From a virus, in IMG/VR virus record IMGVR_UViG_3300031276_000001, positions 1-56,622 of that record: DNA of 56,622 bases. One strand, written 5' to 3'. Below the pieces are notes generated by a model that was not told the origin of the DNA, ran no database searches, and saw nothing but the letters and a program-made list of their open reading frames with translations. The position numbers were made by a program, and so were the translations under genes. Below are positions 1 through 56,622 of this stretch, piece after piece (positions within the stretch are counted from its first letter, which is position 1; each line of letters starts with the position of its first letter).

Positions 1-127
1 TTCTATATATTTAATTATACAATTAAGAAAATATTCTCTTGACTGTTTATATCTTAGAGGTGTTTTTATTGAGTAAAGCATATTTTTATGAGTAATCATA
101 ATTTGTTTAGCTTTATCATTTGGCTCT
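1..127. repeat. Left copy of a 127-bp terminal overlap identical to 56496-56622; it marks circular closure of a contig with 56,495 unique bp
   Basis: Bases 1-127 (ttctatatatttaattatac...tcatttggctct) recur exactly as the last 127 bases of the window. Confidence 0.95.
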
Positions 128-261
128 CTTTTAGTTGTCATCTTTTTTATTTCATCCATTACTTGAGCAATTCCAATTATTATCATGCCTGTTTTTACTC
201 TGTAATCATATTCATCATCTTTTTCCCATTTCATTCTAATTTCTTTATTTCTATTTACCAT
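1..261 (-). CDS. 5' part of a hypothetical ORF that crosses the contig junction (261->1 continues as 56495->56352; 134 aa in total)
   Basis: ATG at 261-259 follows AGGAGA (276-271). The frame is continuous through the overlap with track ORF 56352..56594 and adds 54 N-terminal codons (MVNRNKEIRMKWEKDDEYDY...). Confidence 0.6.
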   Translation of the reverse strand, partial: MVNRNKEIRMKWEKDDEYDYRVKTGMIIIGIAQVMDEIKKMTTKREPNDKAKQIMITHKNMLYSIKTPLRYKQSREYFLNCIIKYIE

Positions 262-284
262 TTTCTTAAATCTCCTTATTTTTT

Positions 285-1841
285 TTAAATTTCATTAGAA
301 TTTTTATTTTGATTTTCTTCAGAATTATTATTATTTGTATTCATTAAATTAATAATATCTGATGTTTTGTCAATTCCAGTTTCCTCTAAAATTCTTTTTG
401 TTTCAGCTTTTATTTTATTATATTCCCAATCTGGATGCTGCATTGTTACCTTTATTTCTGTGCTTATCGCTTTCGCTTGGTCAAGATTTCTTAATGTTTC
501 ACTTAATTCTTTCCCATCAACAATTATACTATCTTCAAGCTCAACATTAATGATTTGAGGTTCATAAAATATATTATTAACACTATTATCAAGTTGTTGC
601 ATTTGCATTAGTATATTTTTAATTGCCATTTGCCAATATCTGCTTTTCTTTTCCCTGGTCAAAAAGCTTTTCCTCTCTCTAATTCTTAAAGCTGTTCCAC
701 TTTCTGCCCTTCCTTCTGTATCAAGCCCAAAAGTAGAAGTAGAATAACCACACTGATTAATAATTTCTTTTAGAAATGTTTGACAATTTTTAAAATGCTC
801 TTCTGTTCTCATTTCAAACTGTACAACCTCAAAAGGTTTTATGCTTTCACCACCCATTCTTTGACCTGAATAATTAAGTTTTATAAAGCATTTTTGAAAT
901 GTTGAAAATTCGTTTAAATTAGTTTGATGTGTTCCATTCATCAAAGTTGTTTCCGTCCTCGTCAACATTTCTTCATCGATTAAAATTTGTCCCATTCCAA
1001 GTTCGATATCCCGAACCCATGAAGTCCAAGCTAAATCAAGACTATCCATTAATGGGATACATCCTGAAAAATCATTTATCCCCAATGAAGAACCTGGGCA
1101 CAATCTATTAGGCCGCATATTTGGTACATAAACCACACCAAGACCATCAACTTTATTATATACCTCATCTTTAAGATTCAAATTTTCAGTTTCTTCAATT
1201 GAATTTAAATCTACTTGTTTTCCTACTTTTTCATGAGTGCCTTTATATAATTTATATTCTATTATTAATGCAGTTCCATCAATATTTTTCTTTCTATTTT
1301 CAAATAATCTATATACTATATCACCTTGTTTTTCTTCCCTAACTTCTCTATAGAATAAACATTCCCACAATCTTCCTTTTAAAAATGTTGGAAATGCTTG
1401 CGATGGTGTTACTATACTTAATATTGGTAATTTCGATAATCTTATATCAATATTAAGCTTCAAAAAAACACCTGATAGTGCAGCCGATAATTCTGCACCC
1501 TCTAATAGCATATTATAAATTCCATTATCATCAAAAAATTGTATTAATCTTTCACCTGATTTATTATTTTTATCATAAGTAAATTTAGGAATTTCTGAAA
1601 ATAACAAATTGGATGACATCGCCGCAATATCTCCAGCAGCTGGAAGATGTACAGCGTTTGATCTCTCAGCTCTTTCAAGTCTTGACCAAAAAATATTATT
1701 CAATTCTTTTACTCTATAACTATAATAATTGCAAATCTCCTGAGTATCACCAGAATACCACGCACCATATTCATTATATTTATCCATCCAATAACTCCAA
1801 TTATCGGGTGGAAAATTAGAATTTTCTTTTAAAAATGCCAT
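285..1841 (-). CDS. Portal protein (SPP1 gp6-like)
   Basis: 518-aa ORF immediately downstream of the large terminase. Size, position and overall sequence resemble SPP1-type portals; recognised from memory, not searched. Confidence 0.7.
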   Translation of the reverse strand: MAFLKENSNFPPDNWSYWMDKYNEYGAWYSGDTQEICNYYSYRVKELNNIFWSRLERAERSNAVHLPAAGDIAAMSSNLLFSEIPKFTYDKNNKSGERLIQFFDDNGIYNMLLEGAELSAALSGVFLKLNIDIRLSKLPILSIVTPSQAFPTFLKGRLWECLFYREVREEKQGDIVYRLFENRKKNIDGTALIIEYKLYKGTHEKVGKQVDLNSIEETENLNLKDEVYNKVDGLGVVYVPNMRPNRLCPGSSLGINDFSGCIPLMDSLDLAWTSWVRDIELGMGQILIDEEMLTRTETTLMNGTHQTNLNEFSTFQKCFIKLNYSGQRMGGESIKPFEVVQFEMRTEEHFKNCQTFLKEIINQCGYSTSTFGLDTEGRAESGTALRIRERKSFLTREKKSRYWQMAIKNILMQMQQLDNSVNNIFYEPQIINVELEDSIIVDGKELSETLRNLDQAKAISTEIKVTMQHPDWEYNKIKAETKRILEETGIDKTSDIINLMNTNNNNSEENQNKNSNEI

Positions 1842-1922
1842 TTCTTCACTCCTTTTTTTAAATAATTATTAATACTATTTTATATCTAAAATCAATTAAA
1901 ATAAATATCAAATGATTTTATT

Positions 1923-3359
1923 TTAATATGTTCCTACATTTATTTTTGATAAATTTCTTTCTTCCTGTTTTTCTCTTTTTTTGATTTCTTCTTCTGTTAA
2001 ATATCCTAAAATTCGCCATCTCGATGCGGCCCATGCAATAAATGCATCCGGAAAATGATCGTCTTTTTTTTCAATTATTTCAAGATCAACATTTTTATAA
2101 TGGTACTTTTGCATAAACTTTTTAAATTCTTTGCTTTTTATGTTTACGATCTCAGTTTTTAAATAAAATCTTATTACATTTATTGCAATATCTTTCCAAA
2201 CACTAAAAGCAATTGGAATTACTGTTATCATCGCTCTCTTTTTTTTGATTACTTTTCTTAATGTCATTGTAGAATCTTTTGGATTTGAATCACAATAAAT
2301 AACTTTTATTTTTTTTTCAATACATATATCAATAATTTCTTTACACCTATCTGTTAATTCATAATATTCCCACGAAAAACTATTAGGTATATTTATAAAT
2401 TCTTTTTTATCTTGGATTATATGCATCACTGTGCAAGTATAACCCCAATCTATTCCAGCTTCATTAAATTCATATTCATTATCAAAAGTTATATCAAACC
2501 CTCTTCTCCAAGCTCTGTCAATCATCATGTAATCAAATATAGAATCACCAACTTTTGGTCTTTTACATTCATATTCAGCCTCAAACATTTCTTTTGTTGT
2601 TTGTCTTTTTTTTGTTTCAATTTCTTCTTTTGTCCACCACCCGTGAGGTTCAGCAACATCATAAACACACCAAGGAAATAATTTTGCACCGGTTTTTTCT
2701 CTTTCATCAATTATTTCACTCATTAATCCAAACGGATTATGCAAAGTTGATGAAATTATAATATTTTGTGGTATTCCATTCATTGGTGTTGGTTGTCCTA
2801 ACGCCGCTTCATATATTTTTCTTTCTAGCTCATCAACTTCATCTATTCTCAATTTTTGTTGATGACTACCCCTTACAGACTTTGTCGATGCTGCTAAGGC
2901 TTTAACCCATGAATTATTTATCAATTTATAACCTCTTCCAGCAACTTGATTTTTCCCTAGTAAATGTTTTGGTGCGTTATCTAATTCCCAAAAAGCCGTA
3001 AGATAAGATATAGATTTCTGTGCCTGGTCCAATGAACCTCCTAGAACATTTATTCCACATACTGGTTTAAATATTGATTCCATGAAAGATAATTGACTTA
3101 AGTCAAATGTTTTTCCACCACCTCTATTAGCATACCAAATAGCAAATGATGTTTCCTCTGCAAATGCTTCCCACATAGCATCTAATGGATATTCATTAAA
3201 TTCATAACCTTCCTGTTTTTTTATATCCCAGGGTATTTTATTCCCAAAAAATTCACTAATCCATAAGGCAAAATGCTCGAATGTTCGAGGTGCAAATGAA
3301 AACCAGTTTTCCCAGCCTTCAATATCTTTAACAAAAAAGTCATTCTTTTTTGTTTCCAT
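1923..3359 (-). CDS. terL: Terminase large subunit
   Basis: Walker A-like NRGGGKTF, Walker B-like KLRIDEVDE, and nuclease-domain AGIDWGYT. Lies between an HTH small-subunit candidate and the portal. Confidence 0.85.
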   Translation of the reverse strand: METKKNDFFVKDIEGWENWFSFAPRTFEHFALWISEFFGNKIPWDIKKQEGYEFNEYPLDAMWEAFAEETSFAIWYANRGGGKTFDLSQLSFMESIFKPVCGINVLGGSLDQAQKSISYLTAFWELDNAPKHLLGKNQVAGRGYKLINNSWVKALAASTKSVRGSHQQKLRIDEVDELERKIYEAALGQPTPMNGIPQNIIISSTLHNPFGLMSEIIDEREKTGAKLFPWCVYDVAEPHGWWTKEEIETKKRQTTKEMFEAEYECKRPKVGDSIFDYMMIDRAWRRGFDITFDNEYEFNEAGIDWGYTCTVMHIIQDKKEFINIPNSFSWEYYELTDRCKEIIDICIEKKIKVIYCDSNPKDSTMTLRKVIKKKRAMITVIPIAFSVWKDIAINVIRFYLKTEIVNIKSKEFKKFMQKYHYKNVDLEIIEKKDDHFPDAFIAWAASRWRILGYLTEEEIKKREKQEERNLSKINVGTY

Positions 3360-4035
3360 CTTTATTTTCCTTTATTTTTTTTATATTATACATTTCATTA
3401 AAAGCGGCTTGAAGTACTTCGTTTTTAAATTTAATTTTACTATTCGCTTCCTTAGCTTCTTTCATTGTTTCTTTTAATAATTCTTCTACATCTTTATCAA
3501 CTCTTTTAAATTGGTCACCTGCTAAATTACAAAGTGCAAAAATTAATAATGTTGGAACTGGTCTTGCAATTTTTTTTATTTTTTCCAGTTTTTGTTTTTC
3601 TTTATATTTTATTATTAAATTTCCATCTTCGTCTTTTTTGTTGGTAATAAAAGGTATCTTTTCCATTAATTTTTTTGTTTCTTCATATTCATAATAGCCT
3701 AATGCTTCTTGCCATAAACTTTTTTTTAAATTTGCAACTAATTTTTCTTTTGAGCTATTAAGAACGCCCGATAAGTCCAAGTTTTGACCAATATTTTTGA
3801 CATATACATTATACAAATATTTAGTAATTTTCAATTCTTTGATAATCCAATCGCAACTTTTACCATCGTTTGTAAATTCTTTAACTTTTTCCAATTCATA
3901 TTTATATTTTTGTAATGAACTATAAGCCAGTTTTAATTTTTCTGCAATTTGTCTTTCTGTTTTTCCTTCTTCTCTCCAACTTTTTATAAGTTCAAGATTT
4001 GGTAAAACATGTGTTTCATATTTACTTTTAGGCAT
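3340..4035 (-). CDS. Putative terminase small subunit (N-terminal HTH)
   Basis: 231 aa with an HTH-like segment (GKTERQIAEKLKLAYSSLQKY). Overlaps the terL start, the classical position for a small terminase. Confidence 0.5.
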   Translation of the reverse strand: MPKSKYETHVLPNLELIKSWREEGKTERQIAEKLKLAYSSLQKYKYELEKVKEFTNDGKSCDWIIKELKITKYLYNVYVKNIGQNLDLSGVLNSSKEKLVANLKKSLWQEALGYYEYEETKKLMEKIPFITNKKDEDGNLIIKYKEKQKLEKIKKIARPVPTLLIFALCNLAGDQFKRVDKDVEELLKETMKEAKEANSKIKFKNEVLQAAFNEMYNIKKIKENKDGNKKE

Positions 4036-5319
4036 CTAAATCACCAAACTTTTATAAGGAATTTTCTTATCCTTTTCAATTAAAAATATATTTTCTGCTT
4101 CTTTTCCAGACTCATCTAAAATATATTTCATATATCTTTTTATTATTATATCGCAATAACAAGGTTCTATTTCCATACTATAACATATTCGTCCTGATTG
4201 TTCAGCTGCTATTAATGAAGTTCCTGAGCCTACAAACGGGTCATAAATACATTGACCAATATTTGTATTAAGTTTAATTGGTTTTAGCATACATTCGATT
4301 GGTTTTTGTGTTCCATGTCCAAATGTTTCTTCTATATTAGTATTCCCAACGCTGCTATTATTTTTAATATCCCATACAGTTGAAATGTCTTTTGCTCCTT
4401 GCCAATTATGATTTTTACCTCTTTTAACAGCATACCAACAGCCTTCATGTGCCCACTTAAAATCACCCATTGAAAAAGAAAAATTTTGTTTTCTCCATAT
4501 AATTTGACTAACTATTTCAAATCCTGACTCAATTATATTATTTGCAAATATATGTGATAGCTTTCCAGGATGCCAAACATAAACAATATTACCTGGGAAC
4601 AATTTATATGCTTCTGTCCATTCTGCAGTATCATCATTTTTTACTTTTCCTCTTGATTTTATTTGTTTTCCTTTTCTTTCTTTTGCTTCCGGGTCATATT
4701 TTACACCATATGGTGGATCAGTAATCATTAATATTGGTTCTACCCCATTTAATAATCTTTTTATATTTTCTTCTTTTGTACAATCACCACATAATAAAAA
4801 ATGTTTTCCAATTTGATATAAATATCCTGGTTTAGTTATTACTTTTTTTAAATCATTTTTTTCTTTTACTGCATTAAAATTATCGCCTTTTGAAGATTGT
4901 CCTTTATTATCCTTATCAAATTCTTTCATCATATTTTCAAATTCACCTTCAGAAAATCCAGTTAAAATAAAATCAGTAAAATCATTTTCTTTTAATTCTT
5001 CTAAAATTTCCGTTAGCTTTTCAAATTCCCATTTACCAGAAATTTTATTTAAGGCAATATTAAGTGCCTTTTCTTTTTCTTTTGAAATATTTATTTTTAT
5101 AATATCAATTTCTTTATATTTAAGATCTTTAAGTACTTCAATCCTTTGATGTCCACCAATAATAGTATTATCTTTATTAACTATTATTGGGTCAATATAT
5201 CCAAATTCTTCAATACTTCTTTTTATATCTTGATATTCTTTATCTTTTGAAGTAAGCTTTTTTCTTGGATTATATTCAGCGTTTATTAATTTATTTATAT
5301 CAATTTTTTCAAATACCAT
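4036..5319 (-). CDS. ParB-like nuclease domain fused to an N6/N4 DNA methyltransferase
   Basis: N-terminal ParB-type motif (YNPRK...IIGGHQR), catalytic ITDPPYGV, C-terminal AdoMet motif FVGSGTSLIAAE. Preferred start is the ATG at 5319 behind GGAGGA (5330-5325); the track ORF starts at 5334. Confidence 0.85.
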   Translation of the reverse strand: MVFEKIDINKLINAEYNPRKKLTSKDKEYQDIKRSIEEFGYIDPIIVNKDNTIIGGHQRIEVLKDLKYKEIDIIKINISKEKEKALNIALNKISGKWEFEKLTEILEELKENDFTDFILTGFSEGEFENMMKEFDKDNKGQSSKGDNFNAVKEKNDLKKVITKPGYLYQIGKHFLLCGDCTKEENIKRLLNGVEPILMITDPPYGVKYDPEAKERKGKQIKSRGKVKNDDTAEWTEAYKLFPGNIVYVWHPGKLSHIFANNIIESGFEIVSQIIWRKQNFSFSMGDFKWAHEGCWYAVKRGKNHNWQGAKDISTVWDIKNNSSVGNTNIEETFGHGTQKPIECMLKPIKLNTNIGQCIYDPFVGSGTSLIAAEQSGRICYSMEIEPCYCDIIIKRYMKYILDESGKEAENIFLIEKDKKIPYKSLVI

Positions 5320-5337
5320 TTTTATCCTCCACACTAC

Positions 5338-5359
5338 AAAAAGGCGTTAAAGCCTTTTT
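5338..5359 (-). terminator. Hairpin terminator between the early block and the ParB-MTase/terminase block
   Basis: aaaaaggc-gttaaa-gccttttt: 8-bp stem with a T tract, directly after the stop at 5362. Confidence 0.5.
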
Positions 5360-5361
5360 GT

Positions 5362-5598
5362 TTATTCTTTAAAATTTTTTAAATATTTTTCTTTTGAAAT
5401 TTCATGCCAATTTAACGCATTTGCCTCATCAATTCCTACAATACTATAAATTTCTTTTGGATGTTCAGCAACCAAACCAATTCCATAACCAAAAGTCCAA
5501 ATAGGACCACCACAAATATAAATTTGTCCACCACCTGAATGTTCATAAAATTTACCAACTTCAAATTTCATCTTTATTTTTATCCTCATTTTCTTCAT
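5362..5598 (-). CDS. Hypothetical protein (78 aa; alternative start at 5571)
   Basis: Track ORF on the same strand as its neighbours; no motif recognised. Confidence 0.55.
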   Translation of the reverse strand: MKKMRIKIKMKFEVGKFYEHSGGGQIYICGGPIWTFGYGIGLVAEHPKEIYSIVGIDEANALNWHEISKEKYLKNFKE

Positions 5599-5731
5599 TA
5601 GAAATAATTATTTTAGATTTTGAAACGATTTTTCCATCTTCATAAATAGTTTGTTCTGCATTCATAATAGAATTTCCATCACAAATATTAACTTGCGCAT
5701 TATTATTGTTAATAATAATTTTATCATCCAT
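5561..5731 (-). CDS. Hypothetical small protein (56 aa, MDDKIIINNNNAQVNICDG...)
   Basis: Hand-translated ORF below the track cutoff. ATG at 5731 follows GGGTGA; its end overlaps the next gene. Confidence 0.4.
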   Translation of the reverse strand: MDDKIIINNNNAQVNICDGNSIMNAEQTIYEDGKIVSKSKIIISNEENEDKNKDEI

Positions 5732-5813
5732 TTTTATCACCCTTTTTATTTTTATTTATTTCATCAGCTTTACACTTATTTATTTTCCTAAATAAATAAT
5801 TTATGTCTTATAC

Positions 5814-5973
5814 TCATTTTTGTATTCCTAGTATTTTCAAACAATCATTACATAATGCAGCATTTCCACATCTTGAATGATAAGTTTTATTACATTGAAT
5901 ACATATTTTTAAATTGTTTTTTATTTCTGAATTGCAAACTTTACAAATTGGCTTTTTTTTTATTCTTATCCAT
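5814..5973 (-). pseudogene. Zinc-finger mini-protein ORF interrupted at an A9 homopolymer
   Basis: ATG 5973 with AGGAG gives MDKNKKK and then stops. The +1 frame after the A9 run (T9 on +, 5953-5961) reads KPICKVCNSEIKNNLKICIQCNKTYHSRCGNAALCNDCLKILGIQK, with four CxxC/HxxC pairs. Confidence 0.45.
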
Positions 5974-5991
5974 AAATTTAAAAACTCCTAA

Positions 5992-6384
5992 TCAATTTAT
6001 ATTCATATTTTTATAAACTTCATCAAATAATTCATATCCTTCACATTTATATCTATTTAAATCTTCTTCTAAGTCATTATAAGTATTAAAACCATCATGA
6101 TAATTATTATCATATATAATACATAAAACTCTAAACCTAATAAATTGTACCCCACTAATCCCACCGAACTCACCCTCATCTCTATCTTTAACAAGTAATA
6201 AAATTATTCTATTTCCTGAAAATGCATTAAATTTTAAAAGATTCTTTGTCATTTCATATAAAGACTGATTTAATAAATAATACTTTAATTTATCACTATA
6301 TGTATCTTTTCTTATTTCTTTATCAATTCCAAACGTTTCAATGCTTTTTATCCCCATTTTTAATATCCTTTCTTGAACTTGCAT
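5992..6384 (-). CDS. Hypothetical protein (130 aa)
   Basis: Track ORF on the same strand; no motif recognised. Confidence 0.6.
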   Translation of the reverse strand: MQVQERILKMGIKSIETFGIDKEIRKDTYSDKLKYYLLNQSLYEMTKNLLKFNAFSGNRIILLLVKDRDEGEFGGISGVQFIRFRVLCIIYDNNYHDGFNTYNDLEEDLNRYKCEGYELFDEVYKNMNIN

Positions 6385-6547
6385 TTAGAAAAGAAATATA
6401 TAATTCTTCAAGCTCATCTTTTCCATATACATCAATTAAAAAATCTTCAAGTTCTTTTTCATTTTTAAATTCAAATTTCTTTTTTAATTTAGTACCAAAA
6501 ATTTTTGTTAAAAATTTCTTAAAATCTATATTAAAACAAAATCCCAT
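6338..6547 (-). CDS. Hypothetical protein (69 aa)
   Basis: Track ORF, abuts 6549..6866. Confidence 0.5.
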   Translation of the reverse strand: MGFCFNIDFKKFLTKIFGTKLKKKFEFKNEKELEDFLIDVYGKDELEELYISFLNASSRKDIKNGDKKH

Positions 6548-6548
6548 A

Positions 6549-6866
6549 TTAAACCCTATTATTTATCCTTTCAATTTTTTTAAATAATTCAATGTTATTA
6601 CTACCTAATATCCCTTGAATATAATCAAGTTCATGTTTTTCAAGTTTTTCTTCAATTATTTCATATCCTCCATAATATCCACCTGTTGTCTTTATTTTAA
6701 ACCCTAATTTTTCAGCACATTTTTTGTATATTGATATTGATCGTGTTGTTTTTAAATCTAGTTCATCAGCTATTTCGTGTGCCTTCATTTTTCCATTTTT
6801 ACGTAATAAATTTATGAAATCAAAAACCCTTTTTGTATGGTCCCTTATTTTTTTATCATTTTGCAT
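6549..6866 (-). CDS. HTH DNA-binding regulator (DeoR/HTH_11-like)
   Basis: LRKNGKMKAHEIADELDLKTTRSISIYKK resembles a winged-HTH; followed by a GGYEI segment. Confidence 0.5.
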   Translation of the reverse strand: MQNDKKIRDHTKRVFDFINLLRKNGKMKAHEIADELDLKTTRSISIYKKCAEKLGFKIKTTGGYYGGYEIIEEKLEKHELDYIQGILGSNNIELFKKIERINNRV

Positions 6867-6912
6867 TCTTTAAATCTCCTTATATTAAAGCCTGGAATTC
6901 CAGGCTTTAATT

Positions 6913-7152
6913 TTATTTTTTAACATCTCTTATATTTGTATAAGTTCCCTTTTTTACAAGAACAGCAGCATTTTTTATTATCTTGTAATGTTTTACTTTC
7001 GCATATTCTGTACATTTATCATTTTGGCATTGATGATCTTCTACAGGAAATGTAATAAGATTTCTATTACTATCATATGTTCCATTTGTAGCTTCAATTT
7101 GACAAATAGCATACATTTGATGTTGGCAACTTTCACAAAGTAATTTTTTCAT
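6913..7152 (-). CDS. Cys-rich (zinc-binding?) small protein
   Basis: CESCQH...C...HQCQNDKC pattern; first gene downstream of the 1.1-kb non-coding region. Confidence 0.5.
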   Translation of the reverse strand: MKKLLCESCQHQMYAICQIEATNGTYDSNRNLITFPVEDHQCQNDKCTEYAKVKHYKIIKNAAVLVKKGTYTNIRDVKK

Positions 7153-7241
7153 ATTTTAAAAATCTCCTTTAATTTAAATTTTATTACACATATATTTTAC
7201 CATGTTGATAAATTAAAGTAAATAAGTGAATCCAAATAATA

Positions 7242-7277
7242 AAAGAAAGATTAAATTTTAAAATTTAATCTTTCTTT
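7242..7277. terminator. 36-bp perfect palindrome (aaagaaagattaaatttt/aaaatttaatctttcttt)
   Basis: The two halves are exact reverse complements. Sits in the non-coding region upstream of 7152. Confidence 0.4.
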
Positions 7278-7430
7278 GTTTGTAAGGTTTTAAATTATTT
7301 GTCTATTAAATTAAATTTAATAGGAGATTTAAAAAAATATGTTTACTGATATTTAATATTGGTTCAAAATATAAAATTATTCAGCTCTATTAATCTTGAT
7401 TATATCAAATATATATTATATTTACAATAA

Positions 7431-7465
7431 TTTTAAGACTTGCTAATTTGAAGCAAGTCTTAAAA
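7431..7465. terminator. Hairpin with a 13-bp stem (ttttaagacttgc / gcaagtcttaaaa)
   Basis: Perfect inverted repeat with a 9-nt loop and A/T tracts on both sides. Confidence 0.45.
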
Positions 7466-7685
7466 TTATTCAGGGACCTAAAAATACTTATTTTTTTAGA
7501 ATAATGTAATAATATATGTTTTAAAAATTATATCTATTTATCTTTACACTTGGGGAACATAAAGAATAATTTAGTATCATTATAGATAATATTTATAAAT
7601 ATGTCAATCAACTATTCATTTTAATCGACTTCCAGTTTATAAAATAAATGTAAACTAAATTAAACTATAGTACTTTTTAGTTTTC

Positions 7686-8203
7686 CACCCAAATTAAAAA
7701 ATTTACACCCAATTTTTAATTTTACACCCAAAAGTCACCCAGCTAAAACATATAATATTACTGAGATAGAATCATTTTGGGTGGAAAGGTGAATTTTTTT
7801 TTTCTATACTATATATATATTACGTATACACATATATAAAATTTTTTTTTATAATATAGTATTTTTATTTCCACCTTTCCACCCAATGTACTTATATGAT
7901 AGTAGTATTATAGGTTTCACTTGGGTGGCTATTTTTTTTTTTGATAAATTTAAACACCTAAAATTTATCACCCTAATGTTTTTTTACACCCAAATATAAG
8001 ACGTTCAAATATTTTATATGGAATGAATTTGTTTTTTATAAATTAAATGGATATTTTAGAAAAATTGGAAATTGCAATTAAAAAGAATCAAGAAATAATT
8101 TTAAATATATCCTTGATTCTTTTAACTGATTTTTTATTAAATAACTAGTTAATATATTGAGGCAGTCACAATATATTAACTAGTATAATATATAAATTGG
8201 GTG
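7686..8203. promoter_or_regulatory. Iteron array with an A+T-only unwinding element; putative origin of replication
   Basis: CACCCAA at 7686, 7706, 7725, 7880 and 7987, plus variants at 7736 and 7969. The inverse TTGGGTG occurs at 7777, 7921 and 8197. A 15-bp inverted repeat ttgggtggaaaggtg (7777-7791) / cacctttccacccaa (7872-7886) brackets an 80-bp pure A/T tract. Lies next to the primase-helicase gene. Confidence 0.6.
8144..8184 (-). terminator. Hairpin with a 16-bp stem downstream of ORF 8230..8604
   Basis: actagttaatatattg (8144-8159) pairs with caatatattaactagt (8169-8184); 9-nt loop. Confidence 0.45.
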
Positions 8204-8229
8204 AAAAAGTGAAGAAATTTTTAAAATAT

Positions 8230-8604
8230 TTATTCATAATAAAATAAATATTTTTTTACCTGATTCCATTCTTTGATTGAGCAAAAAAATTTATATTCGA
8301 TTTCATTATCTTTTTTCATATGCTTTATAATCCGAAAAAAATATTTTAAAAAATTATCATCTTTTAATTGTTCTATTAATTCATAATAATCATTCTCACC
8401 CAAAAGCGAACCATACTTTAAATATTTATTTATTTTCTTTTCAGGAAATAAAATCTCATATTTTTCTTTATAATCATTGCAGCGGAAAAATGAATATAAT
8501 CCAATACGATTATACTTTAATCGTTTATAAGTAAATTCATAGTTATTTTCAAAAATTATAATTTCTTTATTTATATGTAACATCATCGTGCCCATCGTAT
8601 CCAT
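8230..8604 (-). CDS. Hypothetical protein (124 aa)
   Basis: Track ORF that overlaps the end of the primase-helicase gene. Confidence 0.55.
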   Translation of the reverse strand: MDTMGTMMLHINKEIIIFENNYEFTYKRLKYNRIGLYSFFRCNDYKEKYEILFPEKKINKYLKYGSLLGENDYYELIEQLKDDNFLKYFFRIIKHMKKDNEIEYKFFCSIKEWNQVKKYLFYYE

Positions 8605-10156
8605 AAATTAATTTATATTCCAATTTAGTATCATATGTAAGCGTAAATTGTGACCAATAATTTACGCCATGAATAGTTTTTCTTTTATCTTTTTCAATTG
8701 ATTTCAAATATTTTCTTACTTCATTTTTAGTTTCTTTAAATCCATTATTATTGTCTTTGCACCAAGCAACATAAACATCATATAATTTTTTACATGAACA
8801 GCTATCTTTTATTTTTTCTTCTTGTCGTTCTTTTGTACATTCTTTGAAAAATTTCAAGAATGAATTATTTTCGGTTTTATATTCATTTAAAGCCTCTTTA
8901 CTTTCATTAGGTAATATATAACCATAATTATTTTCTATTACCTTCTTAAGTTCTTCTAGTGCCAAATAAATAATATACTCGATTTCACATAACATTCTTT
9001 CAACAATATCTTTTATTCTGTTTTCTTCTGGAATAACATTATTACAATTTAAAATTACAATTCTATTATATACCCAATCGCCCTTATCGCCACCAAATTT
9101 AGGAAGCTTGTTGCAGCAAAACCAGGCGATCCCTTTAAAAATAAAGTCAAATTTATTTAATCCTTTGTATTCTGCTGGTATATCATCACCACCAACTATT
9201 TTTTTAAAAGTTTTTAGTTCTTTTACTGTTAAGAATGACATGTCATTGGATCCAACTAATCTTTTACCATTTAATTGGCTTGTGCTGAATCGTTCTTCTA
9301 AATCTGAAAGATCCATGCTACTACAATATTTTTTGCCTAAAATTCTTGAAATCAATTCTTTTATTTTAGATTTTCCTGTGTCCCCAGGTCCAACCATAAA
9401 TAGTGATTTTTTTAACCGATATCCACATATATTTGAAAATGCAACACCCATAAATTGTAGAACTATACTTCTTTTTTCTGCATCATTTTCTGTTAAATCA
9501 TTTAAATATTTATCGAAAATACTATATTCTGGTTTTATAAATTCTGTCATATATGGACAATTTGACATGATTCTTATTGTATTGTATACTTTTGGTGAAT
9601 GAGGTTCACACTTCCATTCTTCTATATTAAACAAACAATCATTAAAATTTATGTATTTTTCGGGGTCCAGCAGTTCAATTGATGTGTAAACTGCATGTTG
9701 ATATAATAAATCGAGGACCTCTTTGCTATCTCTTGTTTTTTGAAGTTTTAAAGGGATGTATTTTAAAATAAATCCTTTAAATTCATTATCAGAAATCATA
9801 TTGTAATATCCATCTCTGTATAAATATAATAAAACTGCATTCATAGCATTATCACGAATAAATAATAAATTTTGAGTTTCCATAATATGATTTGCTAAAA
9901 TTGGGCAATTTATTTTAATTGTTTGCTTTCCCTTAGAATCTTCTGTTATGATAATCCATTCGGCATTATCGCAAGCCTCTGAATTTGTCAGTTTTATTTC
10001 ATTTATCAATATATTTCTTGTTATTTTTTCTCTATCTTCAAAAGGTAATTTTTTAAATTCTCTGCTTTGCTGATCTCTTATTCCTTTTAAATCTTCTTCA
10101 TATTGTCTATTAAAAGATTCTTCGTTTGCTATATTTTTATCATTATTATTTACCAT
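8567..10156 (-). CDS. P4/D5-family primase-helicase (SF3 helicase)
   Basis: Walker A in the typical context (LFMVGPGDTGKSKIKELISRILG). Size and the C-terminal DNA-binding tail match the phage/plasmid primase P4 C-terminal family. Adjacent to the iterons. Confidence 0.7.
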   Translation of the reverse strand: MVNNNDKNIANEESFNRQYEEDLKGIRDQQSREFKKLPFEDREKITRNILINEIKLTNSEACDNAEWIIITEDSKGKQTIKINCPILANHIMETQNLLFIRDNAMNAVLLYLYRDGYYNMISDNEFKGFILKYIPLKLQKTRDSKEVLDLLYQHAVYTSIELLDPEKYINFNDCLFNIEEWKCEPHSPKVYNTIRIMSNCPYMTEFIKPEYSIFDKYLNDLTENDAEKRSIVLQFMGVAFSNICGYRLKKSLFMVGPGDTGKSKIKELISRILGKKYCSSMDLSDLEERFSTSQLNGKRLVGSNDMSFLTVKELKTFKKIVGGDDIPAEYKGLNKFDFIFKGIAWFCCNKLPKFGGDKGDWVYNRIVILNCNNVIPEENRIKDIVERMLCEIEYIIYLALEELKKVIENNYGYILPNESKEALNEYKTENNSFLKFFKECTKERQEEKIKDSCSCKKLYDVYVAWCKDNNNGFKETKNEVRKYLKSIEKDKRKTIHGVNYWSQFTLTYDTKLEYKLIYGYDGHDDVTYK

Positions 10157-10175
10157 GATTACTTAAATACCTTTC

Positions 10176-10433
10176 TTAAGATGTCTTTTTATTACTATTT
10201 GATAGATATGTTTCAAGACTTTTTCCAATTGAAAAATACATTTCAAGTGCCTTTTCGACCTGTTCATTTATTGTAATTTCATTTTTTTCAAGATTTTTTC
10301 TAAGTTTATTCAGCAATTTATTATTCAGTTTTAAATAAATACCATGCTTTTTTTTAGAAACACTTATACATGGCCTTCCTTTCTTTTTTGGTCTTCCTGG
10401 GCCTCTACGTTTTACTTTTATCTGTTCTTGCAT
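10176..10433 (-). CDS. Small DNA-binding protein (AT-hook plus RHH-like)
   Basis: RRGPGRPKKKGRP AT-hook followed by a helical segment; 85 aa. Confidence 0.45.
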   Translation of the reverse strand: MQEQIKVKRRGPGRPKKKGRPCISVSKKKHGIYLKLNNKLLNKLRKNLEKNEITINEQVEKALEMYFSIGKSLETYLSNSNKKTS

Positions 10434-10545
10434 TCAATCACCTCATTTAAAGTATATACTAATTTTTTTTAAAAAGTATCTCTATATTATATTAAAAAAA
10501 AATAATATTCAAGACTTGTTTTTTATTTTGAATATTATTTAAATT

Positions 10546-10761
10546 TTAAAGTTTATTTATGGATATTATTTCTATTTTATTTTTTCCAGTTTTATACTCT
10601 TTTGAAAATTTAGAATATATAGCATTTAATAACTCTTCTGATTTTTCTTGATTATTTATCATGTCATCAGTATGATAATGCATTGCACTAGTATGCATTA
10701 TATCTTTTTTTTCGTCATACACTCGAACACATATTATATAATTATGGTTATAACATTTCAT
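10546..10761 (-). CDS. Hypothetical protein (71 aa)
   Basis: Track ORF with an AGGAGA-type RBS upstream. Confidence 0.5.
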   Translation of the reverse strand: MKCYNHNYIICVRVYDEKKDIMHTSAMHYHTDDMINNQEKSEELLNAIYSKFSKEYKTGKNKIEIISINKL

Positions 10762-10898
10762 TTTATTTTAATCTCCTTTAAATTCTTTATTTAGCACAAA
10801 GCATCTAACTATCTTTTTTCCCACATTCATTAGATCATTCTTTTATTACTTTCAAGCTATAACAAGTTTCTATTTTCATTTTAAAAACATCTAAATAA

Positions 10899-11132
10899 TT
10901 AAAAAATTTTTCGATCATCTACAAATATCTCCTTTCTTTCATATACAACAATATTATCAACATTTTCATATATTAATGTTATTTTTAATGTAGTATCTGT
11001 TTTATCTTTTTTAATTTCAATACCAACTGGACTTATATATATTCTCTCATATTCAATAACTTTTTCATTCACTTGAACTACTTCACTATTCAATATATCA
11101 ATTAACTCTTGATTCTTTTCTATTGGTTTCAT
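10899..11132 (-). CDS. Hypothetical protein (77 aa)
   Basis: Track ORF on the same strand. Confidence 0.5.
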   Translation of the reverse strand: MKPIEKNQELIDILNSEVVQVNEKVIEYERIYISPVGIEIKKDKTDTTLKITLIYENVDNIVVYERKEIFVDDRKIF

Positions 11133-11577
11133 TTGACCATTTCACCCCACTCAAATCAAGTAATGGCATTTTACCATTAAATTTTTTATTATAAATTAAA
11201 ACAGGTTTATTATAATTCTCCTGAGCTTGCATATAATTATTTTTATCTATTAGTCTAAAACGAATTTTAGTTCCATTTCTTCGCGTCTTGAATCTTCTAG
11301 CAGGAAAAAACCCTCTTGTAAGTTCCATAACATGAGTATAAAGCAATTCAATATAAAACGACTGTTCATTTTTATTGAATAAAATAGAGTTTAATTCCTT
11401 GAAAGTTTTTTCATACATAAAAACAGAACCTATATTATTTTCTTTTTTTGATTTCATTTCTTTTACACCACTTTCGACATTATTTTTATTTAATGTTTCA
11501 TTTTGAAATAAACCATTAGAGCTAGTAATAACATTTTCTAATGATCGATTAAACGAAATATTGCCAAAACTGAACAC
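11098..11577 (-). CDS. Hypothetical protein (159 aa; start uncertain, GTG at 11577)
   Basis: Track ORF; no motif recognised. Confidence 0.5.
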   Translation of the reverse strand: MFSFGNISFNRSLENVITSSNGLFQNETLNKNNVESGVKEMKSKKENNIGSVFMYEKTFKELNSILFNKNEQSFYIELLYTHVMELTRGFFPARRFKTRRNGTKIRFRLIDKNNYMQAQENYNKPVLIYNKKFNGKMPLLDLSGVKWSNETNRKESRVN

Positions 11578-11708
11578 ATACCATTTAACCTATTATATAT
11601 ATCGTTGCATTTTTTTTCTGCTATTTCTTGAGCTTCTTTGAGACTATTTATTTGACTATAAACTCCTTTGTAATCTTCAATTTCAATTATTATTTTATAA
11701 CTTTTCAT
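11538..11708 (-). CDS. Possible small ORF (56 aa, MKSYKIIIEIEDYKGVY...)
   Basis: Hand-translated. Its ATG at 11708 forms an ATGA overlap with the stop of 11705..11998. Confidence 0.3.
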   Translation of the reverse strand: MKSYKIIIEIEDYKGVYSQINSLKEAQEIAEKKCNDIYNRLNGMCSVLAIFRLIDH

Positions 11709-11998
11709 ATTATCATTCCTTTCATATTTTCTTCTTTAATATCTTTATATGATTTTGCATGTTCTTCTGGTACTTCAAATAATATCTCATAACCTAGTTT
11801 TTTATTTGATTTTAAATTTTGAATTAAATAGCAATCAGTTGTATAATTAAAACCACCTGTCATTAATTTTACATATTTCCCCCAATAAGTATGTTTTTTA
11901 TATAAATCCATTGTCCTATTAAAAATATCATTGGTTAATATTTGTTTTAGAATGTTTATTTCAACATATACAAATTTATTCAAATTATTCACCTCCAA
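11705..11998 (-). CDS. Hypothetical protein (97 aa)
   Basis: Track ORF that overlaps the helicase stop. Confidence 0.55.
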   Translation of the reverse strand: MEVNNLNKFVYVEINILKQILTNDIFNRTMDLYKKHTYWGKYVKLMTGGFNYTTDCYLIQNLKSNKKLGYEILFEVPEEHAKSYKDIKEENMKGMII

Positions 11999-14249
11999 AA
12001 CATTTATTTAAATTTTTAACAAATTTTGTATTTCTTTTACTAGATAATTTATTCCTAGTAATCTTATTGATTGTATCAATATTATTACTTAATAAAATTA
12101 ATTGTTTTTTTGCCCTTGTAATTCCAGTGTATAATAATCTGCTATCAGTAATCATATTAAATTCACTTACATCAACTACAACAATTTTAAATTCTGACCC
12201 TTGTAATTTGTGAATAGTTGTACAATATGATAATACAAAATTTTCTATTTCTTCATAATCAAGATTATACTTTATTGTTTTCTTAAGACCTCTATAATAA
12301 ATTTTAAATTTTACTTCTCTTAATGATACTTTAGAATCATATAACTTTTTTAACTCATTTTGGCTATTTATTTCTTTGTCATCTTCATAAGATAACATTG
12401 TATTAGTTCTATAACTAATACCTGTTATACGTCCAAATTCACCATTATAAATATCATTCATATAATCATTTTTTACACACATAACTTTATCACCAATACC
12501 GAATTTAATTTCCTTTTTATTAAGTATAAATTTTACAGTTTTTAATTCTTTTTGAATCATTTCATTAATTTCGTTTGCTCTCTTCCTGCTACTTGTACAA
12601 ATTTGGAAATCATCATAAAATTCATCAATATCTTTATACTCATTATATTTATGTAAAAAACATCTTAATATATAATTATTAATATCTTTTGGACAATTAA
12701 CAAAGAAATCTTTTTCCTTAATTGATTCAAATGTTTCATTGACTCTAATTTTATTCGCAATTTTTATAATATTACTATCTTTAGATTGACGAAAAGTTTG
12801 TGTCAATTCTATTACTTTTATAAATCCAGCTTTTATAATATCTGCCATAACTGACCCTGGCCCAACACTTGCTAATTGTCCAGGGTCACCAACAAATATA
12901 ATTCTAACAAAATTATTTTTGCTGGCAACCATCATCTTAAGTATTTTATAAATCAACTCAGCATCAACCATTGAAAATTCATCAATAATCATTGTAGTTT
13001 GTTTTCTAGAATACCATTCTAATGGTTCACCAGAAAATTCTTTGTGTGCTTCTTCTGACATATAAAACCTATGACATGTATATGCTTTATTATTTGTTGC
13101 TTCTGTTACTCTTCTTGCTGCCTTTCCAGTAGGGGATGTAAATATTATTTTATTGTTAAACTTTTCTAATACATATTGAATAGCCTTTAATACCGTTGTT
13201 TTACCACTACCAGCCCCACCACAAATTATTGATACATTGTTTATTATTGATTCATATATAGCACTTTTTTGTTGTTCGTGAAATTTAATGTCTTCTTTTC
13301 TTTCGTATTCTCCAATAAGATTTTTAATATTATTCTTTTCATATTCGGCCAATAATTTATTTTCTAATAAATTTTTTAACATTAAAGGTGTTTCAGTTTC
13401 TGCCTTATATAAATTTTTAATTTGTATTGTTTCATCATCTTCAAAGTATACAACTCTGGTATCTTCATCTTTCAATAATTTGTTTACATTTTCATGATTT
13501 AAATTTATATCTTGTAATTTTTTATTAAAATCTTCAATAGTTGTATAAGTATGACCAAATCCCGTAATTGTCTTTGTAATTTGTTCACTCAAAAATAAGC
13601 ATCTACTTCTTAAGTACTTTTCACAATTAAATTTTTGCTGTGCTAGTTGATCAACTCTTTTAAAACTCATACCGATTTTATCAATTAAAATAAAATAAGG
13701 GTCTTTTTTAAATGTTTCAACATCGATCTTATTATCATTAAGATATTTATTTATTTTATGAATATTAGTATTTCCTACAGATTGACCACAAATTTCAATT
13801 AATTTTTTCAAAGTATTATTTTCTCTTAAGAATATTAATCCTTTATGTATTTTTTTAATTGTTTCTGGTCCTATTCCTTTTATTTTTGGGATATCATTAC
13901 CATAAAATATTTTAATGTTATTATTTTGAATATTATCAAGTATATTTTTTGCTGTTTTATCCTTGATTCCATCAATAGAACATAATAAATTATATTGTCC
14001 TTCATATGATTCAGCATCGAATTCTTCATAGTTAGCCTTAAAACTTGGCTGTCCTCTATATTGACGCATTTCTCCAACTAATGTGGTTTTACCTGGTCTT
14101 AATTCAAATCCGGTACAATTTACTGTAATTTCATCACCATTTTCTTTTTCAGCAGCATAGACTAAATAACTACCATCTTCATTTCCCCATATTTCACGCA
14201 ATATTCTAACTTTTAACTTAACTTGATTTTTAATTTTAATTTCATTCAT
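11985..14249 (-). CDS. RecD-like SF1 DNA helicase
   Basis: Walker A CGGAGSGKTT, Walker B IIDEFSMVD, and GDPGQLASVGPG, TIHKLQGSE, YTGITRAKK motifs in the RecD/TraA order. Confidence 0.85.
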   Translation of the reverse strand: MNEIKIKNQVKLKVRILREIWGNEDGSYLVYAAEKENGDEITVNCTGFELRPGKTTLVGEMRQYRGQPSFKANYEEFDAESYEGQYNLLCSIDGIKDKTAKNILDNIQNNNIKIFYGNDIPKIKGIGPETIKKIHKGLIFLRENNTLKKLIEICGQSVGNTNIHKINKYLNDNKIDVETFKKDPYFILIDKIGMSFKRVDQLAQQKFNCEKYLRSRCLFLSEQITKTITGFGHTYTTIEDFNKKLQDINLNHENVNKLLKDEDTRVVYFEDDETIQIKNLYKAETETPLMLKNLLENKLLAEYEKNNIKNLIGEYERKEDIKFHEQQKSAIYESIINNVSIICGGAGSGKTTVLKAIQYVLEKFNNKIIFTSPTGKAARRVTEATNNKAYTCHRFYMSEEAHKEFSGEPLEWYSRKQTTMIIDEFSMVDAELIYKILKMMVASKNNFVRIIFVGDPGQLASVGPGSVMADIIKAGFIKVIELTQTFRQSKDSNIIKIANKIRVNETFESIKEKDFFVNCPKDINNYILRCFLHKYNEYKDIDEFYDDFQICTSSRKRANEINEMIQKELKTVKFILNKKEIKFGIGDKVMCVKNDYMNDIYNGEFGRITGISYRTNTMLSYEDDKEINSQNELKKLYDSKVSLREVKFKIYYRGLKKTIKYNLDYEEIENFVLSYCTTIHKLQGSEFKIVVVDVSEFNMITDSRLLYTGITRAKKQLILLSNNIDTINKITRNKLSSKRNTKFVKNLNKCFGGE

Positions 14250-14300
14250 CCTTAACGCCTCCCGTTTTTAGGTACATACTTTTTATTACTATTTAATTAT

Positions 14301-14357
14301 AATATAGAATAAATAAAAAAACAATAAATTTTATTGTTTTTTTATTTATTCTATATT
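14301..14357. repeat. 57-bp near-perfect palindrome with 28-bp arms
   Basis: aatatagaataaataaaaaaacaataaa (14301-14328) is the exact reverse complement of 14330-14357. Confidence 0.9.
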
Positions 14358-14553
14358 AAATCTTTTTTTTATCAAATAATAATCTTTATAGAAAATTATT
14401 TCACCCAATATAATATCTATTAAAGCAATCAAACAAAGTAATAAACATGGTTCATATTCAATAAATTGAATCAAAATACTGAATGCAAAACCTAACCCAA
14501 TTAAAATTAATTTGATTAATAGGACAAAATAAAGAATTATTATTGCTAATAGA

Positions 14554-14652
14554 TTATTTATTTTTATTTACCTTATAACATCCTTTTTTTATTCCAAATA
14601 TTAAGCTTATTGAGCTTAATATAATTATTGATAGATATATAATAGAATTCAT
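14554..14652 (-). CDS. Possible 32-aa hydrophobic peptide (MNSIIYLSIIILSSISLIFGIKKGCYKVNKNK)
   Basis: ATG at 14652 follows GGAGT; one predicted TM segment. Confidence 0.3.
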   Translation of the reverse strand: MNSIIYLSIIILSSISLIFGIKKGCYKVNKNK

Positions 14653-14676
14653 TTATTTACTCCTCTATTTTAATAG

Positions 14677-14697
14677 GGGTGGGCGAATATCCCACCC
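14677..14697 (-). terminator. GC-rich hairpin after the LPXTG gene
   Basis: gggtggg-cgaatat-cccaccc lies 17 nt after the stop at 14714 and stands out in A+T-rich DNA. Confidence 0.55.
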
Positions 14698-14713
14698 ATT
14701 TATCAAGATTATT

Positions 14714-15586
14714 TTAATTGTTATTACTACAATATTTCTTATATCTAACAAAGCAGCCTAAAACTAATAAACAAAAACCAGTAATTGTATAAACAATTGG
14801 GTTAGTTTCTCCTGTTTTTGGTAAATCTTTATCTGAATATACAGTGTTATTATTTTGAGTTGTATTTACTCCATTTGATTGTGAAGGTGATGGTGTTACA
14901 CTGGTTTCTGGCTCTGTATTTGTTGTTGGATCATCCTTGATTATTAAATTTTCATTAAAATTCCAATCAGATTTTTTATACAAAAATGTTTTTTTATCAA
15001 TTTTTTTAGATGTTTTAGGAATATAGGGTTTTGTTATTTTGTTGAAATTTTTATAATCTTCAATTTTTATTTCAACATTTGGATTAAAAGTAACTTCCCA
15101 ACCTGCAAATTTACCAATATGAAAATGATATCCTGATAAAATTTCAAATTCTTTTGTTACTTCTGGAATTATATTTTTGAGTACTTCAATATTAAATGTA
15201 TATGTTGCTGAACCATAACCAGTTTCAACTATAATATTAGTTGTTGTTTCTTCTAATGTTCCTATTTCTTCTTTTTCTGTACTTCCTAATTTTATTTTTG
15301 CTTCAAAATCTGGCAATTCATAAAATGTTTTTTCTTCTCCAATTTCTATTTTTTCACCATCAAGTAATAATTTTGTTTCCCAATCTGTAAGTGCTGTATT
15401 TTCGATATTAACTAATGTAACTTTGTATTGAGTTTTTGCAGGCTCAATAATTTTGGTTATCATTTTTGTAGTAAAATGACCGCCATCTTTCATCATATCA
15501 CCTTCATGTGCGAAGACTCCAAAACATAGACTGAAAACTGAAACAATTATCAAAATAAAACTAACTATCCCCTTTAAAATACTCAT
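14714..15586 (-). CDS. Sortase-anchored (LPXTG) cell-surface protein
   Basis: N-terminal signal peptide (ILIIVSVFSLCFGVFA) and a Thr/Pro/Ser-rich linker. C-terminal LPKTG, then a hydrophobic stretch (IVYTITGFCLLVLGCFV), then a basic tail (RYKKY). Confidence 0.8.
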   Translation of the reverse strand: MSILKGIVSFILIIVSVFSLCFGVFAHEGDMMKDGGHFTTKMITKIIEPAKTQYKVTLVNIENTALTDWETKLLLDGEKIEIGEEKTFYELPDFEAKIKLGSTEKEEIGTLEETTTNIIVETGYGSATYTFNIEVLKNIIPEVTKEFEILSGYHFHIGKFAGWEVTFNPNVEIKIEDYKNFNKITKPYIPKTSKKIDKKTFLYKKSDWNFNENLIIKDDPTTNTEPETSVTPSPSQSNGVNTTQNNNTVYSDKDLPKTGETNPIVYTITGFCLLVLGCFVRYKKYCSNNN

Positions 15587-15634
15587 AAAAATTTATCTCC
15601 TTTTTGTTTTTTTTATTATTATATAGTTTTAAAA

Positions 15635-15793
15635 TTAAAATGGCATCTCTTCTGCAATTATTTCATCATTTTTCTCATTTTCTCTTTGAATAAATTTATC
15701 AATTCTGATAAAATCTTCATCAGTAAAAAAATAGCTATCTAAAGTTATAGGATTTATAAATTCTTCAATTTCAAATTCTTCATTTTTTTTCAT
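15635..15793 (-). CDS. Small, highly acidic protein (52 aa, MKKNEEFEIEEFINPITLDSYFFTDEDF...)
   Basis: Hand-translated. ATG at 15793 follows GGGGA; directly upstream of the LPXTG gene. Confidence 0.45.
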   Translation of the reverse strand: MKKNEEFEIEEFINPITLDSYFFTDEDFIRIDKFIQRENEKNDEIIAEEMPF

Positions 15794-15927
15794 ATTGCCA
15801 TCCCCTAAAAATTATTTTTAAAACTACCACTATAGAATAATATAAATAAAATAAAAAGTCAATATAATTTATTTACTTTTTATTTTATTTTTGGTATCAT
15901 ATAAAAAAAAGCAAAGAAGGTTTTAAA

Positions 15928-16086
15928 ATGAATGAAAAAGATATTTCATCATGTTTATTAATTATTATAGGTATTATAATTATTTTTGTTGGTTATTCAC
16001 TATTATATTATTATTTTGGATGGAAAATGTTAGTTTGTTTATTAATAATAATGTTTGGAAAACTATTAATAAAATTAACAAATTAA
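15928..16086 (+). CDS. Small membrane protein (52 aa, two hydrophobic segments)
   Basis: Hand-translated. ATG follows AGAAGG; an extended -10-like TGGTATCAT lies upstream. Confidence 0.5.
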   Translation: MNEKDISSCLLIIIGIIIIFVGYSLLYYYFGWKMLVCLLIIMFGKLLIKLTN

Positions 16087-16098
16087 GGAGATGATTGA

Positions 16099-16353
16099 AT
16101 GAAAAATGATACTGATTATTTAAAAAAAGTATATGAAAATCTTGAAAACAGAAAAAATAAAAACGATAAATTTGAGAGGCTATTACTATCAAGTTTAAAT
16201 TTAATTATTTCTGTTTTTGCATATATTATGTTAATAGTGTTTTTTAATTGGAAATTAGCAATATTAATATTTATTATCAATTGGTCAATCAACATTGAAA
16301 TACTTTTAAAAATTAAAAAGTTAGGAATTGATCTTAATGAAAAAGCAAAATAA
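16099..16353 (+). CDS. Small membrane protein (84 aa)
   Basis: Track ORF with AAGGAGA 7 nt upstream; two hydrophobic segments (LNLIISVFAYIMLIVFF, LAILIFIINWSI). Confidence 0.6.
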   Translation: MKNDTDYLKKVYENLENRKNKNDKFERLLLSSLNLIISVFAYIMLIVFFNWKLAILIFIINWSINIEILLKIKKLGIDLNEKAK

Positions 16354-16489
16354 TCAAAAAAATGTTAACATTAAAATGTCTCAGGAAATGCATGATAAAA
16401 TAAAAAAAATATCAAAAGAAAATGGATTAACAACAAGTGGCATGATAAAGTATTTGATTAGTCAAGAAATAAATAAAAAAGGGTACTAA
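16337..16489 (+). CDS. Ribbon-helix-helix (CopG/Arc-like) protein (50 aa)
   Basis: Hand-translated: MKKQNNQKNVNIKMSQEMHDKIKKISKENGLTTSGMIKYLISQEINKKGY, a beta-strand then two helices. Confidence 0.5.
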   Translation: MKKQNNQKNVNIKMSQEMHDKIKKISKENGLTTSGMIKYLISQEINKKGY

Positions 16490-16501
16490 TACCCTTTTTT
16501 A
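16476..16501 (+). terminator. Intrinsic terminator of the plus-strand mini-operon
   Basis: aaaaagggta-ctaa-taccctttttt: hairpin followed by a T tract. Confidence 0.65.
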
Positions 16502-16525
16502 TTTATTTGAAATTAAATTATATTG

Positions 16526-16666
16526 TCAATATTCAATCGGCTTGTTGTTTTGTAAAATAGGACAATTTTTTATAGTACATTTTCTTTTATTGCTTTTATA
16601 TTTTGGATGAGTACATTTCCCACTTTTGTAAAATTTACAAATTGATTGAATAATTTCAAATATCAT
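16526..16666 (-). CDS. Cys-rich small protein (46 aa)
   Basis: Hand-translated (MIFEIIQSICKFYKSGKCTHPKYKSNKRKCTIKNCPILQ...). ATG follows AGGAGG. Confidence 0.45.
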   Translation of the reverse strand: MIFEIIQSICKFYKSGKCTHPKYKSNKRKCTIKNCPILQNNKPIEY

Positions 16667-16676
16667 TTTAATCCTC

Positions 16677-16883
16677 CTAATCCTCCTTGCTATCAATTAT
16701 ATATTTAGCCATTGCATTTATACATTCTTCTGCTCTGTCATCCATAGCAAGATTTATTTTTATATTATATATATCAAAAAAATGATTTAAACTTTCAGTA
16801 AATTTTCTGAATGCCCTATCTAAATTTTTACGTTCTTCATTACTTAATTTATTATAGAATTCATGTTTATCCATTATATTCAC
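16677..16883 (-). CDS. Hypothetical protein (68 aa)
   Basis: Track ORF. Confidence 0.5.
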   Translation of the reverse strand: MNIMDKHEFYNKLSNEERKNLDRAFRKFTESLNHFFDIYNIKINLAMDDRAEECINAMAKYIIDSKED

Positions 16884-17070
16884 CAGCCTTTTCTATTTAT
16901 TCTTTTATTCTATTTCAGTTAAAAACTCCTTATATCATCGAGCAAGCAATTATCAATAAGCACCATCATAATTTATGACTTCGCATATTAAATCTAATAC
17001 ATAATTATTTTCCTCTTGTTTTTCAAGTAATTCTACATACTTTCAATAAAATAATTTCTCTTTTTCCCAT

Positions 17071-17370
17071 TCAATCATTTCCTTTGATTTTTTCTAATTG
17101 TTTTTTTAAATCATTCATTAATCTATTAGGTATATTTAAAACAGTAATCAAATCATGATAATTATTTGAAAATACAAATATTTTGTTTTTATATACTTTA
17201 ATATAAGTTAATAATGATTTACTCCTTTCAAAATCTAAATAACGTCTTAATCGTCCAGTAAATACATTTACACCTAATCCATATTTTAAAGCTTCTAAAA
17301 TTAATAAATTTGCTGTTTTATTATTACCTCCAATTCTTTCCTTAAGTCTTTTTTTTCCATGCCTGCTCAT
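17071..17370 (-). CDS. Hypothetical protein (99 aa)
   Basis: Track ORF with a basic N-terminus (SRHGKKRLKER). Confidence 0.55.
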   Translation of the reverse strand: MSRHGKKRLKERIGGNNKTANLLILEALKYGLGVNVFTGRLRRYLDFERSKSLLTYIKVYKNKIFVFSNNYHDLITVLNIPNRLMNDLKKQLEKIKGND

Positions 17371-17379
17371 TTCACCACC

Positions 17380-17904
17380 TCATATTTTTTCAGTTAAATC
17401 AATCAATCCCTTTTCAATTATTTCACTGAGTACATATTTTTTTATATATCTTTTGAAAGCATTTAATATAAATTCACCAGTATAATTTTTGTCACAAAAT
17501 TGAATATATACATTGTAATTATCCTTAAGACTTTTCAAGGAACCTTTTAAAGCATTTGGATGCATTTGTGATCTATAATTATGCCTTTCAATATCTGAAG
17601 GCAAAGAATTTTCAATTAAAAGTATAATAAAAGTTCTTTTGTCTTCAGCTCTTTTAAATTCTCTTTTAAATCTATCTCTATATTTAGTAAGATTAGCACA
17701 AAGTTCATCAATAGATGCCTTTCGTTCTATTACAATATCATATTCAAAATTTATCTTATCTAACTTAAATGAATAATCAGCAATATCTAATTTTTTTATT
17801 TCAATTTTTATATTATTAGCTGCCCAAAAATTTAATAAATGTTGGTTTTTTTGCTCTCTTGTATCTACAAGTATTTTGAAGTGTTCATAAAATCCATTAT
17901 ACAT
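17380..17904 (-). CDS. ERCC4-type (Mus81/Hef-like) nuclease
   Basis: VDTREQ ... IADYSF ... IERKASIDEL ... IILLIEN, matching the order of ERCC4-domain motifs. Confidence 0.6.
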   Translation of the reverse strand: MYNGFYEHFKILVDTREQKNQHLLNFWAANNIKIEIKKLDIADYSFKLDKINFEYDIVIERKASIDELCANLTKYRDRFKREFKRAEDKRTFIILLIENSLPSDIERHNYRSQMHPNALKGSLKSLKDNYNVYIQFCDKNYTGEFILNAFKRYIKKYVLSEIIEKGLIDLTEKI

Positions 17905-18254
17905 TATTTTTCATTCCTCATAAAAGTGAAATTAAATCTTATATCATAATTCTTTTGTATTTTCATTATATAATTTTCAATGTTATAATATCCTTTTTGG
18001 AATTCATAATCAGTTTCTATTTGTTTAAATAAAAATCCTGTTCCAATGTTATTTGGTCCAAAAATAGAAATTGGAATATAACCACATTCTAATGCAGTAC
18101 ATAATATTTTTAATTTAATAATATTATATTTCAAAGTATTTTTCCTTTTGTATTCTGATGTAAGCAATTGAATATTAAGTTTGAATTTTTTGATATAATC
18201 ATTGTTATCCATTAAAATAAATCTCCTATATTTTTTCATTTTTTTCAGGGGCAA
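17904..18254 (-). CDS. Hypothetical protein (116 aa)
   Basis: Track ORF that abuts the nuclease gene. Confidence 0.55.
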   Translation of the reverse strand: MPLKKMKKYRRFILMDNNDYIKKFKLNIQLLTSEYKRKNTLKYNIIKLKILCTALECGYIPISIFGPNNIGTGFLFKQIETDYEFQKGYYNIENYIMKIQKNYDIRFNFTFMRNEK

Positions 18255-18265
18255 TTAGCCCCTTT

Positions 18266-18469
18266 TTAATCATCAAATAATTGTGAAATAGTTACATTAA
18301 AATATTTAGAAAATATTAAAGCTTGTTTTGCATTCATTTCTTTTTTATTGTTCTCAATTAATCTTATATTTCCAATACAAATACCAGTATCTTTTGAAAA
18401 TTGATCTTGTGTTTTTTGCGCATGAACCCGTCTTTTTTGAATATTATTTCTTTTACCATAATTAATCAT
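18266..18469 (-). CDS. XRE/Cro-type HTH regulator
   Basis: QKTQDQFSKDTGICIGNIRLIENNKK matches the HTH_3 pattern; 67 aa. Confidence 0.7.
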   Translation of the reverse strand: MINYGKRNNIQKRRVHAQKTQDQFSKDTGICIGNIRLIENNKKEMNAKQALIFSKYFNVTISQLFDD

Positions 18470-18484
18470 TTCTTTTAAATCTCC

Positions 18485-18649
18485 TTATTTTTTATTATCA
18501 GGATAATATTTTTTTATTATTATAGTTTCATTTTTAATTTCTATTAAGAAAATATCATCCTTTGTAAATCCTAATTCATTTAAAAATTTTTTTGGAATTG
18601 TTATACAATACGAATATAACCCATATTTAAAAAGCTTCTTTATTTCCAT
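18485..18649 (-). CDS. AbrB/SpoVT-like DNA-binding small protein (54 aa)
   Basis: Hand-translated: MEIKKLFKYGLYSYCITIPKKFLNELGFTKDDIFLIEIKNETIIIKK, a looped-hinge-helix pattern. Confidence 0.5.
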   Translation of the reverse strand: MEIKKLFKYGLYSYCITIPKKFLNELGFTKDDIFLIEIKNETIIIKKYYPDNKK

Positions 18650-18652
18650 TAT

Positions 18653-19732
18653 TTACCTTTCCACCTTAGGTGTTCCATTATTATTTTCGTTATTATTTTC
18701 ATCATTTTCTTTAGTTTCATTAGTTGTATTATTTTCTTTAGTTTCATTAGTTGTATTATTTTCTTTATTTTCATTAGTTGTATTATTTTCTTTATTTTCA
18801 TTAGTTGTATTATTTTCTTTATTTTCATTAGTTGTATTATTTTCTTTTCTTTCTTTTTTTTCTTTTGTATCTATTAAACTTTTAATAAAATTATAAACAT
18901 CAGCAAATAATTTTTTTGGTATTTCTTTTTTTGATACTGACTTTAAACTACCTCTATTTACTAATAATTCCATTGCGTATTTCAATAGATCATCAGCATT
19001 ATAATTTAATTCTTTTGATTTACTAGCAGCCAGTGCACACAATTCTCCAATTTGAACTTGACTTATAAATGTTTCTTCTTTTTTGTTTTTATCTTTTTTC
19101 TTATCTGATTTAGTTTTATTTATTGGTGTGACATCAATTGCTTTATCAATTCCTAGTTCATCATCAGTATACATCCCACCGAATTCCTCAGAAAAAACAT
19201 TTCTGATTCCTGCTACTGTTACGCATTTCACAAGCATTACCCCAGGCATTGTTGCCCAATTACCCATCGGTTCAATTGTTCCATTTTTATTTTTGTATGT
19301 TCTAAAATAATCTTTAAGTTTTATTGTCCATTTAAAAGGTTCTTTCCATCCTTTTCGATGTAAAATAAAATAAGCTCCAACTAATTTTTCAGTGTCATCA
19401 AGAAAAAATGTTCCAACCCTTTCAATAATTTTCTTTCCGTCTTTATTCCAAACAATTACACCAGCCTCCCAGCCTTCACATTGTGGATGTAAATTTAATC
19501 TTTGAGTGAAAACATCTTTGCTAACAATTATTTGTACTGTCTCTCCGAATTTTACAAGATATGCTTGTTTCAAAAAAGGATTTAATCTTCTATATTGACA
19601 CATCATCATAAAATTTACAATTTCAGCATCTTCGATATTTTTTCCAATAGCTATCATATTTCTAACAATCTGAGCTGATAACTTTACATTCCCGCTATCT
19701 GTTGAATATTCAACAATTTCATTTATATTCAT
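18653..19732 (-). CDS. recT: RecT/Bet-family single-strand annealing protein with a repetitive C-terminus
   Basis: The N-terminal two thirds resemble phage RecT/Bet proteins (FMMMCQYRRLNPFLKQAYLVKFG...). The C-terminus carries five ENNTTNE(N/T)K repeats. Confidence 0.6.
   Translation of the reverse strand: MNINEIVEYSTDSGNVKLSAQIVRNMIAIGKNIEDAEIVNFMMMCQYRRLNPFLKQAYLVKFGETVQIIVSKDVFTQRLNLHPQCEGWEAGVIVWNKDGKKIIERVGTFFLDDTEKLVGAYFILHRKGWKEPFKWTIKLKDYFRTYKNKNGTIEPMGNWATMPGVMLVKCVTVAGIRNVFSEEFGGMYTDDELGIDKAIDVTPINKTKSDKKKDKNKKEETFISQVQIGELCALAASKSKELNYNADDLLKYAMELLVNRGSLKSVSKKEIPKKLFADVYNFIKSLIDTKEKKERKENNTTNENKENNTTNENKENNTTNENKENNTTNETKENNTTNETKENDENNNENNNGTPKVER
18710..18844. repeat. 5 x 27-bp tandem repeat inside the recT-like gene
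   Basis: Units tttagtttcattagttgtattattttc (x2) and tttattttcattagttgtattattttc (x3). Confidence 0.9.
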
Positions 19733-19762
19733 ATAAAATAAAGCCTCCTGTTTTTTATTTTA

Positions 19763-19791
19763 ATTATATAATATATGTAATAAATAATCAA
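19763..19791 (-). promoter_or_regulatory. Sigma70-like promoter for the recT operon
   Basis: On the minus strand: TTGATT, 17 nt, TATAAT. Confidence 0.5.
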
Positions 19792-19806
19792 TACTTTTTA
19801 ACGATA

Positions 19807-19835
19807 TTGACTTTTGAATTTTTAAGATATATAAT
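19807..19835 (+). promoter_or_regulatory. Sigma70-like promoter for the plus-strand RHH/lysis block
   Basis: TTGACT (19807-19812), 17 nt, TATAAT (19830-19835). Divergent from the recT promoter. Confidence 0.55.
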
Positions 19836-19865
19836 AAAAATAAAATTTATTTTGGAGTGTTAAAT

Positions 19866-20030
19866 GTGAATAATAAAATAGACAATTATAGAAATTTAAA
19901 TATAAAAATAAAAGAATCAACATATATTAGATTGCGTTTAATTTACTTATATTCTCAAACAAGTATGTCAGAATTAGCCGAACAGGCAATAATTAATTTT
20001 TTAAATGAAAAGGAAAAGGAAGGTAATTAA
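19866..20030 (+). CDS. Ribbon-helix-helix protein (54 aa, GTG start)
   Basis: Hand-translated: VNNKIDNYRNLNIKIKESTYIRLRLIYLYSQTSMSELAEQAIINFLNEKEKEGN. GGAGTG lies 6 nt upstream. Confidence 0.45.
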   Translation: MNNKIDNYRNLNIKIKESTYIRLRLIYLYSQTSMSELAEQAIINFLNEKEKEGN

Positions 20031-20031
20031 A

Positions 20032-20811
20032 ATGAGTAAAAGTGATTTAGTAATATTTATGTGTTCAAATGCTATTGTAATAATAGCAATAAGTATAATT
20101 TTTATGATTCTTTATACATCTTTTGTAATATCAAAAATGAAAAAAATAAAAGAGGTTTCAAACGAATGTTCTAATATAATTTTACATAATAAAATAGCTC
20201 TTGAAGATGATGAAAAAACATGTTATTCCATAAACAAATATAATAAAGTAACGTTAGAATTATTAAAAGAAATAAGAAATGTTTTGACATCTCATAAAGG
20301 CAAATATTTTGATACTCAATTATTAAATATCGTAGAAATCGAACTACAACAAAAGCTTAATAAGGAAAAATATAAGGATTTAGATTATTATAATACTTCT
20401 GAAAATACAATTAAAAATACAAAAAATGAAGAAAATTTAAATTTAAATCTTTACAGTTTAGATAATAAATCTAAAAAATCAATGAAATTTAAAATAAAAA
20501 TAAAACAGCCATTTTTTTCATTAATATCAACAACAAATAATGCAATAAAAAAATATCTCAATTCATTCAAAAATAAACAAGCTCTAAAAATAAATAATTA
20601 TCAACACAAAAATGAAAATGAAAAAATATTAAATTTATCAAAAGAAATTACATTAGAAGACTTAGAAAGAAAAGAAAATTTTGTTGATAAATCTATTGAT
20701 AATAAGTATGTTAAATCATGTTCAGAGTTAAAACAAATGTATAATTATGATGATATATTTAATTTAGAAGATTTATATTTAAATCTTGAAAATTTTGACA
20801 AAACATCATAA
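20032..20811 (+). CDS. Membrane-anchored protein of unknown function
   Basis: Track ORF; preferred start is ATG 20032 after GGAAGG. N-terminal TM segment (VIFMCSNAIVIIAISIIFMILYTSFVI). Confidence 0.6.
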   Translation: MSKSDLVIFMCSNAIVIIAISIIFMILYTSFVISKMKKIKEVSNECSNIILHNKIALEDDEKTCYSINKYNKVTLELLKEIRNVLTSHKGKYFDTQLLNIVEIELQQKLNKEKYKDLDYYNTSENTIKNTKNEENLNLNLYSLDNKSKKSMKFKIKIKQPFFSLISTTNNAIKKYLNSFKNKQALKINNYQHKNENEKILNLSKEITLEDLERKENFVDKSIDNKYVKSCSELKQMYNYDDIFNLEDLYLNLENFDKTS

Positions 20812-20882
20812 ATGACATATTAATATTATGGCAATATAAAAAAAATAAAAATAATAAAGATTAATTGTGGATAAGGTGAGCC

Positions 20883-21065
20883 ATGAATTATAGAGATCAA
20901 TATAAATTTTACAAGAATAGAAAAATTTGTCCTTGGTGTAAGAAAAGGAAAGCATACAAAAATAGAGTTAAATGTTTAATTTGTTTGATGGATGATAGAT
21001 ATCAAAAAGCAGAAAAAAGAAGAACAAATAATAATAGAGATGGTATTATAATAGAAAATAATTAA
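20883..21065 (+). CDS. Zinc-ribbon small protein
   Basis: CPWC...CLIC pairs; GGTGAG RBS. Confidence 0.5.
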   Translation: MNYRDQYKFYKNRKICPWCKKRKAYKNRVKCLICLMDDRYQKAEKRRTNNNRDGIIIENN

Positions 21066-21102
21066 GATTGTATTAAGAATATCTATACAAGGAGGCGTTA
21101 AA

Positions 21103-21300
21103 ATGGCAATTAGCAAAGAATATAATATTGTAAAGTTAAGTTGTGATTATTGCTTTAAAGAAGTTAATCAAGATTTTGAAAGTTTTGGAGATGCTGTTGA
21201 ATATAAAAATGAAAACGGATGGAAAAGTAAGCATGAACGAGTAAAAAATCAATGGTTTGATATTTGTCCAGATTGTCAAAAAGTTGGTAATAAAAAATAG
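21103..21300 (+). CDS. Zinc-ribbon small protein
   Basis: CDYC...CPDC pairs; GGAGG RBS. Confidence 0.55.
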   Translation: MAISKEYNIVKLSCDYCFKEVNQDFESFGDAVEYKNENGWKSKHERVKNQWFDICPDCQKVGNKK

Positions 21301-21318
21301 AAAAGAGGTTGATATTTT

Positions 21319-22071
21319 ATGTTAATTTTACAAAATATTGATTATGGCATTGTTTTTGATTTTGGACACGGTGGGTCTGATTCTGGCAGTATATGGTTTG
21401 ATAATACTAAGGAAAAGGATTATGTTTTAACTTTAGGATTAAAAGTTATAAAAATAATTGAAAAATACATTGCTGGGTTTTTAGTAATTAGGACAAATGA
21501 TGTATATATATCAATTGAGGACCGTGCTAAAATGATAAATGAATATGCGAAGAAATTTAAAAAAGTAGATGTATATTCTTTGCATACAAATGCATTTAAC
21601 AAAAAGGCATCTGGAATAGAAATATTACTTTCTATTAGTAATGTTTCAAATGACAATGAATGGTCAATTAATTTTATGAAAGAATATTCAAAAAAATTTA
21701 AAATACCAGTAAGAGGAATAGTAAAAAAAGAGAGTACAAAAAATCCTGGATTTGATTTTTATGGATTAATGAGGCTGACAAATTCTAATGTAAAATCAAA
21801 AATATTAGAATTGGGTTTCGGAGATTATGAAAAAGATGGAATTATTTTGATAAATAATATTGATGAAATTGCATATTTTATAGCACAAAAAATAGCAGAA
21901 CGGAAAAATATAATAATAAAAAATAATGATTCTAAAAAAGATTATGAAAAAATATTGAAAGAAGTAAGTAATTATTCAAATATTTGGATTGATTTTGTAA
22001 ATAAATATCATTCGCCAACCTTGAATTTAAAAGGATTAATTGAAAAATTATATTTCACTAATCCTAAATAA
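21319..22071 (+). CDS. N-acetylmuramoyl-L-alanine amidase (Amidase_3) endolysin
   Basis: IVFDFGHGGSDSGS and SLHTNAF...ASGIEILLS match the Amidase_3 zinc-ligand regions. Confidence 0.8.
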   Translation: MLILQNIDYGIVFDFGHGGSDSGSIWFDNTKEKDYVLTLGLKVIKIIEKYIAGFLVIRTNDVYISIEDRAKMINEYAKKFKKVDVYSLHTNAFNKKASGIEILLSISNVSNDNEWSINFMKEYSKKFKIPVRGIVKKESTKNPGFDFYGLMRLTNSNVKSKILELGFGDYEKDGIILINNIDEIAYFIAQKIAERKNIIIKNNDSKKDYEKILKEVSNYSNIWIDFVNKYHSPTLNLKGLIEKLYFTNPK

Positions 22072-22080
22072 AAAACTTTT

Positions 22081-22119
22081 AAAGCAATTAAGGATTAATT
22101 TTCTTAATTGCTTTTTTTA
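22081..22119. terminator. Bidirectional terminator between the convergent endolysin and XhlA-like genes
   Basis: aaagcaattaag (22081-22092) pairs with cttaattgcttt (22103-22114), followed by a T tract. Confidence 0.65.
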
Positions 22120-22458
22120 TTATCGTGGGAAATATTGTGAAATAAATCCAATGATTGAAGCTATTCCAGCAGAAATTGAACTAACTATAATTGTTATCTT
22201 TTTTAAAGAAATTTCATCTCTTTTTAATTGTATGTTATTATTATTATTTTCTCTTATTTCTTCACAATTACCTTTATTTACATAATTATTTTTTATTTCA
22301 TCAATTTTATTTGATAATTCATTAAGTTCATCCTTGAATTCTGTCTTTAAAATATCTATGTTATTATTTAAATTTTCTAATTTTAAATTATATTCAACTC
22401 TTAAGGTATCTATATTTTTATTAATATTTTCTAATAGCATTTTTAACATGTCATCCAT
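22120..22458 (-). CDS. XhlA-like coiled-coil protein with a C-terminal TM anchor (lysis-associated?)
   Basis: Coiled-coil followed by ITIIVSSISAGIASIIGFI. Preferred start is ATG 22458 after GAGGG. Confidence 0.4.
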   Translation of the reverse strand: MDDMLKMLLENINKNIDTLRVEYNLKLENLNNNIDILKTEFKDELNELSNKIDEIKNNYVNKGNCEEIRENNNNNIQLKRDEISLKKITIIVSSISAGIASIIGFISQYFPR

Positions 22459-22459
22459 C

Positions 22460-22975
22460 TTAATCCCTCTCAATCGAATCAATTCGAGTTATTGCAATTT
22501 GTTCATTATCATATTTATCTTCTGGCGTAGTCAAAACAAGTCTTGCAATCAATGTTCCCGTGTCTATTCCTGCACCTCCATTCCAAGCAAGCGCAGAACT
22601 TCCAGCAAAAAAACCAATTTCGCTAATTGTACATTGATAACCAGGTGGTGGTGGTACTGCATCAAAAGGTTCTACATCAAGTAAAACAGCCCTTGATGTT
22701 AATTGGCCCGTACCTGTTACAGTTTGCGTTAATATCGGAGTTCTAAAAATTTCATTTCCAAGGGTAGCGTCTCCCGCAGCTGCTGGCGTATTATCATCCC
22801 CAATAGCTACATATTTATATGTCATATTTGGGATACTATACATTGATTTAATAATTTCATTTAATCCAAGATTAGTAATTAAATTCTTAATAGTATAATC
22901 TTTTATAATTTTACCATTTCTTATTTTAATTATATTAACTTTACCAATCCAGCCTAATTTGTTTTTTATAATCAT
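22460..22975 (-). CDS. Tail or baseplate structural protein
   Basis: Last gene of the tail block. NLITNLGLNEI...YVAIGDDNTPAAAGDATL recalls conserved phage tail proteins. Start ATG 22975 follows AGGAGTGGG. Confidence 0.45.
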   Translation of the reverse strand: MIIKNKLGWIGKVNIIKIRNGKIIKDYTIKNLITNLGLNEIIKSMYSIPNMTYKYVAIGDDNTPAAAGDATLGNEIFRTPILTQTVTGTGQLTSRAVLLDVEPFDAVPPPPGYQCTISEIGFFAGSSALAWNGGAGIDTGTLIARLVLTTPEDKYDNEQIAITRIDSIERD

Positions 22976-22985
22976 TTTCCCACTC

Positions 22986-24557
22986 CTAATCATAATAAAT
23001 TGTCGTACCTGTTATTGTTCCAGGGTATAATCCACCTGGGTCATCGGCCGGATATAATCCACCAGGGTCATCGACTGGATATAAACAATCATAAGTTCTA
23101 ATATAATAAGTACCACTCCAATACCAATTAACATCTATATTAATTGGTATATCAACAATTGCATCTGGTCTAATGGTCCAATCTTTACCAGGTTTAATAA
23201 GTTTACTGAAAAATTTAACCCATCCGCCAATGGGTGCACCATCTATTAGCGTGTAAGTTTTTAATAATAAAGGTCCAACATCTTTTATTTTTTTCTCAAT
23301 AATCAAAAAATAATTATCATTTGTTAAATCATCACTTCCATCATCTTTTTTACTTGTGTCAACATTAAAAGATGGAAAAATTAAATCTATTATTTGACCA
23401 ACATTTAGATTGATGGTATATGATGCAAAATAAAATTTTTTTGCTATTCTTGAATATTTTTCAATTAATGCCGCTATTTTTTCTTCTGCAATTTCTATTC
23501 CTTCTATTTCATCAGCATTTTCAACATTTGTATAAATACCACTTCCACCTTCGATTGATTGCCTTTCTGCAATAGCCTCATTATTTTGAGCAATTATATT
23601 TATTTTATATTGGCCAACATATTTTAATACAAGATAATCAGTTATTGGTTCAGCATCCGCATCTTGTTGGATAATATTACTTCCTTTATTCCAATACCAT
23701 TGAAGGCCAGTGTCAAGACCTCCAATCCCAACTTGTCGAGGGTCAATCATATCTTCCGGTGGTGGGTCATCAATATTTTGAGTTATATATATTTCAGGTT
23801 TTTGATTTAATGGAAATCTAACAAAAAAACCTTTATCTTGATTAGGTGTAGGTGTTGCCTTTTCTGGGATTGTTCCATCAGTTAAAGCATTAACATCTTT
23901 AAGGATTTTTTTATTATAATATTCGCTTCTATCATCACAAATTTTAACACTTTTTGGTAAATAATTTGAAACATTTTCAATCAATGGTGCAGCGACATCA
24001 TAATTATATTCATTAAGATATATTTTTTTATCTGGTCCTATTCTCCATTGCCAATTTATTAAACCTGCCATTTCATCAAAAACATCACCAGCCAACACAT
24101 AAGGGCAATTAATAGAAACATATTGTGATGTCGTTTCTTGAATTGAGTGCGAATCATACCAAACACCCTCAACTGCTAAAAACTCATCAATCATTTCTTT
24201 AAATGTATCACTTATTAATTGTCGTGGATAACTTTGATTTATATACACTCTATCTGTCAAGCAATGCCAATCAATACATGTAATTTTCTCACCGAAAATT
24301 GGATGTTGATTTATTTTTATTGTCTCAGGTTCATCAAGTTGGCCACCAAAAATCAAAAATCCATCTTCATATAATTCAACTTTTTTACCACACAATGTCC
24401 TCCATATATACGGGTCATTAGGTCCTAAATTCATATCAATTAAAGAAAAACTAAGCACGGCACGTTCGCCTGCCTGCCCTTGATTTAAATTCATTGAACC
24501 GCTTTTAACTTTTACACCGTTTGGTAGGTATTCATTATCAATTTTTATTGTATACAT
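22986..24557 (-). CDS. Distal tail protein / tail component
   Basis: 523-aa ORF immediately after the tape measure gene, the canonical Dit position. Confidence 0.55.
   Translation of the reverse strand: MYTIKIDNEYLPNGVKVKSGSMNLNQGQAGERAVLSFSLIDMNLGPNDPYIWRTLCGKKVELYEDGFLIFGGQLDEPETIKINQHPIFGEKITCIDWHCLTDRVYINQSYPRQLISDTFKEMIDEFLAVEGVWYDSHSIQETTSQYVSINCPYVLAGDVFDEMAGLINWQWRIGPDKKIYLNEYNYDVAAPLIENVSNYLPKSVKICDDRSEYYNKKILKDVNALTDGTIPEKATPTPNQDKGFFVRFPLNQKPEIYITQNIDDPPPEDMIDPRQVGIGGLDTGLQWYWNKGSNIIQQDADAEPITDYLVLKYVGQYKINIIAQNNEAIAERQSIEGGSGIYTNVENADEIEGIEIAEEKIAALIEKYSRIAKKFYFASYTINLNVGQIIDLIFPSFNVDTSKKDDGSDDLTNDNYFLIIEKKIKDVGPLLLKTYTLIDGAPIGGWVKFFSKLIKPGKDWTIRPDAIVDIPINIDVNWYWSGTYYIRTYDCLYPVDDPGGLYPADDPGGLYPGTITGTTIYYD
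23023..23086. repeat. About 2.4 x 27-bp tandem repeat at the 3' end of the distal tail gene
   Basis: gggtataatccacctgggtcatcggcc / ggatataatccaccagggtcatcgact / ggatataaac, encoding YP(V/A)DDPGGL repeats. Confidence 0.8.
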
Positions 24558-24561
24558 TTTA

Positions 24562-26949
24562 TCACCTTCCCGAATACCTTTTTATTGTCCTTTGAATTTC
24601 TTCCATTAATGACGGTACGTCCTGAACACCATAAAAATTAAGAGGTCCTGAAAAACTCCAATTACTGGCATTTGAAATAGTTGACATACCAACATTTAAA
24701 TTTTTGCTTCGTTGTAATTGTTCACCAACTTCTTCGCTTAATGAAAGAGCAGGTATGTTTATCTTTGATCTTGCTTTATTTAAAGCCTTATGTATTGAGG
24801 TATAAAAATCCATTTTATCAAGGTCTTTAAGCGGTCCTTCTTTAGCTGGCGAAAAAGGAAATTTATTTCTTATTGTTGCTGCTATGCTTGATGCTGTACC
24901 ACTAAGACTGCTAATCATACTTTTTAAGCCATCAATTATATTTTGAATTATTTTTCGGCCAGTCTCTTTAAAATTGATACTTGTTATTGCTTTTATTATT
25001 CTATTTCCTATATCTTTCCCAACAGTATAAATTGCATTAAAATGTGATTTTATACCAGATAATAAATTTTTAACATGATTTATTACTTTGCTTCCTAATT
25101 GAGAAAAAAACCTAACAAAAATAATAACAAAATTTGATACAATTGTAGTCATTAAATCAAAAGCAGCTTTTAATATTACCTTTATATTATCCCATACCGC
25201 ACCCCAATCTCCACGAATTATAGCCAATACTAATTTTATTGTTGAGGCAATTAATTTTATTGCAAATTTTACAATTCCTAAAATTATATTCCACATGTTT
25301 GTTAAATAAGCCGTTATAGTATCGCCGTGTTCTTTCCAAAATGCTTTAATTCTATTAAATACTACGACGACAGTTTGTTTTATATCATTAAAAACACTAA
25401 TTGCATTAGTTTTTAACATGTTCCAAATCGATATAACGTTCTTTCTGAAATCTTCATTAGTTTTCCATAACAAAACAAAAGATGCGATAAGTCCAGCTAT
25501 CGCAGCACCAACAATTATACATACACCAGCAATTGCAGCAATAACAGGTAATCCAATTGTAGAAATAATACTTGCAACAACACTTATTATCGTTCCTAAA
25601 GCTGTTATTGCTGCACCTAAGCCAGCAATTGAAGTTCCAACAATAGCCAATACAGGACCTAATATCCCAGCTATTCCAGCAAATGCAATTATCGCAGTTT
25701 GGACACCAGGTGCTAAGCTTTGAAATTTTTCTACAACCCAAGATAAAGCAGTTACAACGCTTTCTAGAACTGGTATTAAATTTGCCTTGATTATATCAAA
25801 AAAACTTAATGCTACAACCTGGGCCTGACTTAATGCTTGATTCCATTTAAAATCTAATGTTTCCGATGTTGATTTAAATGCTTCTTCAAGTGTTCCATTT
25901 GCGTTTGATACTTCATTAAATATTTTCTTATTATCTTCAAGGTTAGCACCCATTAAATCCAAAACGCCCATCAATGATCGAATATTAGGGAAAACCCTTG
26001 CCACCGCTTCTTCTCCATATTTGTTTGTAAGGTCTTTCAAATCCATTAAAGCGCTCAATAATCCTTCATCTTTTATTTTCTTTCTCATTTCTGCACTTGA
26101 TGTTCCCATTGCTTTCAATTGCTCCTCTGCCTGTTCTGATGGTTTTATTAATCCAGACAAAATTGCTTTTAGTTCAGTAGCCGCCGCCGTTGCTGGTGTT
26201 CCTGTCCTAGTCATTGCAGCCGTTGCCGCTGCAACCTGGTCAAACGTTAAACCCATTTCAGATGCAATTGGTAATACCTGACCTAAACTTCCAGCCAATT
26301 CGGCCGCCTCTGCTTTACCTTGCCTAACTGCCATTGTCACAATATCAGTGGCTTTTGCTGCACTTAGATTTTCTTTTCCATATGCATTCATTGCACTAGT
26401 GACAAGATCAGCAATAGTTTTAGTTTCTCCTAATCCTATTGCTGAACCTTTTCCAGCCATTTCAACAACATCTAGTGCCTCAGCTCCTTTGATTCCTGCT
26501 GATGTTACGAAAAACAAAGCCTCAGCCAATTCTTTAGGTGCTTTACCTATTTCTGGCGATAATGATAATATATCTTTTCCCCAGGCATCAACTTGTTTTT
26601 GAGATACACCAACAAGTCCAACAACTTTATTTAATTCTTTTTCAAAATCTTTACCAAATTTGAAAGCAGCAATTGAAGCACCTGCAAGTGGGATAGTTAT
26701 ATATTTAGTAAGATTCATACCAACATTTTGAACCGCTTTACCTGCACTTTCCATAACCCCACCAATATTCTTAAATGTTGAACCAACAGATGCACCAACT
26801 TCTCCAAATCTTTGAGATAATGAACTAGTATTTCTTTCTGTCTCTCTTGTAAATCTGTCCCCATCTCTTCTTGATTGATTTAATCCTGCTCTAAATCCAT
26901 CAGTATTAGTTGTTACATCAGCACTCAATTCTCCAAGACTTATGCCCAA
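24562..26949 (-). CDS. Tail tape measure protein
   Basis: 795 aa with an Ala/Gly-rich helical core and a long hydrophobic central region, downstream of the G/GT chaperones. Confidence 0.85.
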   Translation of the reverse strand: MGISLGELSADVTTNTDGFRAGLNQSRRDGDRFTRETERNTSSLSQRFGEVGASVGSTFKNIGGVMESAGKAVQNVGMNLTKYITIPLAGASIAAFKFGKDFEKELNKVVGLVGVSQKQVDAWGKDILSLSPEIGKAPKELAEALFFVTSAGIKGAEALDVVEMAGKGSAIGLGETKTIADLVTSAMNAYGKENLSAAKATDIVTMAVRQGKAEAAELAGSLGQVLPIASEMGLTFDQVAAATAAMTRTGTPATAAATELKAILSGLIKPSEQAEEQLKAMGTSSAEMRKKIKDEGLLSALMDLKDLTNKYGEEAVARVFPNIRSLMGVLDLMGANLEDNKKIFNEVSNANGTLEEAFKSTSETLDFKWNQALSQAQVVALSFFDIIKANLIPVLESVVTALSWVVEKFQSLAPGVQTAIIAFAGIAGILGPVLAIVGTSIAGLGAAITALGTIISVVASIISTIGLPVIAAIAGVCIIVGAAIAGLIASFVLLWKTNEDFRKNVISIWNMLKTNAISVFNDIKQTVVVVFNRIKAFWKEHGDTITAYLTNMWNIILGIVKFAIKLIASTIKLVLAIIRGDWGAVWDNIKVILKAAFDLMTTIVSNFVIIFVRFFSQLGSKVINHVKNLLSGIKSHFNAIYTVGKDIGNRIIKAITSINFKETGRKIIQNIIDGLKSMISSLSGTASSIAATIRNKFPFSPAKEGPLKDLDKMDFYTSIHKALNKARSKINIPALSLSEEVGEQLQRSKNLNVGMSTISNASNWSFSGPLNFYGVQDVPSLMEEIQRTIKRYSGR

Positions 26950-26967
26950 TTTTATTACCTCCTTTCC

Positions 26968-27647
26968 TTATTTAATTCTTTTTATTTCGTTTTCAATTAA
27001 ATACTCGTCGTATTCAACAAAATTTCTATTATCTTTATTTCTAATAAAACAATTAAAGGCCGATTCTTCCGGCAATCCTCTAATAAAAATTAGAAATCTT
27101 CTAAAAGACATTTTTCTTGAAAATGCATCTTTTATTAAATCTATTTTATAAAATCGCCAAAAATCTGCCTCCAACGCTCCAAAAGCCCATATTAATATAC
27201 GAGGGTCTAAAGTTTTTTTTCCTGAATATTATTATTTTTATTTTTTACCGTACCATAACCCCATTTATTTAAAATGGGCATTGCTAATGTTTCAAATACT
27301 TGATCGATACCAACTCTTTTTTTAGAATTTTCCAATGATATAAGCATATCATTTCCAAACATTAATTTAATGAATTGAAACATTTTATCTTCTGGTACAT
27401 CAATCAAAGTTTTTCCATTAACTTTTTTAAAACAATGTCTAAAGAAAAACATAGAAAAATCTAAAGGCATATTTCGTGGAACATCAAAATATTTATTATT
27501 GAATTTTACATAATAAGGTTTAGCCTGATATTCTTCTATAGCTTTATCAAAATCAATTAATAAATTTTCCTCTTGAATTTCCTGCAGTTCATTAAATTTT
27601 TCATCTAATAATTTTTCTTTGTCAATATTTTTTAAATCTTTATTCAT
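26968..27647 (-). CDS. Tail assembly chaperone GT (predicted product of a -1 frameshift)
   Basis: The -1 frame is open from the slippery run at 27220-27213 down to the stop at 26968; it includes track ORF 26968..27174. Confidence 0.6.
27207..27647 (-). CDS. Tail assembly chaperone G
   Basis: 146-aa ORF between the major tail and tape measure genes; ends just after an A8 run. Confidence 0.65.
   Translation of the reverse strand: MNKDLKNIDKEKLLDEKFNELQEIQEENLLIDFDKAIEEYQAKPYYVKFNNKYFDVPRNMPLDFSMFFFRHCFKKVNGKTLIDVPEDKMFQFIKLMFGNDMLISLENSKKRVGIDQVFETLAMPILNKWGYGTVKNKNNNIQEKKL
27213..27220 (-). promoter_or_regulatory. A_AAA_AAA -1 programmed frameshift site
   Basis: The zero frame reads CAG GAA AAA AAA CTT TAG, so the heptamer A AAA AAA is in the X_XXY_YYZ register 2 codons before the G stop. 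Confidence 0.6.
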
Positions 27648-27680
27648 TTATTAAAACCTCCAATTTGATATTTTCTTTTT

Positions 27681-28106
27681 TTATGAACCTGGCGAAATCG
27701 GAACTTTAGAATTTATTCTAAAACTTCCCGACCATTTATAAACTTCTGGACATGCACCGCTTTCTTTATAACTTGTGAAAAATCCTTTTAAAAGATATCC
27801 AAAACCCGTATTTCTTGTATATTTTACATCTACAGTTTTCCCAGTCTCAGCAGCATTTCTTAACTCACTTTGTCCATCATCTAACCCTTCATTAGATGAT
27901 TCCATTGCAATACCTTCCATTTCAGCAGTTTCACCAACTGAAATACTTACAAACTGTAAATGGAGAACATCTGTTCCAGCAATGTAATCCTCTGAACCTG
28001 TTGTGTCCTCCTCTGCAATTTCAACATTTCTATCAAATTTAGTAACTTTTGCAACAAGTTCATTATCTACTTGAATTTGAGTTTTAGCGAATTTTACTTC
28101 TGGCAT
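27681..28106 (-). CDS. Major tail protein
   Basis: 141 aa; called from its position directly upstream of the chaperones. Confidence 0.55.
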   Translation of the reverse strand: MPEVKFAKTQIQVDNELVAKVTKFDRNVEIAEEDTTGSEDYIAGTDVLHLQFVSISVGETAEMEGIAMESSNEGLDDGQSELRNAAETGKTVDVKYTRNTGFGYLLKGFFTSYKESGACPEVYKWSGSFRINSKVPISPGS

Positions 28107-28127
28107 ATTTACACCTTCTTTCCTATA

Positions 28128-28535
28128 CTATAATCTAAATGTATTATTTTCTGATGTCATTCTAATAGTATAATGACTTGACCACTCATTTCTCTCATTA
28201 TCATCTTTTCCAATACTAAACGGTGCAGTAACTTGATTTATTTGACTTACAATATCGCCACCAATAATTAAAGGAATTCCACCAAATCCAATAATTTTTT
28301 TATTAATCAATTTTGATATATTCTCAGCAGTGAATTGATTAGTATTTCTTACAATTATTTGGACCCCAAAAATATCAACTGATAATCCAGAACTTTCAGG
28401 TGGTGGTATTGCCGATTCATCATAAAATATTATGCAGTCATCAGGTAAAGAAGGTTTGAAATTGATAAATAAATCTAAACCCTCACTTCCAAAACCTTCG
28501 TTTTCTAAATATTTTAATAAATTATAAGCACTCAT
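28128..28535 (-). CDS. Tail completion / tail terminator-like protein
   Basis: Called from position in the head-tail joining block; ATGA overlap with the upstream gene. Confidence 0.45.
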   Translation of the reverse strand: MSAYNLLKYLENEGFGSEGLDLFINFKPSLPDDCIIFYDESAIPPPESSGLSVDIFGVQIIVRNTNQFTAENISKLINKKIIGFGGIPLIIGGDIVSQINQVTAPFSIGKDDNERNEWSSHYTIRMTSENNTFRL

Positions 28536-28900
28536 AATTTAGCACCAACTTCCTGATATAAAAAAGTTAATAATGAAGGACCTGCTAATCGATTAAAAGG
28601 GTCAATTAAATACTTCCATTTTCGTCCTCTTTGAAAATTAGCCATATTTTCATGCCATCTTAAAGCATATGGTATTTTAGGATGACCTGTTCCTGGTCCA
28701 CCTCCATAAGAAATTATACCAACTGGATTTTTTCTATACCTAATGATAACAATTCCAGAACGGAATAAAAAACCCTCGTCAAGTGGTACTTCATTTTGTG
28801 ATGCAGTTAATACAACATTACATGTTTTTATAACTGCTTTTGTTGAACCTTGAACAACAGTTTTTAAAATTTCGTCACCGTTCCATCTATTCCAGCCCAT
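28532..28900 (-). CDS. Head-tail joining protein (HK97 gp10-like position)
   Basis: Called from position. Preferred start is ATG 28900 after AAGGAG. Confidence 0.45.
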   Translation of the reverse strand: MGWNRWNGDEILKTVVQGSTKAVIKTCNVVLTASQNEVPLDEGFLFRSGIVIIRYRKNPVGIISYGGGPGTGHPKIPYALRWHENMANFQRGRKWKYLIDPFNRLAGPSLLTFLYQEVGAKL

Positions 28901-28911
28901 TTTATAACTCC

Positions 28912-29253
28912 TTATATGCAATATATTTCAAAGTGATGAGTTTGACCTTTATTAATTGGATTATCAATAGGGTCAATTAATTCTACACTCAAATTAGGTC
29001 TATTATATGGTGCTATTTGATCGATTGCCCAATCAGGCCAATTAATATCAATTCCGCAATCATCCATCAAAAAAACTATTGCCCTACATGTTAATTCTTC
29101 ACCTTTTTTATTCTTAAAAAGTTTGTTTCCATATTCTACAAAACCTTTTAATGATGACGAACTTAAATTTGAATAATCGCCAGCACTATTTGATTTTAAT
29201 TTTCTTAAGATAACATCATGAGTCATCATTTTTTTAAAATCTGGTAAACTCAT
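28912..29253 (-). CDS. Head closure / head-tail adaptor protein
   Basis: Called from position and size (113 aa). Confidence 0.45.
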   Translation of the reverse strand: MSLPDFKKMMTHDVILRKLKSNSAGDYSNLSSSSLKGFVEYGNKLFKNKKGEELTCRAIVFLMDDCGIDINWPDWAIDQIAPYNRPNLSVELIDPIDNPINKGQTHHFEIYCI

Positions 29254-29675
29254 CTTGAATTAACCTTTCTGTTTATTATTCCTGATGAAATCAAAATTGA
29301 ATCAACTATCCCCAATTCATCAGGAACTGTAATTGACGAATAAGTTGATGATTTAGATTTTCCAATACTAAAACGACCTAACTTAAGATTATTCATATTA
29401 TTAGGTGGTTGGTTATTATTATCTGTTAAAAATGAAATCATTGCAGCAACCCACATCTTGACAGCATCTATTTTGGATTGATGTAAAATAATATATTTAC
29501 CTTGATACATTATAGCAAAATCAGAGGACCTTATTTTATATCCATCAGAATTAATAGGATAATTACCAATACGACTATCTAATAATTTACATGCAATTGT
29601 TAGCCGCAAAGTATTACATTCACTTGTTGGCCTATTTGTATATGTATTATATTCTGTGCTAGTAATATACATCAT
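29250..29675 (-). CDS. Head-tail connector (gp6-like position)
   Basis: Called from position. The start forms an ATGA overlap with the upstream stop. Confidence 0.45.
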   Translation of the reverse strand: MMYITSTEYNTYTNRPTSECNTLRLTIACKLLDSRIGNYPINSDGYKIRSSDFAIMYQGKYIILHQSKIDAVKMWVAAMISFLTDNNNQPPNNMNNLKLGRFSIGKSKSSTYSSITVPDELGIVDSILISSGIINRKVNSR

Positions 29676-29869
29676 TCCCACCTCTTCCATATTCCATCAG
29701 GTCCTTTTTTATATCCAGCTTTTTCAACAGCAGCCCAAGCAATTTTAAATGATTGTTTTTCATTTTTAGTTTCTTCTAAATTTGTATTAAATGCAGCTAT
29801 AAAAATTTTTTGAGCTTTAACAGGTAAATTTTTTATAATATCAGGTTTATTATTCATTGTATAAGGCAT
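29672..29869 (-). CDS. ChaB-like small protein
   Basis: LPVKAQKIFIAAFN...AWAAVEKAGYKKGPDGIWK matches the ChaB-family pattern; start follows GGAGGA. Confidence 0.5.
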   Translation of the reverse strand: MPYTMNNKPDIIKNLPVKAQKIFIAAFNTNLEETKNEKQSFKIAWAAVEKAGYKKGPDGIWKRWE

Positions 29870-29902
29870 TTTTTTATCCTCCATACATAATTAGACCAAT
29901 GT

Positions 29903-30187
29903 CTATAATTCATCTTGTTTGCAATTATTTTCACTTTTTTCGATTAAAGATGCAATTAAATCATTTTTTTTACCAACAGCTTGTAAGTTTTTTTCTTTAC
30001 ATTTTTTTTGCAATTCTTTATAAGTCATTTCATTTATATCTTTTTTTTCTTTTTTTTCTATATAAATTTCAACAACTTTACATTCTAAAAATGCTTTTAC
30101 ATCTATTTCACTAATTTCAATTACATCATCTTTTTTATATTGATTACCTCTATAAAAATGATTACCTTTCAAAAATTTAACTTTCAC
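29903..30187 (-). CDS. Small protein with a SAP/Rho-N-like motif
   Basis: MTYKELQKKCKEKNLQAVGKKNDLIASLIE resembles a SAP / Rho-termination-factor N-terminal motif; GTG start. Confidence 0.45.
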   Translation of the reverse strand: MKVKFLKGNHFYRGNQYKKDDVIEISEIDVKAFLECKVVEIYIEKKEKKDINEMTYKELQKKCKEKNLQAVGKKNDLIASLIEKSENNCKQDEL

Positions 30188-30224
30188 TATTATTTAAACC
30201 CCCTATTAAGAGAAATAATTAAAC

Positions 30225-31202
30225 CTAACTTCCAGCTTGGCCTAATACAGCAAATGGATATCTAGTATTTGAATCTTTATTTACTCTATTAATAGGATTC
30301 GGAACCTGCCACGCAATTCTCATACAAGACCTCAAACCTACCATATTTTGCTGTGCTAAATTATAAATAATTTCGCCTGTGCTTGGGTCTTGAATAACTG
30401 CTTCTGTTAAGATCTTCCATGTAATATCTTTTCTAATTGCATAAATTAATTTTGTCCAATCACCAGAAATTAAAAGACTTCTATCAGGTATTACACTTCC
30501 ATTTTTAGGGAAATACATAGGTTCACCATCTAATGTATAAACAGTGCTTCCCTGCATTCCTTCTTTAACTAATGCTTTAAATATCGGTTGATTGCTAGCA
30601 TCTCTTAATCCTCTTAATCTAGCCCTCATTGTCATTGCTGCAATATGGCCGTTAACCATAAAACCATCTTCTTCAACTTTTGCAATTACACCATCTATTC
30701 CTAAAATATCGGCGTAAATGTCACCAACACCACCAAGTTGAACAAAATTTCCAGCAGCTTGACAGGCGGCAACTAAATTAGTAGGCCAAACAGCCGGCGC
30801 ATTTATACCATACATTACAGCTTGATCGAATGCTAGCCCATAAGCTTCTAATAATTTTGGTTTTGTTTCAGCCCAAATATCATAATCCGCATCATCCAAT
30901 ACCGCTTCTGGAATTGCGATAATAACGTTTAATTCCTCTGCATCCAAATATTTATTACGCCACATTATTTTGGTTGTTTCTTTCCACCCTAAATCTCCAA
31001 CATCGCCAGGACCTGGATTAGTAAAATAAGCTGTTGGTAACACTGATAAAACAGGAATTCTCCTTTGTGCCCTGCTCATATTTGCTGCTCTATAACCTAA
31101 TGCCATTATAGTCGACATTTCGGGAACGCTTTCAATTATTTCTCTTTGATATTCTTCCGGCATCAATGCTTCAACACCGACACGAGGGATATAAGTCGCC
31201 AT
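30225..31202 (-). CDS. Major capsid protein (HK97 fold)
   Basis: 325 aa after the scaffold gene. LDAEELNVIIAIPEAVLDDADYDIW and downstream segments match the Phage_capsid family pattern. Confidence 0.85.
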   Translation of the reverse strand: MATYIPRVGVEALMPEEYQREIIESVPEMSTIMALGYRAANMSRAQRRIPVLSVLPTAYFTNPGPGDVGDLGWKETTKIMWRNKYLDAEELNVIIAIPEAVLDDADYDIWAETKPKLLEAYGLAFDQAVMYGINAPAVWPTNLVAACQAAGNFVQLGGVGDIYADILGIDGVIAKVEEDGFMVNGHIAAMTMRARLRGLRDASNQPIFKALVKEGMQGSTVYTLDGEPMYFPKNGSVIPDRSLLISGDWTKLIYAIRKDITWKILTEAVIQDPSTGEIIYNLAQQNMVGLRSCMRIAWQVPNPINRVNKDSNTRYPFAVLGQAGS

Positions 31203-31228
31203 TTATTAACATCTCCTTATTCTATTAT

Positions 31229-31885
31229 TTATGATCTTCCCGTAGCTTTCCTTATAAGTGAATTCATATCGAATTTACTTTTTTTGTCTTTTTGGCTCTG
31301 GTCATCTCCTGTATTGTTATTTGATTCATTTGTAGTTTTCTTTATTAGATATGATTTTTTTTCTAATAAAGTTTTCAATGCATCATCAACTCCGGAAATG
31401 TTTCCATTCTCATCAATTTCAATATCAGACTTATCAATTAAAGCATATACAGCATCGTTGTCTATTACTCCATATGTTGCAGCCTTAGAAATTATTTCGG
31501 ATTTAATCAAACGATTATTTGCGTGATTTAAAGTTTCTTGAGCTTTTCTTTCTGCATCTGTTTTTTCAAGTTTTAATCTTTCATTTTCATCTAAGTTTTT
31601 TCTTTCAATTTTTTCATTGAAATCTTTTACCATTTTTTTTCGTTCTCTTGATAATCTTTTTTCAATAATTTTGTTTATCTCATCGGTTGTATAAGTTTTT
31701 TCATTTTTATCATTTTTATTTCCTTGATTATCATCATTATTGTTATTATTCTCATCATCATCATCATCATTTTCATTTGCTCCATTAGAATCATTTCCGC
31801 TTTCATCACCTGGAACACCAATTAATGGGATAATAGGACCTAAAATTGTAAACTTGAAAAACTTTTTTAAATTCATTATTTTCAT
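31229..31885 (-). CDS. Capsid scaffolding protein
   Basis: Acidic low-complexity N-terminus, then YTTDEINKIIEKRLSRERKK and coiled-coil, typical of scaffold/GP20-like proteins. Preferred start is ATG 31885 after GGAGGA. Confidence 0.7.
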   Translation of the reverse strand: MKIMNLKKFFKFTILGPIIPLIGVPGDESGNDSNGANENDDDDDENNNNNDDNQGNKNDKNEKTYTTDEINKIIEKRLSRERKKMVKDFNEKIERKNLDENERLKLEKTDAERKAQETLNHANNRLIKSEIISKAATYGVIDNDAVYALIDKSDIEIDENGNISGVDDALKTLLEKKSYLIKKTTNESNNNTGDDQSQKDKKSKFDMNSLIRKATGRS

Positions 31886-32037
31886 AAATATCCTCCATTT
31901 TAAATTATGGGTAATTATATCCATTTTTAGCCTGTCGGCTTCCGTAGAATAACGTAATTAAATTTTAACACACTATTACATATAAATGCAATATTTTACA
32001 TTTATTGTGCTTATTAGTATAATATATGTGAAATAGC

Positions 32038-32067
32038 AAAAAAAAAAAGAAAGGTTTTGAAAACCTT
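32038..32067 (-). terminator. Intrinsic terminator (minus strand)
   Basis: AAGGUUUU-C-AAAACCUU hairpin followed by UCUUUUUUUUUUU on the minus strand. Confidence 0.7.
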
Positions 32068-32174
32068 CATTTGACATTTATTATTAAATTTCAAAATACC
32101 TCTATCCTATTGGTTACGGACCGCCACACTTCTTGTGGTGCTCAATGAGCTTTCAAGGTATTTCTAGTTATAAC
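32038..32174 (-). ncRNA. Candidate small structured RNA (cloverleaf-like core at 32163->32094 plus a terminator)
   Basis: Two extended -10 elements (TGTTATAAT 32189-32181; TGTTATAAC 32175-32167). An 8-bp closing stem AAAUACCU/AGGUAUUU encloses hairpins GCUC-AUU-GAGC, CCACA-AGAAG-UGUGG and GGU-CCGUA-ACC, followed by the terminator. The segment is locally GC-rich. Confidence 0.35.
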
Positions 32175-32197
32175 ATTTATATTATAACATACTTTTA

Positions 32198-32602
32198 TTA
32201 TTTTGCTCTTTTTAATTTTTCAATTCTTTTTGTTTTTGCTCTATCCAAACTAATGAGTTTATTTTTGTATTGTACTTCAATTTTTTTCTCTAAATCATTT
32301 GATTTTAATTGTATTTTTTTAATTGCTTTATCATATTTATCTTTTTCTTTTATTTCTTTAGCTGCTCTTTGTTTATCTCGAATTTTATCATAACATTTTT
32401 TGTAATCATCTTTTACAGATTTTAACCCCTTTTTATATTCAGATACAACTAAATTTTTGTAAGCCTCTGCACCATTGGTTATGTTTTCACCAAATTTTTC
32501 AAACCATGTTTCGCTACAATCTTCTAAACCTTTAAACCATTCATTTGTATTTAAAGATAAACCACTAAGCATATCATCAAACCAATCTTCTATAGCTCCC
32601 AT
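32198..32602 (-). CDS. Hypothetical coiled-coil protein (134 aa)
   Basis: Track ORF. Confidence 0.6.
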   Translation of the reverse strand: MGAIEDWFDDMLSGLSLNTNEWFKGLEDCSETWFEKFGENITNGAEAYKNLVVSEYKKGLKSVKDDYKKCYDKIRDKQRAAKEIKEKDKYDKAIKKIQLKSNDLEKKIEVQYKNKLISLDRAKTKRIEKLKRAK

Positions 32603-32627
32603 TTTAAAATCTCCTTTATTTTTTATT

Positions 32628-33044
32628 TTAGCAATATTCGCTAATTAAATATTTTACATCCCACAATTCAATTGAATTTTCTTTTAAAAGAAATATATTC
32701 CCTCTATATCCATCCAATTTATGAAATAATCCATTCCTATCATTATTAATTACAGTATCTTTATTAATTAAAATACATTCTTCTAACCCAAAAACAACAT
32801 ATTTCCTTAATATTTCAATTCGTTCCAATGGTTCGCCAATTATAACACATTTTTTATTTATGCTTATTATTCCTAATTCATTAAATAAACCATTAATTGT
32901 ATATTTTATAATTTTATAATCATCGCTAGTTTTAGATATTTCTTTTAAATGTTTTTTTAATCCTATTATTTGATTCCATATATCGTTATAAAATCCTTTT
33001 CTTGATTCATTTTTTGTTTTATCTACAAAAATTATTTTATCCAT
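32628..33044 (-). CDS. Hypothetical protein (138 aa)
   Basis: Track ORF. Confidence 0.6.
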   Translation of the reverse strand: MDKIIFVDKTKNESRKGFYNDIWNQIIGLKKHLKEISKTSDDYKIIKYTINGLFNELGIISINKKCVIIGEPLERIEILRKYVVFGLEECILINKDTVINNDRNGLFHKLDGYRGNIFLLKENSIELWDVKYLISEYC

Positions 33045-33318
33045 TTTTATCCTCCAAAAAAAATCTATTTTTTAAGATGCTTTCAAATGGTGTATTTACT
33101 TGGAAATAGTTTAAAAATTTTGTATCACTAATATAAATTGGAATATCTTCTAATACATCTCTATGATTAGTTAAAATATATTTATATGTATCATTGGTTA
33201 ATATTAAATATTTTTCTTGCACTAAATAATCTTTTTTTAATCTATCAGTAACACAAATTTCAATAACGCATTTATTAATTTGTATTGATTTCTCAATTAA
33301 ATCCTTTATAATATCCAT
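33037..33318 (-). CDS. Hypothetical protein (93 aa)
   Basis: Track ORF overlapping its neighbours. Confidence 0.55.
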   Translation of the reverse strand: MDIIKDLIEKSIQINKCVIEICVTDRLKKDYLVQEKYLILTNDTYKYILTNHRDVLEDIPIYISDTKFLNYFQVNTPFESILKNRFFLEDKNG

Positions 33319-33965
33319 TAATAATTACCGTCCCTTCTAAACCAATTGATTGATGATGAAAACAAATCATCAACAACACTTAATTCATTATCACAATTAT
33401 AAAATATAGCCTTTAAAAAAGCTTCTTTTGTTGTAAATTTCAAATCTGGTATAATTACCAGCTTTTCATTGTAATATTCTGTTATAATACAAGGAATCAT
33501 TTTCCATTCTATCTTAGTGTTTAATATTTTATTCTTATAATTAATTTCATGAAAATTTATAGGGTGTTCATTTATCTCAAATAATAATTTTCTAGCTTTT
33601 ACCATACCATAATCAAAATTATTTACAACAAATGTATAAAAATTTTTATCATTTCTAAGTATTTCAATTTTTATATTTACTTCAAGTGACCGTTGTTTCC
33701 ATTTATATTTATTTGAATGATTTTCATTTATAAAAAAACCCCATCTACAAGATTCACCATTAAATTCTCGTAATGTTTCAAAACTTGGATTTTCTTTCCT
33801 TAAACAACACCAATAATCATTATAACCTCTCTTACCTCCAATTGAATGTATAAATCCAGGACAATGATAAACATAATATTCTTCATCATTTACCACAACA
33901 TCCCATTCTAATCTATTAATTTTACTTAAATCTGAATTTTTATTTATTAATTTTATTTCATACAT
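33318..33965 (-). CDS. Hypothetical protein (215 aa)
   Basis: Track ORF. Confidence 0.6.
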   Translation of the reverse strand: MYEIKLINKNSDLSKINRLEWDVVVNDEEYYVYHCPGFIHSIGGKRGYNDYWCCLRKENPSFETLREFNGESCRWGFFINENHSNKYKWKQRSLEVNIKIEILRNDKNFYTFVVNNFDYGMVKARKLLFEINEHPINFHEINYKNKILNTKIEWKMIPCIITEYYNEKLVIIPDLKFTTKEAFLKAIFYNCDNELSVVDDLFSSSINWFRRDGNY

Positions 33966-34278
33966 TTATATTAATCTCCTTTATTTCAAATTCAATACCC
34001 ATTTTTGCCATTAAAAGAACAAAATTAATTTCACTCATTCTTACTATTTCAGTTTTTTCGTTTATGTATCTTACAAAATATGCTTTTATACCTGCTATTT
34101 TCCTTATATTTGTTTTTGTTTTGCTTTTGCTTCTTGATTTTTCTAATAATATATATTTATAAGGTAAATTATTATTTATTCTTTTAATATAATCATTCCA
34201 AATATTTATCAATTTTGTTTGAGAATCATTATAATTATTTTTTAATATTTTAATTTCATAGAATGGCATCTTTTTCAT
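33958..34278 (-). CDS. Hypothetical protein (106 aa)
   Basis: Track ORF. Confidence 0.55.
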   Translation of the reverse strand: MKKMPFYEIKILKNNYNDSQTKLINIWNDYIKRINNNLPYKYILLEKSRSKSKTKTNIRKIAGIKAYFVRYINEKTEIVRMSEINFVLLMAKMGIEFEIKEININV

Positions 34279-34510
34279 TCCTTAGTGTAAAGATTAGTTT
34301 ATCATTATCAGCAGTATTCATATTAATAGATAAATCAAATATCATATTATTTATATTATTTTTCATCTCCTCAACTTCTTCAAAAATCAATTCAATAATT
34401 TCCGCTATTTCTGCTTTATTATCATAATCCCATGTCAATCCTGATTTACTAGCAATCATTTCAAAATAATAATTTAATAATCTAATTATTCTATTTCTTC
34501 TTAAATTCAT
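34256..34510 (-). CDS. Hypothetical protein (84 aa)
   Basis: Track ORF. Confidence 0.55.
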   Translation of the reverse strand: MNLRRNRIIRLLNYYFEMIASKSGLTWDYDNKAEIAEIIELIFEEVEEMKNNINNMIFDLSINMNTADNDKLIFTLRNEKDAIL

Positions 34511-34524
34511 AATTTAAAACCCTC

Positions 34525-35562
34525 CTATTTATAACTATTTATAATCAAATTTGCATTTTCTTCAAATACTTTTTTGTCATTAGTATAATATTCATTAATA
34601 TCTTTATAGCCTTTAATTTTTAAATTTGAAGCATTTAAATTTAAATCATGCAGCATTTTAATTAATTTTTTTGCTGCAATTTGTCCCCACTGCTTTTCAT
34701 CATTATCAAAAGCAATTAAAAATATAGTATCAACAAATTTATTTTTATTGCTTTTGATAATATCAACAAATTTATTTATCATTGAAATTGAATTTATTGC
34801 AATTGATTTAAAATATGAATTCTCGAACGATAAAGCATCCGCCCATCCTTCACAAACAAATAAGTATTTCAAATTATCATTGTATAAATAATCTATATTT
34901 AAAAATTCAGGTTTTAGACCTTTTAAATTATATATCTTATTATTATTCATTGATTTTTTATCATTTCTTCTTAAGATACAATTTACAATACATTCATTTT
35001 TCATTATTGGAATTATATACTCAAAAGCCCATATATTATTTACTTTTGGTAATAAACATTTCAAATCATTAGTAAATATTTTTAAAGGATTTCCGATAAT
35101 AAGTTTATTTTTTAAATAAATTTCTTTTCTGGTTATTCCTCTATTATAAAAATAAGAATAATCATTTTTTTTTGAATCATTAAAATATCCTAAGATAGTA
35201 TTATTTAGCAATATTATTTTATTGTCATTTACATATATTTTTTCTTCTTTTTTATAATTATTATTATGTTTATAGTCTTTTTTATCAATCTCAGGTAATT
35301 TTAAAATTTCAGCAGCTTTTTTTATAATTAAAGAAAAATCATCTTTATAATTAAGGCCTTCTAGTTCAGCAATAATATTTATTGAATCACCTTTTAACCC
35401 ACAGTGACAACAACAAATATTATTTTTAATTGATAAATTATTTCTAGGGTCTTTATGTCGTGAACTTAAACAAGTCCAATTACCTTGATTATTTGGAGGA
35501 ATAGCACCATAATATATTAAAATTTTTTGTAATCCATTTTTTATTTCATCTATATCAAACAT
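34525..35562 (-). CDS. DnaG-like primase (CHC2 zinc finger plus Toprim)
   Basis: CLSSRHKDPRNNLSIKNNICCCHCGLKGDSINII fits a CHC2 finger. The Toprim acidic motifs are FVCEGWADALS and IAFDNDEKQWG. Confidence 0.7.
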   Translation of the reverse strand: MFDIDEIKNGLQKILIYYGAIPPNNQGNWTCLSSRHKDPRNNLSIKNNICCCHCGLKGDSINIIAELEGLNYKDDFSLIIKKAAEILKLPEIDKKDYKHNNNYKKEEKIYVNDNKIILLNNTILGYFNDSKKNDYSYFYNRGITRKEIYLKNKLIIGNPLKIFTNDLKCLLPKVNNIWAFEYIIPIMKNECIVNCILRRNDKKSMNNNKIYNLKGLKPEFLNIDYLYNDNLKYLFVCEGWADALSFENSYFKSIAINSISMINKFVDIIKSNKNKFVDTIFLIAFDNDEKQWGQIAAKKLIKMLHDLNLNASNLKIKGYKDINEYYTNDKKVFEENANLIINSYK

Positions 35563-35570
35563 TATATCTC

Positions 35571-35732
35571 CTAATATTCGTGTTCCCTTAAAATTTCTTC
35601 AGCTTTTAATAAATATTGCATTGCTTGATTTATATGTTTTAAATATTCAATGTCCCATTCTTGTTTGCCTTCAATTATTTTTTCAGTACATGCCTTAATA
35701 GCATCTTTTATATAGTCGTTAATTGGTAACAT
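35571..35732 (-). CDS. Hypothetical small protein (53 aa)
   Basis: Hand-translated: MLPINDYIKDAIKACTEKIIEGKQEWDIEYLKHINQAMQYLLKAEEILREHEY. Confidence 0.4.
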   Translation of the reverse strand: MLPINDYIKDAIKACTEKIIEGKQEWDIEYLKHINQAMQYLLKAEEILREHEY

Positions 35733-35763
35733 TCTTTTCACATCCTTTTCACATCTTTTTTTT

Positions 35764-36336
35764 TCATATTAACTTTATTTCCAGTTCTGCATCATCTTTT
35801 TCAATTTCGATACCGTCTATTTTACATATTACACCATCACTATCAATTAATTCACCATCATCAGAAACATTAAGTGTTGATTTAAATTCTTTCCATTTTG
35901 GAGATTGTTTTAACTCAGTTTTTATAAATTCGTTCATTTTCTTTTCTTCAAAATATTTAATTAACTTTTCATCATCTTTTTTAACAATCTTATTTTTTTC
36001 TTTTTTAAAAATAAATTTTGCTGATGGTATCAAATATGTGGTTTGAGTCAATGTTTCTTGTAATCCACATGATATTTCACCATTTTCAAAAGCAGAATTC
36101 AAAGTAAATGTTATCTTATTTTTTATATTATCTTTTACTGATAATAATCTATTTTCAGCCTTTTTTAATTTTTCCTGATATTCTTTAATTCTTTTATTAC
36201 ATACATAAATATATCTTTCTGCCTCTTTTTCAGCGTTTTTTAATTGTTCGATCTCTTCTTCAAGGAAGCAATCCATTTCAATTTGTTTTTCAAGTCTTTT
36301 ATCTTTTATTTTTAATTCATTTTCTTTATTAGCCAT
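35764..36336 (-). CDS. Coiled-coil protein, possibly Gp157/Gam-like
   Basis: N-terminal coiled-coil plus a C-terminal globular part; sits in the recombination/replication neighbourhood. Weak recognition only. Confidence 0.3.
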   Translation of the reverse strand: MANKENELKIKDKRLEKQIEMDCFLEEEIEQLKNAEKEAERYIYVCNKRIKEYQEKLKKAENRLLSVKDNIKNKITFTLNSAFENGEISCGLQETLTQTTYLIPSAKFIFKKEKNKIVKKDDEKLIKYFEEKKMNEFIKTELKQSPKWKEFKSTLNVSDDGELIDSDGVICKIDGIEIEKDDAELEIKLI

Positions 36337-36722
36337 TATTTAAGTTCCTTTCTAATCATATAATAATATTTATATACCATTTCTTTATTATCAGAATAAA
36401 AAATAATATTTTTAAATTTAAATATATTTTTAATATTATCTTTACTTAATTGAATTTCTCTTTTATTAACAAATGCATATGAATTATATGTTTCAATATA
36501 GCAATTAGAATCATTATCAATCCATTCAATTCTATCTATATTATTAATATTATTTATATTCAAATCTTCTACATCATATTTTTCTAATATTTCAACGACT
36601 TCACAATTTTTATATATACATTCCTGATTAAGAAATATAAAAGTCAAATAAACAAATAATAATAATGAAATATTAATAATTAATAATGAATTTCCTATAA
36701 TTAATAACATTTTAGTTGACAT
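36336..36722 (-). CDS. Membrane-anchored hypothetical protein (128 aa)
   Basis: N-terminal TM segment (LLIIGNSLLIINISLLLFVYLTFIFL). Confidence 0.55.
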   Translation of the reverse strand: MSTKMLLIIGNSLLIINISLLLFVYLTFIFLNQECIYKNCEVVEILEKYDVEDLNINNINNIDRIEWIDNDSNCYIETYNSYAFVNKREIQLSKDNIKNIFKFKNIIFYSDNKEMVYKYYYMIRKELK

Positions 36723-36734
36723 CTTTTAATCCTC

Positions 36735-37409
36735 CTAATCATCTAAACAATTATATAAGACTTTTCCATTATTAATAATTAATAATGAATTATCATTATT
36801 TAAATTGTTTACTATTGTTATATATATTGTTTCATCTTCCATTATTTTTGATGTCTTTTTCAAATTACTTATTATTTCATTCCATAACTTAAGACATTCA
36901 GCATTGCCAGCCTTTGCATCCAAAACGCTATACATAAAATAATCATTTAAAGGAATAATATCAATACTATTATTTAATTTATTATATTTAATTTCAGCTA
37001 CATTTTTATAACATTCTTCAAATATAATTAATGCATTTTCTAAAGATATTTTTGTGTTAGAACTATTTTTAGTTGTTTCCTTTTCAGGTGTTTTCTTAAT
37101 TGATTCTTTTTCAATATTTTTTGTTGTTTCTGGGATTCTTGTTGTTTCTGGAATTCTTGTTGTTTCTGGAATTTTTGTTTCTATATTTTGTTGAGTTTGT
37201 TTTATTTGTTCATTAGTTTTATTATCTTCACTTGAACAAAGAGTTATAAACATAATTATTGTTATTAAACTTATAAAGAAAGAACATATAATTCTTATAG
37301 CATTATTATTTATATTTTTAAATAGATATCTATATGCTAAAATACCTATAGCTATATAAGGAACGAAAACCCATAATAAACACCATTTTATAAATTTCTT
37401 TAAATCCAT
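36735..37409 (-). CDS. Membrane protein with IPETTR repeats (224 aa)
   Basis: Two N-terminal TM segments followed by three IPETT(R/K) repeats. Confidence 0.6.
   Translation of the reverse strand: MDLKKFIKWCLLWVFVPYIAIGILAYRYLFKNINNNAIRIICSFFISLITIIMFITLCSSEDNKTNEQIKQTQQNIETKIPETTRIPETTRIPETTKNIEKESIKKTPEKETTKNSSNTKISLENALIIFEECYKNVAEIKYNKLNNSIDIIPLNDYFMYSVLDAKAGNAECLKLWNEIISNLKKTSKIMEDETIYITIVNNLNNDNSLLIINNGKVLYNCLDD
37123..37176. repeat. 3 x 18-bp tandem repeat (gttgtttctggRattYtt)
   Basis: Three consecutive near-identical 18-mers within the coding sequence. Confidence 0.85.
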
Positions 37410-37431
37410 TTTTAAAAACCTCCTACAATTT

Positions 37432-37689
37432 TTAATTTATTTTTTTTATTATTTCAAACTTCTTTTTAACTACTTCATTTGTATTTTTCATAAGTATTAT
37501 TAAAAAAAATTGCTGTTTTTCGTTTAATTCCTCAATATATAATTGAGGTCTTCCACCTAATTTACTTGGATTAGTTTTTTTTATCTTTAATTTTCCTAAA
37601 GATAGAAACATTTTTTCATAAGTTTTTACTAATCTCATTATAGAAAAATGTTGCATTTTCAATCGTTTTGCTATTTCTGTACTCTTCAT
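37432..37689 (-). CDS. Rha-N-terminal-like HTH protein (85 aa)
   Basis: STEIAKRLKMQHFSIMRLVK...GGRPQLYIEELNEKQQFFLIILM parallels the N-terminal domain of ORF 51954..52727. Confidence 0.5.
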   Translation of the reverse strand: MKSTEIAKRLKMQHFSIMRLVKTYEKMFLSLGKLKIKKTNPSKLGGRPQLYIEELNEKQQFFLIILMKNTNEVVKKKFEIIKKIN

Positions 37690-37724
37690 AAATACCCCTC
37701 TCTTTTATTCACCCCCATATAAAT

Positions 37725-37782
37725 TTATTGACATATTTATTTAAACACTATTTTACAATGTTTTTTTAAATATGTCAATAAA
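37725..37782 (-). promoter_or_regulatory. Promoter flanked by a 15-bp inverted repeat (operator candidate)
   Basis: On the minus strand: TTGACA (37778-37773), 17 nt, TAAAAT (37755-37750). The inverted repeat is ttattgacatattta (37725-37739) / taaatatgtcaataa (37768-37782). Confidence 0.5.
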
Positions 37783-37801
37783 CCGGCTGGGAAAATTTTA
37801 T

Positions 37802-38344
37802 TTAAAATTCAAAAATATTATAATCTATTTTTTTATAATCGTTATTGCTTATTCTTATAATTTCGTCAAATCCTTCGTTGATCTCAGGATAAATATATTT
37901 ATCATTCATTTTATTTATAGTTTCAACCATTTGTAAATCATTATTTTTTTTTGCCCTCTCAATACAAAGTTCTTTTGATGTATCTATATGAAAACAATAA
38001 ATTTTATAATTATATTTTTTAGCAAGTTTTATTATTTTCTTTCTTGCATATTCATAAACATTTGTTTCATCAACAAAAATATAATTACCATTCTGTAATA
38101 ATATTTTTAAAAAATGTTCATTAATTGACCACATAAAATTTTCACCTTCATCATACCATCTACATCCATATAATTGAAATCTTAATTGATCAGCTGAAAT
38201 TAATACAATTCCTTGATTCCTATTCATTACAATCCTTCTTAATGTACTTTTACCAGAACGTGGTAAACCAACAGTAATAAAAATGCGTTTTTCTTTTTCA
38301 GTAAAATTAATTAATTTATCTTTTTTTTCACTAGTTTCAATCAT
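37802..38344 (-). CDS. P-loop kinase (AAA_33 / zeta-toxin-like fold)
   Basis: Walker A GLPRSGKST near the N-terminus and Walker B-like YIFVDETN; 180 aa. Confidence 0.55.
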   Translation of the reverse strand: MIETSEKKDKLINFTEKEKRIFITVGLPRSGKSTLRRIVMNRNQGIVLISADQLRFQLYGCRWYDEGENFMWSINEHFLKILLQNGNYIFVDETNVYEYARKKIIKLAKKYNYKIYCFHIDTSKELCIERAKKNNDLQMVETINKMNDKYIYPEINEGFDEIIRISNNDYKKIDYNIFEF

Positions 38345-38446
38345 TTATAAAATCCTCCTATATTAATATATAATACTAATTACCTCAATCTTTACAGGTA
38401 TTTTTTATTTTCTTCTTTTTTTTTTGTAATTATTTTTAAATTTACT

Positions 38447-38656
38447 TTAAATATCATTTTTTTTATATCCAATTTCAAATTGAATATTTTCAGTTTCAAC
38501 ATCTATAACATGACCGTTTTCCAATTCAATGATAGCCATTGGTGTTTGCCCTTCGGCATCACCATATTGAAAAAACCCATGAAAATATCCAATATTACAC
38601 TTAAATTCACCATGCAATATTTTTACTTTTCTTAATTTAAGTCTATCCATTATCAT
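38447..38656 (-). CDS. Hypothetical protein (69 aa)
   Basis: Track ORF. Confidence 0.5.
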   Translation of the reverse strand: MIMDRLKLRKVKILHGEFKCNIGYFHGFFQYGDAEGQTPMAIIELENGHVIDVETENIQFEIGYKKNDI

Positions 38657-38700
38657 TATCCTTTCTAAAATCTATATTATATTTTATCTATTATTTTTAA

Positions 38701-39843
38701 TCATAATAAATTACTTCTAATATCTTTTAATGTTTCAGCTGCGATTTTTCCAGATTGTCCACGAAATTTTTCAGGAAATATATTTTCTATAAAATCTTTT
38801 TCCTCATCTTTCATTCCATCAATTAAAGCTTTTTCAATTAAAATAAGCATTTCCTTAAAATCTTTTGCATGATATCCAATTTTTTTTGAATATATTTGAT
38901 ATTCTAAATTTTGAGTATCATTTTCAAAATGTTTCATTGTATCATGTTTGCATATCCAATCTGGAAAAACAACAGGTGTTCCTATTGCCCACGCTTCATA
39001 TAAAGTTGACCCAGCATCAGCAATTACAACATCAGCATCAATTAATTCCTGAAAAGTTGGAGTTTGTTTCTTTTTTGCATTCATTTTAGTTGTTGGATGC
39101 ATTCCATTTATAATTTCATACTCATCAGGAAATTGATTTAAAAATTTTTCAAAAAATGGATAACTTGACCGACCTTTATGCTTATTTCCGTAACCATGTG
39201 TTGGTAACCATGCAATAATCGGTTTTTCACTTCGTCTTTTACCATATTTACCTTGAAAAATTGGGTCAAGTTTTGTGTATCCAACTTGGAATATTTCACC
39301 TTTATATCCTGTATTTCTCATTCTACATTCCCATGTAGGTCCAGGACAAAAAGCATAATTAAAATATTTTATATGTTTTCCTATCCAATAATTTTTATCA
39401 CCTATTCCATGTGACATAAAAATATCATTTGGACCAATTGAACATTTACCCTGTTGATTTATTCGCATTGATGAAAAAAACCTGATATTTAATCCTTTAT
39501 AATCTATACCAGGAACCGGCCTTGAAAAATATCCAGCCTCATCTTTTGGCAATTTTTCAATTATTGGATTTGCTAGTGCTTCAATTGCATAACTATAAGC
39601 ATTTCCAGCATGTTGATTAACTTCGTCATATATGAAATTATAGTTTAATCCTGTTTTTAATCCATGTCTTTTTTTATATGATTCATTATTATATTCGTCA
39701 ATCCTTAAATCTTTATTTGATCTTACTAATTTAAAATCATAATCAGAACTACCAGTATAAATTGTTTGCTCTTCAAATGGTTTAAATGTCCACCCTTCTA
39801 TTTTTATAACATAATGTGCTTTATTAAAAATTACAGCTCTCAT
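38701..39843 (-). CDS. Putative polyol-phosphate transferase (TagF/TarL, CDP-glycerol glycerophosphotransferase-like)
   Basis: IIAWLPTHGYG, GMHPTT and ELIDADVVIADAGSTLYEAWAIGTPVVF parallel conserved blocks of the Glyphos_transf family. Last gene of the operon. Confidence 0.45.
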   Translation of the reverse strand: MRAVIFNKAHYVIKIEGWTFKPFEEQTIYTGSSDYDFKLVRSNKDLRIDEYNNESYKKRHGLKTGLNYNFIYDEVNQHAGNAYSYAIEALANPIIEKLPKDEAGYFSRPVPGIDYKGLNIRFFSSMRINQQGKCSIGPNDIFMSHGIGDKNYWIGKHIKYFNYAFCPGPTWECRMRNTGYKGEIFQVGYTKLDPIFQGKYGKRRSEKPIIAWLPTHGYGNKHKGRSSYPFFEKFLNQFPDEYEIINGMHPTTKMNAKKKQTPTFQELIDADVVIADAGSTLYEAWAIGTPVVFPDWICKHDTMKHFENDTQNLEYQIYSKKIGYHAKDFKEMLILIEKALIDGMKDEEKDFIENIFPEKFRGQSGKIAAETLKDIRSNLL

Positions 39844-39844
39844 A

Positions 39845-40519
39845 TTACCTCCTAGTAAATATAACTTGATTATCTAAAAATTTCCCATCTTCAATAATAT
39901 CTAAAATAAATTTTGCTATTTCTACAGGCTTCAACATGTTATTGAAATCATCATCGGGTGCGATATCTTTTCTTAATTGGCTATCAAAAGCCCCCGGTGC
40001 TATTGTATAAACTTTTATATTATATGGTTTTAATTCTTCAGATAAAGACAAACTAAAACTAACTAAAGCCGCTTTTGTTGCTGCATAAATTGCACGACCT
40101 GGTCTATTTCTAAAAGCGGCCGTGCTTGCTATATTTAGAATTTTACCTTTAAAATAAAGCTCTTTGCATAATTTAGAATATGCTTTACATAAATTTATAG
40201 CTCCAAATACATTGACCTTAAATTGCTCCAAAACATTATTAATATTAATATTAAAAATTCCTTCTGGAATACATATTCCAGCATTATTAATTAATGCAAA
40301 TGGAATAACTTTATATTTAATATAATAATCATGGAATTCATCTATAAATTTATCTATTTCACTATAATTTGTAATATCTAATTCATTGTATTTCGTTACT
40401 CCAAAATAAAAAAAACCTCTTTTACATGCTTCTTTTGCTATTGCAGCACCTAACCCTCGTGAAGCTCCTGAAATTATTATTGAATTCCCAACAATCGGAT
40501 TAGTCATCATTAACACCAC
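39845..40519 (-). CDS. Short-chain dehydrogenase/reductase
   Basis: Cofactor motif ISGASRGLGAAIA; catalytic S...YAATKAAL. Confidence 0.85.
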   Translation of the reverse strand: MVLMMTNPIVGNSIIISGASRGLGAAIAKEACKRGFFYFGVTKYNELDITNYSEIDKFIDEFHDYYIKYKVIPFALINNAGICIPEGIFNININNVLEQFKVNVFGAINLCKAYSKLCKELYFKGKILNIASTAAFRNRPGRAIYAATKAALVSFSLSLSEELKPYNIKVYTIAPGAFDSQLRKDIAPDDDFNNMLKPVEIAKFILDIIEDGKFLDNQVIFTRR

Positions 40520-41216
40520 ACTTCGTTTTATATATTATTTCAGCTATTTTTAAATCAAGTGGTGTTGTTACTTTTATATTTTCTTCTTCTCCTATTATAG
40601 TATTAATTTCAATACCATTATCTATATTGTTTAATAAAGCTACATCATCAGTATAATTTAAATAATTATAATCATTATTTTCGTTCGCTATTTTTTGTGC
40701 CATTTTATGGCATTCTTTTAGAATATCCGTTCTAAATCTTTGTGGCATTTGAACCTCAAAAATATTATTTCTATTAATTGAATCTGCTATAATATATTTT
40801 TCTGTATCAATTATTTTTATAGGTGTAGATTTTAAACCAATAACAGGTGTCAACGCTTGACATAGTTGATATTTTATAATTATATCTAATAATTTAGATG
40901 ATATAAAAGGTCTTACACCCTCCGCAATCAAAACATAAGATGTTTGGACTTCTTGAAGTCCATAGAATACTGATTGTTGTCGAGTTTTTCCAGCACTACA
41001 AAATTTACATAATGAAATATTATAATTAGAACACATTTTTTTTATTTTTTCTTTTTCGTTCGTCGGAATTATGATATCTCTAATAAATACATTTTTATTT
41101 AATATTTCCAACCCATGAATTAACAAAGGTTTTCCACCCAATATGTAATATTGTTTAGGATATCCAAGTTTTGCCCTTATTCCCTCACCTCCACAAAGAT
41201 AAATAACATCAATCAT
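40500..41216 (-). CDS. IspD/TarI-family cytidylyltransferase (CDP-alditol synthesis)
   Basis: N-terminal LCGGEGIRAKLGYPKQY...GGKPLL is the signature of the family; 238 aa. Confidence 0.75.
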   Translation of the reverse strand: MIDVIYLCGGEGIRAKLGYPKQYYILGGKPLLIHGLEILNKNVFIRDIIIPTNEKEKIKKMCSNYNISLCKFCSAGKTRQQSVFYGLQEVQTSYVLIAEGVRPFISSKLLDIIIKYQLCQALTPVIGLKSTPIKIIDTEKYIIADSINRNNIFEVQMPQRFRTDILKECHKMAQKIANENNDYNYLNYTDDVALLNNIDNGIEINTIIGEEENIKVTTPLDLKIAEIIYKTKCGVNDD

Positions 41217-41610
41217 TTTTTATATCCTCCATTTTACAATTAAAATATTTAATATTCTTTTTAAACATTGCTGTCATTTGTATTGATTCTACAATTGAAT
41301 TTATTCCAAATAAATATAATTTTTCAAATTCTATAAGAATTGAATCATAATTATTATTTTTTATATATTTCCATAATTCATTATTATGACAATTAGAAAT
41401 AGTTTCAAAACACTTATTTACCATCTTTATTTTTTTTCTGATTTTATCAATCTCATTACCATATTCTTCTATTTCTTCTTTTACAATTGCCCACCCTTCA
41501 TGGATTGTATTAAATTTTTCATCATGTTTTTTATTACTTCTATCAATTTCAAAATCTATTAATTTTTCGATAACTTGTGTTAACTTATCAGGTTTATAAT
41601 CCATTTTCAA
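41209..41610 (-). CDS. Hypothetical protein within the glycan operon (133 aa)
   Basis: Track ORF that overlaps both neighbours. Confidence 0.55.
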   Translation of the reverse strand: MKMDYKPDKLTQVIEKLIDFEIDRSNKKHDEKFNTIHEGWAIVKEEIEEYGNEIDKIRKKIKMVNKCFETISNCHNNELWKYIKNNNYDSILIEFEKLYLFGINSIVESIQMTAMFKKNIKYFNCKMEDIKND

Positions 41611-42275
41611 ATCTCCAATCTAAATTTATTTTTTCTTATACATTGTTTTTTATATGTATTAGCATAGTTTTGCAAAACTATTGTATTTTTATTTAATTCA
41701 CTTTGATTGCATGATATAATTCTTTGTCCTTCTTTCCTATTACCATCAATTTTGTAAATTGTATATTTATTAGCTACAATACGCCGCCAATATCTAGCAA
41801 CGAAATAAACTGAGATATATTTATTTTCTTTCTTAATTCGGTTAAAATAAACTTTAAATTTTCTCAAAGTTTCGTCAATTCCAGGATGATTTTTAACAGC
41901 TCCAAAAAATCCTATATCTGCTTGACCTCCTTTAGTATTGGAACAAAACATTGAATGTTTTTCAAAATATTTAATACTTTCAATTGGTTTTAAACATTTT
42001 GAATCAATATCTACATAAACGCCACCATAAAGATTTATTAATTCTAATCTCAATAAATCTGCTTTTGTTGCATATATTGGTATCATTTTAATCGCAGCTT
42101 TATTTATTATTCTCTTCCAAATATATTTAAGTTTTACATCGTCCCATAATTTTATATCCCATTCAGGATTATAATATTTATAACTATCTATATTATAAAT
42201 AAAATTATTTTTGTATGGTCCTAACCATATAAAATGTAATTTTTTTGGTATCATTTTTTTATCATTCATATCCAT
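41607..42275 (-). CDS. GT32-type glycosyltransferase (DXD sugar-binding region)
   Basis: IPKKLHFIWLG and KADLLRLELINLYGGVYVDIDS. Confidence 0.6.
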   Translation of the reverse strand: MDMNDKKMIPKKLHFIWLGPYKNNFIYNIDSYKYYNPEWDIKLWDDVKLKYIWKRIINKAAIKMIPIYATKADLLRLELINLYGGVYVDIDSKCLKPIESIKYFEKHSMFCSNTKGGQADIGFFGAVKNHPGIDETLRKFKVYFNRIKKENKYISVYFVARYWRRIVANKYTIYKIDGNRKEGQRIISCNQSELNKNTIVLQNYANTYKKQCIRKNKFRLEI

Positions 42276-42960
42276 TTAAAATTTTTAGTTTAATTAATAG
42301 TTCCTTACTTTCACAATCCCATTTTTCTATATTTTTTTTTGTATATCTTGTGCAGTGACCATTTTTATCTTTATTATAAATTGTAAAAATTTCATTAGTT
42401 CCAATAAATAAAGCACCCGCATTTGCGAAGGTTATCCATAAAAAAGCATTACAGAATTCAGAATTTAAATATTTGGAATGATTCCATAATGATTTTCTAA
42501 ATATTGAATGACTTGATATCCAATATTTCAAACCTAAAAGTTTTTTATTATTTACTTTTTTAAATTTTAAATATTTATTTCTTTTCCCAAATTCAATAAT
42601 TTTCATACCTCCACAAATTACATCAAAATTATTATATTTCTCAAAATATTTTGTTGCATTACTTGTAATCTCATCATCTATATCAAGATACATTATAAAT
42701 TTAGAATAGCATATTTCAACTGCTTTGTTTCTTACGTTTCCCATATTAGTATGCTTATTAATGAAATGAAATTTATAAGATATTTTTGCATCCATTAAAA
42801 TTTTTTCAGCATTAACAAAATTTTTTATATTATATCTAGTTCCAGATTGAACAATCGTAACCATTATAGGTTTTATATTTAGTTTTGCAATTGATTTTGC
42901 CCATCTTATTAAATATCTATCATACCAATTATAACAACTTGTGCAAATCCCAAAACTCAT
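42262..42960 (-). CDS. Family 2-like glycosyltransferase
   Basis: N-terminal ICTSCYN..., then a YLDIDDE DXD motif; 232 aa. Confidence 0.5.
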   Translation of the reverse strand: MSFGICTSCYNWYDRYLIRWAKSIAKLNIKPIMVTIVQSGTRYNIKNFVNAEKILMDAKISYKFHFINKHTNMGNVRNKAVEICYSKFIMYLDIDDEITSNATKYFEKYNNFDVICGGMKIIEFGKRNKYLKFKKVNNKKLLGLKYWISSHSIFRKSLWNHSKYLNSEFCNAFLWITFANAGALFIGTNEIFTIYNKDKNGHCTRYTKKNIEKWDCESKELLIKLKILNGYE

Positions 42961-42972
42961 ATAATTATCCCC

Positions 42973-43890
42973 TTATTTTAAACTTGACTTAAGAAAATTG
43001 TGTGCTCTTCTTCTTTCTTTTGTAATGAATTTTTCAAAATCATCATATTTATAATTTAGTAATGTTTCAAATCTACTTTTTACTTTTGGATATGCATTAC
43101 CTATCAAATAATAATCTTTTTTAAATATTTTACTCAAAATTAATCCATGATAAGACGTTGTTATTATTTTTTCGGAATTCATGTAACATTTTAATAATTT
43201 TTCAACTTGAAATCCTTTATTTAAAATATGTATAATTCCTTGTTTTTTAGCTGCCTTTTTTAATATATTAATATGTTTTTGGTTCTTATTATTCAGAAAA
43301 TATCCAAATATATATTTATTGGGATATTTAAAATTTGATGTGCTTGCTAATTTATACCATACATTTGGGTTAACAATTAATGTTGGGTCAAGTAATAATT
43401 GTGCTTTTTTACCTGATATATTTTTTATTATTTCTATTGCCTTAATTTCCCGCACTGATATTCTCTTATATTTATTTAAATGTTCTGCATATTTAGTTTC
43501 AAATAAAGTTGATAAACTATCAACACCAAAACTAGCAGAAAAGGCAACAAGTTTTTTATTATCAATTCGTTTTAATCTTTTAATTAAATTTAATTGTCTT
43601 GTTGCTCTTATCATTGGATTAAATACTTGATCACTACCAATCAAAAAATAATCATATTCGTTCTCAACTTCTTCAAGATTTGGAATAAATCTTGTTTTTA
43701 TATTTTCGTCAGTAAACTTTTTTAATATTTCTTCTTTTGCATTTTTTGGTTTAATCTTATTAAAATATAATGTTTCTGCATTATATCCAAGCTCTTTTAA
43801 TATTTCCTGAACTGCATAATTTTGTAGCCTATTACCATAATTTGAATATACAAATAATGTTATTATCCCAATTTTCATAAGCTTATCCAC
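42973..43890 (-). CDS. Polysaccharide pyruvyl transferase-like protein
   Basis: KIGIITLFVYSNYGNRLQNYAVQ and ITTSYHGLILS match the conserved N- and C-terminal blocks of PS_pyruv_trans. Confidence 0.6.
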   Translation of the reverse strand: MDKLMKIGIITLFVYSNYGNRLQNYAVQEILKELGYNAETLYFNKIKPKNAKEEILKKFTDENIKTRFIPNLEEVENEYDYFLIGSDQVFNPMIRATRQLNLIKRLKRIDNKKLVAFSASFGVDSLSTLFETKYAEHLNKYKRISVREIKAIEIIKNISGKKAQLLLDPTLIVNPNVWYKLASTSNFKYPNKYIFGYFLNNKNQKHINILKKAAKKQGIIHILNKGFQVEKLLKCYMNSEKIITTSYHGLILSKIFKKDYYLIGNAYPKVKSRFETLLNYKYDDFEKFITKERRRAHNFLKSSLK

Positions 43891-44606
43891 CTTTCATATT
43901 TGATCATATCTTTTATTTTTTTTCTTCCTGGAATATTTATATGTCTTCCTTTATCTATAGTTCCACAGGCAATTATAGCAACTGGTAATACATTCGATGG
44001 TATCATAAATATTTCTCTAATCTTAGCAATATCTTTAATTTTTATGTGCACCCAACACATTCCAATATTTAAATTATGACCAGCAATTAATAAATTTTGA
44101 ATTGCTGCACCAGCATCCATATAGATAAAATAATTTTTATTTTTATCTTTCCCATATATTTCAATTTCAGAGCATGCAATTATACAATTTGGAGATTTTT
44201 TTATAAATCCTTGTTTTTTTAAATTACTAATTCTAGAAATTTTTAATTTATCTTCAGTTAAAATAAAACTTATTGGCTGCCTATTACAACTAGACGGTGC
44301 ATATCTAGCAGCATTAACAATTTTTTCAAAATCATCTTTTTGTATTTTCCCTTTATATTGCCTTATACTTCTTCTTTCAAAAATCGGTTTTAATTCATCA
44401 TTTTGTAATATTTCTGTGTATATATCCACACAATTTTCAAATAATACATTTTTTGCCCAATTAATTTCATCATCAGATAAATATTTTCTTATATTGTTAA
44501 ATGATGATTTTGCCGCATTTAACCGTTTTTGATTTATTTTACCTTCTTCCATTTCTTTTTCCACAATATGAACATTAGTTTTAAATATTGAAAGTTTATT
44601 TTTCAT
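43875..44606 (-). CDS. Nitroreductase-family flavoprotein
   Basis: RRSIRQYKG...ARYAPSSCNRQP signature; first gene of the operon; GGGGTG RBS. Confidence 0.7.
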   Translation of the reverse strand: MKNKLSIFKTNVHIVEKEMEEGKINQKRLNAAKSSFNNIRKYLSDDEINWAKNVLFENCVDIYTEILQNDELKPIFERRSIRQYKGKIQKDDFEKIVNAARYAPSSCNRQPISFILTEDKLKISRISNLKKQGFIKKSPNCIIACSEIEIYGKDKNKNYFIYMDAGAAIQNLLIAGHNLNIGMCWVHIKIKDIAKIREIFMIPSNVLPVAIIACGTIDKGRHINIPGRKKIKDMIKYERWISL

Positions 44607-44674
44607 TATCTTTCACCCCTTATTAAATTATATAATTTAATTGAGTTTTTTTCAATATATATTGAAACGGCAAT

Positions 44675-44709
44675 AAAAAGATGCTTCGCTCATTGGAAAA
44701 CATCTTTTT
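44675..44709 (-). promoter_or_regulatory. Leader hairpin 3 (terminator/attenuator-like)
   Basis: aaaaagatg (44675-44683) pairs with catcttttt (44701-44709); 17-nt loop; about 70 nt upstream of the operon start codon. Confidence 0.4.
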
Positions 44710-44803
44710 ATTAGTGATTAGATTTTTATTATTAATTTAATTACTACTTAATTCATTTATATTAAATTAAAGTACAATATGTAGAGAAACATTTATTAAT
44801 AAT

Positions 44804-44860
44804 ATTATATAAAAAAAAATGTTTTATATCAACTTCCCCCATTCGATATAAAACATTTTT
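44804..44860 (-). terminator. Leader hairpin 2: intrinsic terminator with an embedded promoter (P2)
   Basis: 16-bp stem 44815-44830 / 44845-44860, minus-strand loop GAAUGGGGGAAGUU, then a U9 run. On the same strand, TTGATA (44832-44827), 17 nt, TATAAT (44809-44804). Confidence 0.5.
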
Positions 44861-44880
44861 CTTTATAACTCTGTCAACTC

Positions 44881-44925
44881 ATTATTCGGTTTGAAATAAT
44901 GGGGATTCATTTCAAACCGAATAAT
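44881..44925 (-). promoter_or_regulatory. Leader hairpin 1 (17-bp stem, C-rich loop)
   Basis: attattcggtttgaaat (44881-44897) pairs with atttcaaaccgaataat (44909-44925). The minus-strand loop GAAUCCCCAUU is complementary over 7 nt to the loop of hairpin 2. Confidence 0.5.
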
Positions 44926-44965
44926 ATTTCATCACAAAATATTATAAAAACTTTTTACAATAAAT

Positions 44966-44994
44966 ATAATAATTGATTTATTCTTAATTGTCAA
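44966..44994 (-). promoter_or_regulatory. Sigma70-like promoter P1
   Basis: On the minus strand: TTGACA (44994-44989), 17 nt, TATTAT (44971-44966). Confidence 0.45.
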
Positions 44995-45147
44995 TTATTT
45001 AATTCTATCAGGATGTTTATTTTTGTCATCAAGATATTTTTTAAAACATTCATTACATAAATATCTATCTTTCTTATTTATTTCAACATTATGTAATATG
45101 CTTGTTTCTTTATTACAATTATCGCAACTCATATATTTATCTTTCAT
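44995..45147 (-). CDS. Zinc-ribbon mini-protein (50 aa)
   Basis: Hand-translated: MKDKYMSCDNCNKETSILHNVEINKKDRYLCNECFKKYLDDKNKHPDRIK. AGGAGA lies 5 nt upstream. Confidence 0.45.
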   Translation of the reverse strand: MKDKYMSCDNCNKETSILHNVEINKKDRYLCNECFKKYLDDKNKHPDRIK

Positions 45148-45400
45148 TTTTTCTCCTTTCTTCTTCTAATCTTTTAAAATATTTTTCTTTTACTTTATCA
45201 AATAAATTTTCAGTTTCAGCAACTTTTTTTCTAGTAAAATATTTTAAATTAGTATTTGAAGGCATTAACCAAATAAAATCTTTAAATTCATTAATTATTT
45301 CCTGGAATAATTTTTCGTTTAAATGTTTTCGCCTTATATTTACGCTAGTTAATGTTCCTTTACGTATTTTGCTTATATCTTTTAATCCGTAAATCATCAT
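45137..45400 (-). CDS. Hypothetical protein (87 aa)
   Basis: Track ORF. Confidence 0.55.
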   Translation of the reverse strand: MMIYGLKDISKIRKGTLTSVNIRRKHLNEKLFQEIINEFKDFIWLMPSNTNLKYFTRKKVAETENLFDKVKEKYFKRLEEERRKNER

Positions 45401-45567
45401 ATTCCTCTTTCCATCGCTTTTAATATATCATTTTTTAATTCCCAAAAACTAATATCTTTTCTATTTTTAACATTAATTAAATTTATCATTATTTCTAAAT
45501 TTCTTTTTTCTAATTTTTCAATTTCATTTTCATTTTTTTGTGGACTTCCAATTATAAAATTATTCAT
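45397..45567 (-). CDS. Hypothetical small protein (56 aa)
   Basis: Hand-translated (MNNFIIGSPQKNENEIEKLEKRNLEIMINL...). AGGAGA RBS; its stop overlaps the next start. Confidence 0.45.
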   Translation of the reverse strand: MNNFIIGSPQKNENEIEKLEKRNLEIMINLINVKNRKDISFWELKNDILKAMERGI

Positions 45568-45582
45568 TAATTTAATTCTCCT

Positions 45583-45951
45583 TTATTTTACATATATATT
45601 TTTGTTTATAAATTCAATAAATGCATTATCTTTTACATAGTCTTTTTCAATAAGTTTACATCCACCTGTTTTTATTTCATATAGATTATCATAAGTATAA
45701 AACCGATGGCATTTAAGGCATTTAACTCCTGTAAGCATAAATTCAAATAAGTAGTTACACTTTGGACATATTTGCATATATTCAAATTGTTTTATTTTTA
45801 TCATTTTTTGCATGTTTTTCTCATATTCATCTTTTGTATATGTAATTAGTTCAACATTACCACAATTACATTTATATCCTTCCCAATATTCATCATCATA
45901 ATAATTACTATCTTTTAATTCCATTTCATTCATACATATTTCACATTTCAA
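45583..45951 (-). CDS. Multi-zinc-ribbon protein (122 aa)
   Basis: CEIC...CNCG...CPKC...CLKC pairs. Confidence 0.55.
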   Translation of the reverse strand: MKCEICMNEMELKDSNYYDDEYWEGYKCNCGNVELITYTKDEYEKNMQKMIKIKQFEYMQICPKCNYLFEFMLTGVKCLKCHRFYTYDNLYEIKTGGCKLIEKDYVKDNAFIEFINKNIYVK

Positions 45952-46019
45952 AATATTCCCACCTACTTATTATTTTTTACTAGTTATTTTATTCGTCATA
46001 AATTTAATTATCCTTAAAT

Positions 46020-46409
46020 TTAAAATTCTGGTTTTGTTGCTCTTTCAATATAATTTACTGCTCCTCTAAAGTAATTAGTTCTATAAACTTCTTTTTTTGG
46101 ATTCCATTGAGATACTATAAATAAATTTTTCTCATAATGTATTGATATGTAATATCCTTTATATTCAAATATATCTTTATTTAAATCATATAAAATATCA
46201 ACTTTTTTATAACATGGTTCTTCATCTACTCTAATAAATAATATATTTGTCCCAGTTAATATAATTTGTTGCAAAATTTCATAATTAATATTAATACATT
46301 CAGCTAAAGCATCTTTTGTCATTACACTTGATAATATTTTATTCTTGTCATAATATATCTGAAATTCTTGTTTATCATCAGTAACTCGTAATAATTCATC
46401 TAATTTCAT
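46020..46409 (-). CDS. Hypothetical protein (129 aa)
   Basis: Track ORF with a GGAGA RBS. Confidence 0.6.
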   Translation of the reverse strand: MKLDELLRVTDDKQEFQIYYDKNKILSSVMTKDALAECININYEILQQIILTGTNILFIRVDEEPCYKKVDILYDLNKDIFEYKGYYISIHYEKNLFIVSQWNPKKEVYRTNYFRGAVNYIERATKPEF

Positions 46410-46539
46410 AAATTTAATTCTCCATTCTTAAATTTTTTATAACAAACTGGACAAATATATCTTTTTTATCATTTTAAACCCTAATATTTTTGCAAGTTTT
46501 AGTGCTGTTTTTATATTTGAAGTGATTCCAGTTTATCAT

Positions 46540-46682
46540 CAATTTAAATAATATTAGTCAAATACCTGGGTCTAACTACCAAGGTATTTGACTATATTGA
46601 AAAAATACTTTTAAATAATATTATGTAAAACCCCACCATTTTACATATGTTATTCCTGAACTAGCCCAACAATAACACCCTC
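46540..46682 (-). ncRNA. Candidate small RNA with three hairpins, two of them followed by the same 13-mer
   Basis: Downstream of the promoter at 46717-46689. Hairpins are gttatt/aataac (46649-46676), atgtaaaa/ttttacat (46623-46646, G-rich loop on the minus strand) and a 13-bp stem at 46555-46567 / 46582-46594. AATATTATTTAAA follows the last two (46622-46610 and 46555-46543). Confidence 0.35.
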
Positions 46683-46688
46683 ATTAAT

Positions 46689-46717
46689 ATTATATAATAA
46701 CTATAAATTGATTTCAA
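46689..46717 (-). promoter_or_regulatory. Near-consensus sigma70 promoter
   Basis: On the minus strand: TTGAAA (46717-46712), 17 nt, TATAAT (46694-46689), inside a 450-bp non-coding gap. Confidence 0.5.
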
Positions 46718-46860
46718 TATATATTTGCAAAAACTTATTTGCATTTATTTTTCAATAAAAAAAAGAGTTTAGAGCTTTTTTTTTATTATTCAGTTCTTTA
46801 TTTCCCTCATCTTTTTTTTATAATTATTTTTTTTATTTTAGGTTAGATGGATAAATCCTT

Positions 46861-47357
46861 CTAACCTATTGAATATAGTCCAGTCTTATTTCTTTGATCG
46901 TTTTTTTCTATTGTCTTTTCAAGTTTTTCACGCCATCTAATAATGCTATATTTTAATTGTTTCTTAGTTTTACCATTTTTTACTTTTTTTAACGTATTAT
47001 TTAAAAGGTCTTCACTATATTGGTTTTTGACATGGATGTAACCTACCTTTTTTCCCACTAAGACCATTAAACATTAAAATATTATTTGGATAAGTGAAAT
47101 CATTTGGTATCAATCTTTTTGTTAATTTTATTTGATTATTGTATATATCGGTATTTGTAACTTTTTTCTTTTCTGGTCTAATATTTTTTTCTTCCTTTTT
47201 AATAATTATAGGATAATATCTTCCTGTCTTTTTATAAAATATACTTATTATTTCGTTTTTACGCATAGGTTGTATATTGCAATTCAAATGATTACTAGCT
47301 TTATCCTTTATCCAAATCCAATCATATTTAAACATATTAATATTTGATATTCTTAAT
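46861..47357 (-). pseudogene. Middle and 3' remnant of a disrupted N6/N4 DNA methyltransferase
   Basis: FKYDWIWIKDK...P...EIISIFYKK and ...RLHPCQKPI (an HPxQKP-type block), then a stop. The frame changes into 46861..47067 and no GSGT AdoMet motif follows. Confidence 0.5.
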
Positions 47358-48416
47358 CTACCTCCATTCAATTCCAATATAATCAAGTACTTTCCCCCAT
47401 CCAAAAACCTCACCTTTTTCATTTTTGTAACAAGACTTCATCCAATATTCCCATTCTTTTTGATTGGTTTCGTACAATCTATCAAATCTATGCGGCCTTT
47501 TCTTTTCAAGCTGAATCCCAAATCCACACATCGAACAACCAGTTCTTTGTGCTTTTGTTGTGAATAAATTACCATTTACATCTGTTTCAATAGTTCCATA
47601 AATATCTGGAATAGGAACATCTAGCTCTAATGCTAACTTTAAAATGTCCTGTCTATTGAATATTGCAAATGGAGCTGACCTGATTACTGATTTACCAAAA
47701 TAGTTACACCCGTTAATCATCAGGCTTTTACTCCTTCTACCTCCTTCACTTGCCATCATTCCCAGAAATGGGACTGAATTATTTTCTTTTGCCCAATCAT
47801 TACAGGGCTTTTCTTTTAAGTAATAACAACATTTGGATGATACTTTAAAGTCAGGTTTATTATAGTTTTCATTTTCATATCCGCCAAATTTTTCTAACCA
47901 AACCTTAGATAATTTCATTCTTGTATTTTTTCTATTACCTCCATATTTTCCGGTTTCGCCTGTCATAATTGCATGTCTAATTGTTGAGTTTTTTTCACTT
48001 GGGTTTTGTAAGTATTCTATTTTCTGGGCAATTTCTTTACTTAGTACTGGAAATCCAAATTCTTGTATTATATTTTGTTTATTCCAGTGTGTTCCATCTT
48101 TTTTCTTTGCAGATTTAAGTCTTTCAATTCCTAATTCTTTATGTATTTTTTGTATACTCATATCCTCAAGATAACTTACTGATATTCCTGGAACATTAAT
48201 TCCTATATTTTTCAAAAATAAATATAAGGTTATACTATCCAATCCTCCAATACTAACATGACAATTTAATCCTCTTTTTTGACATTCGTTGTAAAATTCC
48301 CATGCTCTTGCATATGCATAATTTTTCTTAAATTCGTAACTTCCTTTTTGCTTTACCATAAAATCTGCTATCTTTTTATCTGCTCCAATACTTTTCATTC
48401 TCTCAATTACATTCAT
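47358..48416 (-). CDS. PAPS-reductase-family (PP-loop ATPase; IbrA/DndC-like) protein
   Basis: PP-loop-like HVSIGGLDS near residue 55 and a C-terminal Cys cluster (RTGCSMCGFG); 352 aa. Confidence 0.65.
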   Translation of the reverse strand: MNVIERMKSIGADKKIADFMVKQKGSYEFKKNYAYARAWEFYNECQKRGLNCHVSIGGLDSITLYLFLKNIGINVPGISVSYLEDMSIQKIHKELGIERLKSAKKKDGTHWNKQNIIQEFGFPVLSKEIAQKIEYLQNPSEKNSTIRHAIMTGETGKYGGNRKNTRMKLSKVWLEKFGGYENENYNKPDFKVSSKCCYYLKEKPCNDWAKENNSVPFLGMMASEGGRRSKSLMINGCNYFGKSVIRSAPFAIFNRQDILKLALELDVPIPDIYGTIETDVNGNLFTTKAQRTGCSMCGFGIQLEKKRPHRFDRLYETNQKEWEYWMKSCYKNEKGEVFGWGKVLDYIGIEWR

Positions 48417-48550
48417 ACTCTACCACCTTCCTGAATTGCTTTGTCTATGTTAATAAGTCTGTTATATAACAACCTACAATGTTCTATTGTTTCATCTATT
48501 ATTATGCTTTCGGCTTTTTTGGGATATATCCTATATTTGTAAGCTTTCAT
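48413..48550 (-). mobile_element. Stub resembling the N-terminus of an IS200/IS605-family TnpB (OrfB) (45 aa)
   Basis: MKAYKYRIYPKKAESIIIDETIEHCRLLYNRLI matches the characteristic TnpB N-terminal pattern (KxYKYRIYP...Q...RxxYN). It ends in an ATGA overlap with the PAPS-reductase gene and has no RuvC domain. Confidence 0.45.
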
Positions 48551-48604
48551 ATTTTCACCACCTTTCAATATAATAAGTGTACCACTATTACATATACTTG
48601 TCAA

Positions 48605-48633
48605 CACTATAATTGTATGTTAATATTATAGTG
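48605..48633. promoter_or_regulatory. 9-bp inverted repeat (operator candidate) in the divergent promoter region
   Basis: cactataat (48605-48613) / attatagtg (48625-48633), overlapping a TTGTCA-17-TAATAT promoter-like element for the RHH gene. Confidence 0.4.
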
Positions 48634-48646
48634 AGGTGATAATAAT

Positions 48647-48799
48647 ATGATTAAAGAAGATAATACAAGAATTCAAGTTACAATTCCTAAAGATTTAAAA
48701 AAACAATTAGAAAAAAAAGCAAAAGAAAATGACCGTTCAGTAAGTAATTATATTGTTAAATTAATTAGAGATGATGTTATGCAGAATACCCCCACCTAA
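48647..48799 (+). CDS. Ribbon-helix-helix protein (50 aa)
   Basis: Hand-translated: MIKEDNTRIQVTIPKDLKKQLEKKAKENDRSVSNYIVKLIRDDVMQNTPT. GAGGTG RBS. Confidence 0.55.
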   Translation: MIKEDNTRIQVTIPKDLKKQLEKKAKENDRSVSNYIVKLIRDDVMQNTPT

Positions 48800-48818
48800 G
48801 AGGATGGGGGTATTCTGC
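48781..48818. terminator. 14-bp GC-containing hairpin between convergent genes
   Basis: gcagaataccccca (48781-48794) pairs with tgggggtattctgc (48805-48818). Confidence 0.6.
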
Positions 48819-48819
48819 A

Positions 48820-49017
48820 TTAAAAAGATAAATTAATATCAATCTCCTTATCCCATTTTGCATAAGTTAAAGAATAAGGAAGATCACACAATATTAAATC
48901 AATATATTTATTTTTTATATTATTCATTTCGATCAAACAATCACCATTTATTAATTTATTCATATTAAAATAATCACTTTCTATATCTGGTAAAATTTTT
49001 TTATAATTATCGCTCAT
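48820..49017 (-). pseudogene. 5' fragment of the disrupted DNA methyltransferase
   Basis: MSDNYKK...LINGDCLIEMNNIKNKYIDLILCDLPYSLTYAKWDKEIDINLSF, then a stop. It has a typical MTase N-terminus with a D(P/L)PY motif and stops exactly at the hairpin. Confidence 0.55.
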
Positions 49018-49516
49018 CACCATATTGAAGCCAATGTTTTCTTTTATTTCTTGCAAAAAATTCAAAATATTGTGGATATGATACTTTTTCAATAATATCA
49101 TATGTTTCATCTGGTTTTCGACTATGCTCTCTTCTATTTGCAAAAAACACAGTTGGACATTGTTGTCTTTTCCCATCAACTATTTTGTATGGTAATTTCC
49201 CTTTTACTCCAAATAATAATAATTCATGTTGACCTCTAAAATATTGACCTAAGCCAAATCTATCTTTTACCCAAACAATATTTGTTATATATTTATAACC
49301 ATAAATTTTTAAAGCTTCCAAACCATTGATTAAAAATTTATTTGTTACCCACAGATAGCAATGACTATTTTTAATATCTGGTAGAAATTTTTTATAATTA
49401 TATATTTCATTAATAGACATTAAGTTATAATGTCTATCTGCTCCTCTTTTTATTTTACCACCACCCTTTTCAGGCCATGGAGGGTCTAAATATAGAGTTC
49501 CAACATCATAAGTCAT
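49007..49516 (-). CDS. MT-A70-family N6-adenine DNA methyltransferase
   Basis: LYLDPPWPE catalytic motif, plus YLWVTN and HSRKPDE blocks; 169 aa. Confidence 0.8.
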   Translation of the reverse strand: MTYDVGTLYLDPPWPEKGGGKIKRGADRHYNLMSINEIYNYKKFLPDIKNSHCYLWVTNKFLINGLEALKIYGYKYITNIVWVKDRFGLGQYFRGQHELLLFGVKGKLPYKIVDGKRQQCPTVFFANRREHSRKPDETYDIIEKVSYPQYFEFFARNKRKHWLQYGDER

Positions 49517-50471
49517 TTTTCCCTCCTATTAATCTATCTAAAAATTTACATGCTATTTTATTTGATAATTCATGATCAATATTTGAATTATCTTGTATTA
49601 TACAAGCAAGATTACTTTGCCATGCATAATACATACTACCTCCTGACTTATCATTTTTTAGTTCTTCTAAAATTCTTTTCATTGCTTTTTCATAACTATT
49701 CATACTTCCAAATTTTTGTTTCAACAATCTTTCAATTTCAATGAAATTATTTAAAACTTCATCGAATAAACATTTTTCAGAATTTGTAAATTTGTGATCA
49801 ATATCCATTTCAAAATTTAAAATTATTTCACGATTTCTATCTTTTAGTTTATTAATCTTATTATCATAAGACAACGGTCCATCTATAATATTTCCATCTG
49901 CAAATATATCACTGCATAATCTATTAAGCATTTCAAAAATTTCGTTAGGTTCTTTTTTTGTACCATCTATTTCATTTCCATAAAATATAAAGCTTGAATT
50001 TGTTAAAATTGTTGCAGCTGCTAACAACATTCTACCTTCTAATGTATTTTTAAAATCAAGTTTTCCCATATAATCAGATATATTATTTTTTCCATATCTT
50101 TTTATCCATTCACATATTTTATTAAAATTACAATCACCACAAGTTTTTAATTTTATGTCAAATAAATCCATTATACATTTATTAATTTTTTTATTTTTAA
50201 TATCTATAAAGTCATAAAGTTCTTTATGTTCTATCAATTCAATTGGCTCTATTTGGTTTATAAAATTAGCATCTATTTCTTCTTTTGTTTTATATGTAAA
50301 ATCAAGAAGAAATATTATTGAATCCACAAAATTACTCATTATTAGGTAAATTTCTTCTTGATCTGCATCTAATTCATTTTTTATAAGTTTATCTAATTTT
50401 ATTCTAAGTTCATTTTGTGTTTCTCTTAATTGTTCCATAAACATAATTGTACTATTATCCATTTTTCCCAT
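49506..50471 (-). CDS. Hypothetical protein sharing a ~50-aa module with ORF 50920..51657
   Basis: EGRMLLAAATILTNSSFIFYGNEIDGTKKEPNEIFEMLNRLCSDIF aligns with EGKLLLAAISVLTTSPFIFKNKSYLGSKLHPEQVCSMLDELKNDIF. Confidence 0.6.
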   Translation of the reverse strand: MGKMDNSTIMFMEQLRETQNELRIKLDKLIKNELDADQEEIYLIMSNFVDSIIFLLDFTYKTKEEIDANFINQIEPIELIEHKELYDFIDIKNKKINKCIMDLFDIKLKTCGDCNFNKICEWIKRYGKNNISDYMGKLDFKNTLEGRMLLAAATILTNSSFIFYGNEIDGTKKEPNEIFEMLNRLCSDIFADGNIIDGPLSYDNKINKLKDRNREIILNFEMDIDHKFTNSEKCLFDEVLNNFIEIERLLKQKFGSMNSYEKAMKRILEELKNDKSGGSMYYAWQSNLACIIQDNSNIDHELSNKIACKFLDRLIGGKNDL

Positions 50472-50483
50472 TTTTAAATCTCC

Positions 50484-50936
50484 TTACTTATTATCACAAT
50501 ATTTATAATATAAATTTTTTAATATTCCATATGCTTCAAAATTTATTTCATCTACTTTATTAGTTCCAATTTTATGATTTAAATTACAAAATCTTTCTGA
50601 TAATAATATTTTCATTATTTTAAAGTCATCTATTGGAATATTAATATATTCAATATCCTTAACTTTTAAAATATCATTGTTAATATTTATTTTATGCAAT
50701 AATTCTCTTAATAATGAACTTTCAATGTTTTTTCTTTCTATTTTAATTTTTAATATTTCTAATTCATCTTTTAATATTTTTGTTTCTTCTTTATCTAATT
50801 GCATTATTTTTAATTTAGTTTTTATTTCATAATGTTTTTCAGATAAATTATTTAATTCTTCAAATGCTTTCTCTTGTCTATTTTTATATAAATTGTAAAT
50901 ATTTTCATCAATATAATATTTATTCATTTTTATCAT
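50484..50936 (-). CDS. Hypothetical coiled-coil protein (150 aa)
   Basis: Track ORF. Confidence 0.55.
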   Translation of the reverse strand: MIKMNKYYIDENIYNLYKNRQEKAFEELNNLSEKHYEIKTKLKIMQLDKEETKILKDELEILKIKIERKNIESSLLRELLHKININNDILKVKDIEYINIPIDDFKIMKILLSERFCNLNHKIGTNKVDEINFEAYGILKNLYYKYCDNK

Positions 50937-51657
50937 CCTCCAAAAATTTTACAGTATCTTGATTTACAAATATATCATTTTTTAATTCATCAAGCATACT
51001 GCACACCTGTTCTGGATGCAATTTACTTCCTAGATATGATTTATTTTTAAAAATAAAAGGTGATGTAGTTAGAACACTAATAGCTGCTAATAATAATTTC
51101 CCCTCTTTTGAGTCACAGCTTAAAGAATCAAATATTTTTGTGTCAATTAAAAGTTTTTCATTTGAAATATTTTCATATTTATTTTTAATTGTTTCTTTTT
51201 TATACCACGGTACAAAACTTTCTATCTTATCAATTAATGAATCAATCTCATTTCCATTAAAACAAAGTGCTCTATCATCAATTGTCAAATAGCATGGTGG
51301 TTTAAATGCAGCTATTTCATGAAACATAATTTTATATTTCATGCAATAGTCAATTATGCAACAAATTCCATCACCTGATTGGCATCTTGATGAGAATATA
51401 ACTATTCTATATCCTATTTTTATAAGCTTATCAATTAATTCTTTTATACCTTTTACAGGTTCATCATTCGCAACCGCTGCACATTTCCATCCTGATACAT
51501 AAGAATGAATAACACCATCAAAATCAAAACATAATGTTTTGTTTTTTTTCTTTTTTACAAATTTACAGCAATATGACTGATCATTTCTTATTATTGTTCC
51601 GTCAGTTCTGCATATCCCATTATTATAATTATTGCAATTAATACATATCTCTTTCAT
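50920..51657 (-). CDS. Zinc-finger plus HAD-like phosphatase-fold protein
   Basis: N-terminal CINC...C...CC, then a CFDFDGVIHSY DxDG motif and IVIFSS; the C-terminus carries the shared module. Confidence 0.45.
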   Translation of the reverse strand: MKEICINCNNYNNGICRTDGTIIRNDQSYCCKFVKKKKNKTLCFDFDGVIHSYVSGWKCAAVANDEPVKGIKELIDKLIKIGYRIVIFSSRCQSGDGICCIIDYCMKYKIMFHEIAAFKPPCYLTIDDRALCFNGNEIDSLIDKIESFVPWYKKETIKNKYENISNEKLLIDTKIFDSLSCDSKEGKLLLAAISVLTTSPFIFKNKSYLGSKLHPEQVCSMLDELKNDIFVNQDTVKFLEDDKNE

Positions 51658-51684
51658 ATTTTTAAACTCTCCTAACTAATAAGG

Positions 51685-51858
51685 TCATTCATATTTTTTA
51701 TGTTTAATATTCTGAGTAGCATTAATATTACCATTTCCAGTACATATATTTATTTGACCTTTATTATTACTAGCACATTTTTCGCAAATTACATTTTTAT
51801 TAGTTACTGAGTAACTATCATTTACATTTATTTCTTTATTACAAATTGAACATTTCAT
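51685..51858 (-). CDS. Zinc-ribbon mini-protein (57 aa)
   Basis: Hand-translated: MKCSICNKEINVNDSYSVTNKNVICEKCASNNKGQINICTG... Confidence 0.4.
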   Translation of the reverse strand: MKCSICNKEINVNDSYSVTNKNVICEKCASNNKGQINICTGNGNINATQNIKHKKYE

Positions 51859-51953
51859 TTAATCATTCCTTTCATTATTTTTTTTACCTTCTTATTAAAA
51901 ATTTTGCTCAATTTCTTTAATAAGAATTTTTATAAATAAGATTATTCAAATTT

Positions 51954-52727
51954 TTATTTATAATTGTCATTTTCCAACTCATTCATATTAATTTGTTTAA
52001 ATTGAGTATTTGGTAATATTTCTTTAAATCCTAAACTAGTTGACATTTCTACTACTCTTTTCTTAGCTTCTTGGAAAATATCTTTATAATACTTTTCTTT
52101 GTCCATTCCTTCAATTATTGCCTGTTTTACAATCATATCAGCTACAATAATTTTAGATAGTTGTTGAATATTTAAAATTTCCCGAACGTTTGGGAATTTT
52201 TCTTTGAGAATGAAAAATGCGGCATTTTCCATTTTACTAATTATCATATAATATTTATTTGAACTTTTAGAGCCTTGTATTTTAGCGTATTCTATAAATG
52301 TTTTTATAATGTCTGTCTCTTGCCTACGACCTATTTTTGATTGATTTCTAGTTTCAATATATTGTTGATTTTGCTTTTGTGTTTTCTGCTCTAGTATCCA
52401 TTTTCTCATAGAAACAAACTGTTTTGATATTGTTAACTTTAAATTTAATACTAAATCTTTTTCATTTGCTTTTGTTCTCATATTCATTATTAAAAATAAA
52501 TATTGTTCTTCATTCAAATAAAAAACTTTTTTAGGTTGTCCACCTTTTGGATTACCAGTTTTTAGGTCATTTTCAAAAGTAAGTACTCCTAATTTTTCTA
52601 ACTCATTTTTATAAACTTTTACTAAATTAATTATAATTTTATGACTTCTTTTTAATTCTTTTGCTAAAATATCAGTAGAAACATAAATTTCATCTTTTCT
52701 TACTGTTAATAAATTATTCAATATCAA
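51954..52727 (-). CDS. Rha-family phage regulatory protein
   Basis: IYVSTDILAKELKRSHKIIINLVK...GGQPKKVFYLNEEQYLFLIMNMRTKANE follows the Phage_pRha pattern. Confidence 0.55.
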   Translation of the reverse strand: MILNNLLTVRKDEIYVSTDILAKELKRSHKIIINLVKVYKNELEKLGVLTFENDLKTGNPKGGQPKKVFYLNEEQYLFLIMNMRTKANEKDLVLNLKLTISKQFVSMRKWILEQKTQKQNQQYIETRNQSKIGRRQETDIIKTFIEYAKIQGSKSSNKYYMIISKMENAAFFILKEKFPNVREILNIQQLSKIIVADMIVKQAIIEGMDKEKYYKDIFQEAKKRVVEMSTSLGFKEILPNTQFKQINMNELENDNYK

Positions 52728-52815
52728 TACTCCTTTAATTTCAATAATATAATTATAAGGAATTTACTTTATAGTGTCAATATTAATTTAATACCACCTA
52801 GTTAATATTCATGAT

Positions 52816-54009
52816 TTAATGTGCTTTTTTAATCTGCTCCCTTGAATATTTACGTCTTAAATATTTATTATCTTGAATATGTTGTCTTTGTACTGATTGC
52901 CATTCATTAACTTTTTTTCGTGCTTTTTGCTTTGATAATTCATCCAAACTAGTTGTTTCAATTCTCTTATATTTTCTTATTTGACGTTCAATATATCTTT
53001 GTTTTTGCTGCGCTTCATATGATAATCTTTGTGCACCTTCATATCCATACTCATCAACTAATTGACTTTCATATTTATCAAGGCTTGGCCTTCCAATTTC
53101 AGTTACACCTAAGAAATATGGAGTAATATTATGTAAGCAATTAGGATGAAATAATCCACGATTTATTGCATCTACCAATGAAATATATTTTTTATCCTTT
53201 CCAGATAAATTTAAAATTCTTCCTTCTAATGGTGTACATAAATGACAGGCTCTAAAATGCGAACTAACTAAAACTAAATCATATCCTAACTGTATATATC
53301 TATTAATTGATGCCTGAACTGCACATCGTCCTGTTAACGTTCTTCCAAGCATTTCACAATATGTGTCAATCGAATGTACTGCACCATTTTTATAAGTTAT
53401 ACATTGAAGTCCTTTTGATGAATATTCATCAAGAAATTTTTGACTTATTTGTCTTCTTGTTATTATATCCGCTTCACTAAAATTATTTTCTCCAACAATT
53501 ACAGCAACATCTCTATATATATCATTTGATTTTCTCATTATTTGAAGTGGCTTGTCTTCTAATGCATAATAAGCAGCCGAACGGAAAACACCAAAAAATT
53601 GAGTATGTTCTTCAAAATCTTTAAAGTTAATAATTATTTGACCTGGTATTTCAGGAACTGGAACAATAGCATGAACATTATTTATTAGTGAACTTCCATT
53701 TGTTATATCACTTCCAGCCCCTGCAATATTAATTCCAATTCTTGATAATTCTGCATCTGCTTCTTTTATTCCTGCAATATAAGCTTTTGATAAATTATCA
53801 TCAATCCAATCTTTAGAAGCTTTTGCAAATTTCTTTATGATTGAATTTATGTTGGTTTCAAATAATGCTTTTGCTTTAGAAATATTTCCAGGATCTTTTA
53901 TTACTTCTTCAATTAAGATAATTAAAGCCCCTGCAAATTCATAAACTACATTTTGAGATGCTACTTCCAAATCATTACTTAAATTATCAAAAGTTGATTG
54001 ACTTATCAT
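52816..54009 (-). CDS. Head morphogenesis protein (SPP1 gp7 / Mu F-like)
   Basis: The C-terminal half carries LFHPNCLHNITPYF, the characteristic HPNC(R/L)(C/H) block. Basic coiled tail. Confidence 0.6.
   Translation of the reverse strand: MISQSTFDNLSNDLEVASQNVVYEFAGALIILIEEVIKDPGNISKAKALFETNINSIIKKFAKASKDWIDDNLSKAYIAGIKEADAELSRIGINIAGAGSDITNGSSLINNVHAIVPVPEIPGQIIINFKDFEEHTQFFGVFRSAAYYALEDKPLQIMRKSNDIYRDVAVIVGENNFSEADIITRRQISQKFLDEYSSKGLQCITYKNGAVHSIDTYCEMLGRTLTGRCAVQASINRYIQLGYDLVLVSSHFRACHLCTPLEGRILNLSGKDKKYISLVDAINRGLFHPNCLHNITPYFLGVTEIGRPSLDKYESQLVDEYGYEGAQRLSYEAQQKQRYIERQIRKYKRIETTSLDELSKQKARKKVNEWQSVQRQHIQDNKYLRRKYSREQIKKAH
53937..53971. repeat. 35-nt direct repeat, copy 1 (inside the gp7-like gene 5' end)
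   Basis: attcataaactacattttgagatgctacttccaaa differs at 2 positions from 54131-54165. Confidence 0.85.
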
Positions 54010-54130
54010 TTTAATTGCCTTTCTCTTTCATTTAAAATTCTATCAATTTCATTATTTACAATTTCATCATTTATATTTTCAGTTCCATAAAGAATTATAC
54101 AATTATTTATAGCCTGTTCAATAATAAATA

Positions 54131-54165
54131 ATTCATAAACTATATTTTGAGATACTACTTCCAAA
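54131..54165. repeat. 35-nt direct repeat, copy 2 (in the intergenic region / small ORF upstream)
   Basis: attcataaactatattttgagatactacttccaaa; it encodes LEVVSQNIVYE, against LEVASQNVVYE in the gp7-like protein. Confidence 0.85.
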
Positions 54166-54189
54166 CTATTAATAAATTTTTTTTATTCA

Positions 54190-55932
54190 TTATTTAAATA
54201 CCTCAGTAACAATTATAAAACTGTTCGTGCTTAATATTGTCGGATTTGCTGCATCTGTATTATATTGAGCAATTTTAGGCTGAATATATCCACCTTCTAC
54301 TCCTGTTCCTACTATAATTATTTCTTTTACAAAAGAATTATATTGATCTACAGCATATCGTATTGATGACGATAAACCAGCAATAGAAGTTCTAATCTTA
54401 TTATCGGCTGATGGTTCAGCCGATGCCGTGACTGCTATTCCTCCAAAACATGATCTGCTAACAATACCACCTGCATCGCCTCCATAATTCCAAGCAATTT
54501 TAACATCAGGTCCATCATCAGTATTTGAAATTACAAAAATAGCTTTAATTTCAAATATTTTATTAGCTGGTAAATTAATAAAAAAATCATTAACAGCTAT
54601 TAAATTATTTGATGTATATTCTATTGATTCACGCATTAAATATGCTTTTGGACCTTTAAACCAATCATTATATAAATCTAAATTACCATAATTCGCCGCA
54701 ACTGCAAAATCTGTTATTAGCCCCCATCCCCTATAGTCATAAGATGCTATATAAATACATCCCTCCGCATCTGTATCAATTGAAGTTTCATATTCCAATA
54801 CATGTATTTTTTCACCAGCTTTATATAAAATTGATCTTATTGTATCATTATCTTTTTCAAATTTTATAATTATTCTTTCATTTTTTAATAATGTTTCATC
54901 TAATGAAATCATTACATCATTTGTTACGCCGCCTTCAGTATATTCAAGATAAAAATCACCAGCATCTATAAACGTTCTAATATAATTATTAGAATCAACA
55001 TACCAGCATAACCCAATCGAATAATCTTCATATTTTACATATTGTTCAATATAAGATACAAATGATTGTACAGTACAATAAATATGCAAAATTCTTTCTT
55101 CATCATCAGGTGGCATAAACATAATACCTGTTATTTTCAACAAGTTATCATATACTGTATCAATAATATCTGTCCATATTTCAAATACATTAACCCATCC
55201 TGTAACCGTTCCCATGTATTCCTGAAAACTACATGGTACTCCCGAATAAACAGGGTCTTCTCTTATCATTTGCCAATAATCGCATATGAAATATTCGCCT
55301 TGCGCATTTGCAATTGTTGTGGCTTCAACTCTAAGATGTGTAATATTATTCCATCCAGGTGGAGCACCAACCGGAGTAAATGCAGATTTTGCAGCCATCA
55401 AGTAATTATATCCATTGCTAAATCCAGCCGCTGCCACTGCATAAGTATAATTGTTGGCATTATCTGTGCCCAATTTGAATTGAAACCAACCAAATTTTGC
55501 AACATCAGACATATAAAATAAAAGATAAATTAAATCTGATGTCGTCGATACTGAACCATCATTAAATACACTCAAATCTAATGCGGCTATATCTTTATTA
55601 ATTCCAATCCATCCGGCTGCATTATCATTTTGTTCAACCTGTATCGAATTTATGCCAATTTTAGCATTATCAGTATCATTTGAAATGGTAGTTGTTCCTG
55701 TTGTTGCCCAATCAGCCTCATCATCAAAACTATCAATTTGCTTCTCGTTTCTATTCCAAAAATACTCTTTTAATCTACTTTTAGCAAGATTAACACATTG
55801 ACTTCTTCTTAATTCTTCATCTGTTAATACTAACAAATCTTCATGGGAATTAAGATTATCAGCAGATATTGGTGGTGATGCCCCGTCAACCCACGATATT
55901 CGTTCATATGATCCAAAAGCCATTTTAATCAA
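54190..55932 (-). CDS. Putative receptor-binding / tail fibre-like protein
   Basis: 580 aa. The N-terminal WVDGASPPISADNLNSHED resembles the conserved N-terminus of many phage fibre proteins and the rest looks beta-rich. Weak recognition only. Confidence 0.35.
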   Translation of the reverse strand: MIKMAFGSYERISWVDGASPPISADNLNSHEDLLVLTDEELRRSQCVNLAKSRLKEYFWNRNEKQIDSFDDEADWATTGTTTISNDTDNAKIGINSIQVEQNDNAAGWIGINKDIAALDLSVFNDGSVSTTSDLIYLLFYMSDVAKFGWFQFKLGTDNANNYTYAVAAAGFSNGYNYLMAAKSAFTPVGAPPGWNNITHLRVEATTIANAQGEYFICDYWQMIREDPVYSGVPCSFQEYMGTVTGWVNVFEIWTDIIDTVYDNLLKITGIMFMPPDDEERILHIYCTVQSFVSYIEQYVKYEDYSIGLCWYVDSNNYIRTFIDAGDFYLEYTEGGVTNDVMISLDETLLKNERIIIKFEKDNDTIRSILYKAGEKIHVLEYETSIDTDAEGCIYIASYDYRGWGLITDFAVAANYGNLDLYNDWFKGPKAYLMRESIEYTSNNLIAVNDFFINLPANKIFEIKAIFVISNTDDGPDVKIAWNYGGDAGGIVSRSCFGGIAVTASAEPSADNKIRTSIAGLSSSIRYAVDQYNSFVKEIIIVGTGVEGGYIQPKIAQYNTDAANPTILSTNSFIIVTEVFK

Positions 55933-55938
55933 CTCCTA

Positions 55939-56199
55939 TTATTTTATATCTTTTATTTCAGCTTGTATTTGATTAATTGTCTTTCTTTCATGAATTCCAT
56001 GATTTATTTTTCCGAGTTTATTTCTAACTTTTGGTATATCAATTGAAAATATAATTTCTTTTGCTTTTGTTTCATCCTCCGCATAATTTAAAATTTTTTT
56101 TAAATTATTTACAAAATTTACACAAAATTTTTCATATACTTCTTTCTTTTTTTCTTTGTCATAATCTTCTTTAAATACATATTTTTCGCAAAATCTCAT
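55939..56199 (-). CDS. Hypothetical protein (86 aa)
   Basis: Track ORF. Confidence 0.55.
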   Translation of the reverse strand: MRFCEKYVFKEDYDKEKKKEVYEKFCVNFVNNLKKILNYAEDETKAKEIIFSIDIPKVRNKLGKINHGIHERKTINQIQAEIKDIK

Positions 56200-56342
56200 T
56201 TGATATTCTCCTTATATTTTATTTCCCATTCTTCAATATTACCTATATATCCACAATCTTTACATTCATATTTATCTTTATCAAATTTTAAATTATTACC
56301 TTTACAATTTTTACAAGTTCCCGGTTTATATTTTTTACTCAC
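56196..56342 (-). CDS. Zinc-ribbon mini-protein (48 aa, GTG start)
   Basis: Hand-translated: VSKKYKPGTCKNCKGNNLKFDKDKYECKDCGYIGNIEEWEIKYKENIK. GAGGTG RBS; ATGA overlap with the next gene. Confidence 0.45.
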   Translation of the reverse strand: MSKKYKPGTCKNCKGNNLKFDKDKYECKDCGYIGNIEEWEIKYKENIK

Positions 56343-56351
56343 TAAATCACC

Positions 56352-56622
56352 TCAATTTATAATATCACCAATTTCAAAATGTATTTGAATTTTAGTTAAT
56401 TCCATCCAGGCATTACCAGCCTTTATTAATAATCCAGCCTTATATATTATTTTTGCATCATTATCATAAATACCTGAATTTAACATTTTTATACCTTCTA
56501 TATATTTAATTATACAATTAAGAAAATATTCTCTTGACTGTTTATATCTTAGAGGTGTTTTTATTGAGTAAAGCATATTTTTATGAGTAATCATAATTTG
56601 TTTAGCTTTATCATTTGGCTCT
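56352..56622 (-). CDS. 3' portion of the junction-spanning hypothetical ORF (see 1..261)
   Basis: Track ORF 56352..56594. The frame stays open upstream to the window edge and continues in 1..261 through the overlap. Confidence 0.6.
   Translation of the reverse strand, partial: EPNDKAKQIMITHKNMLYSIKTPLRYKQSREYFLNCIIKYIEGIKMLNSGIYDNDAKIIYKAGLLIKAGNAWMELTKIQIHFEIGDIIN
56496..56622. repeat. Right copy of the 127-bp terminal overlap
   Basis: Identical to 1-127. Confidence 0.95.

Follow-up and report, generated by a model that had tools for sequence, protein, structure and literature searches.

Organization of the locus

The analyzed window, a 56,622-nt stretch of DNA, is a complete tailed-phage genome. 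A 127-bp exact repeat at both ends closes it into a circular assembly of ∼56,495 bp, and JGI lists the same 56.6-kb contig. The phage origin stated in an earlier note on this DNA was confirmed by the presence of portal, TerL, TerS, MuF, scaffold, major capsid, tape measure, primase, helicase, RecT and Amidase_3 endolysin genes.

Eight minus-strand ORFs (44606 to 38701), which contain all peptide motifs quoted in that note, are abutting or overlapping, with successive junctions of -16, +12, -14, -4, -8, -20 and +1 nt from ORF1 to ORF8. They occupy 10.4% of the circular genome, and their G+C content (0.23-0.28) agrees with that of the remaining genome. Profile searches placed six of the eight proteins above Pfam cut-offs (Nitroreductase, PS_pyruv_trans, GT2, GT32/Gly_transf_sug, IspD and adh_short), the GT2 match being borderline; ORF8 was assigned by structure and profile comparison, so that the families proposed previously held for seven proteins.

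The upstream intergenic region (44607..44994, minus strand) is probably the start of the transcription unit. It contains three hairpins (44923-44883; 44857-44811, followed by a T-run; 44708-44675) and a TTGAAA-17-TATAAT site at 44655-44627, followed by a ribosome-binding site, AAGGGGTG, ahead of ORF1; this assignment is suggestive, as promoter-like matches are no commoner than in shuffled sequences (75 vs 79). The P-loop kinase gene reported at 37802-38344 is real (Pfam AAA_33, 9e-18). Among the compared relatives it occurs in the window phage only, and it lies outside the glycan system.

The conserved core genes

ORF6 (40500..41216, minus strand, 238 aa) is a cytidylyltransferase of the IspD/TarI superfamily (Pfam IspD, 8e-39). 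Its PDB matches include IspD (5e-25) and ribitol-5-phosphate cytidylyltransferases (2e-14 and 2.5e-11), and it scores below the curated cut-offs for both functions (81 vs 166 bits for ribitol-5-phosphate cytidylyltransferase, 144 vs 181 bits for IspD). Orthologs in three related loci (L001, L003 and L004) share 41-45% identity. ORF7 (39845..40519, minus strand, 224 aa) is a short classical SDR with GASRGLG and S...YAATK motifs (Pfam adh_short, 1e-31) and orthologs of 46-55% identity; its relatives comprise ∼80 proteins of the lineage type and, beyond them, generic SDRs alone. From these family memberships, ORF6 presumably catalyzes step 1 or 2 of CDP-alditol synthesis, and ORF7 is presumed to be a keto-sugar-phosphate or CDP-ketose reductase. 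No Bcs1-type fusions were found among the top matches of ORF7. The earlier proposal of CDP-ribitol-type synthesis stands in part: a unit of IspD-like, SDR and TagF-like genes recurs in ∼36 phage loci and in Anaerovorax, and the family scores justify a predicted CDP-alditol donor, while ribitol itself goes beyond them.

ORF8 (38701..39843, minus strand, 380 aa) has no Pfam match; its homolog in Anaerovorax clears the Glyphos_transf cut-off. The AlphaFold2 model of ORF8 (pLDDT 90) was compared using Foldseek, and the nearest structures were TagF (2e-9) and TarL (2e-8), followed by TagF-like capsule polymerases. The ORF8 profile A2 matches TarL (1.3e-6) and Cps3D (1.1e-5) with alignment of the aPT, HP and D..S..yE motifs, and H145, P214-T215, H249-P250, D276, S279 and E283 are invariant. 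ORF8 is thus classified, from its fold, profile matches and motifs, as a divergent TagF/TarL-like protein with predicted polyol-phosphate transferase activity. Its N-terminal domain of ∼70 aa is phage-specific, being absent from cellular homologs, and structural comparison of this domain gave no informative neighbor. More distant homologs, both cellular ones and those of a second phage group, adjoin other nucleotidyltransferases.

The variable cassette

The five remaining ORFs encode decoration-type enzymes and one protein of unknown family. ORF1 (43875..44606, minus strand, 243 aa) is a nitroreductase-fold flavoenzyme (Pfam Nitroreductase, 1e-21) partnered with ORF2; in two relatives (L012 and L030) an FrhB-like Fe-S flavoprotein takes its position beside the pyruvyl transferase. 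ORF2 (42973..43890, minus strand, 305 aa; 301 aa in the JGI record) is a polysaccharide pyruvyl transferase (PS_pyruv_trans, 2e-29) with a weak match to the CsaB family. ORF3 (42262..42960, minus strand, 232 aa) is a GT2-like glycosyltransferase (GT-A, DxD) that matches PHROG 9549 (glycosyltransferase, 1e-24) and, at the borderline, Glycos_transf_2 (3e-5, 24.4 bits against a cut-off of 23.3). ORF4 (41607..42275, minus strand, 222 aa) is a GT32-type DXD glycosyltransferase (Gly_transf_sug, 8e-11) with weak Pfam matches to Caps_synth and TcdA_TcdB. The protein clusters of ORF2 (c27), ORF3 (c32) and ORF4 (c22) are present in 10, 8 and 14 loci, respectively. ORF5 (41209..41610, minus strand, 133 aa) matched no family in Pfam or NCBIfam and resembles PHROG 25385 of unknown function (1e-6); its cluster consists of the window protein and its own JGI record, and it is given no part in the chemistry proposed below. 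The cassettes of relatives instead contain nonulosonic-acid pathways with GT29- or KpsC/S-like transferases.

Conservation and genomic position of the triad

Across ∼130 related loci, only the IspD-SDR-ORF8 triad is conserved. Among 38 distinct loci with sufficient upstream sequence, IspD accompanies ORF8 in 36 and the SDR in 35-36; the same neighbors occur in Anaerovorax (L019). Judged from this comparison, the genes outside the triad are either swappable cassette members or restricted to the window phage. The eight genes, previously read as one operon, thus resolve into a core of three and five swappable or window-only genes.

The triad clade is a single uncultured phage lineage with genomes of 55-61 kb. 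ORF8 is present in all 50 clade loci having enough upstream sequence, which identifies it as a lineage hallmark in the sampled contigs. The triad is always flanked by the MuF minor-head gene on one side and the scaffold and capsid genes on the other, in several members with only 26-330 nt between the triad or cassette and the scaffold gene, whereas cultured phages with the same capsid family have an unbroken portal-MuF-scaffold-capsid order. In relatives with capsid protein identities of 65-82%, ORF8 retains 53-67% identity. The triad thus behaves as a core gene set of the clade embedded in its head-gene block, and this lineage-wide retention argues for a core phage feature rather than the unusual feature suggested before or a one-off device for repainting the host.

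In the window, genes with plainly non-structural roles (Gam, Toprim, MT-A70 and other DNA methyltransferases, Rha regulators) share the MuF-scaffold interval. Location by itself is therefore no proof that the operon is expressed late or together with the structural genes, and a promoter-like site and hairpins upstream of the operon seem to belong to it alone. Elsewhere, ORF8-like cassettes lie between TerL and portal in the second, unrelated phage group and directly after the tail genes in phage P1312.

Proposed pathway

We tentatively propose that the locus is a phage module for a polyol-phosphate glycan, composed of the three-gene core and a swappable decoration cassette, with the virion as acceptor. 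The chemistry taken alone (transfer from a CDP-alditol donor through a phosphodiester, giving an anionic glycan) is highly probable on the assigned enzyme families, the ORF8 model and profile, and the conserved neighborhood. From CTP, NAD(P)H and a host ketose phosphate, in the simplest case ribulose-5-phosphate, ORF6 and ORF7 would make a CDP-alditol, for instance CDP-ribitol. ORF8 would then move the alditol-phosphate from this donor onto a hydroxyl group to form a phosphodiester. Sugars would be added by ORF3 and ORF4, in an order and with products that we can only presume, and ORF2 would add pyruvate from PEP; ORF1 would act with ORF2, possibly forming a lactyl ether by reduction of an enolpyruvyl group. 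The predicted product is a strongly anionic, teichoic acid-like glycan made by soluble cytoplasmic enzymes.

Candidate acceptors

The phage's own virion may be the acceptor, a reading that we favor with reservation and that fits the data at least as well as rebuilding of the host surface. The most probable virion site would be the C-terminal serine of the major capsid protein (30225..31202, minus strand; PHROG 10, major head protein), or a sugar on that serine. All 54 complete capsid proteins of the clade end in serine after a variable linker of 5-7 aa, whereas most of 74 outgroup capsid proteins do not, except for a handful of short-tailed ones. In two cultured relatives, extra C-terminal domains are fused exactly where the clade proteins end, which implies that the site is exposed; the clade serine is probably on the surface. 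Since the clade is monophyletic, the link between terminal serine and cassette represents one evolutionary event and not a statistical association. In the second phage group, which also carries an ORF8-like gene, the capsid proteins end in T or A and have no invariant serine. Virion glycosylation has a precedent in mycobacteriophage Che8, where the phage's own glycosyltransferases carry out O-glycosylation of the capsid (Freeman et al. 2023, as cited in PMC13445384); the present cassette would differ in its phosphodiester, teichoic acid-type chemistry, as predicted from its genes. If the virion is indeed modified, the variable cassette would give related phages differing capsid coats. Features counted toward this acceptor were the lack of integrase and membrane protein genes in the respective searches, the capsid serine and the phage-specific domain of ORF8. 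To our knowledge, characterized TagF-family enzymes use glycolipid or polymer acceptors, and cellular ORF8 homologs occur in wall-polysaccharide-type loci; both observations point away from the virion.

Somewhat more doubtful, yet still a serious possibility, is remodeling of the host envelope. Soluble enzymes working on the cytoplasmic side of the host membrane would modify lipid-linked intermediates of wall teichoic acid or secondary wall polysaccharide, for example the conserved linkage unit in the manner of a TagB/TarB-type primase, and host exporters and ligases would display a phage-specified, pyruvylated polyol-phosphate polymer that hides the receptors of infected cells and of debris or keeps competitor phages out. 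The TagF/TarL-like nature of ORF8 and its weak best NCBIfam match, the primase TarB, fit this proposal, as does a cellular ORF8 homolog in a wall-type locus of Lederbergia (with RmlA/B/D-type enzymes, GT2 and GT1 glycosyltransferases, a GDPD phosphodiesterase and Fe-ADH). Pyruvyl transferases of the ORF2 Pfam family modify wall polysaccharides, and ORF2 itself weakly resembles CsaB. Each of the 720 relatives of the capsid protein in the phage database has a Gram-positive host, the closest being Clostridia phages. Cassette swaps among close relatives resemble matching to different host polymers, and ORF8 could be conserved because its acceptor is, the linkage unit being one example. In the P1312 study, the ORF8 homolog of that phage was likewise tied to host teichoic acid (PMC4569894).

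Against envelope remodeling, the eight ORFs were found to include no membrane protein, initiating phosphoglycosyl transferase, flippase, polymerase, ABC exporter or ligase. The operon is therefore not self-contained for envelope-polymer assembly, contrary to what had been supposed, and would depend fully on the host. New material in the Gram-positive wall reaches the surface only upon wall turnover, a slow process on the time scale of a lytic cycle. The documented phage-borne modifiers of wall teichoic acid or O-antigen known to us (TarP, Gtr, Oac) are prophage genes, whereas neither an integrase nor a repressor module was found in the window genome. Retention in every clade member and placement in the head module are also atypical of an accessory conversion gene. 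The MAG labels of related contigs contradict one another.

It is unlikely that the glycan is built on another target (a tail or receptor-binding protein; a host protein such as flagellin, pilin or S-layer; a small molecule) or that the enzymes serve host takeover by draining CDP-alditol or PEP pools. GT32/TcdA-like folds include protein glycosyltransferases (the TcdA_TcdB match of ORF4 is weak), TagF-like CD0244 participates in the flagellin glycan of Clostridioides difficile, and the nonulosonic-acid cassettes of relatives resemble flagellin and pilin glycosylation islands. However, nothing in the data singles out one of these targets, and strict lineage-wide retention favors a target common to all members.

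DNA hypermodification, in which alditol and sugars would be phosphodiester-linked to a hydroxylated base against restriction, is very improbable. It is modeled on Bacillus phage SP-15, whose DNA carries phosphoglucuronate phosphodiester-linked to 5-dihydroxypentyluracil and whose 10-gene sugar cluster, with a proposed role in DNA modification, includes a TagF-like CDP-glycerol glycerophosphotransferase homolog, glycosyltransferases and nucleotide-sugar enzymes (PMC5977210). The cassette interval is shared with anti-restriction-type genes (MT-A70 and other DNA methyltransferases, Gam), and in one relative (L001) a C5 DNA methylase gene separates IspD from the SDR. However, the hydroxyl acceptor is absent from canonical DNA, and the window ORFs yielded no dUMP/dCMP hydroxymethylase, TET/JBP-type dioxygenase, DNA polymerase or gene of nucleotide metabolism. 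The several DNA methyltransferases imply ordinary, methylatable bases, and assembly of the contig from ordinary metagenome reads is a further, weak point against heavy modification.

Finally, a chimeric join of host polysaccharide genes into a phage contig, suggested by nothing beyond the cellular flavor of the genes, can be dismissed given the terminal overlap and circularity, the JGI record, the uniform G+C content and the same position of the triad in dozens of phage contigs assembled independently from other samples.

Gene content of the operon and completeness of the phage genome

The eight minus-strand ORFs that the earlier note had described at 44606 to 38701 were confirmed, and every motif quoted for them was found. 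Junctions between these ORFs range from -20 to +12 nt. The 389-nt intergenic region upstream of the operon contains three hairpins, one of them followed by a T-run; between the hairpins and the operon lie a TTGAAA-17-TATAAT site and then a strong ribosome-binding site. In a promoter and terminator scan of the window (25% G+C), counts stayed within chance, and promoter-like matches did not exceed their frequency in shuffled sequence.

Six of the eight proteins score above the Pfam curated cut-offs (Nitroreductase, PS_pyruv_trans, Glycos_transf_2, Gly_transf_sug, IspD and adh_short); ORF5 and ORF8 have no Pfam assignment. ORF2 matches the polysaccharide pyruvyl transferase profile PF04230 with 104 bits (cut-off 25.3) over profile positions 1-271 of 280, and its score against the CsaB equivalog is 24.6, below the cut-off of 213. 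ORF4 matches GT32/Gly_transf_sug with 42.9 bits (cut-off 23) and possesses the DXD motif VYVDIDS. The match of ORF3 to the GT2 (GT-A) profile is borderline (24.4 bits, cut-off 23.3) and is supported by PHROG 9549 at 1e-24; a PHROGs match likewise backs the assignment of ORF7 as a short-chain dehydrogenase/reductase (SDR). No function could be assigned to ORF5 (133 aa) by Pfam, NCBIfam or PHROG comparison, and this ORF is unique to the window phage among the compared loci.

Hallmark phage genes are distributed across the window, including portal, TerL, TerS, MuF, scaffold, major capsid and tape measure, as well as primase, helicase, RecT and an Amidase_3 endolysin. The window ends carry an exact 127-bp direct repeat (1-127 and 56496-56622), the signature of circular (k=127) assembly, and the window is thus a complete phage genome of ~56,495 bp. 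An identical contig is on record (JGI Ga0307442_1000013), and the G+C content of the operon equals that of the remaining genome. Mis-joined host DNA, which had been raised as a possible source of the operon, is excluded. No integrase was detected in the window, either by PHROG and Pfam scans of the larger ORFs or by tblastn with the recombinase of a relative. Rha-type regulators are encoded, and no tRNAs were found. A blastn comparison of the operon DNA with cultured phages (50,697 phage records) gave no match.

A conserved triad and a swappable cassette in the head module

We retrieved ~160 loci, clustered their ORFs, and assigned to the clade those relatives with at least 62% capsid identity to the window. 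The viral relatives were reached by alignment-based queries; back-translated patterns from the single ORF6 sequence found none. The gene order is the same in every clade locus: MuF, a variable sugar cassette, IspD, SDR, ORF8, zero or more accessory genes (Rha, Gam, Toprim), scaffold and major capsid. The IspD cluster is present in 36, and the SDR cluster in 35 (36 with a tblastn match), of the 38 distinct loci that cover 2.5 kb or more upstream of a full-length ORF8 homolog. ORF8 proteins are 67%, 58% and 53% identical where the capsid proteins are 82%, 73% and 65% identical. The gap between ORF8 and scaffold varies from 26 nt to 7.7 kb in the clade. In cultured relatives with the same capsid family (Acutalibacter, Faecalibacterium, C. 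difficile and Arthrobacter phages), the portal-MuF-scaffold-capsid order is uninterrupted; the glycan module is an insertion in the head module of the clade.

The genes corresponding to ORF1-ORF5 of the window are variable among relatives. Parts of the window-type set (nitroreductase or FrhB-like flavoprotein, pyruvyl transferase, GT2-like and GT32 enzymes) recur in ~10 loci. Most relatives carry instead a dehydratase, a DegT aminotransferase, a GNAT protein, NeuB (either full or as a short NeuB-like protein below the Pfam cut-off) and a CMP-sugar synthetase, to which the same cassettes add a GT29-like or KpsC/KpsS-like transferase, plus pyruvyl and methyl transferases. This gene content is that of a nonulosonic-acid pathway. 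The minimal versions, in loci L055 and L058, consist of a GT2-like gene and the triad with little else.

The operon had been regarded as a single eight-gene unit and as an unusual possession of one phage. Neither description survives the comparison, as the real unit is a conserved three-gene CDP-alditol/TagF-like core with a swappable decoration cassette, and the IspD-SDR-ORF8 triad is conserved across the clade in its head-module position. Triad and cassette together are a hallmark of this clade of uncultured phages. The nearby P-loop kinase gene (37802-38344), also pointed out in the earlier note, is real (AAA_33, PNK- or PSTK-like) but does not belong to the glycan module; since it occurs in the window phage only and in no relative, we rejected it as a member of the system.

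Phage glycan genes are usually classed as accessory and assigned to host-surface conversion. In the present clade, which is uncultured, widespread and composed of siphovirus-like phages of 55-61 kb, the genes for a CDP-alditol synthase and a divergent TagF-like transferase have the character of core genes. Both are integrated into the head block, and the attached cassette is exchanged among relatives much like O-antigen loci.

Two further features of these loci were observed. Beside the pyruvyl transferase lies a nitroreductase-fold flavoenzyme in the window (43875-44606) and a 4Fe-4S/FrhB-like flavoprotein (c135) in loci L012 and L030; the repeated occurrence of an oxidoreductase next to a pyruvyl transferase points to a reaction carried out jointly, such as the reduction of an enolpyruvyl to a lactyl group. 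In some relatives, a tyrosine recombinase (Phage_integrase, 1e-27) or a C5 DNA methylase is found within or beside the triad, with insertion sites between SDR and ORF8 in L029, upstream of MuF in L055, and between IspD and SDR in L001. The triad region is a hotspot for gene insertion, and some members of the clade may be temperate.

ORF8, a putative divergent TagF-like transferase

A search of 5.8 billion proteins identified 229 relatives of ORF8 (38701..39843); the best 120 all lack Pfam domains, and many are encoded on contigs of 55-60 kb. An AlphaFold (AF2) model of ORF8 built from 47 homologs has a pLDDT of 90. The top Foldseek matches of this model in the PDB are TagF (1.9e-9) and TarL with CDP-ribitol (1.7e-8), and TagF-like capsule polymerases (Cps multienzymes) match at 1e-6. 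Other GT-B enzymes score lower, from a glucosyltransferase at 7e-8 to UDP-GlcNAc 2-epimerases at ~5e-6, and a viral structure library returned generic GT-B glycosyltransferases only. The predicted two-Rossmann (GT-B-like) fold is common to ORF8 and TagF/TarL.

At the sequence level, ORF8 alone has no match in Pfam, including PF04464 (Glyphos_transf), and its match to the NCBIfam teichoic-acid primase TarB is weak (23 bits, cut-off 500). The homolog from Anaerovorax, 37% identical to ORF8, exceeds the PF04464 cut-off (23.9 against 22.1). A phage-only ORF8 profile found nothing in the PDB even at E = 1; a sequence-level match required a profile (A2) to which shorter cellular homologs had been added, and this profile matched TarL at 1.3e-6 and Cps3D at 1.1e-5. 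The C-terminal ORF8 motifs aPT, HP and D..I.D..S..yE align with both proteins, and residue by residue with TarL. Across the aligned sequences, H145 of ORF8 is invariant and is placed in SHGIGDK (HG...K context). This segment, which lies outside the alignments with TagF-type proteins, resembles the TagF motif WHGxPxK, and H145 is a candidate counterpart of the catalytic histidines H444 of TagF and H300 of TarL.

ORF8 is much shorter than TagF or TarL and, in contrast to both, has no membrane-targeting region (no hydrophobic segment) and is encoded in a phage head-gene block. Like TagF-type enzymes, it has a cytidylyltransferase as its genetic partner: IspD-like or other nucleotidyltransferase genes adjoin it and its homologs in phages and in cells. 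The phage ORF8 proteins possess ~70 additional aa as an N-terminal domain that is missing from the cellular homologs and from phage P1312; no significant fold neighbor was found for this domain, the best being YqbF at E = 2. The ORF8 family is small and separate, with 338 representatives among 1.84 billion sequences, and canonical TagF proteins were not reached. Judging by model and motifs, ORF8 is a putative divergent TagF-like enzyme. It defines a compact, hitherto unannotated TagF-like subfamily of ~290 aa in cells and ~380 aa in the clade phages, which makes an attractive minimal model for polyol-phosphate transfer.

The predicted CDP-alditol donor

Known CDP-alditol synthases include Haemophilus Bcs1/Acs1 (a fused cytidylyltransferase and SDR), TarI/TarJ, pneumococcal AbpA/AbpB, and the Campylobacter CDP-glucitol enzymes. 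As in these systems, ORF6 and ORF7 pair a cytidylyltransferase of the IspD superfamily (Pfam IspD, 8e-39) with an NAD(P)H reductase (adh_short, 1e-31), the latter being an SDR, as it also is in Bcs1 and AbpB. The motifs GxGxR...KQY in ORF6 and GASRGLG and YAATK in ORF7 can be read in the sequence. The two genes overlap by 20 nt and encode separate polypeptides, whereas Bcs1/Acs1 is one polypeptide with both domains. ORF7 is a short, generic, lineage-specific SDR, and Bcs1 orthology is not supported for it, as no fused relatives of the Bcs1 type are among its top 120 matches listed.

The proposed synthesis of CDP-ribitol is thus borne out in the presence of a cytidylyltransferase/SDR pair but not in the choice of ribitol. 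ORF6 scores below the curated cut-offs of both the NCBIfam ribitol-5-phosphate cytidylyltransferase (81 bits, cut-off 166) and the IspD (MEP cytidylyltransferase) equivalog (143.7, cut-off 181.3), and among PDB entries IspD (5e-25) matches it better than TarI-type enzymes do (2e-14). The robust link between the nucleotidyltransferase and ORF8 makes a CDP-activated polyol a well-supported predicted donor for ORF8, and the alditol could be ribitol, arabinitol, glucitol or another.

The eight operon proteins contain no transmembrane-like segments and match no family of initiating phosphoglycosyl transferases, flippases or exporters, polymerases, or ligases. The operon thus lacks genes for an initiating transferase, flippase, polymerase and exporter, and the description of the operon as a self-contained envelope-polymer pathway had to be abandoned.

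ORF8 homologs outside the clade

Shorter ORF8 homologs outside the clade are 32-40% identical to ORF8. In Anaerovorax, the homolog adjoins IspD and SDR genes, and this triad is surrounded by unrelated metabolic genes that are uninformative on the acceptor. The Lederbergia lenta locus includes RmlA/B/D-type enzymes, GT2 and GT1 glycosyltransferases, a GDPD phosphodiesterase, an Fe-ADH and a nucleotidyltransferase. In L067-L077 (IMG/VR), which form a second phage group unrelated to the clade, the gene order is TerL, GT, LicC-like nucleotidyltransferase, ORF8-like gene, methyltransferase, portal. The sole cultured phage in the database with an ORF8 homolog is Thermobifida phage P1312, in which ORF27 (30% identity over 240 aa) is located just after the tail genes and beside an O-methyltransferase. 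ORF27 differs from ORF8 in lacking the N-terminal domain, and no IspD-SDR partners are annotated nearby. The authors of the P1312 study speculated that ORF27 interferes with teichoic-acid synthesis (PMC4569894).

Candidate acceptors of the glycan

Our tentative preference for the acceptor is the phage's own virion. This assignment agrees with the clade-wide retention of the core, with its location among morphogenesis genes in three different phage groups and with the solubility of the enzymes. The major capsid protein (30225-31202; C-terminus at ~30228-30245) and all 54 complete clade orthologs end in Ser, their C-termini consisting of a conserved RYPF(A/S)V motif, a variable linker of 5-7 aa and the invariant Ser. 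By contrast, 74 more distant capsid relatives, in which the cassette is absent within the sequence covered, mostly end otherwise (A, P, V, E, I or L) or are extended at that point by a further C-terminal domain of ~85-96 aa. In two cultured relatives, additional domains are fused exactly there, which argues that the C-terminus is exposed, as it probably also is in the clade capsids. The link between terminal Ser and cassette represents one evolutionary event, the clade, and the pattern is not repeated in the capsid proteins of the second ORF8-bearing phage group.

Phage-encoded enzymes are already known to O-glycosylate a capsid in the case of Che8 (Freeman et al. 2023, as cited in PMC13445384). 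Like the Che8-type mycobacteriophages, the window phage possesses a cluster of several glycosyltransferases encoding soluble cytoplasmic enzymes, and a capsid C-terminus, probably exposed, with a conserved hydroxyl residue. Unlike the plain glycosylation of Che8, the chemistry expected here would involve phosphodiesters and polyols with pyruvate or nonulosonic acids; the cassette, moreover, lies within the head module, and its core is conserved throughout the clade.

In the mechanism that we propose for the virion, the CDP-alditol made by the phage would serve ORF8 as donor of alditol-phosphate, the acceptor being the capsid protein at its invariant C-terminal Ser or at a first sugar carried by that residue, and the swappable cassette would extend the chain with pyruvylated hexoses in the window phage or with nonulosonic acids in relatives. 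A candidate acceptor peptide for ORF8 ends ...RYPFAVLGQAGS. That clade capsids are covalently coated with a teichoic-acid-like glycan in just this way, from the terminal Ser or its first sugar through cassette extension, is a rather improbable proposal as a whole. If true, virus particles would for the first time be seen to carry a polyol-phosphate (phosphodiester) glycan, and direct attachment to Ser would be a new protein modification by a TagF-family enzyme. To our knowledge, mycobacteriophages are the only experimentally shown case of phage virion glycosylation; if the virion is the target, the phenomenon would reach beyond them and gain phosphodiester, pyruvate and nonulosonic-acid chemistry, with bearing on particle stability, adhesion and recognition.

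Transfer to a host wall polymer, in line with the host-surface rebuilding suggested in the earlier note, is conceivable, though somewhat doubtful. It fits the enzymology and the cellular homologs of ORF8, and the capsid family is known only from phages of Gram-positive hosts; against it stand the missing integrase, a total reliance on host export and the core-gene behavior of the triad. Capsid phylogeny is the sole hint of a Gram-positive host, and the MAG labels of related contigs conflict (Clostridiales, Ignavibacteria, Spirochaetes, Bacteroidales, archaea and Arcobacter). Prophage genes for serotype conversion and wall-teichoic-acid modification, such as GtrABC, Oac and S. aureus TarP, form systems of one to three genes in temperate phages, often with membrane components. 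The window phage has in common with them phage-borne enzymes of the envelope-glycan type, but it differs in having eight genes, no integrase found, no membrane proteins and a conserved lineage core. A lysogenic-conversion module would be expected on a temperate phage with an integrase and a repressor, and of these no integrase was found in the scans of the window. If the host wall is the target, a lytic-type lineage would hijack teichoic-acid assembly as a conserved strategy. Our literature searches, which covered phage CDP-ribitol, phage teichoic-acid genes, capsids glycosylated with pseudaminic acid, and pyruvyl transferases combined with nitroreductases, turned up no account of this lineage.

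Attachment of the glycan to a target other than virion, host wall polymer or DNA is unlikely. DNA is a most improbable acceptor, since no base-hydroxylating enzyme (hmdUMP/hmdCMP synthase, TET/JBP) or DNA polymerase was detected in the window, whereas the precedent for it, Bacillus phage SP-15, is a 220-kb-class myovirus with an hmdUMP synthase and its own DNA polymerase, whose DHPU cluster includes a TagF-like gene, glycosyltransferases and nucleotide-sugar enzymes and whose product has a non-backbone phosphodiester (PMC5977210).

Other genes of the window

A DPPY-type DNA methyltransferase in region 46861-49179 looks split into pieces at 48820-49179, 47015-47422 and perhaps 46861-47067. The inserted block between the pieces contains a PAPS-reductase-like gene (47358-48416), a 64-aa HTH_OrfB_IS605 fragment (48413-48607) and a plus-strand RHH gene (48647-48799). 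The protein encoded at 50920-51657 combines an N-terminal Cys-rich (zinc-finger-like) region with a HAD-type DxDGV motif and matches PHROG 1238, 'phosphoheptose isomerase', at 2e-17; locus L001 of a relative has a homolog of its N-terminal part, and this protein may be connected with sugar-phosphate metabolism.

The only sizeable plus-strand genes of the genome are located at 20005-22071. They encode a 268-aa protein (20005-20811) with a weak, below-threshold Pfam transmembrane-region match near its C-terminus, and the Amidase_3 endolysin (21319-22071), which is plain, with no recognized wall-binding domain. The pair may be a lysis cassette, inverted relative to all other genes. Finally, a 224-aa protein encoded at 36735-37409 is hydrophobic in an N-terminal segment and contains a tandem peptide repeat (ETTRIPETTRIPETT), and the N-terminus of the adjoining 128-aa ORF (36336-36722) is likewise strongly hydrophobic.

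Follow-up and report, generated by a model that had tools for sequence, protein, structure and literature searches.

Elements of the IS200/IS605 family delete no target DNA when they insert. IS608 and ISDra2 reportedly move by 'peel-and-paste' single-strand transposition and insert 3' of a fixed 4-5-nt target without duplicating it; their left-end hairpin is said to be separated from the cleavage site by about 17-19 nt, about 10 nt to follow the right-end hairpin, and the target to serve as the TAM of TnpB. IStrons are group I intron-IS605 chimeras of Clostridia. In other IS605 elements, it was shown experimentally that Arc binds a bidirectional promoter sequence-specifically and represses it (Moon, Zedaveinyte, Wiegand & Sternberg, bioRxiv 10.64898/2026.09.24.754181, 2026). 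In the known exaptations TnpB itself is kept, in many cases in an inactivated form, and acts as an RNA-guided regulator. In the archaeal 'RHH/MazE-TnpB' arrangement, a ribbon-helix-helix (RHH) gene lies upstream of tnpB in the same orientation, as a proposed toxin-antitoxin pair (Altae-Tran et al., PNAS 2023, PMC10691335). Here we describe a locus in a viral DNA of 56,622 nucleotides (IMG/VR record IMGVR_UViG_3300031276_000001; the window, meaning the whole stretch analysed). Its most probable history is that an IS200/IS605-family element inserted into a phage gene for a beta-class DNA methyltransferase (MTase) and that, in later remodelling of the scar, a phage accessory gene took the place of the transposon nuclease gene.

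The MTase and its surroundings comprise the following features.

49007-49516, minus strand: intact MT-A70-family DNA methyltransferase gene, 169 aa, immediately upstream (Pfam MT-A70, E 1.2e-18; PHROG 359, E 4.3e-37).
48828-49017, minus strand: N-terminal fragment of the beta-class (PF01555) DNA methyltransferase (100% amino acid identity to residues 4-58 of P0001, the intact copy described below).
47018-47356, minus strand: middle fragment of the same MTase (P0001 residues 85-197, LRISNINMFKYDWIW...RLHPCQKPI).
46861-47067, minus strand: 68-aa ORF past the second breakpoint, not MTase-derived (no significant Pfam or PHROG family).

The segments 49017-48828 and 47356-47018 are collinear pieces of one PF01555 methyltransferase, of which a sister phage contig, L126, carries an intact uninterrupted copy, P0001 (261 aa, with PF01555). 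The first-pass annotation had read the region as an MTase gene interrupted by a cassette of about 1.5 kb and had pointed to related phages as a place to find the uninterrupted gene; the pieces indeed align collinearly to residues 4-58 and 85-197, and the gene is present on L126. The two phages are syntenic upstream (95.8% identity over 1.3 kb), and the flanks adjoining the insert are 97-99% identical. The MT-A70 gene is absent from L126, which is without the sequence at window 50088-48993. The N-terminal fragment contains the D-L-P-Y catalytic motif (motif IV, (D/S)PP(Y/F)-type) and is identical to L126 at 162 of 165 nt (98.2%; 98.8% for the BLAST segment), all three differences being synonymous. 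Its ORF continues two codons into the insert and stops at the TAA at 48822-48820. The continuation, which had been placed directly after the stop codon of the PAPS-reductase-like gene, resumes 1 nt beyond that stop (47356) and reads in frame to RLHPCQKPI; the frame stops at 47017-47015. Identity to L126 is 97% over its first 69 nt and about 72% over the remainder, with an allele mosaic boundary near 47288. The possibility that the two flanks derive from different alleles (98.8% to 78% identity across the insert) was rejected because the identity stays high over these first 69 nt, which places the allele boundary about 70 nt beyond the insert and shows that the two have nothing to do with each other. 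A 20-nt inverted repeat bracketing the middle fragment (47004-47023/47374-47393) was dropped, as it is at the estimated chance level for AT-rich DNA.

Two suggestions of the first-pass annotation, that the MTase pieces are decayed and that the continuation breaks frame, did not hold. The middle fragment has neither a frameshift nor an internal stop and shows dN 0.18 and dS 0.95 against the sister allele (dN/dS 0.19), and the homology simply ends at 47018/47019. This position is a second, independent breakpoint and not a frame break. Residues 198-261 of P0001 have no counterpart in the window (tblastn); these last 64 codons include MGVGST (FxGxG-type motif I), in agreement with the earlier remark that the AdoMet motif is missing. 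Because they are lost at an independent breakpoint, the MTase is a dead gene (pseudogene). Its domain does not form one continuous ORF, since residues 4-58 and 85-197 of 261 lie 1,471 bp apart, and neither fragment alone matched Pfam at E≤1. The ORF at 46861-47067, previously taken for a third MTase fragment, has no collinear similarity to the C-terminus of P0001 (best BLASTP E 2.2) and was found only in L128, a phage of the same type.

The insert and its parts are as follows.

47357-48827, minus strand: whole insert, 1,471 bp in place of 77 bp of MTase (exact string mapping of both junctions against L126).
48828-48832, minus strand: TTTAT, TAM-like target pentanucleotide in the MTase sequence (codons I-N-L), the last before the IS left end.
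48770-48827, minus strand: left end, a 17-nt linker and a subterminal hairpin (48779-48820); the hairpin is kept in relatives.
48647-48799, plus strand: arc, 50-aa RHH repressor gene of the IS, divergent from tnpB (RHH_5, PHROG and context).
48551-48646, no strand assigned: bidirectional arc/tnpB promoter-operator region (promoter scan and conservation).
48413-48550, minus strand: tnpB stub ORF, 45 aa (Pfam PF12323, HTH_OrfB_IS605, E 1.7e-9, above the curated cut-off).
47358-48416, minus strand: intact PP-loop/PAPS-reductase-like gene, 352 aa, downstream of PtnpB (PHROG 424, E 1.2e-21).

The left junction was defined by comparison of the empty site in L126, GATATTAATTTAT/TATGGAATC, with the occupied site in the window, GATATTAATTTAT/CTTTTTAATGCAG. 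The TTTAT pre-exists in the uninterrupted MTase, and the left end starts exactly 3' of it. The replaced 77 bp correspond to L126 1791-1867, encoding residues 59-84 of P0001. At the right junction, GGAGGTAGA/TTAAGAATATC, the GTAGA matches the recipient GTAAA at four of five positions. The expected intermediate, in which this MTase would hold a full-length IS whose right end abuts TATGGAATC, was not found; the one IMG/VR scan for the end of the N-terminal fragment gave no matches.

The left 380 bp of the insert come from an Arc-TnpB element of the IS200/IS605 family; they form its left end and contain the subterminal hairpin, the divergent arc, the shared arc/tnpB promoter and only codons 1-33 of tnpB. 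An IS200/IS605-type element, earlier mentioned as a possible helper, was thus involved more directly than supposed. The hairpin has a perfect 16-bp stem (arms 48779-48794 and 48805-48820); the MTase stop codon does touch it, as had been reported, although the stem was given as 14 bp. The related loci L213, L130 and L129a/b keep the hairpin, which recurs as a family motif at more than 20 further loci. The stem of the relatives has a 5x5 internal loop, whereas that of the window has none; its predicted ssDNA fold is -20.1 kcal/mol (z -8.8), compared with fold energies of -10.7 to -14 in the relatives with the loop. In about 25 related IS copies with unrelated flanks, TTTAT lies 17-20 nt 5' of the hairpin. 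Of the IS605-type signals for which a search had been proposed, the left-end hairpin was found and the right-end hairpin and omega-RNA were not: the right-end motifs of the relatives (GAAGCTCCCAC...GAGTAGTTCAC and ...GGAGGTTCAAT) were absent from the whole window at up to two mismatches, and no omega-RNA was detected among Rfam families in the window. A second TnpB sequence was not found elsewhere in the window, and no ORF near the remnant could encode a Y1 (HUH) transposase, TnpA. With neither a right end nor an omega-RNA nor a nuclease, and with the internal loop of the family lost from its hairpin, the remnant has, we infer, become unable to transpose or home.

The 45-aa peptide had been compared with a TnpB N-terminus from its letters, and the match to HTH_OrfB_IS605 (E 1.7e-9) confirmed this. 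By tblastn, it is 88% identical to the full-length 369-aa TnpB of L130 over residues 1-33 and 86% over 1-35, and more than 60 other TnpBs also align with it at their N-termini. Only 48550-48452 (codons 1-33) is TnpB-derived; positions 48448-48440 are a 9-nt filler, and the final codons are the ribosome-binding region of the PAPS-like gene, whose ATG overlaps the TGA stop of the stub. The tnpB sequence past codon 33 is missing from the window, and hence there is no full-length TnpB with its RuvC and zinc-finger parts.

The Arc protein matched Pfam RHH_5 (E 4.6e-10; 39.5 bits against a cut-off of 26), RHH_1 (E 3.4e-5) and the PHROG Arc-like repressor (E 5.7e-9), and in 30 of 58 arc homolog loci the start of a divergent TnpB gene is located about 100-130 bp away. 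The promoter scan gave PtnpB as TTGACA (48604-48599), 17 nt and TACACT, and a divergent Parc is predicted with an overlapping TTGTCA. A 9-bp inverted repeat, CACTATAAT (48633-48625)-N11-ATTATAGTG (48613-48605), adjoins the -35 hexamer and is assigned by conservation and symmetry as the putative Arc operator. Between the window and L213 the promoter-operator region does not vary; it remains strongly conserved in L130 and L129a, and CTTGTCAA is kept in all 11 aligned Arc loci. An exact-pattern scan of IMG/VR for the arc/tnpB promoter matched only two already known contigs. The first-pass annotation had described an RHH gene with its own palindromic operator; both the gene and the repeat are real, but they are not independent of the IS. 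The hairpin, the RHH gene and the operator are transposon parts and not independent features. As a separate observation, close relatives of Arc also adjoin homing-endonuclease genes, as likewise seen elsewhere (bioRxiv 10.64898/2026.09.24.754181).

A full-length relative with the same arc, promoter and hairpin was found in L130, whose TnpB passes NCBIfam guided_TnpB with 285.7 bits (cut-off 100). Blocks of about 1,480 bp, 94-99.5% identical, occur in unrelated flanks (L226/L238/L267 and L233/L234/L236/L239) and contain only arc and tnpB. Their left ends consist of TTTAT, then the linker and the hairpin, and their right ends of a hairpin and AGGTTCAAT or AGTAGTTCAC, with the termini TTCAC or TCAAT(G). 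On this comparison, Arc-TnpB is a discrete mobile unit with arc inside. When GTDB representative genomes were scanned with the L130 TnpB, the only relatives were at most 44% identical and none had an RHH gene; this sub-lineage is therefore seen only on viral or metagenomic contigs in these collections.

The PAPS-like protein has the PP-loop motif SIGGLDS at residues 55-61 (SGGxDS type), invariant in 43 homologs. In its AlphaFold model (pLDDT 82.9), the nearest PDB folds are APS/PAPS reductases, TtuA and QueC; Foldseek gave probabilities of 0.99-1.0 to APS/PAPS reductases, TtuA, GMP synthetase and QueC, with a TM-score of about 0.5 on the target. Pfam PF01507 scored 19.9 bits, just under its cut-off of 22.5, and neither an NCBIfam match nor a PDB sequence match was obtained. 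The protein belongs to the PP-loop superfamily by its motif and predicted fold, and the earlier assignment as a 352-aa PP-loop, PAPS-reductase-like protein stands, with SIGGLDS, the PHROG 424 match (E 1.2e-21) and the APS/PAPS-reductase-like predicted fold. There are 5,351 homologs at E≤1e-10. As judged from dN/dS values of 0.08-0.14 against L213 and L275, the intact gene is under strong purifying selection, and in this respect the proposal of a cassette captured and then decayed does not hold. The losses instead concern the IS, which lacks tnpB past codon 33 as well as its omega-RNA and right end, and the MTase, which lacks 77 bp. Homology to the copies of other phages runs from about -30 (48439) to the stop codon; that is, the fusion point is located 30 nt upstream of the start codon, and the insert ends 1 nt past the stop. 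The gene shows patchwork recombination of near-identical blocks among three co-occurring phages. BLASTN against GenBank phages gave only distant matches to the PAPS gene (64-67%), including Clostridium phage Saumur WAK79605.1 (66% nucleotide identity). Phages of Bacillota carry the family very widely; in IMG/VR, at least 80 loci encode relatives at 66-89% amino acid identity. The IMG/VR relatives of the MT-A70 gene (44 loci) and of the PAPS-like gene (80 loci) had no MTase fragments, stub or RHH gene beside them, and TnpB adjoins the PAPS-like gene only in L046, where it is of another lineage and the right end of its IS lies about 140 nt upstream.

The same fusion of left end, arc, promoter and PAPS gene is present in L213, with different flanks on both sides. 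Its stub is shortened by a further 91 bp, leaving MKAYK, and its left flank is TTTAA, not TTTAT. No homology could be detected between the L213 flanks and the L275 flanks, or between either of these and the window. With these end states, the following course can be proposed. The MTase was originally intact, as in L126, and an Arc-TnpB element of about 1.5 kb, from a phage-borne IS605 lineage (left end, arc, divergent promoter, tnpB and omega-RNA/right end), would have inserted 3' of the TTTAT within it, where its left end still lies. The PAPS gene may first have been fused to the IS in a phage with an IS just upstream, as with the other TnpB lineage in L046, a deletion taking out tnpB and the right end during the fusion. 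The fusion would then have entered the MTase-resident copy by homologous recombination in the shared left end-arc-tnpB 5' region, with a single microhomology join, GTAGA/GTAAA, downstream of PAPS. The PAPS-like gene would now be driven by the strong tnpB promoter, with its translation coupled to that of the stub, and from this position it is expected, by analogy, to be repressed by Arc. We infer the order of events and the recombination route from the end states only. Several observations run counter to this reading: the intermediate was not found, the left flank of L213 is TTTAA, and the window junction lies exactly 1 nt past the PAPS stop, at the start of the native downstream gene in L213 and L275. 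Under illegitimate joining this last position is a coincidence, though selection for an intact ORF limits the positions available.

The matching boundaries could instead mean that the left end-arc-stub-PAPS unit is itself a mobile composite of 1.47 kb, moved by TnpA in trans with a cryptic right end at the PAPS end, into TTTAT in the MTase and TTTAA in L213. The boundaries, CTTTTTAATGCAG on the left and GGAGGTAGA on the right, are identical to the nucleotide in the two unrelated contexts, and both left flanks fit the target of the family. However, no hairpin occurs within 15 nt of the right boundary, and the GTAGA there is unlike the family right-end termini TTCAC and TCAAT(G). In L213 the sequence continues past GGAGGTAGA into the native downstream gene, which is shared with the IS-free L275/L276, and therefore the boundary is the natural end of the gene and not a transposon end. 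Insertion of such a unit would also leave the target complete, yet 77 bp of the MTase are missing. We consider this composite unlikely.

Slightly less probable still is that no transposition into the MTase occurred, and that a single illegitimate recombination between phages brought in a segment starting at an old IS left end, next to a TTTAT that is coincidental in AT-rich DNA. Illegitimate mosaicism is common in phages and clearly accounts for two of the joins, namely the right junction and the second MTase breakpoint (47018/47019). The left junction, on the other hand, is the first nucleotide of the IS left end and lies exactly 3' of a pre-existing TTTAT, so that two independent single-nucleotide coincidences would be needed, and L213 has the same left-end terminus next to TTTAA.

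It is very improbable that the interruption is harmless or programmed, with the insert removed from the mRNA or the methyltransferase split into subunits. IS605-related IStrons that splice out of host genes do occur in Clostridia; here, no group I intron, riboswitch or other Rfam family was detected in the window at gathering thresholds, nor at E≤5 in 45900-49600, and the left end holds an antisense protein gene instead of a ribozyme. Since 77 nt of the MTase core (not a multiple of 3) and residues 198-261, with the AdoMet-binding region, are absent, neither splicing nor subunit assembly could rebuild the enzyme. An assembly chimera, in which reads of IS-bearing, PAPS-bearing and MTase-bearing phages were wrongly joined, is equally hard to credit: patchworks of near-identical PAPS blocks in co-occurring phages can mislead assemblers, but the arrangement is 100% identical over 9,059 bp in the independent Logan assembly of SRR8557363, window 47712-46430 (1,273 bp) is 99.2% identical in a contig from another JGI sample (3300031563) that spans the PAPS 3' end/MTase junction, the middle fragment, the second MTase breakpoint and the region downstream, and L213 independently carries the arc-PAPS fusion.

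The remodelled insertion scar remains our preferred reading. It amounts to the ordinary mosaicism that transposons produce, and its one modest twist is that an Arc-controlled promoter may have been co-opted. A more far-reaching idea, less likely than not, is that Arc, the bidirectional promoter and the tnpB translation start together now serve the PAPS-like enzyme as a co-opted expression module that is portable and regulates itself. Such a module would spread between phages with resident IS copies as landing pads for homologous recombination, and here it would have swapped one DNA-modification function, the beta-class MTase, for another enzyme in the MTase island. The locus offers a nucleotide-resolved natural case, with empty and occupied site, of a transposon with an RNA-guided nuclease striking a phage methyltransferase gene; for an Arc-TnpB lineage carried by phages, it defines TTTAT as the target and locates the element ends. 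It also shows that after loss of the nuclease, the repressor and promoter of a transposon can persist before a different, selectively maintained gene. If Arc truly controls the PAPS-like gene, IS605 elements would have a simple way of supplying phage accessory genes with regulated promoters that are ready for use; otherwise, the locus is a case of ordinary IS-mediated gene inactivation and phage mosaicism.

Compared with IS608 and ISDra2, the window insertion is likewise 3' of a fixed short target without duplication and has a left-end subterminal hairpin. The target here is TTTAT, not TTAC or TTGAT; in this lineage a 5x5 internal loop is conserved in the left-end hairpin, which overlaps arc at its 3' end; and the window copy is a non-mobile remnant. 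An IS605-type element within a protein-coding gene of a low-GC Bacillota-type genome also recalls IStrons, but no ribozyme was detected in the window (Rfam), and with the target sequence deleted the host gene cannot be restored. The phage PAPS-reductase morons (PHROG 424, e.g., Saumur WAK79605.1) are of the same family as the window gene and share its PP-loop motif. Their usual context is an operon of small co-oriented genes without Arc or TnpB (L275/L276), and a tie to IS605 elements is seen only in the window, in L213 (Arc module) and in L046 (another TnpB IS upstream). The locus also resembles the Arc-containing IS605 elements, which have arc and tnpB with or without tnpA (bioRxiv 10.64898/2026.09.24.754181): a small RHH gene divergent from tnpB, a compact intergenic region with back-to-back promoters and symmetric repeats, and arc inside the transposon ends. 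Some of those Arc proteins are of 50 aa or less, like that of the window (50 aa). Unlike them, the window has a tnpB of 33 codons, its promoter precedes a PAPS-like gene, and no right end, omega-RNA or nearby TnpA accompanies the remnant. The locus further recalls TnpB elements that are solo or decayed (PMC10691335), in that an IS605 derivative, now immobilised, retains part of the element beside a non-transposon gene; in contrast to the known exaptations, the window discards TnpB and retains the regulator and its promoter.

According to the first-pass annotation, a cassette splits a DNA methyltransferase gene at 46861-49017. Genes hereabouts are oriented on the minus strand, except arc on the plus strand, and the features are as follows.

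49516-49007, minus strand: intact MT-A70 methyltransferase gene (Pfam MT-A70).
After the MT-A70 gene, stop at 48822-48820, minus strand: N-terminal methyltransferase ORF with a beta-class amino-methyltransferase-like start (…LINGDCLIEMNN…DLILCDLPYS…WDKEIDINL).
48647-48799, plus strand: arc, a 50-aa RHH gene (Pfam RHH_5, E 4.6e-10).
Between arc and the 45-aa ORF, 96 bp: intergenic region with the near-consensus promoter TTGACA-17-TACACT.
Stop overlapping the start of the 352-aa gene, minus strand: 45-aa ORF starting MKAYKYRIYP, with the TnpB N-terminal domain HTH_OrfB_IS605 (E 1.7e-9, above the curated cut-off).
48416-47358, minus strand: 352-aa PP-loop gene, PAPS-reductase-like (PHROG 424, "phosphoadenosine phosphosulfate reductase", E 1.2e-21).
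Resuming 1 nt past the PAPS-like gene stop, own stop at 47017-47015, minus strand: methyltransferase mid-fragment (LRISNINMFKYDWIWIKDK…RLHPCQKPI).

Neither methyltransferase piece alone matched a Pfam family, both being too short. When the two pieces were joined as one query, they were collinear with an intact 261-aa PF01555 protein, P0001 (E 1.7e-76), encoded on the sister phage contig L126; the uninterrupted gene sought in related phages was thereby found. L126 and the window are 95.8% identical across 1.3 kb upstream. The N-terminal fragment matches L126 at 162 of 165 nt, all three differences being synonymous, and over its first 69 nt the mid-fragment has 97% identity. The junctions were mapped at single-nucleotide resolution by string mapping of the window against L126. 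With slashes marking the junctions, the empty site of L126 reads GATATTAATTTAT/TATGGAATC…(77 nt)…AAGTAAA/TTAAGAATATC, and the occupied site of the window reads GATATTAATTTAT/CTTTTTAATGCAG…(1,471 nt)…GGAGGTAGA/TTAAGAATATC. Therefore, 48827-47357 stand in place of 77 bp, which correspond to residues 59-84 of P0001, and the proposed split of the gene is confirmed.

Past about 47288, the window allele falls to about 72% identity with L126. Since the mid-fragment has neither frameshift nor stop and a dN/dS of 0.19 over its full length, this divergence is ordinary allele mosaicism and not decay. The homology stops at 47018/47019, and the C-terminal 64 residues, including the AdoMet motif, were found nowhere in the window. 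The 68-aa ORF at 46861-47067, formerly taken for a third fragment, showed no collinear similarity to this missing C-terminus. The beta-class gene is dead twice over, because it is interrupted and its last 64 residues are absent. A split enzyme was considered and rejected. An assembly error was also rejected, because the arrangement is identical across 9 kb in a Logan assembly, and because L128, a contig of the same phage type from another sample, matched window 47712-46430 (PAPS 3' end, mid-fragment and downstream region) at 99.2%.

Downstream of the broken gene lies a 450-bp non-coding stretch (46410-46860) with a near-consensus minus-strand promoter, TTGAAA-17-TATAAT, at 46717-46689, and two strong hairpins (46555-46571/46578-46594 and about 46620-46650). 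A search of this stretch against Rfam gave no match.

Close homologs of the RHH protein were found in two IMG/VR contigs. In one of them, L130, a full-length TnpB of 369 aa is encoded divergently to the RHH gene and passes the NCBIfam guided_TnpB model (285.7 bits against a cut-off of 100), and the intergenic promoter and the hairpin at the RHH gene 3' end are conserved as well. The window stub is 86–88% identical to the first 33–35 residues of this TnpB (tblastn). A scan of metagenomes with the RHH alignment yielded 58 loci, 30 of which have a divergent TnpB gene, belonging to one of three lineages, that starts about 100–130 bp from the RHH start. Pairwise comparison revealed discrete units of ~1,480 bp, 94–99.5% identical with unrelated flanks (L226/L238/L267 and L233/L234/L236/L239), bounded by a right end (hairpin CCCCCACTT…AAGTGGGGG plus AGGTTCAAT) and by a left end immediately past the RHH stop codon. 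The RHH gene is therefore a transposon component.

IS200/IS605 elements such as IS608 and ISDra2 insert 3' of a fixed target without duplication. Among about 25 copies whose flanks are unrelated, the left-end hairpin is preceded by TTTAT at a distance of 17–20 nt on its 5' side, a few having TTTAA or ATTAT instead, and the window has the same geometry. The TTTAT was assigned to the methyltransferase gene because the empty site in L126 has it. These features identify the left part of the insert as an IS605-family left end. The 9–12-nt linker from TTTAT to the conserved left-end block is wholly different among L226/L238/L267 and L234/L236 (e.g., CGTAAATAAG, CAGCATAAAAG and CTAAGAAAATAG), copies otherwise 94–99.5% identical, and every variant was found again in several unrelated loci. 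This linker at the left-end tip appears to be an exchangeable or hypervariable segment.

RHH proteins of this kind were named "Arc" in a 2026 preprint, which demonstrated by ChIP-seq and reporter assays that Arc binds the bidirectional arc/tnpB promoter and represses PtnpB, and which noted elements with arc and tnpB only and Arc homologs beside homing endonucleases (10.64898/2026.09.24.754181). An inverted repeat, CACTATAAT-N11-ATTATAGTG, in the promoter region of the window is a candidate Arc operator. RHH homologs in seven metagenome contigs (L217, L242, L248, L249, L257, L262 and L263) are divergent from non-TnpB genes, whose N-termini, judged by eye, resemble HNH, GIY-YIG or zinc-finger homing endonucleases, echoing the remark in the preprint.

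The N-terminal methyltransferase ORF ends at the foot of a hairpin at 48779-48794/48805-48820. A hairpin had been noticed at this stop; its stem is a perfect 16 bp and not 14 bp. The left-end hairpins of relatives have a conserved 5x5 internal loop. At 48784-48788 (arc codons 46–48) the window has GAATA, compared with TTCAT in L213, L130 and the further arc-bearing contig L129, and these five consecutive substitutions close the loop into the perfect stem and leave Arc with the C-terminus QNTPT in place of HSSPT. The change looks like a templated quasi-palindrome correction. The window was found to hold no right end, no omega-RNA and no TnpB sequence beyond the stub; the first-pass annotation had suggested looking for IS605-type subterminal hairpins and omega-RNA-like sequence in 47358-48820 and its flanks. 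The IS remnant is predicted to be immobile.

TnpB homology ends after codon 33 (about 48452), and 9 nt further, with GCAATT at 48439, homology to the PAPS upstream region of other phages begins. The 352-aa protein belongs to a family of 5,351 homologs (E<=1e-10), mostly from Bacillota phages or prophages, with an invariant PP-loop SIGGLDS; its Pfam PF01507 score is slightly below the cut-off. The structure, predicted with confidence (pLDDT 82.9), has APS/PAPS reductases, TtuA, GMP synthetase and QueC as its best PDB neighbours. The gene is functional by evolutionary criteria, its dN/dS against L213 and the IS-free phage L275 being 0.08–0.14. Of the earlier proposal of capture followed by decay, the involvement of an IS was supported, but neither this gene nor the mid-fragment has decayed. 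On the whole, most of the first-pass observation holds, and part of its interpretation. The gene (47358-48416) is a patchwork of identical and divergent blocks, which indicates frequent homologous exchange: compared with L275, it has no mismatches at nt 1–240 and 421–660 but as many as 11 in 60 nt in other parts, and comparison with L213 gives a roughly complementary picture.

The left end, arc, promoter and PAPS-like gene of the window recur in L213 (97% and 93.5% identity), where arc and promoter are 100% conserved and the join to the PAPS upstream region is identical. A further 91 bp is deleted there, reducing TnpB to MKAYK; therefore, the stub peptide is dispensable. Both flanks of L213 (left …ATTTTAA/CTTTTTAATGCAG, right GGAGGTAGA/GTATGTTAGACA) are unlike those of the window. 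Since the sequence to its right begins the gene 3' of PAPS in the IS-free phages L275/L276, the PAPS-like gene of L213 is followed by its native neighbour. TnpA-mediated movement of the entire unit through a cryptic right end is disfavoured, because the right boundary has no right-end-like hairpin or terminus, 77 bp of target is deleted, and the right boundary in L213 is native sequence.

From these end states, seen directly in the contigs, we infer a history based on recombination. An Arc-TnpB IS would have lain upstream of PAPS in some phage, where a deletion joined tnpB codon 33 to PAPS position -30. Separately, an IS of the same lineage would have transposed into the TTTAT of the methyltransferase gene in an ancestor of the window phage, giving the intermediate GATATTAATTTAT/LE-arc-full tnpB-RE/TATGGAATCATT (LE and RE, left and right ends). 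Homologous recombination within the roughly 380 bp shared by the two (left end, arc and the 5' part of tnpB), together with a microhomology join at GTAGA/GTAAA, would have put the PAPS gene in place of 77 bp of the methyltransferase gene as well as tnpB and the right end.

PtnpB, followed by the ribosome-binding site and start codon of tnpB, precedes the PAPS-like gene, whose translation would be coupled to that of the stub by an ATGA overlap. Control by Arc is expected, given this position and the preprint results on other homologs. Solo left end-arc-promoter modules with tnpB deleted or fragmentary were also found in the phage contigs L129 (3896-4150), L229, L235, L243 and L237; thus, arc has been kept after nuclease loss recurrently and not in the window alone. 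At 3570-4990, L046 has a 415-aa TnpB of another lineage, with the right end (…GAAGCTCCCACCTCTTAGGTGGCGAGTAGTTCAC) about 140 nt upstream of a PAPS-like gene that is 89% identical; it is a second, independent IS605-PAPS adjacency.

L126, with its intact beta-class gene, has no MT-A70 gene and is missing the 3' 60% of the 321-aa gene (compared with window 50088-48993), and its methyltransferase starts at a new ATG (MCKLPDIESDY). Each of the two phages retains a different one of the two adjacent methyltransferases. A 42-nt direct repeat with 81% identity (48969-49010 and 49360-49401), encoding NYKK(I/F)LPDI, has one copy within MT-A70 and the other in the beta-class leader, and may be a recombination scar linking both genes. 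A third methyltransferase gene, at 4036-5334 (432 aa; PADLOC MTase_II, E 1.2e-90), is intact; therefore, the beta-class loss leaves the phage with DNA methylation.

Among known systems, an IStron was rejected, because the window differs from IStrons in lacking the ribozyme and in the deletion of target sequence. The locus consists of known kinds only: a PF01555 pseudogene, an IS605-family left end, an Arc repressor, a TnpB stub and a PHROG-424 PP-loop gene. Its new elements are modest, namely the definition of ends and TTTAT target for an Arc-TnpB lineage carried by phages, and a natural swap of the nuclease for a cargo gene with repressor and promoter kept, in two contexts.
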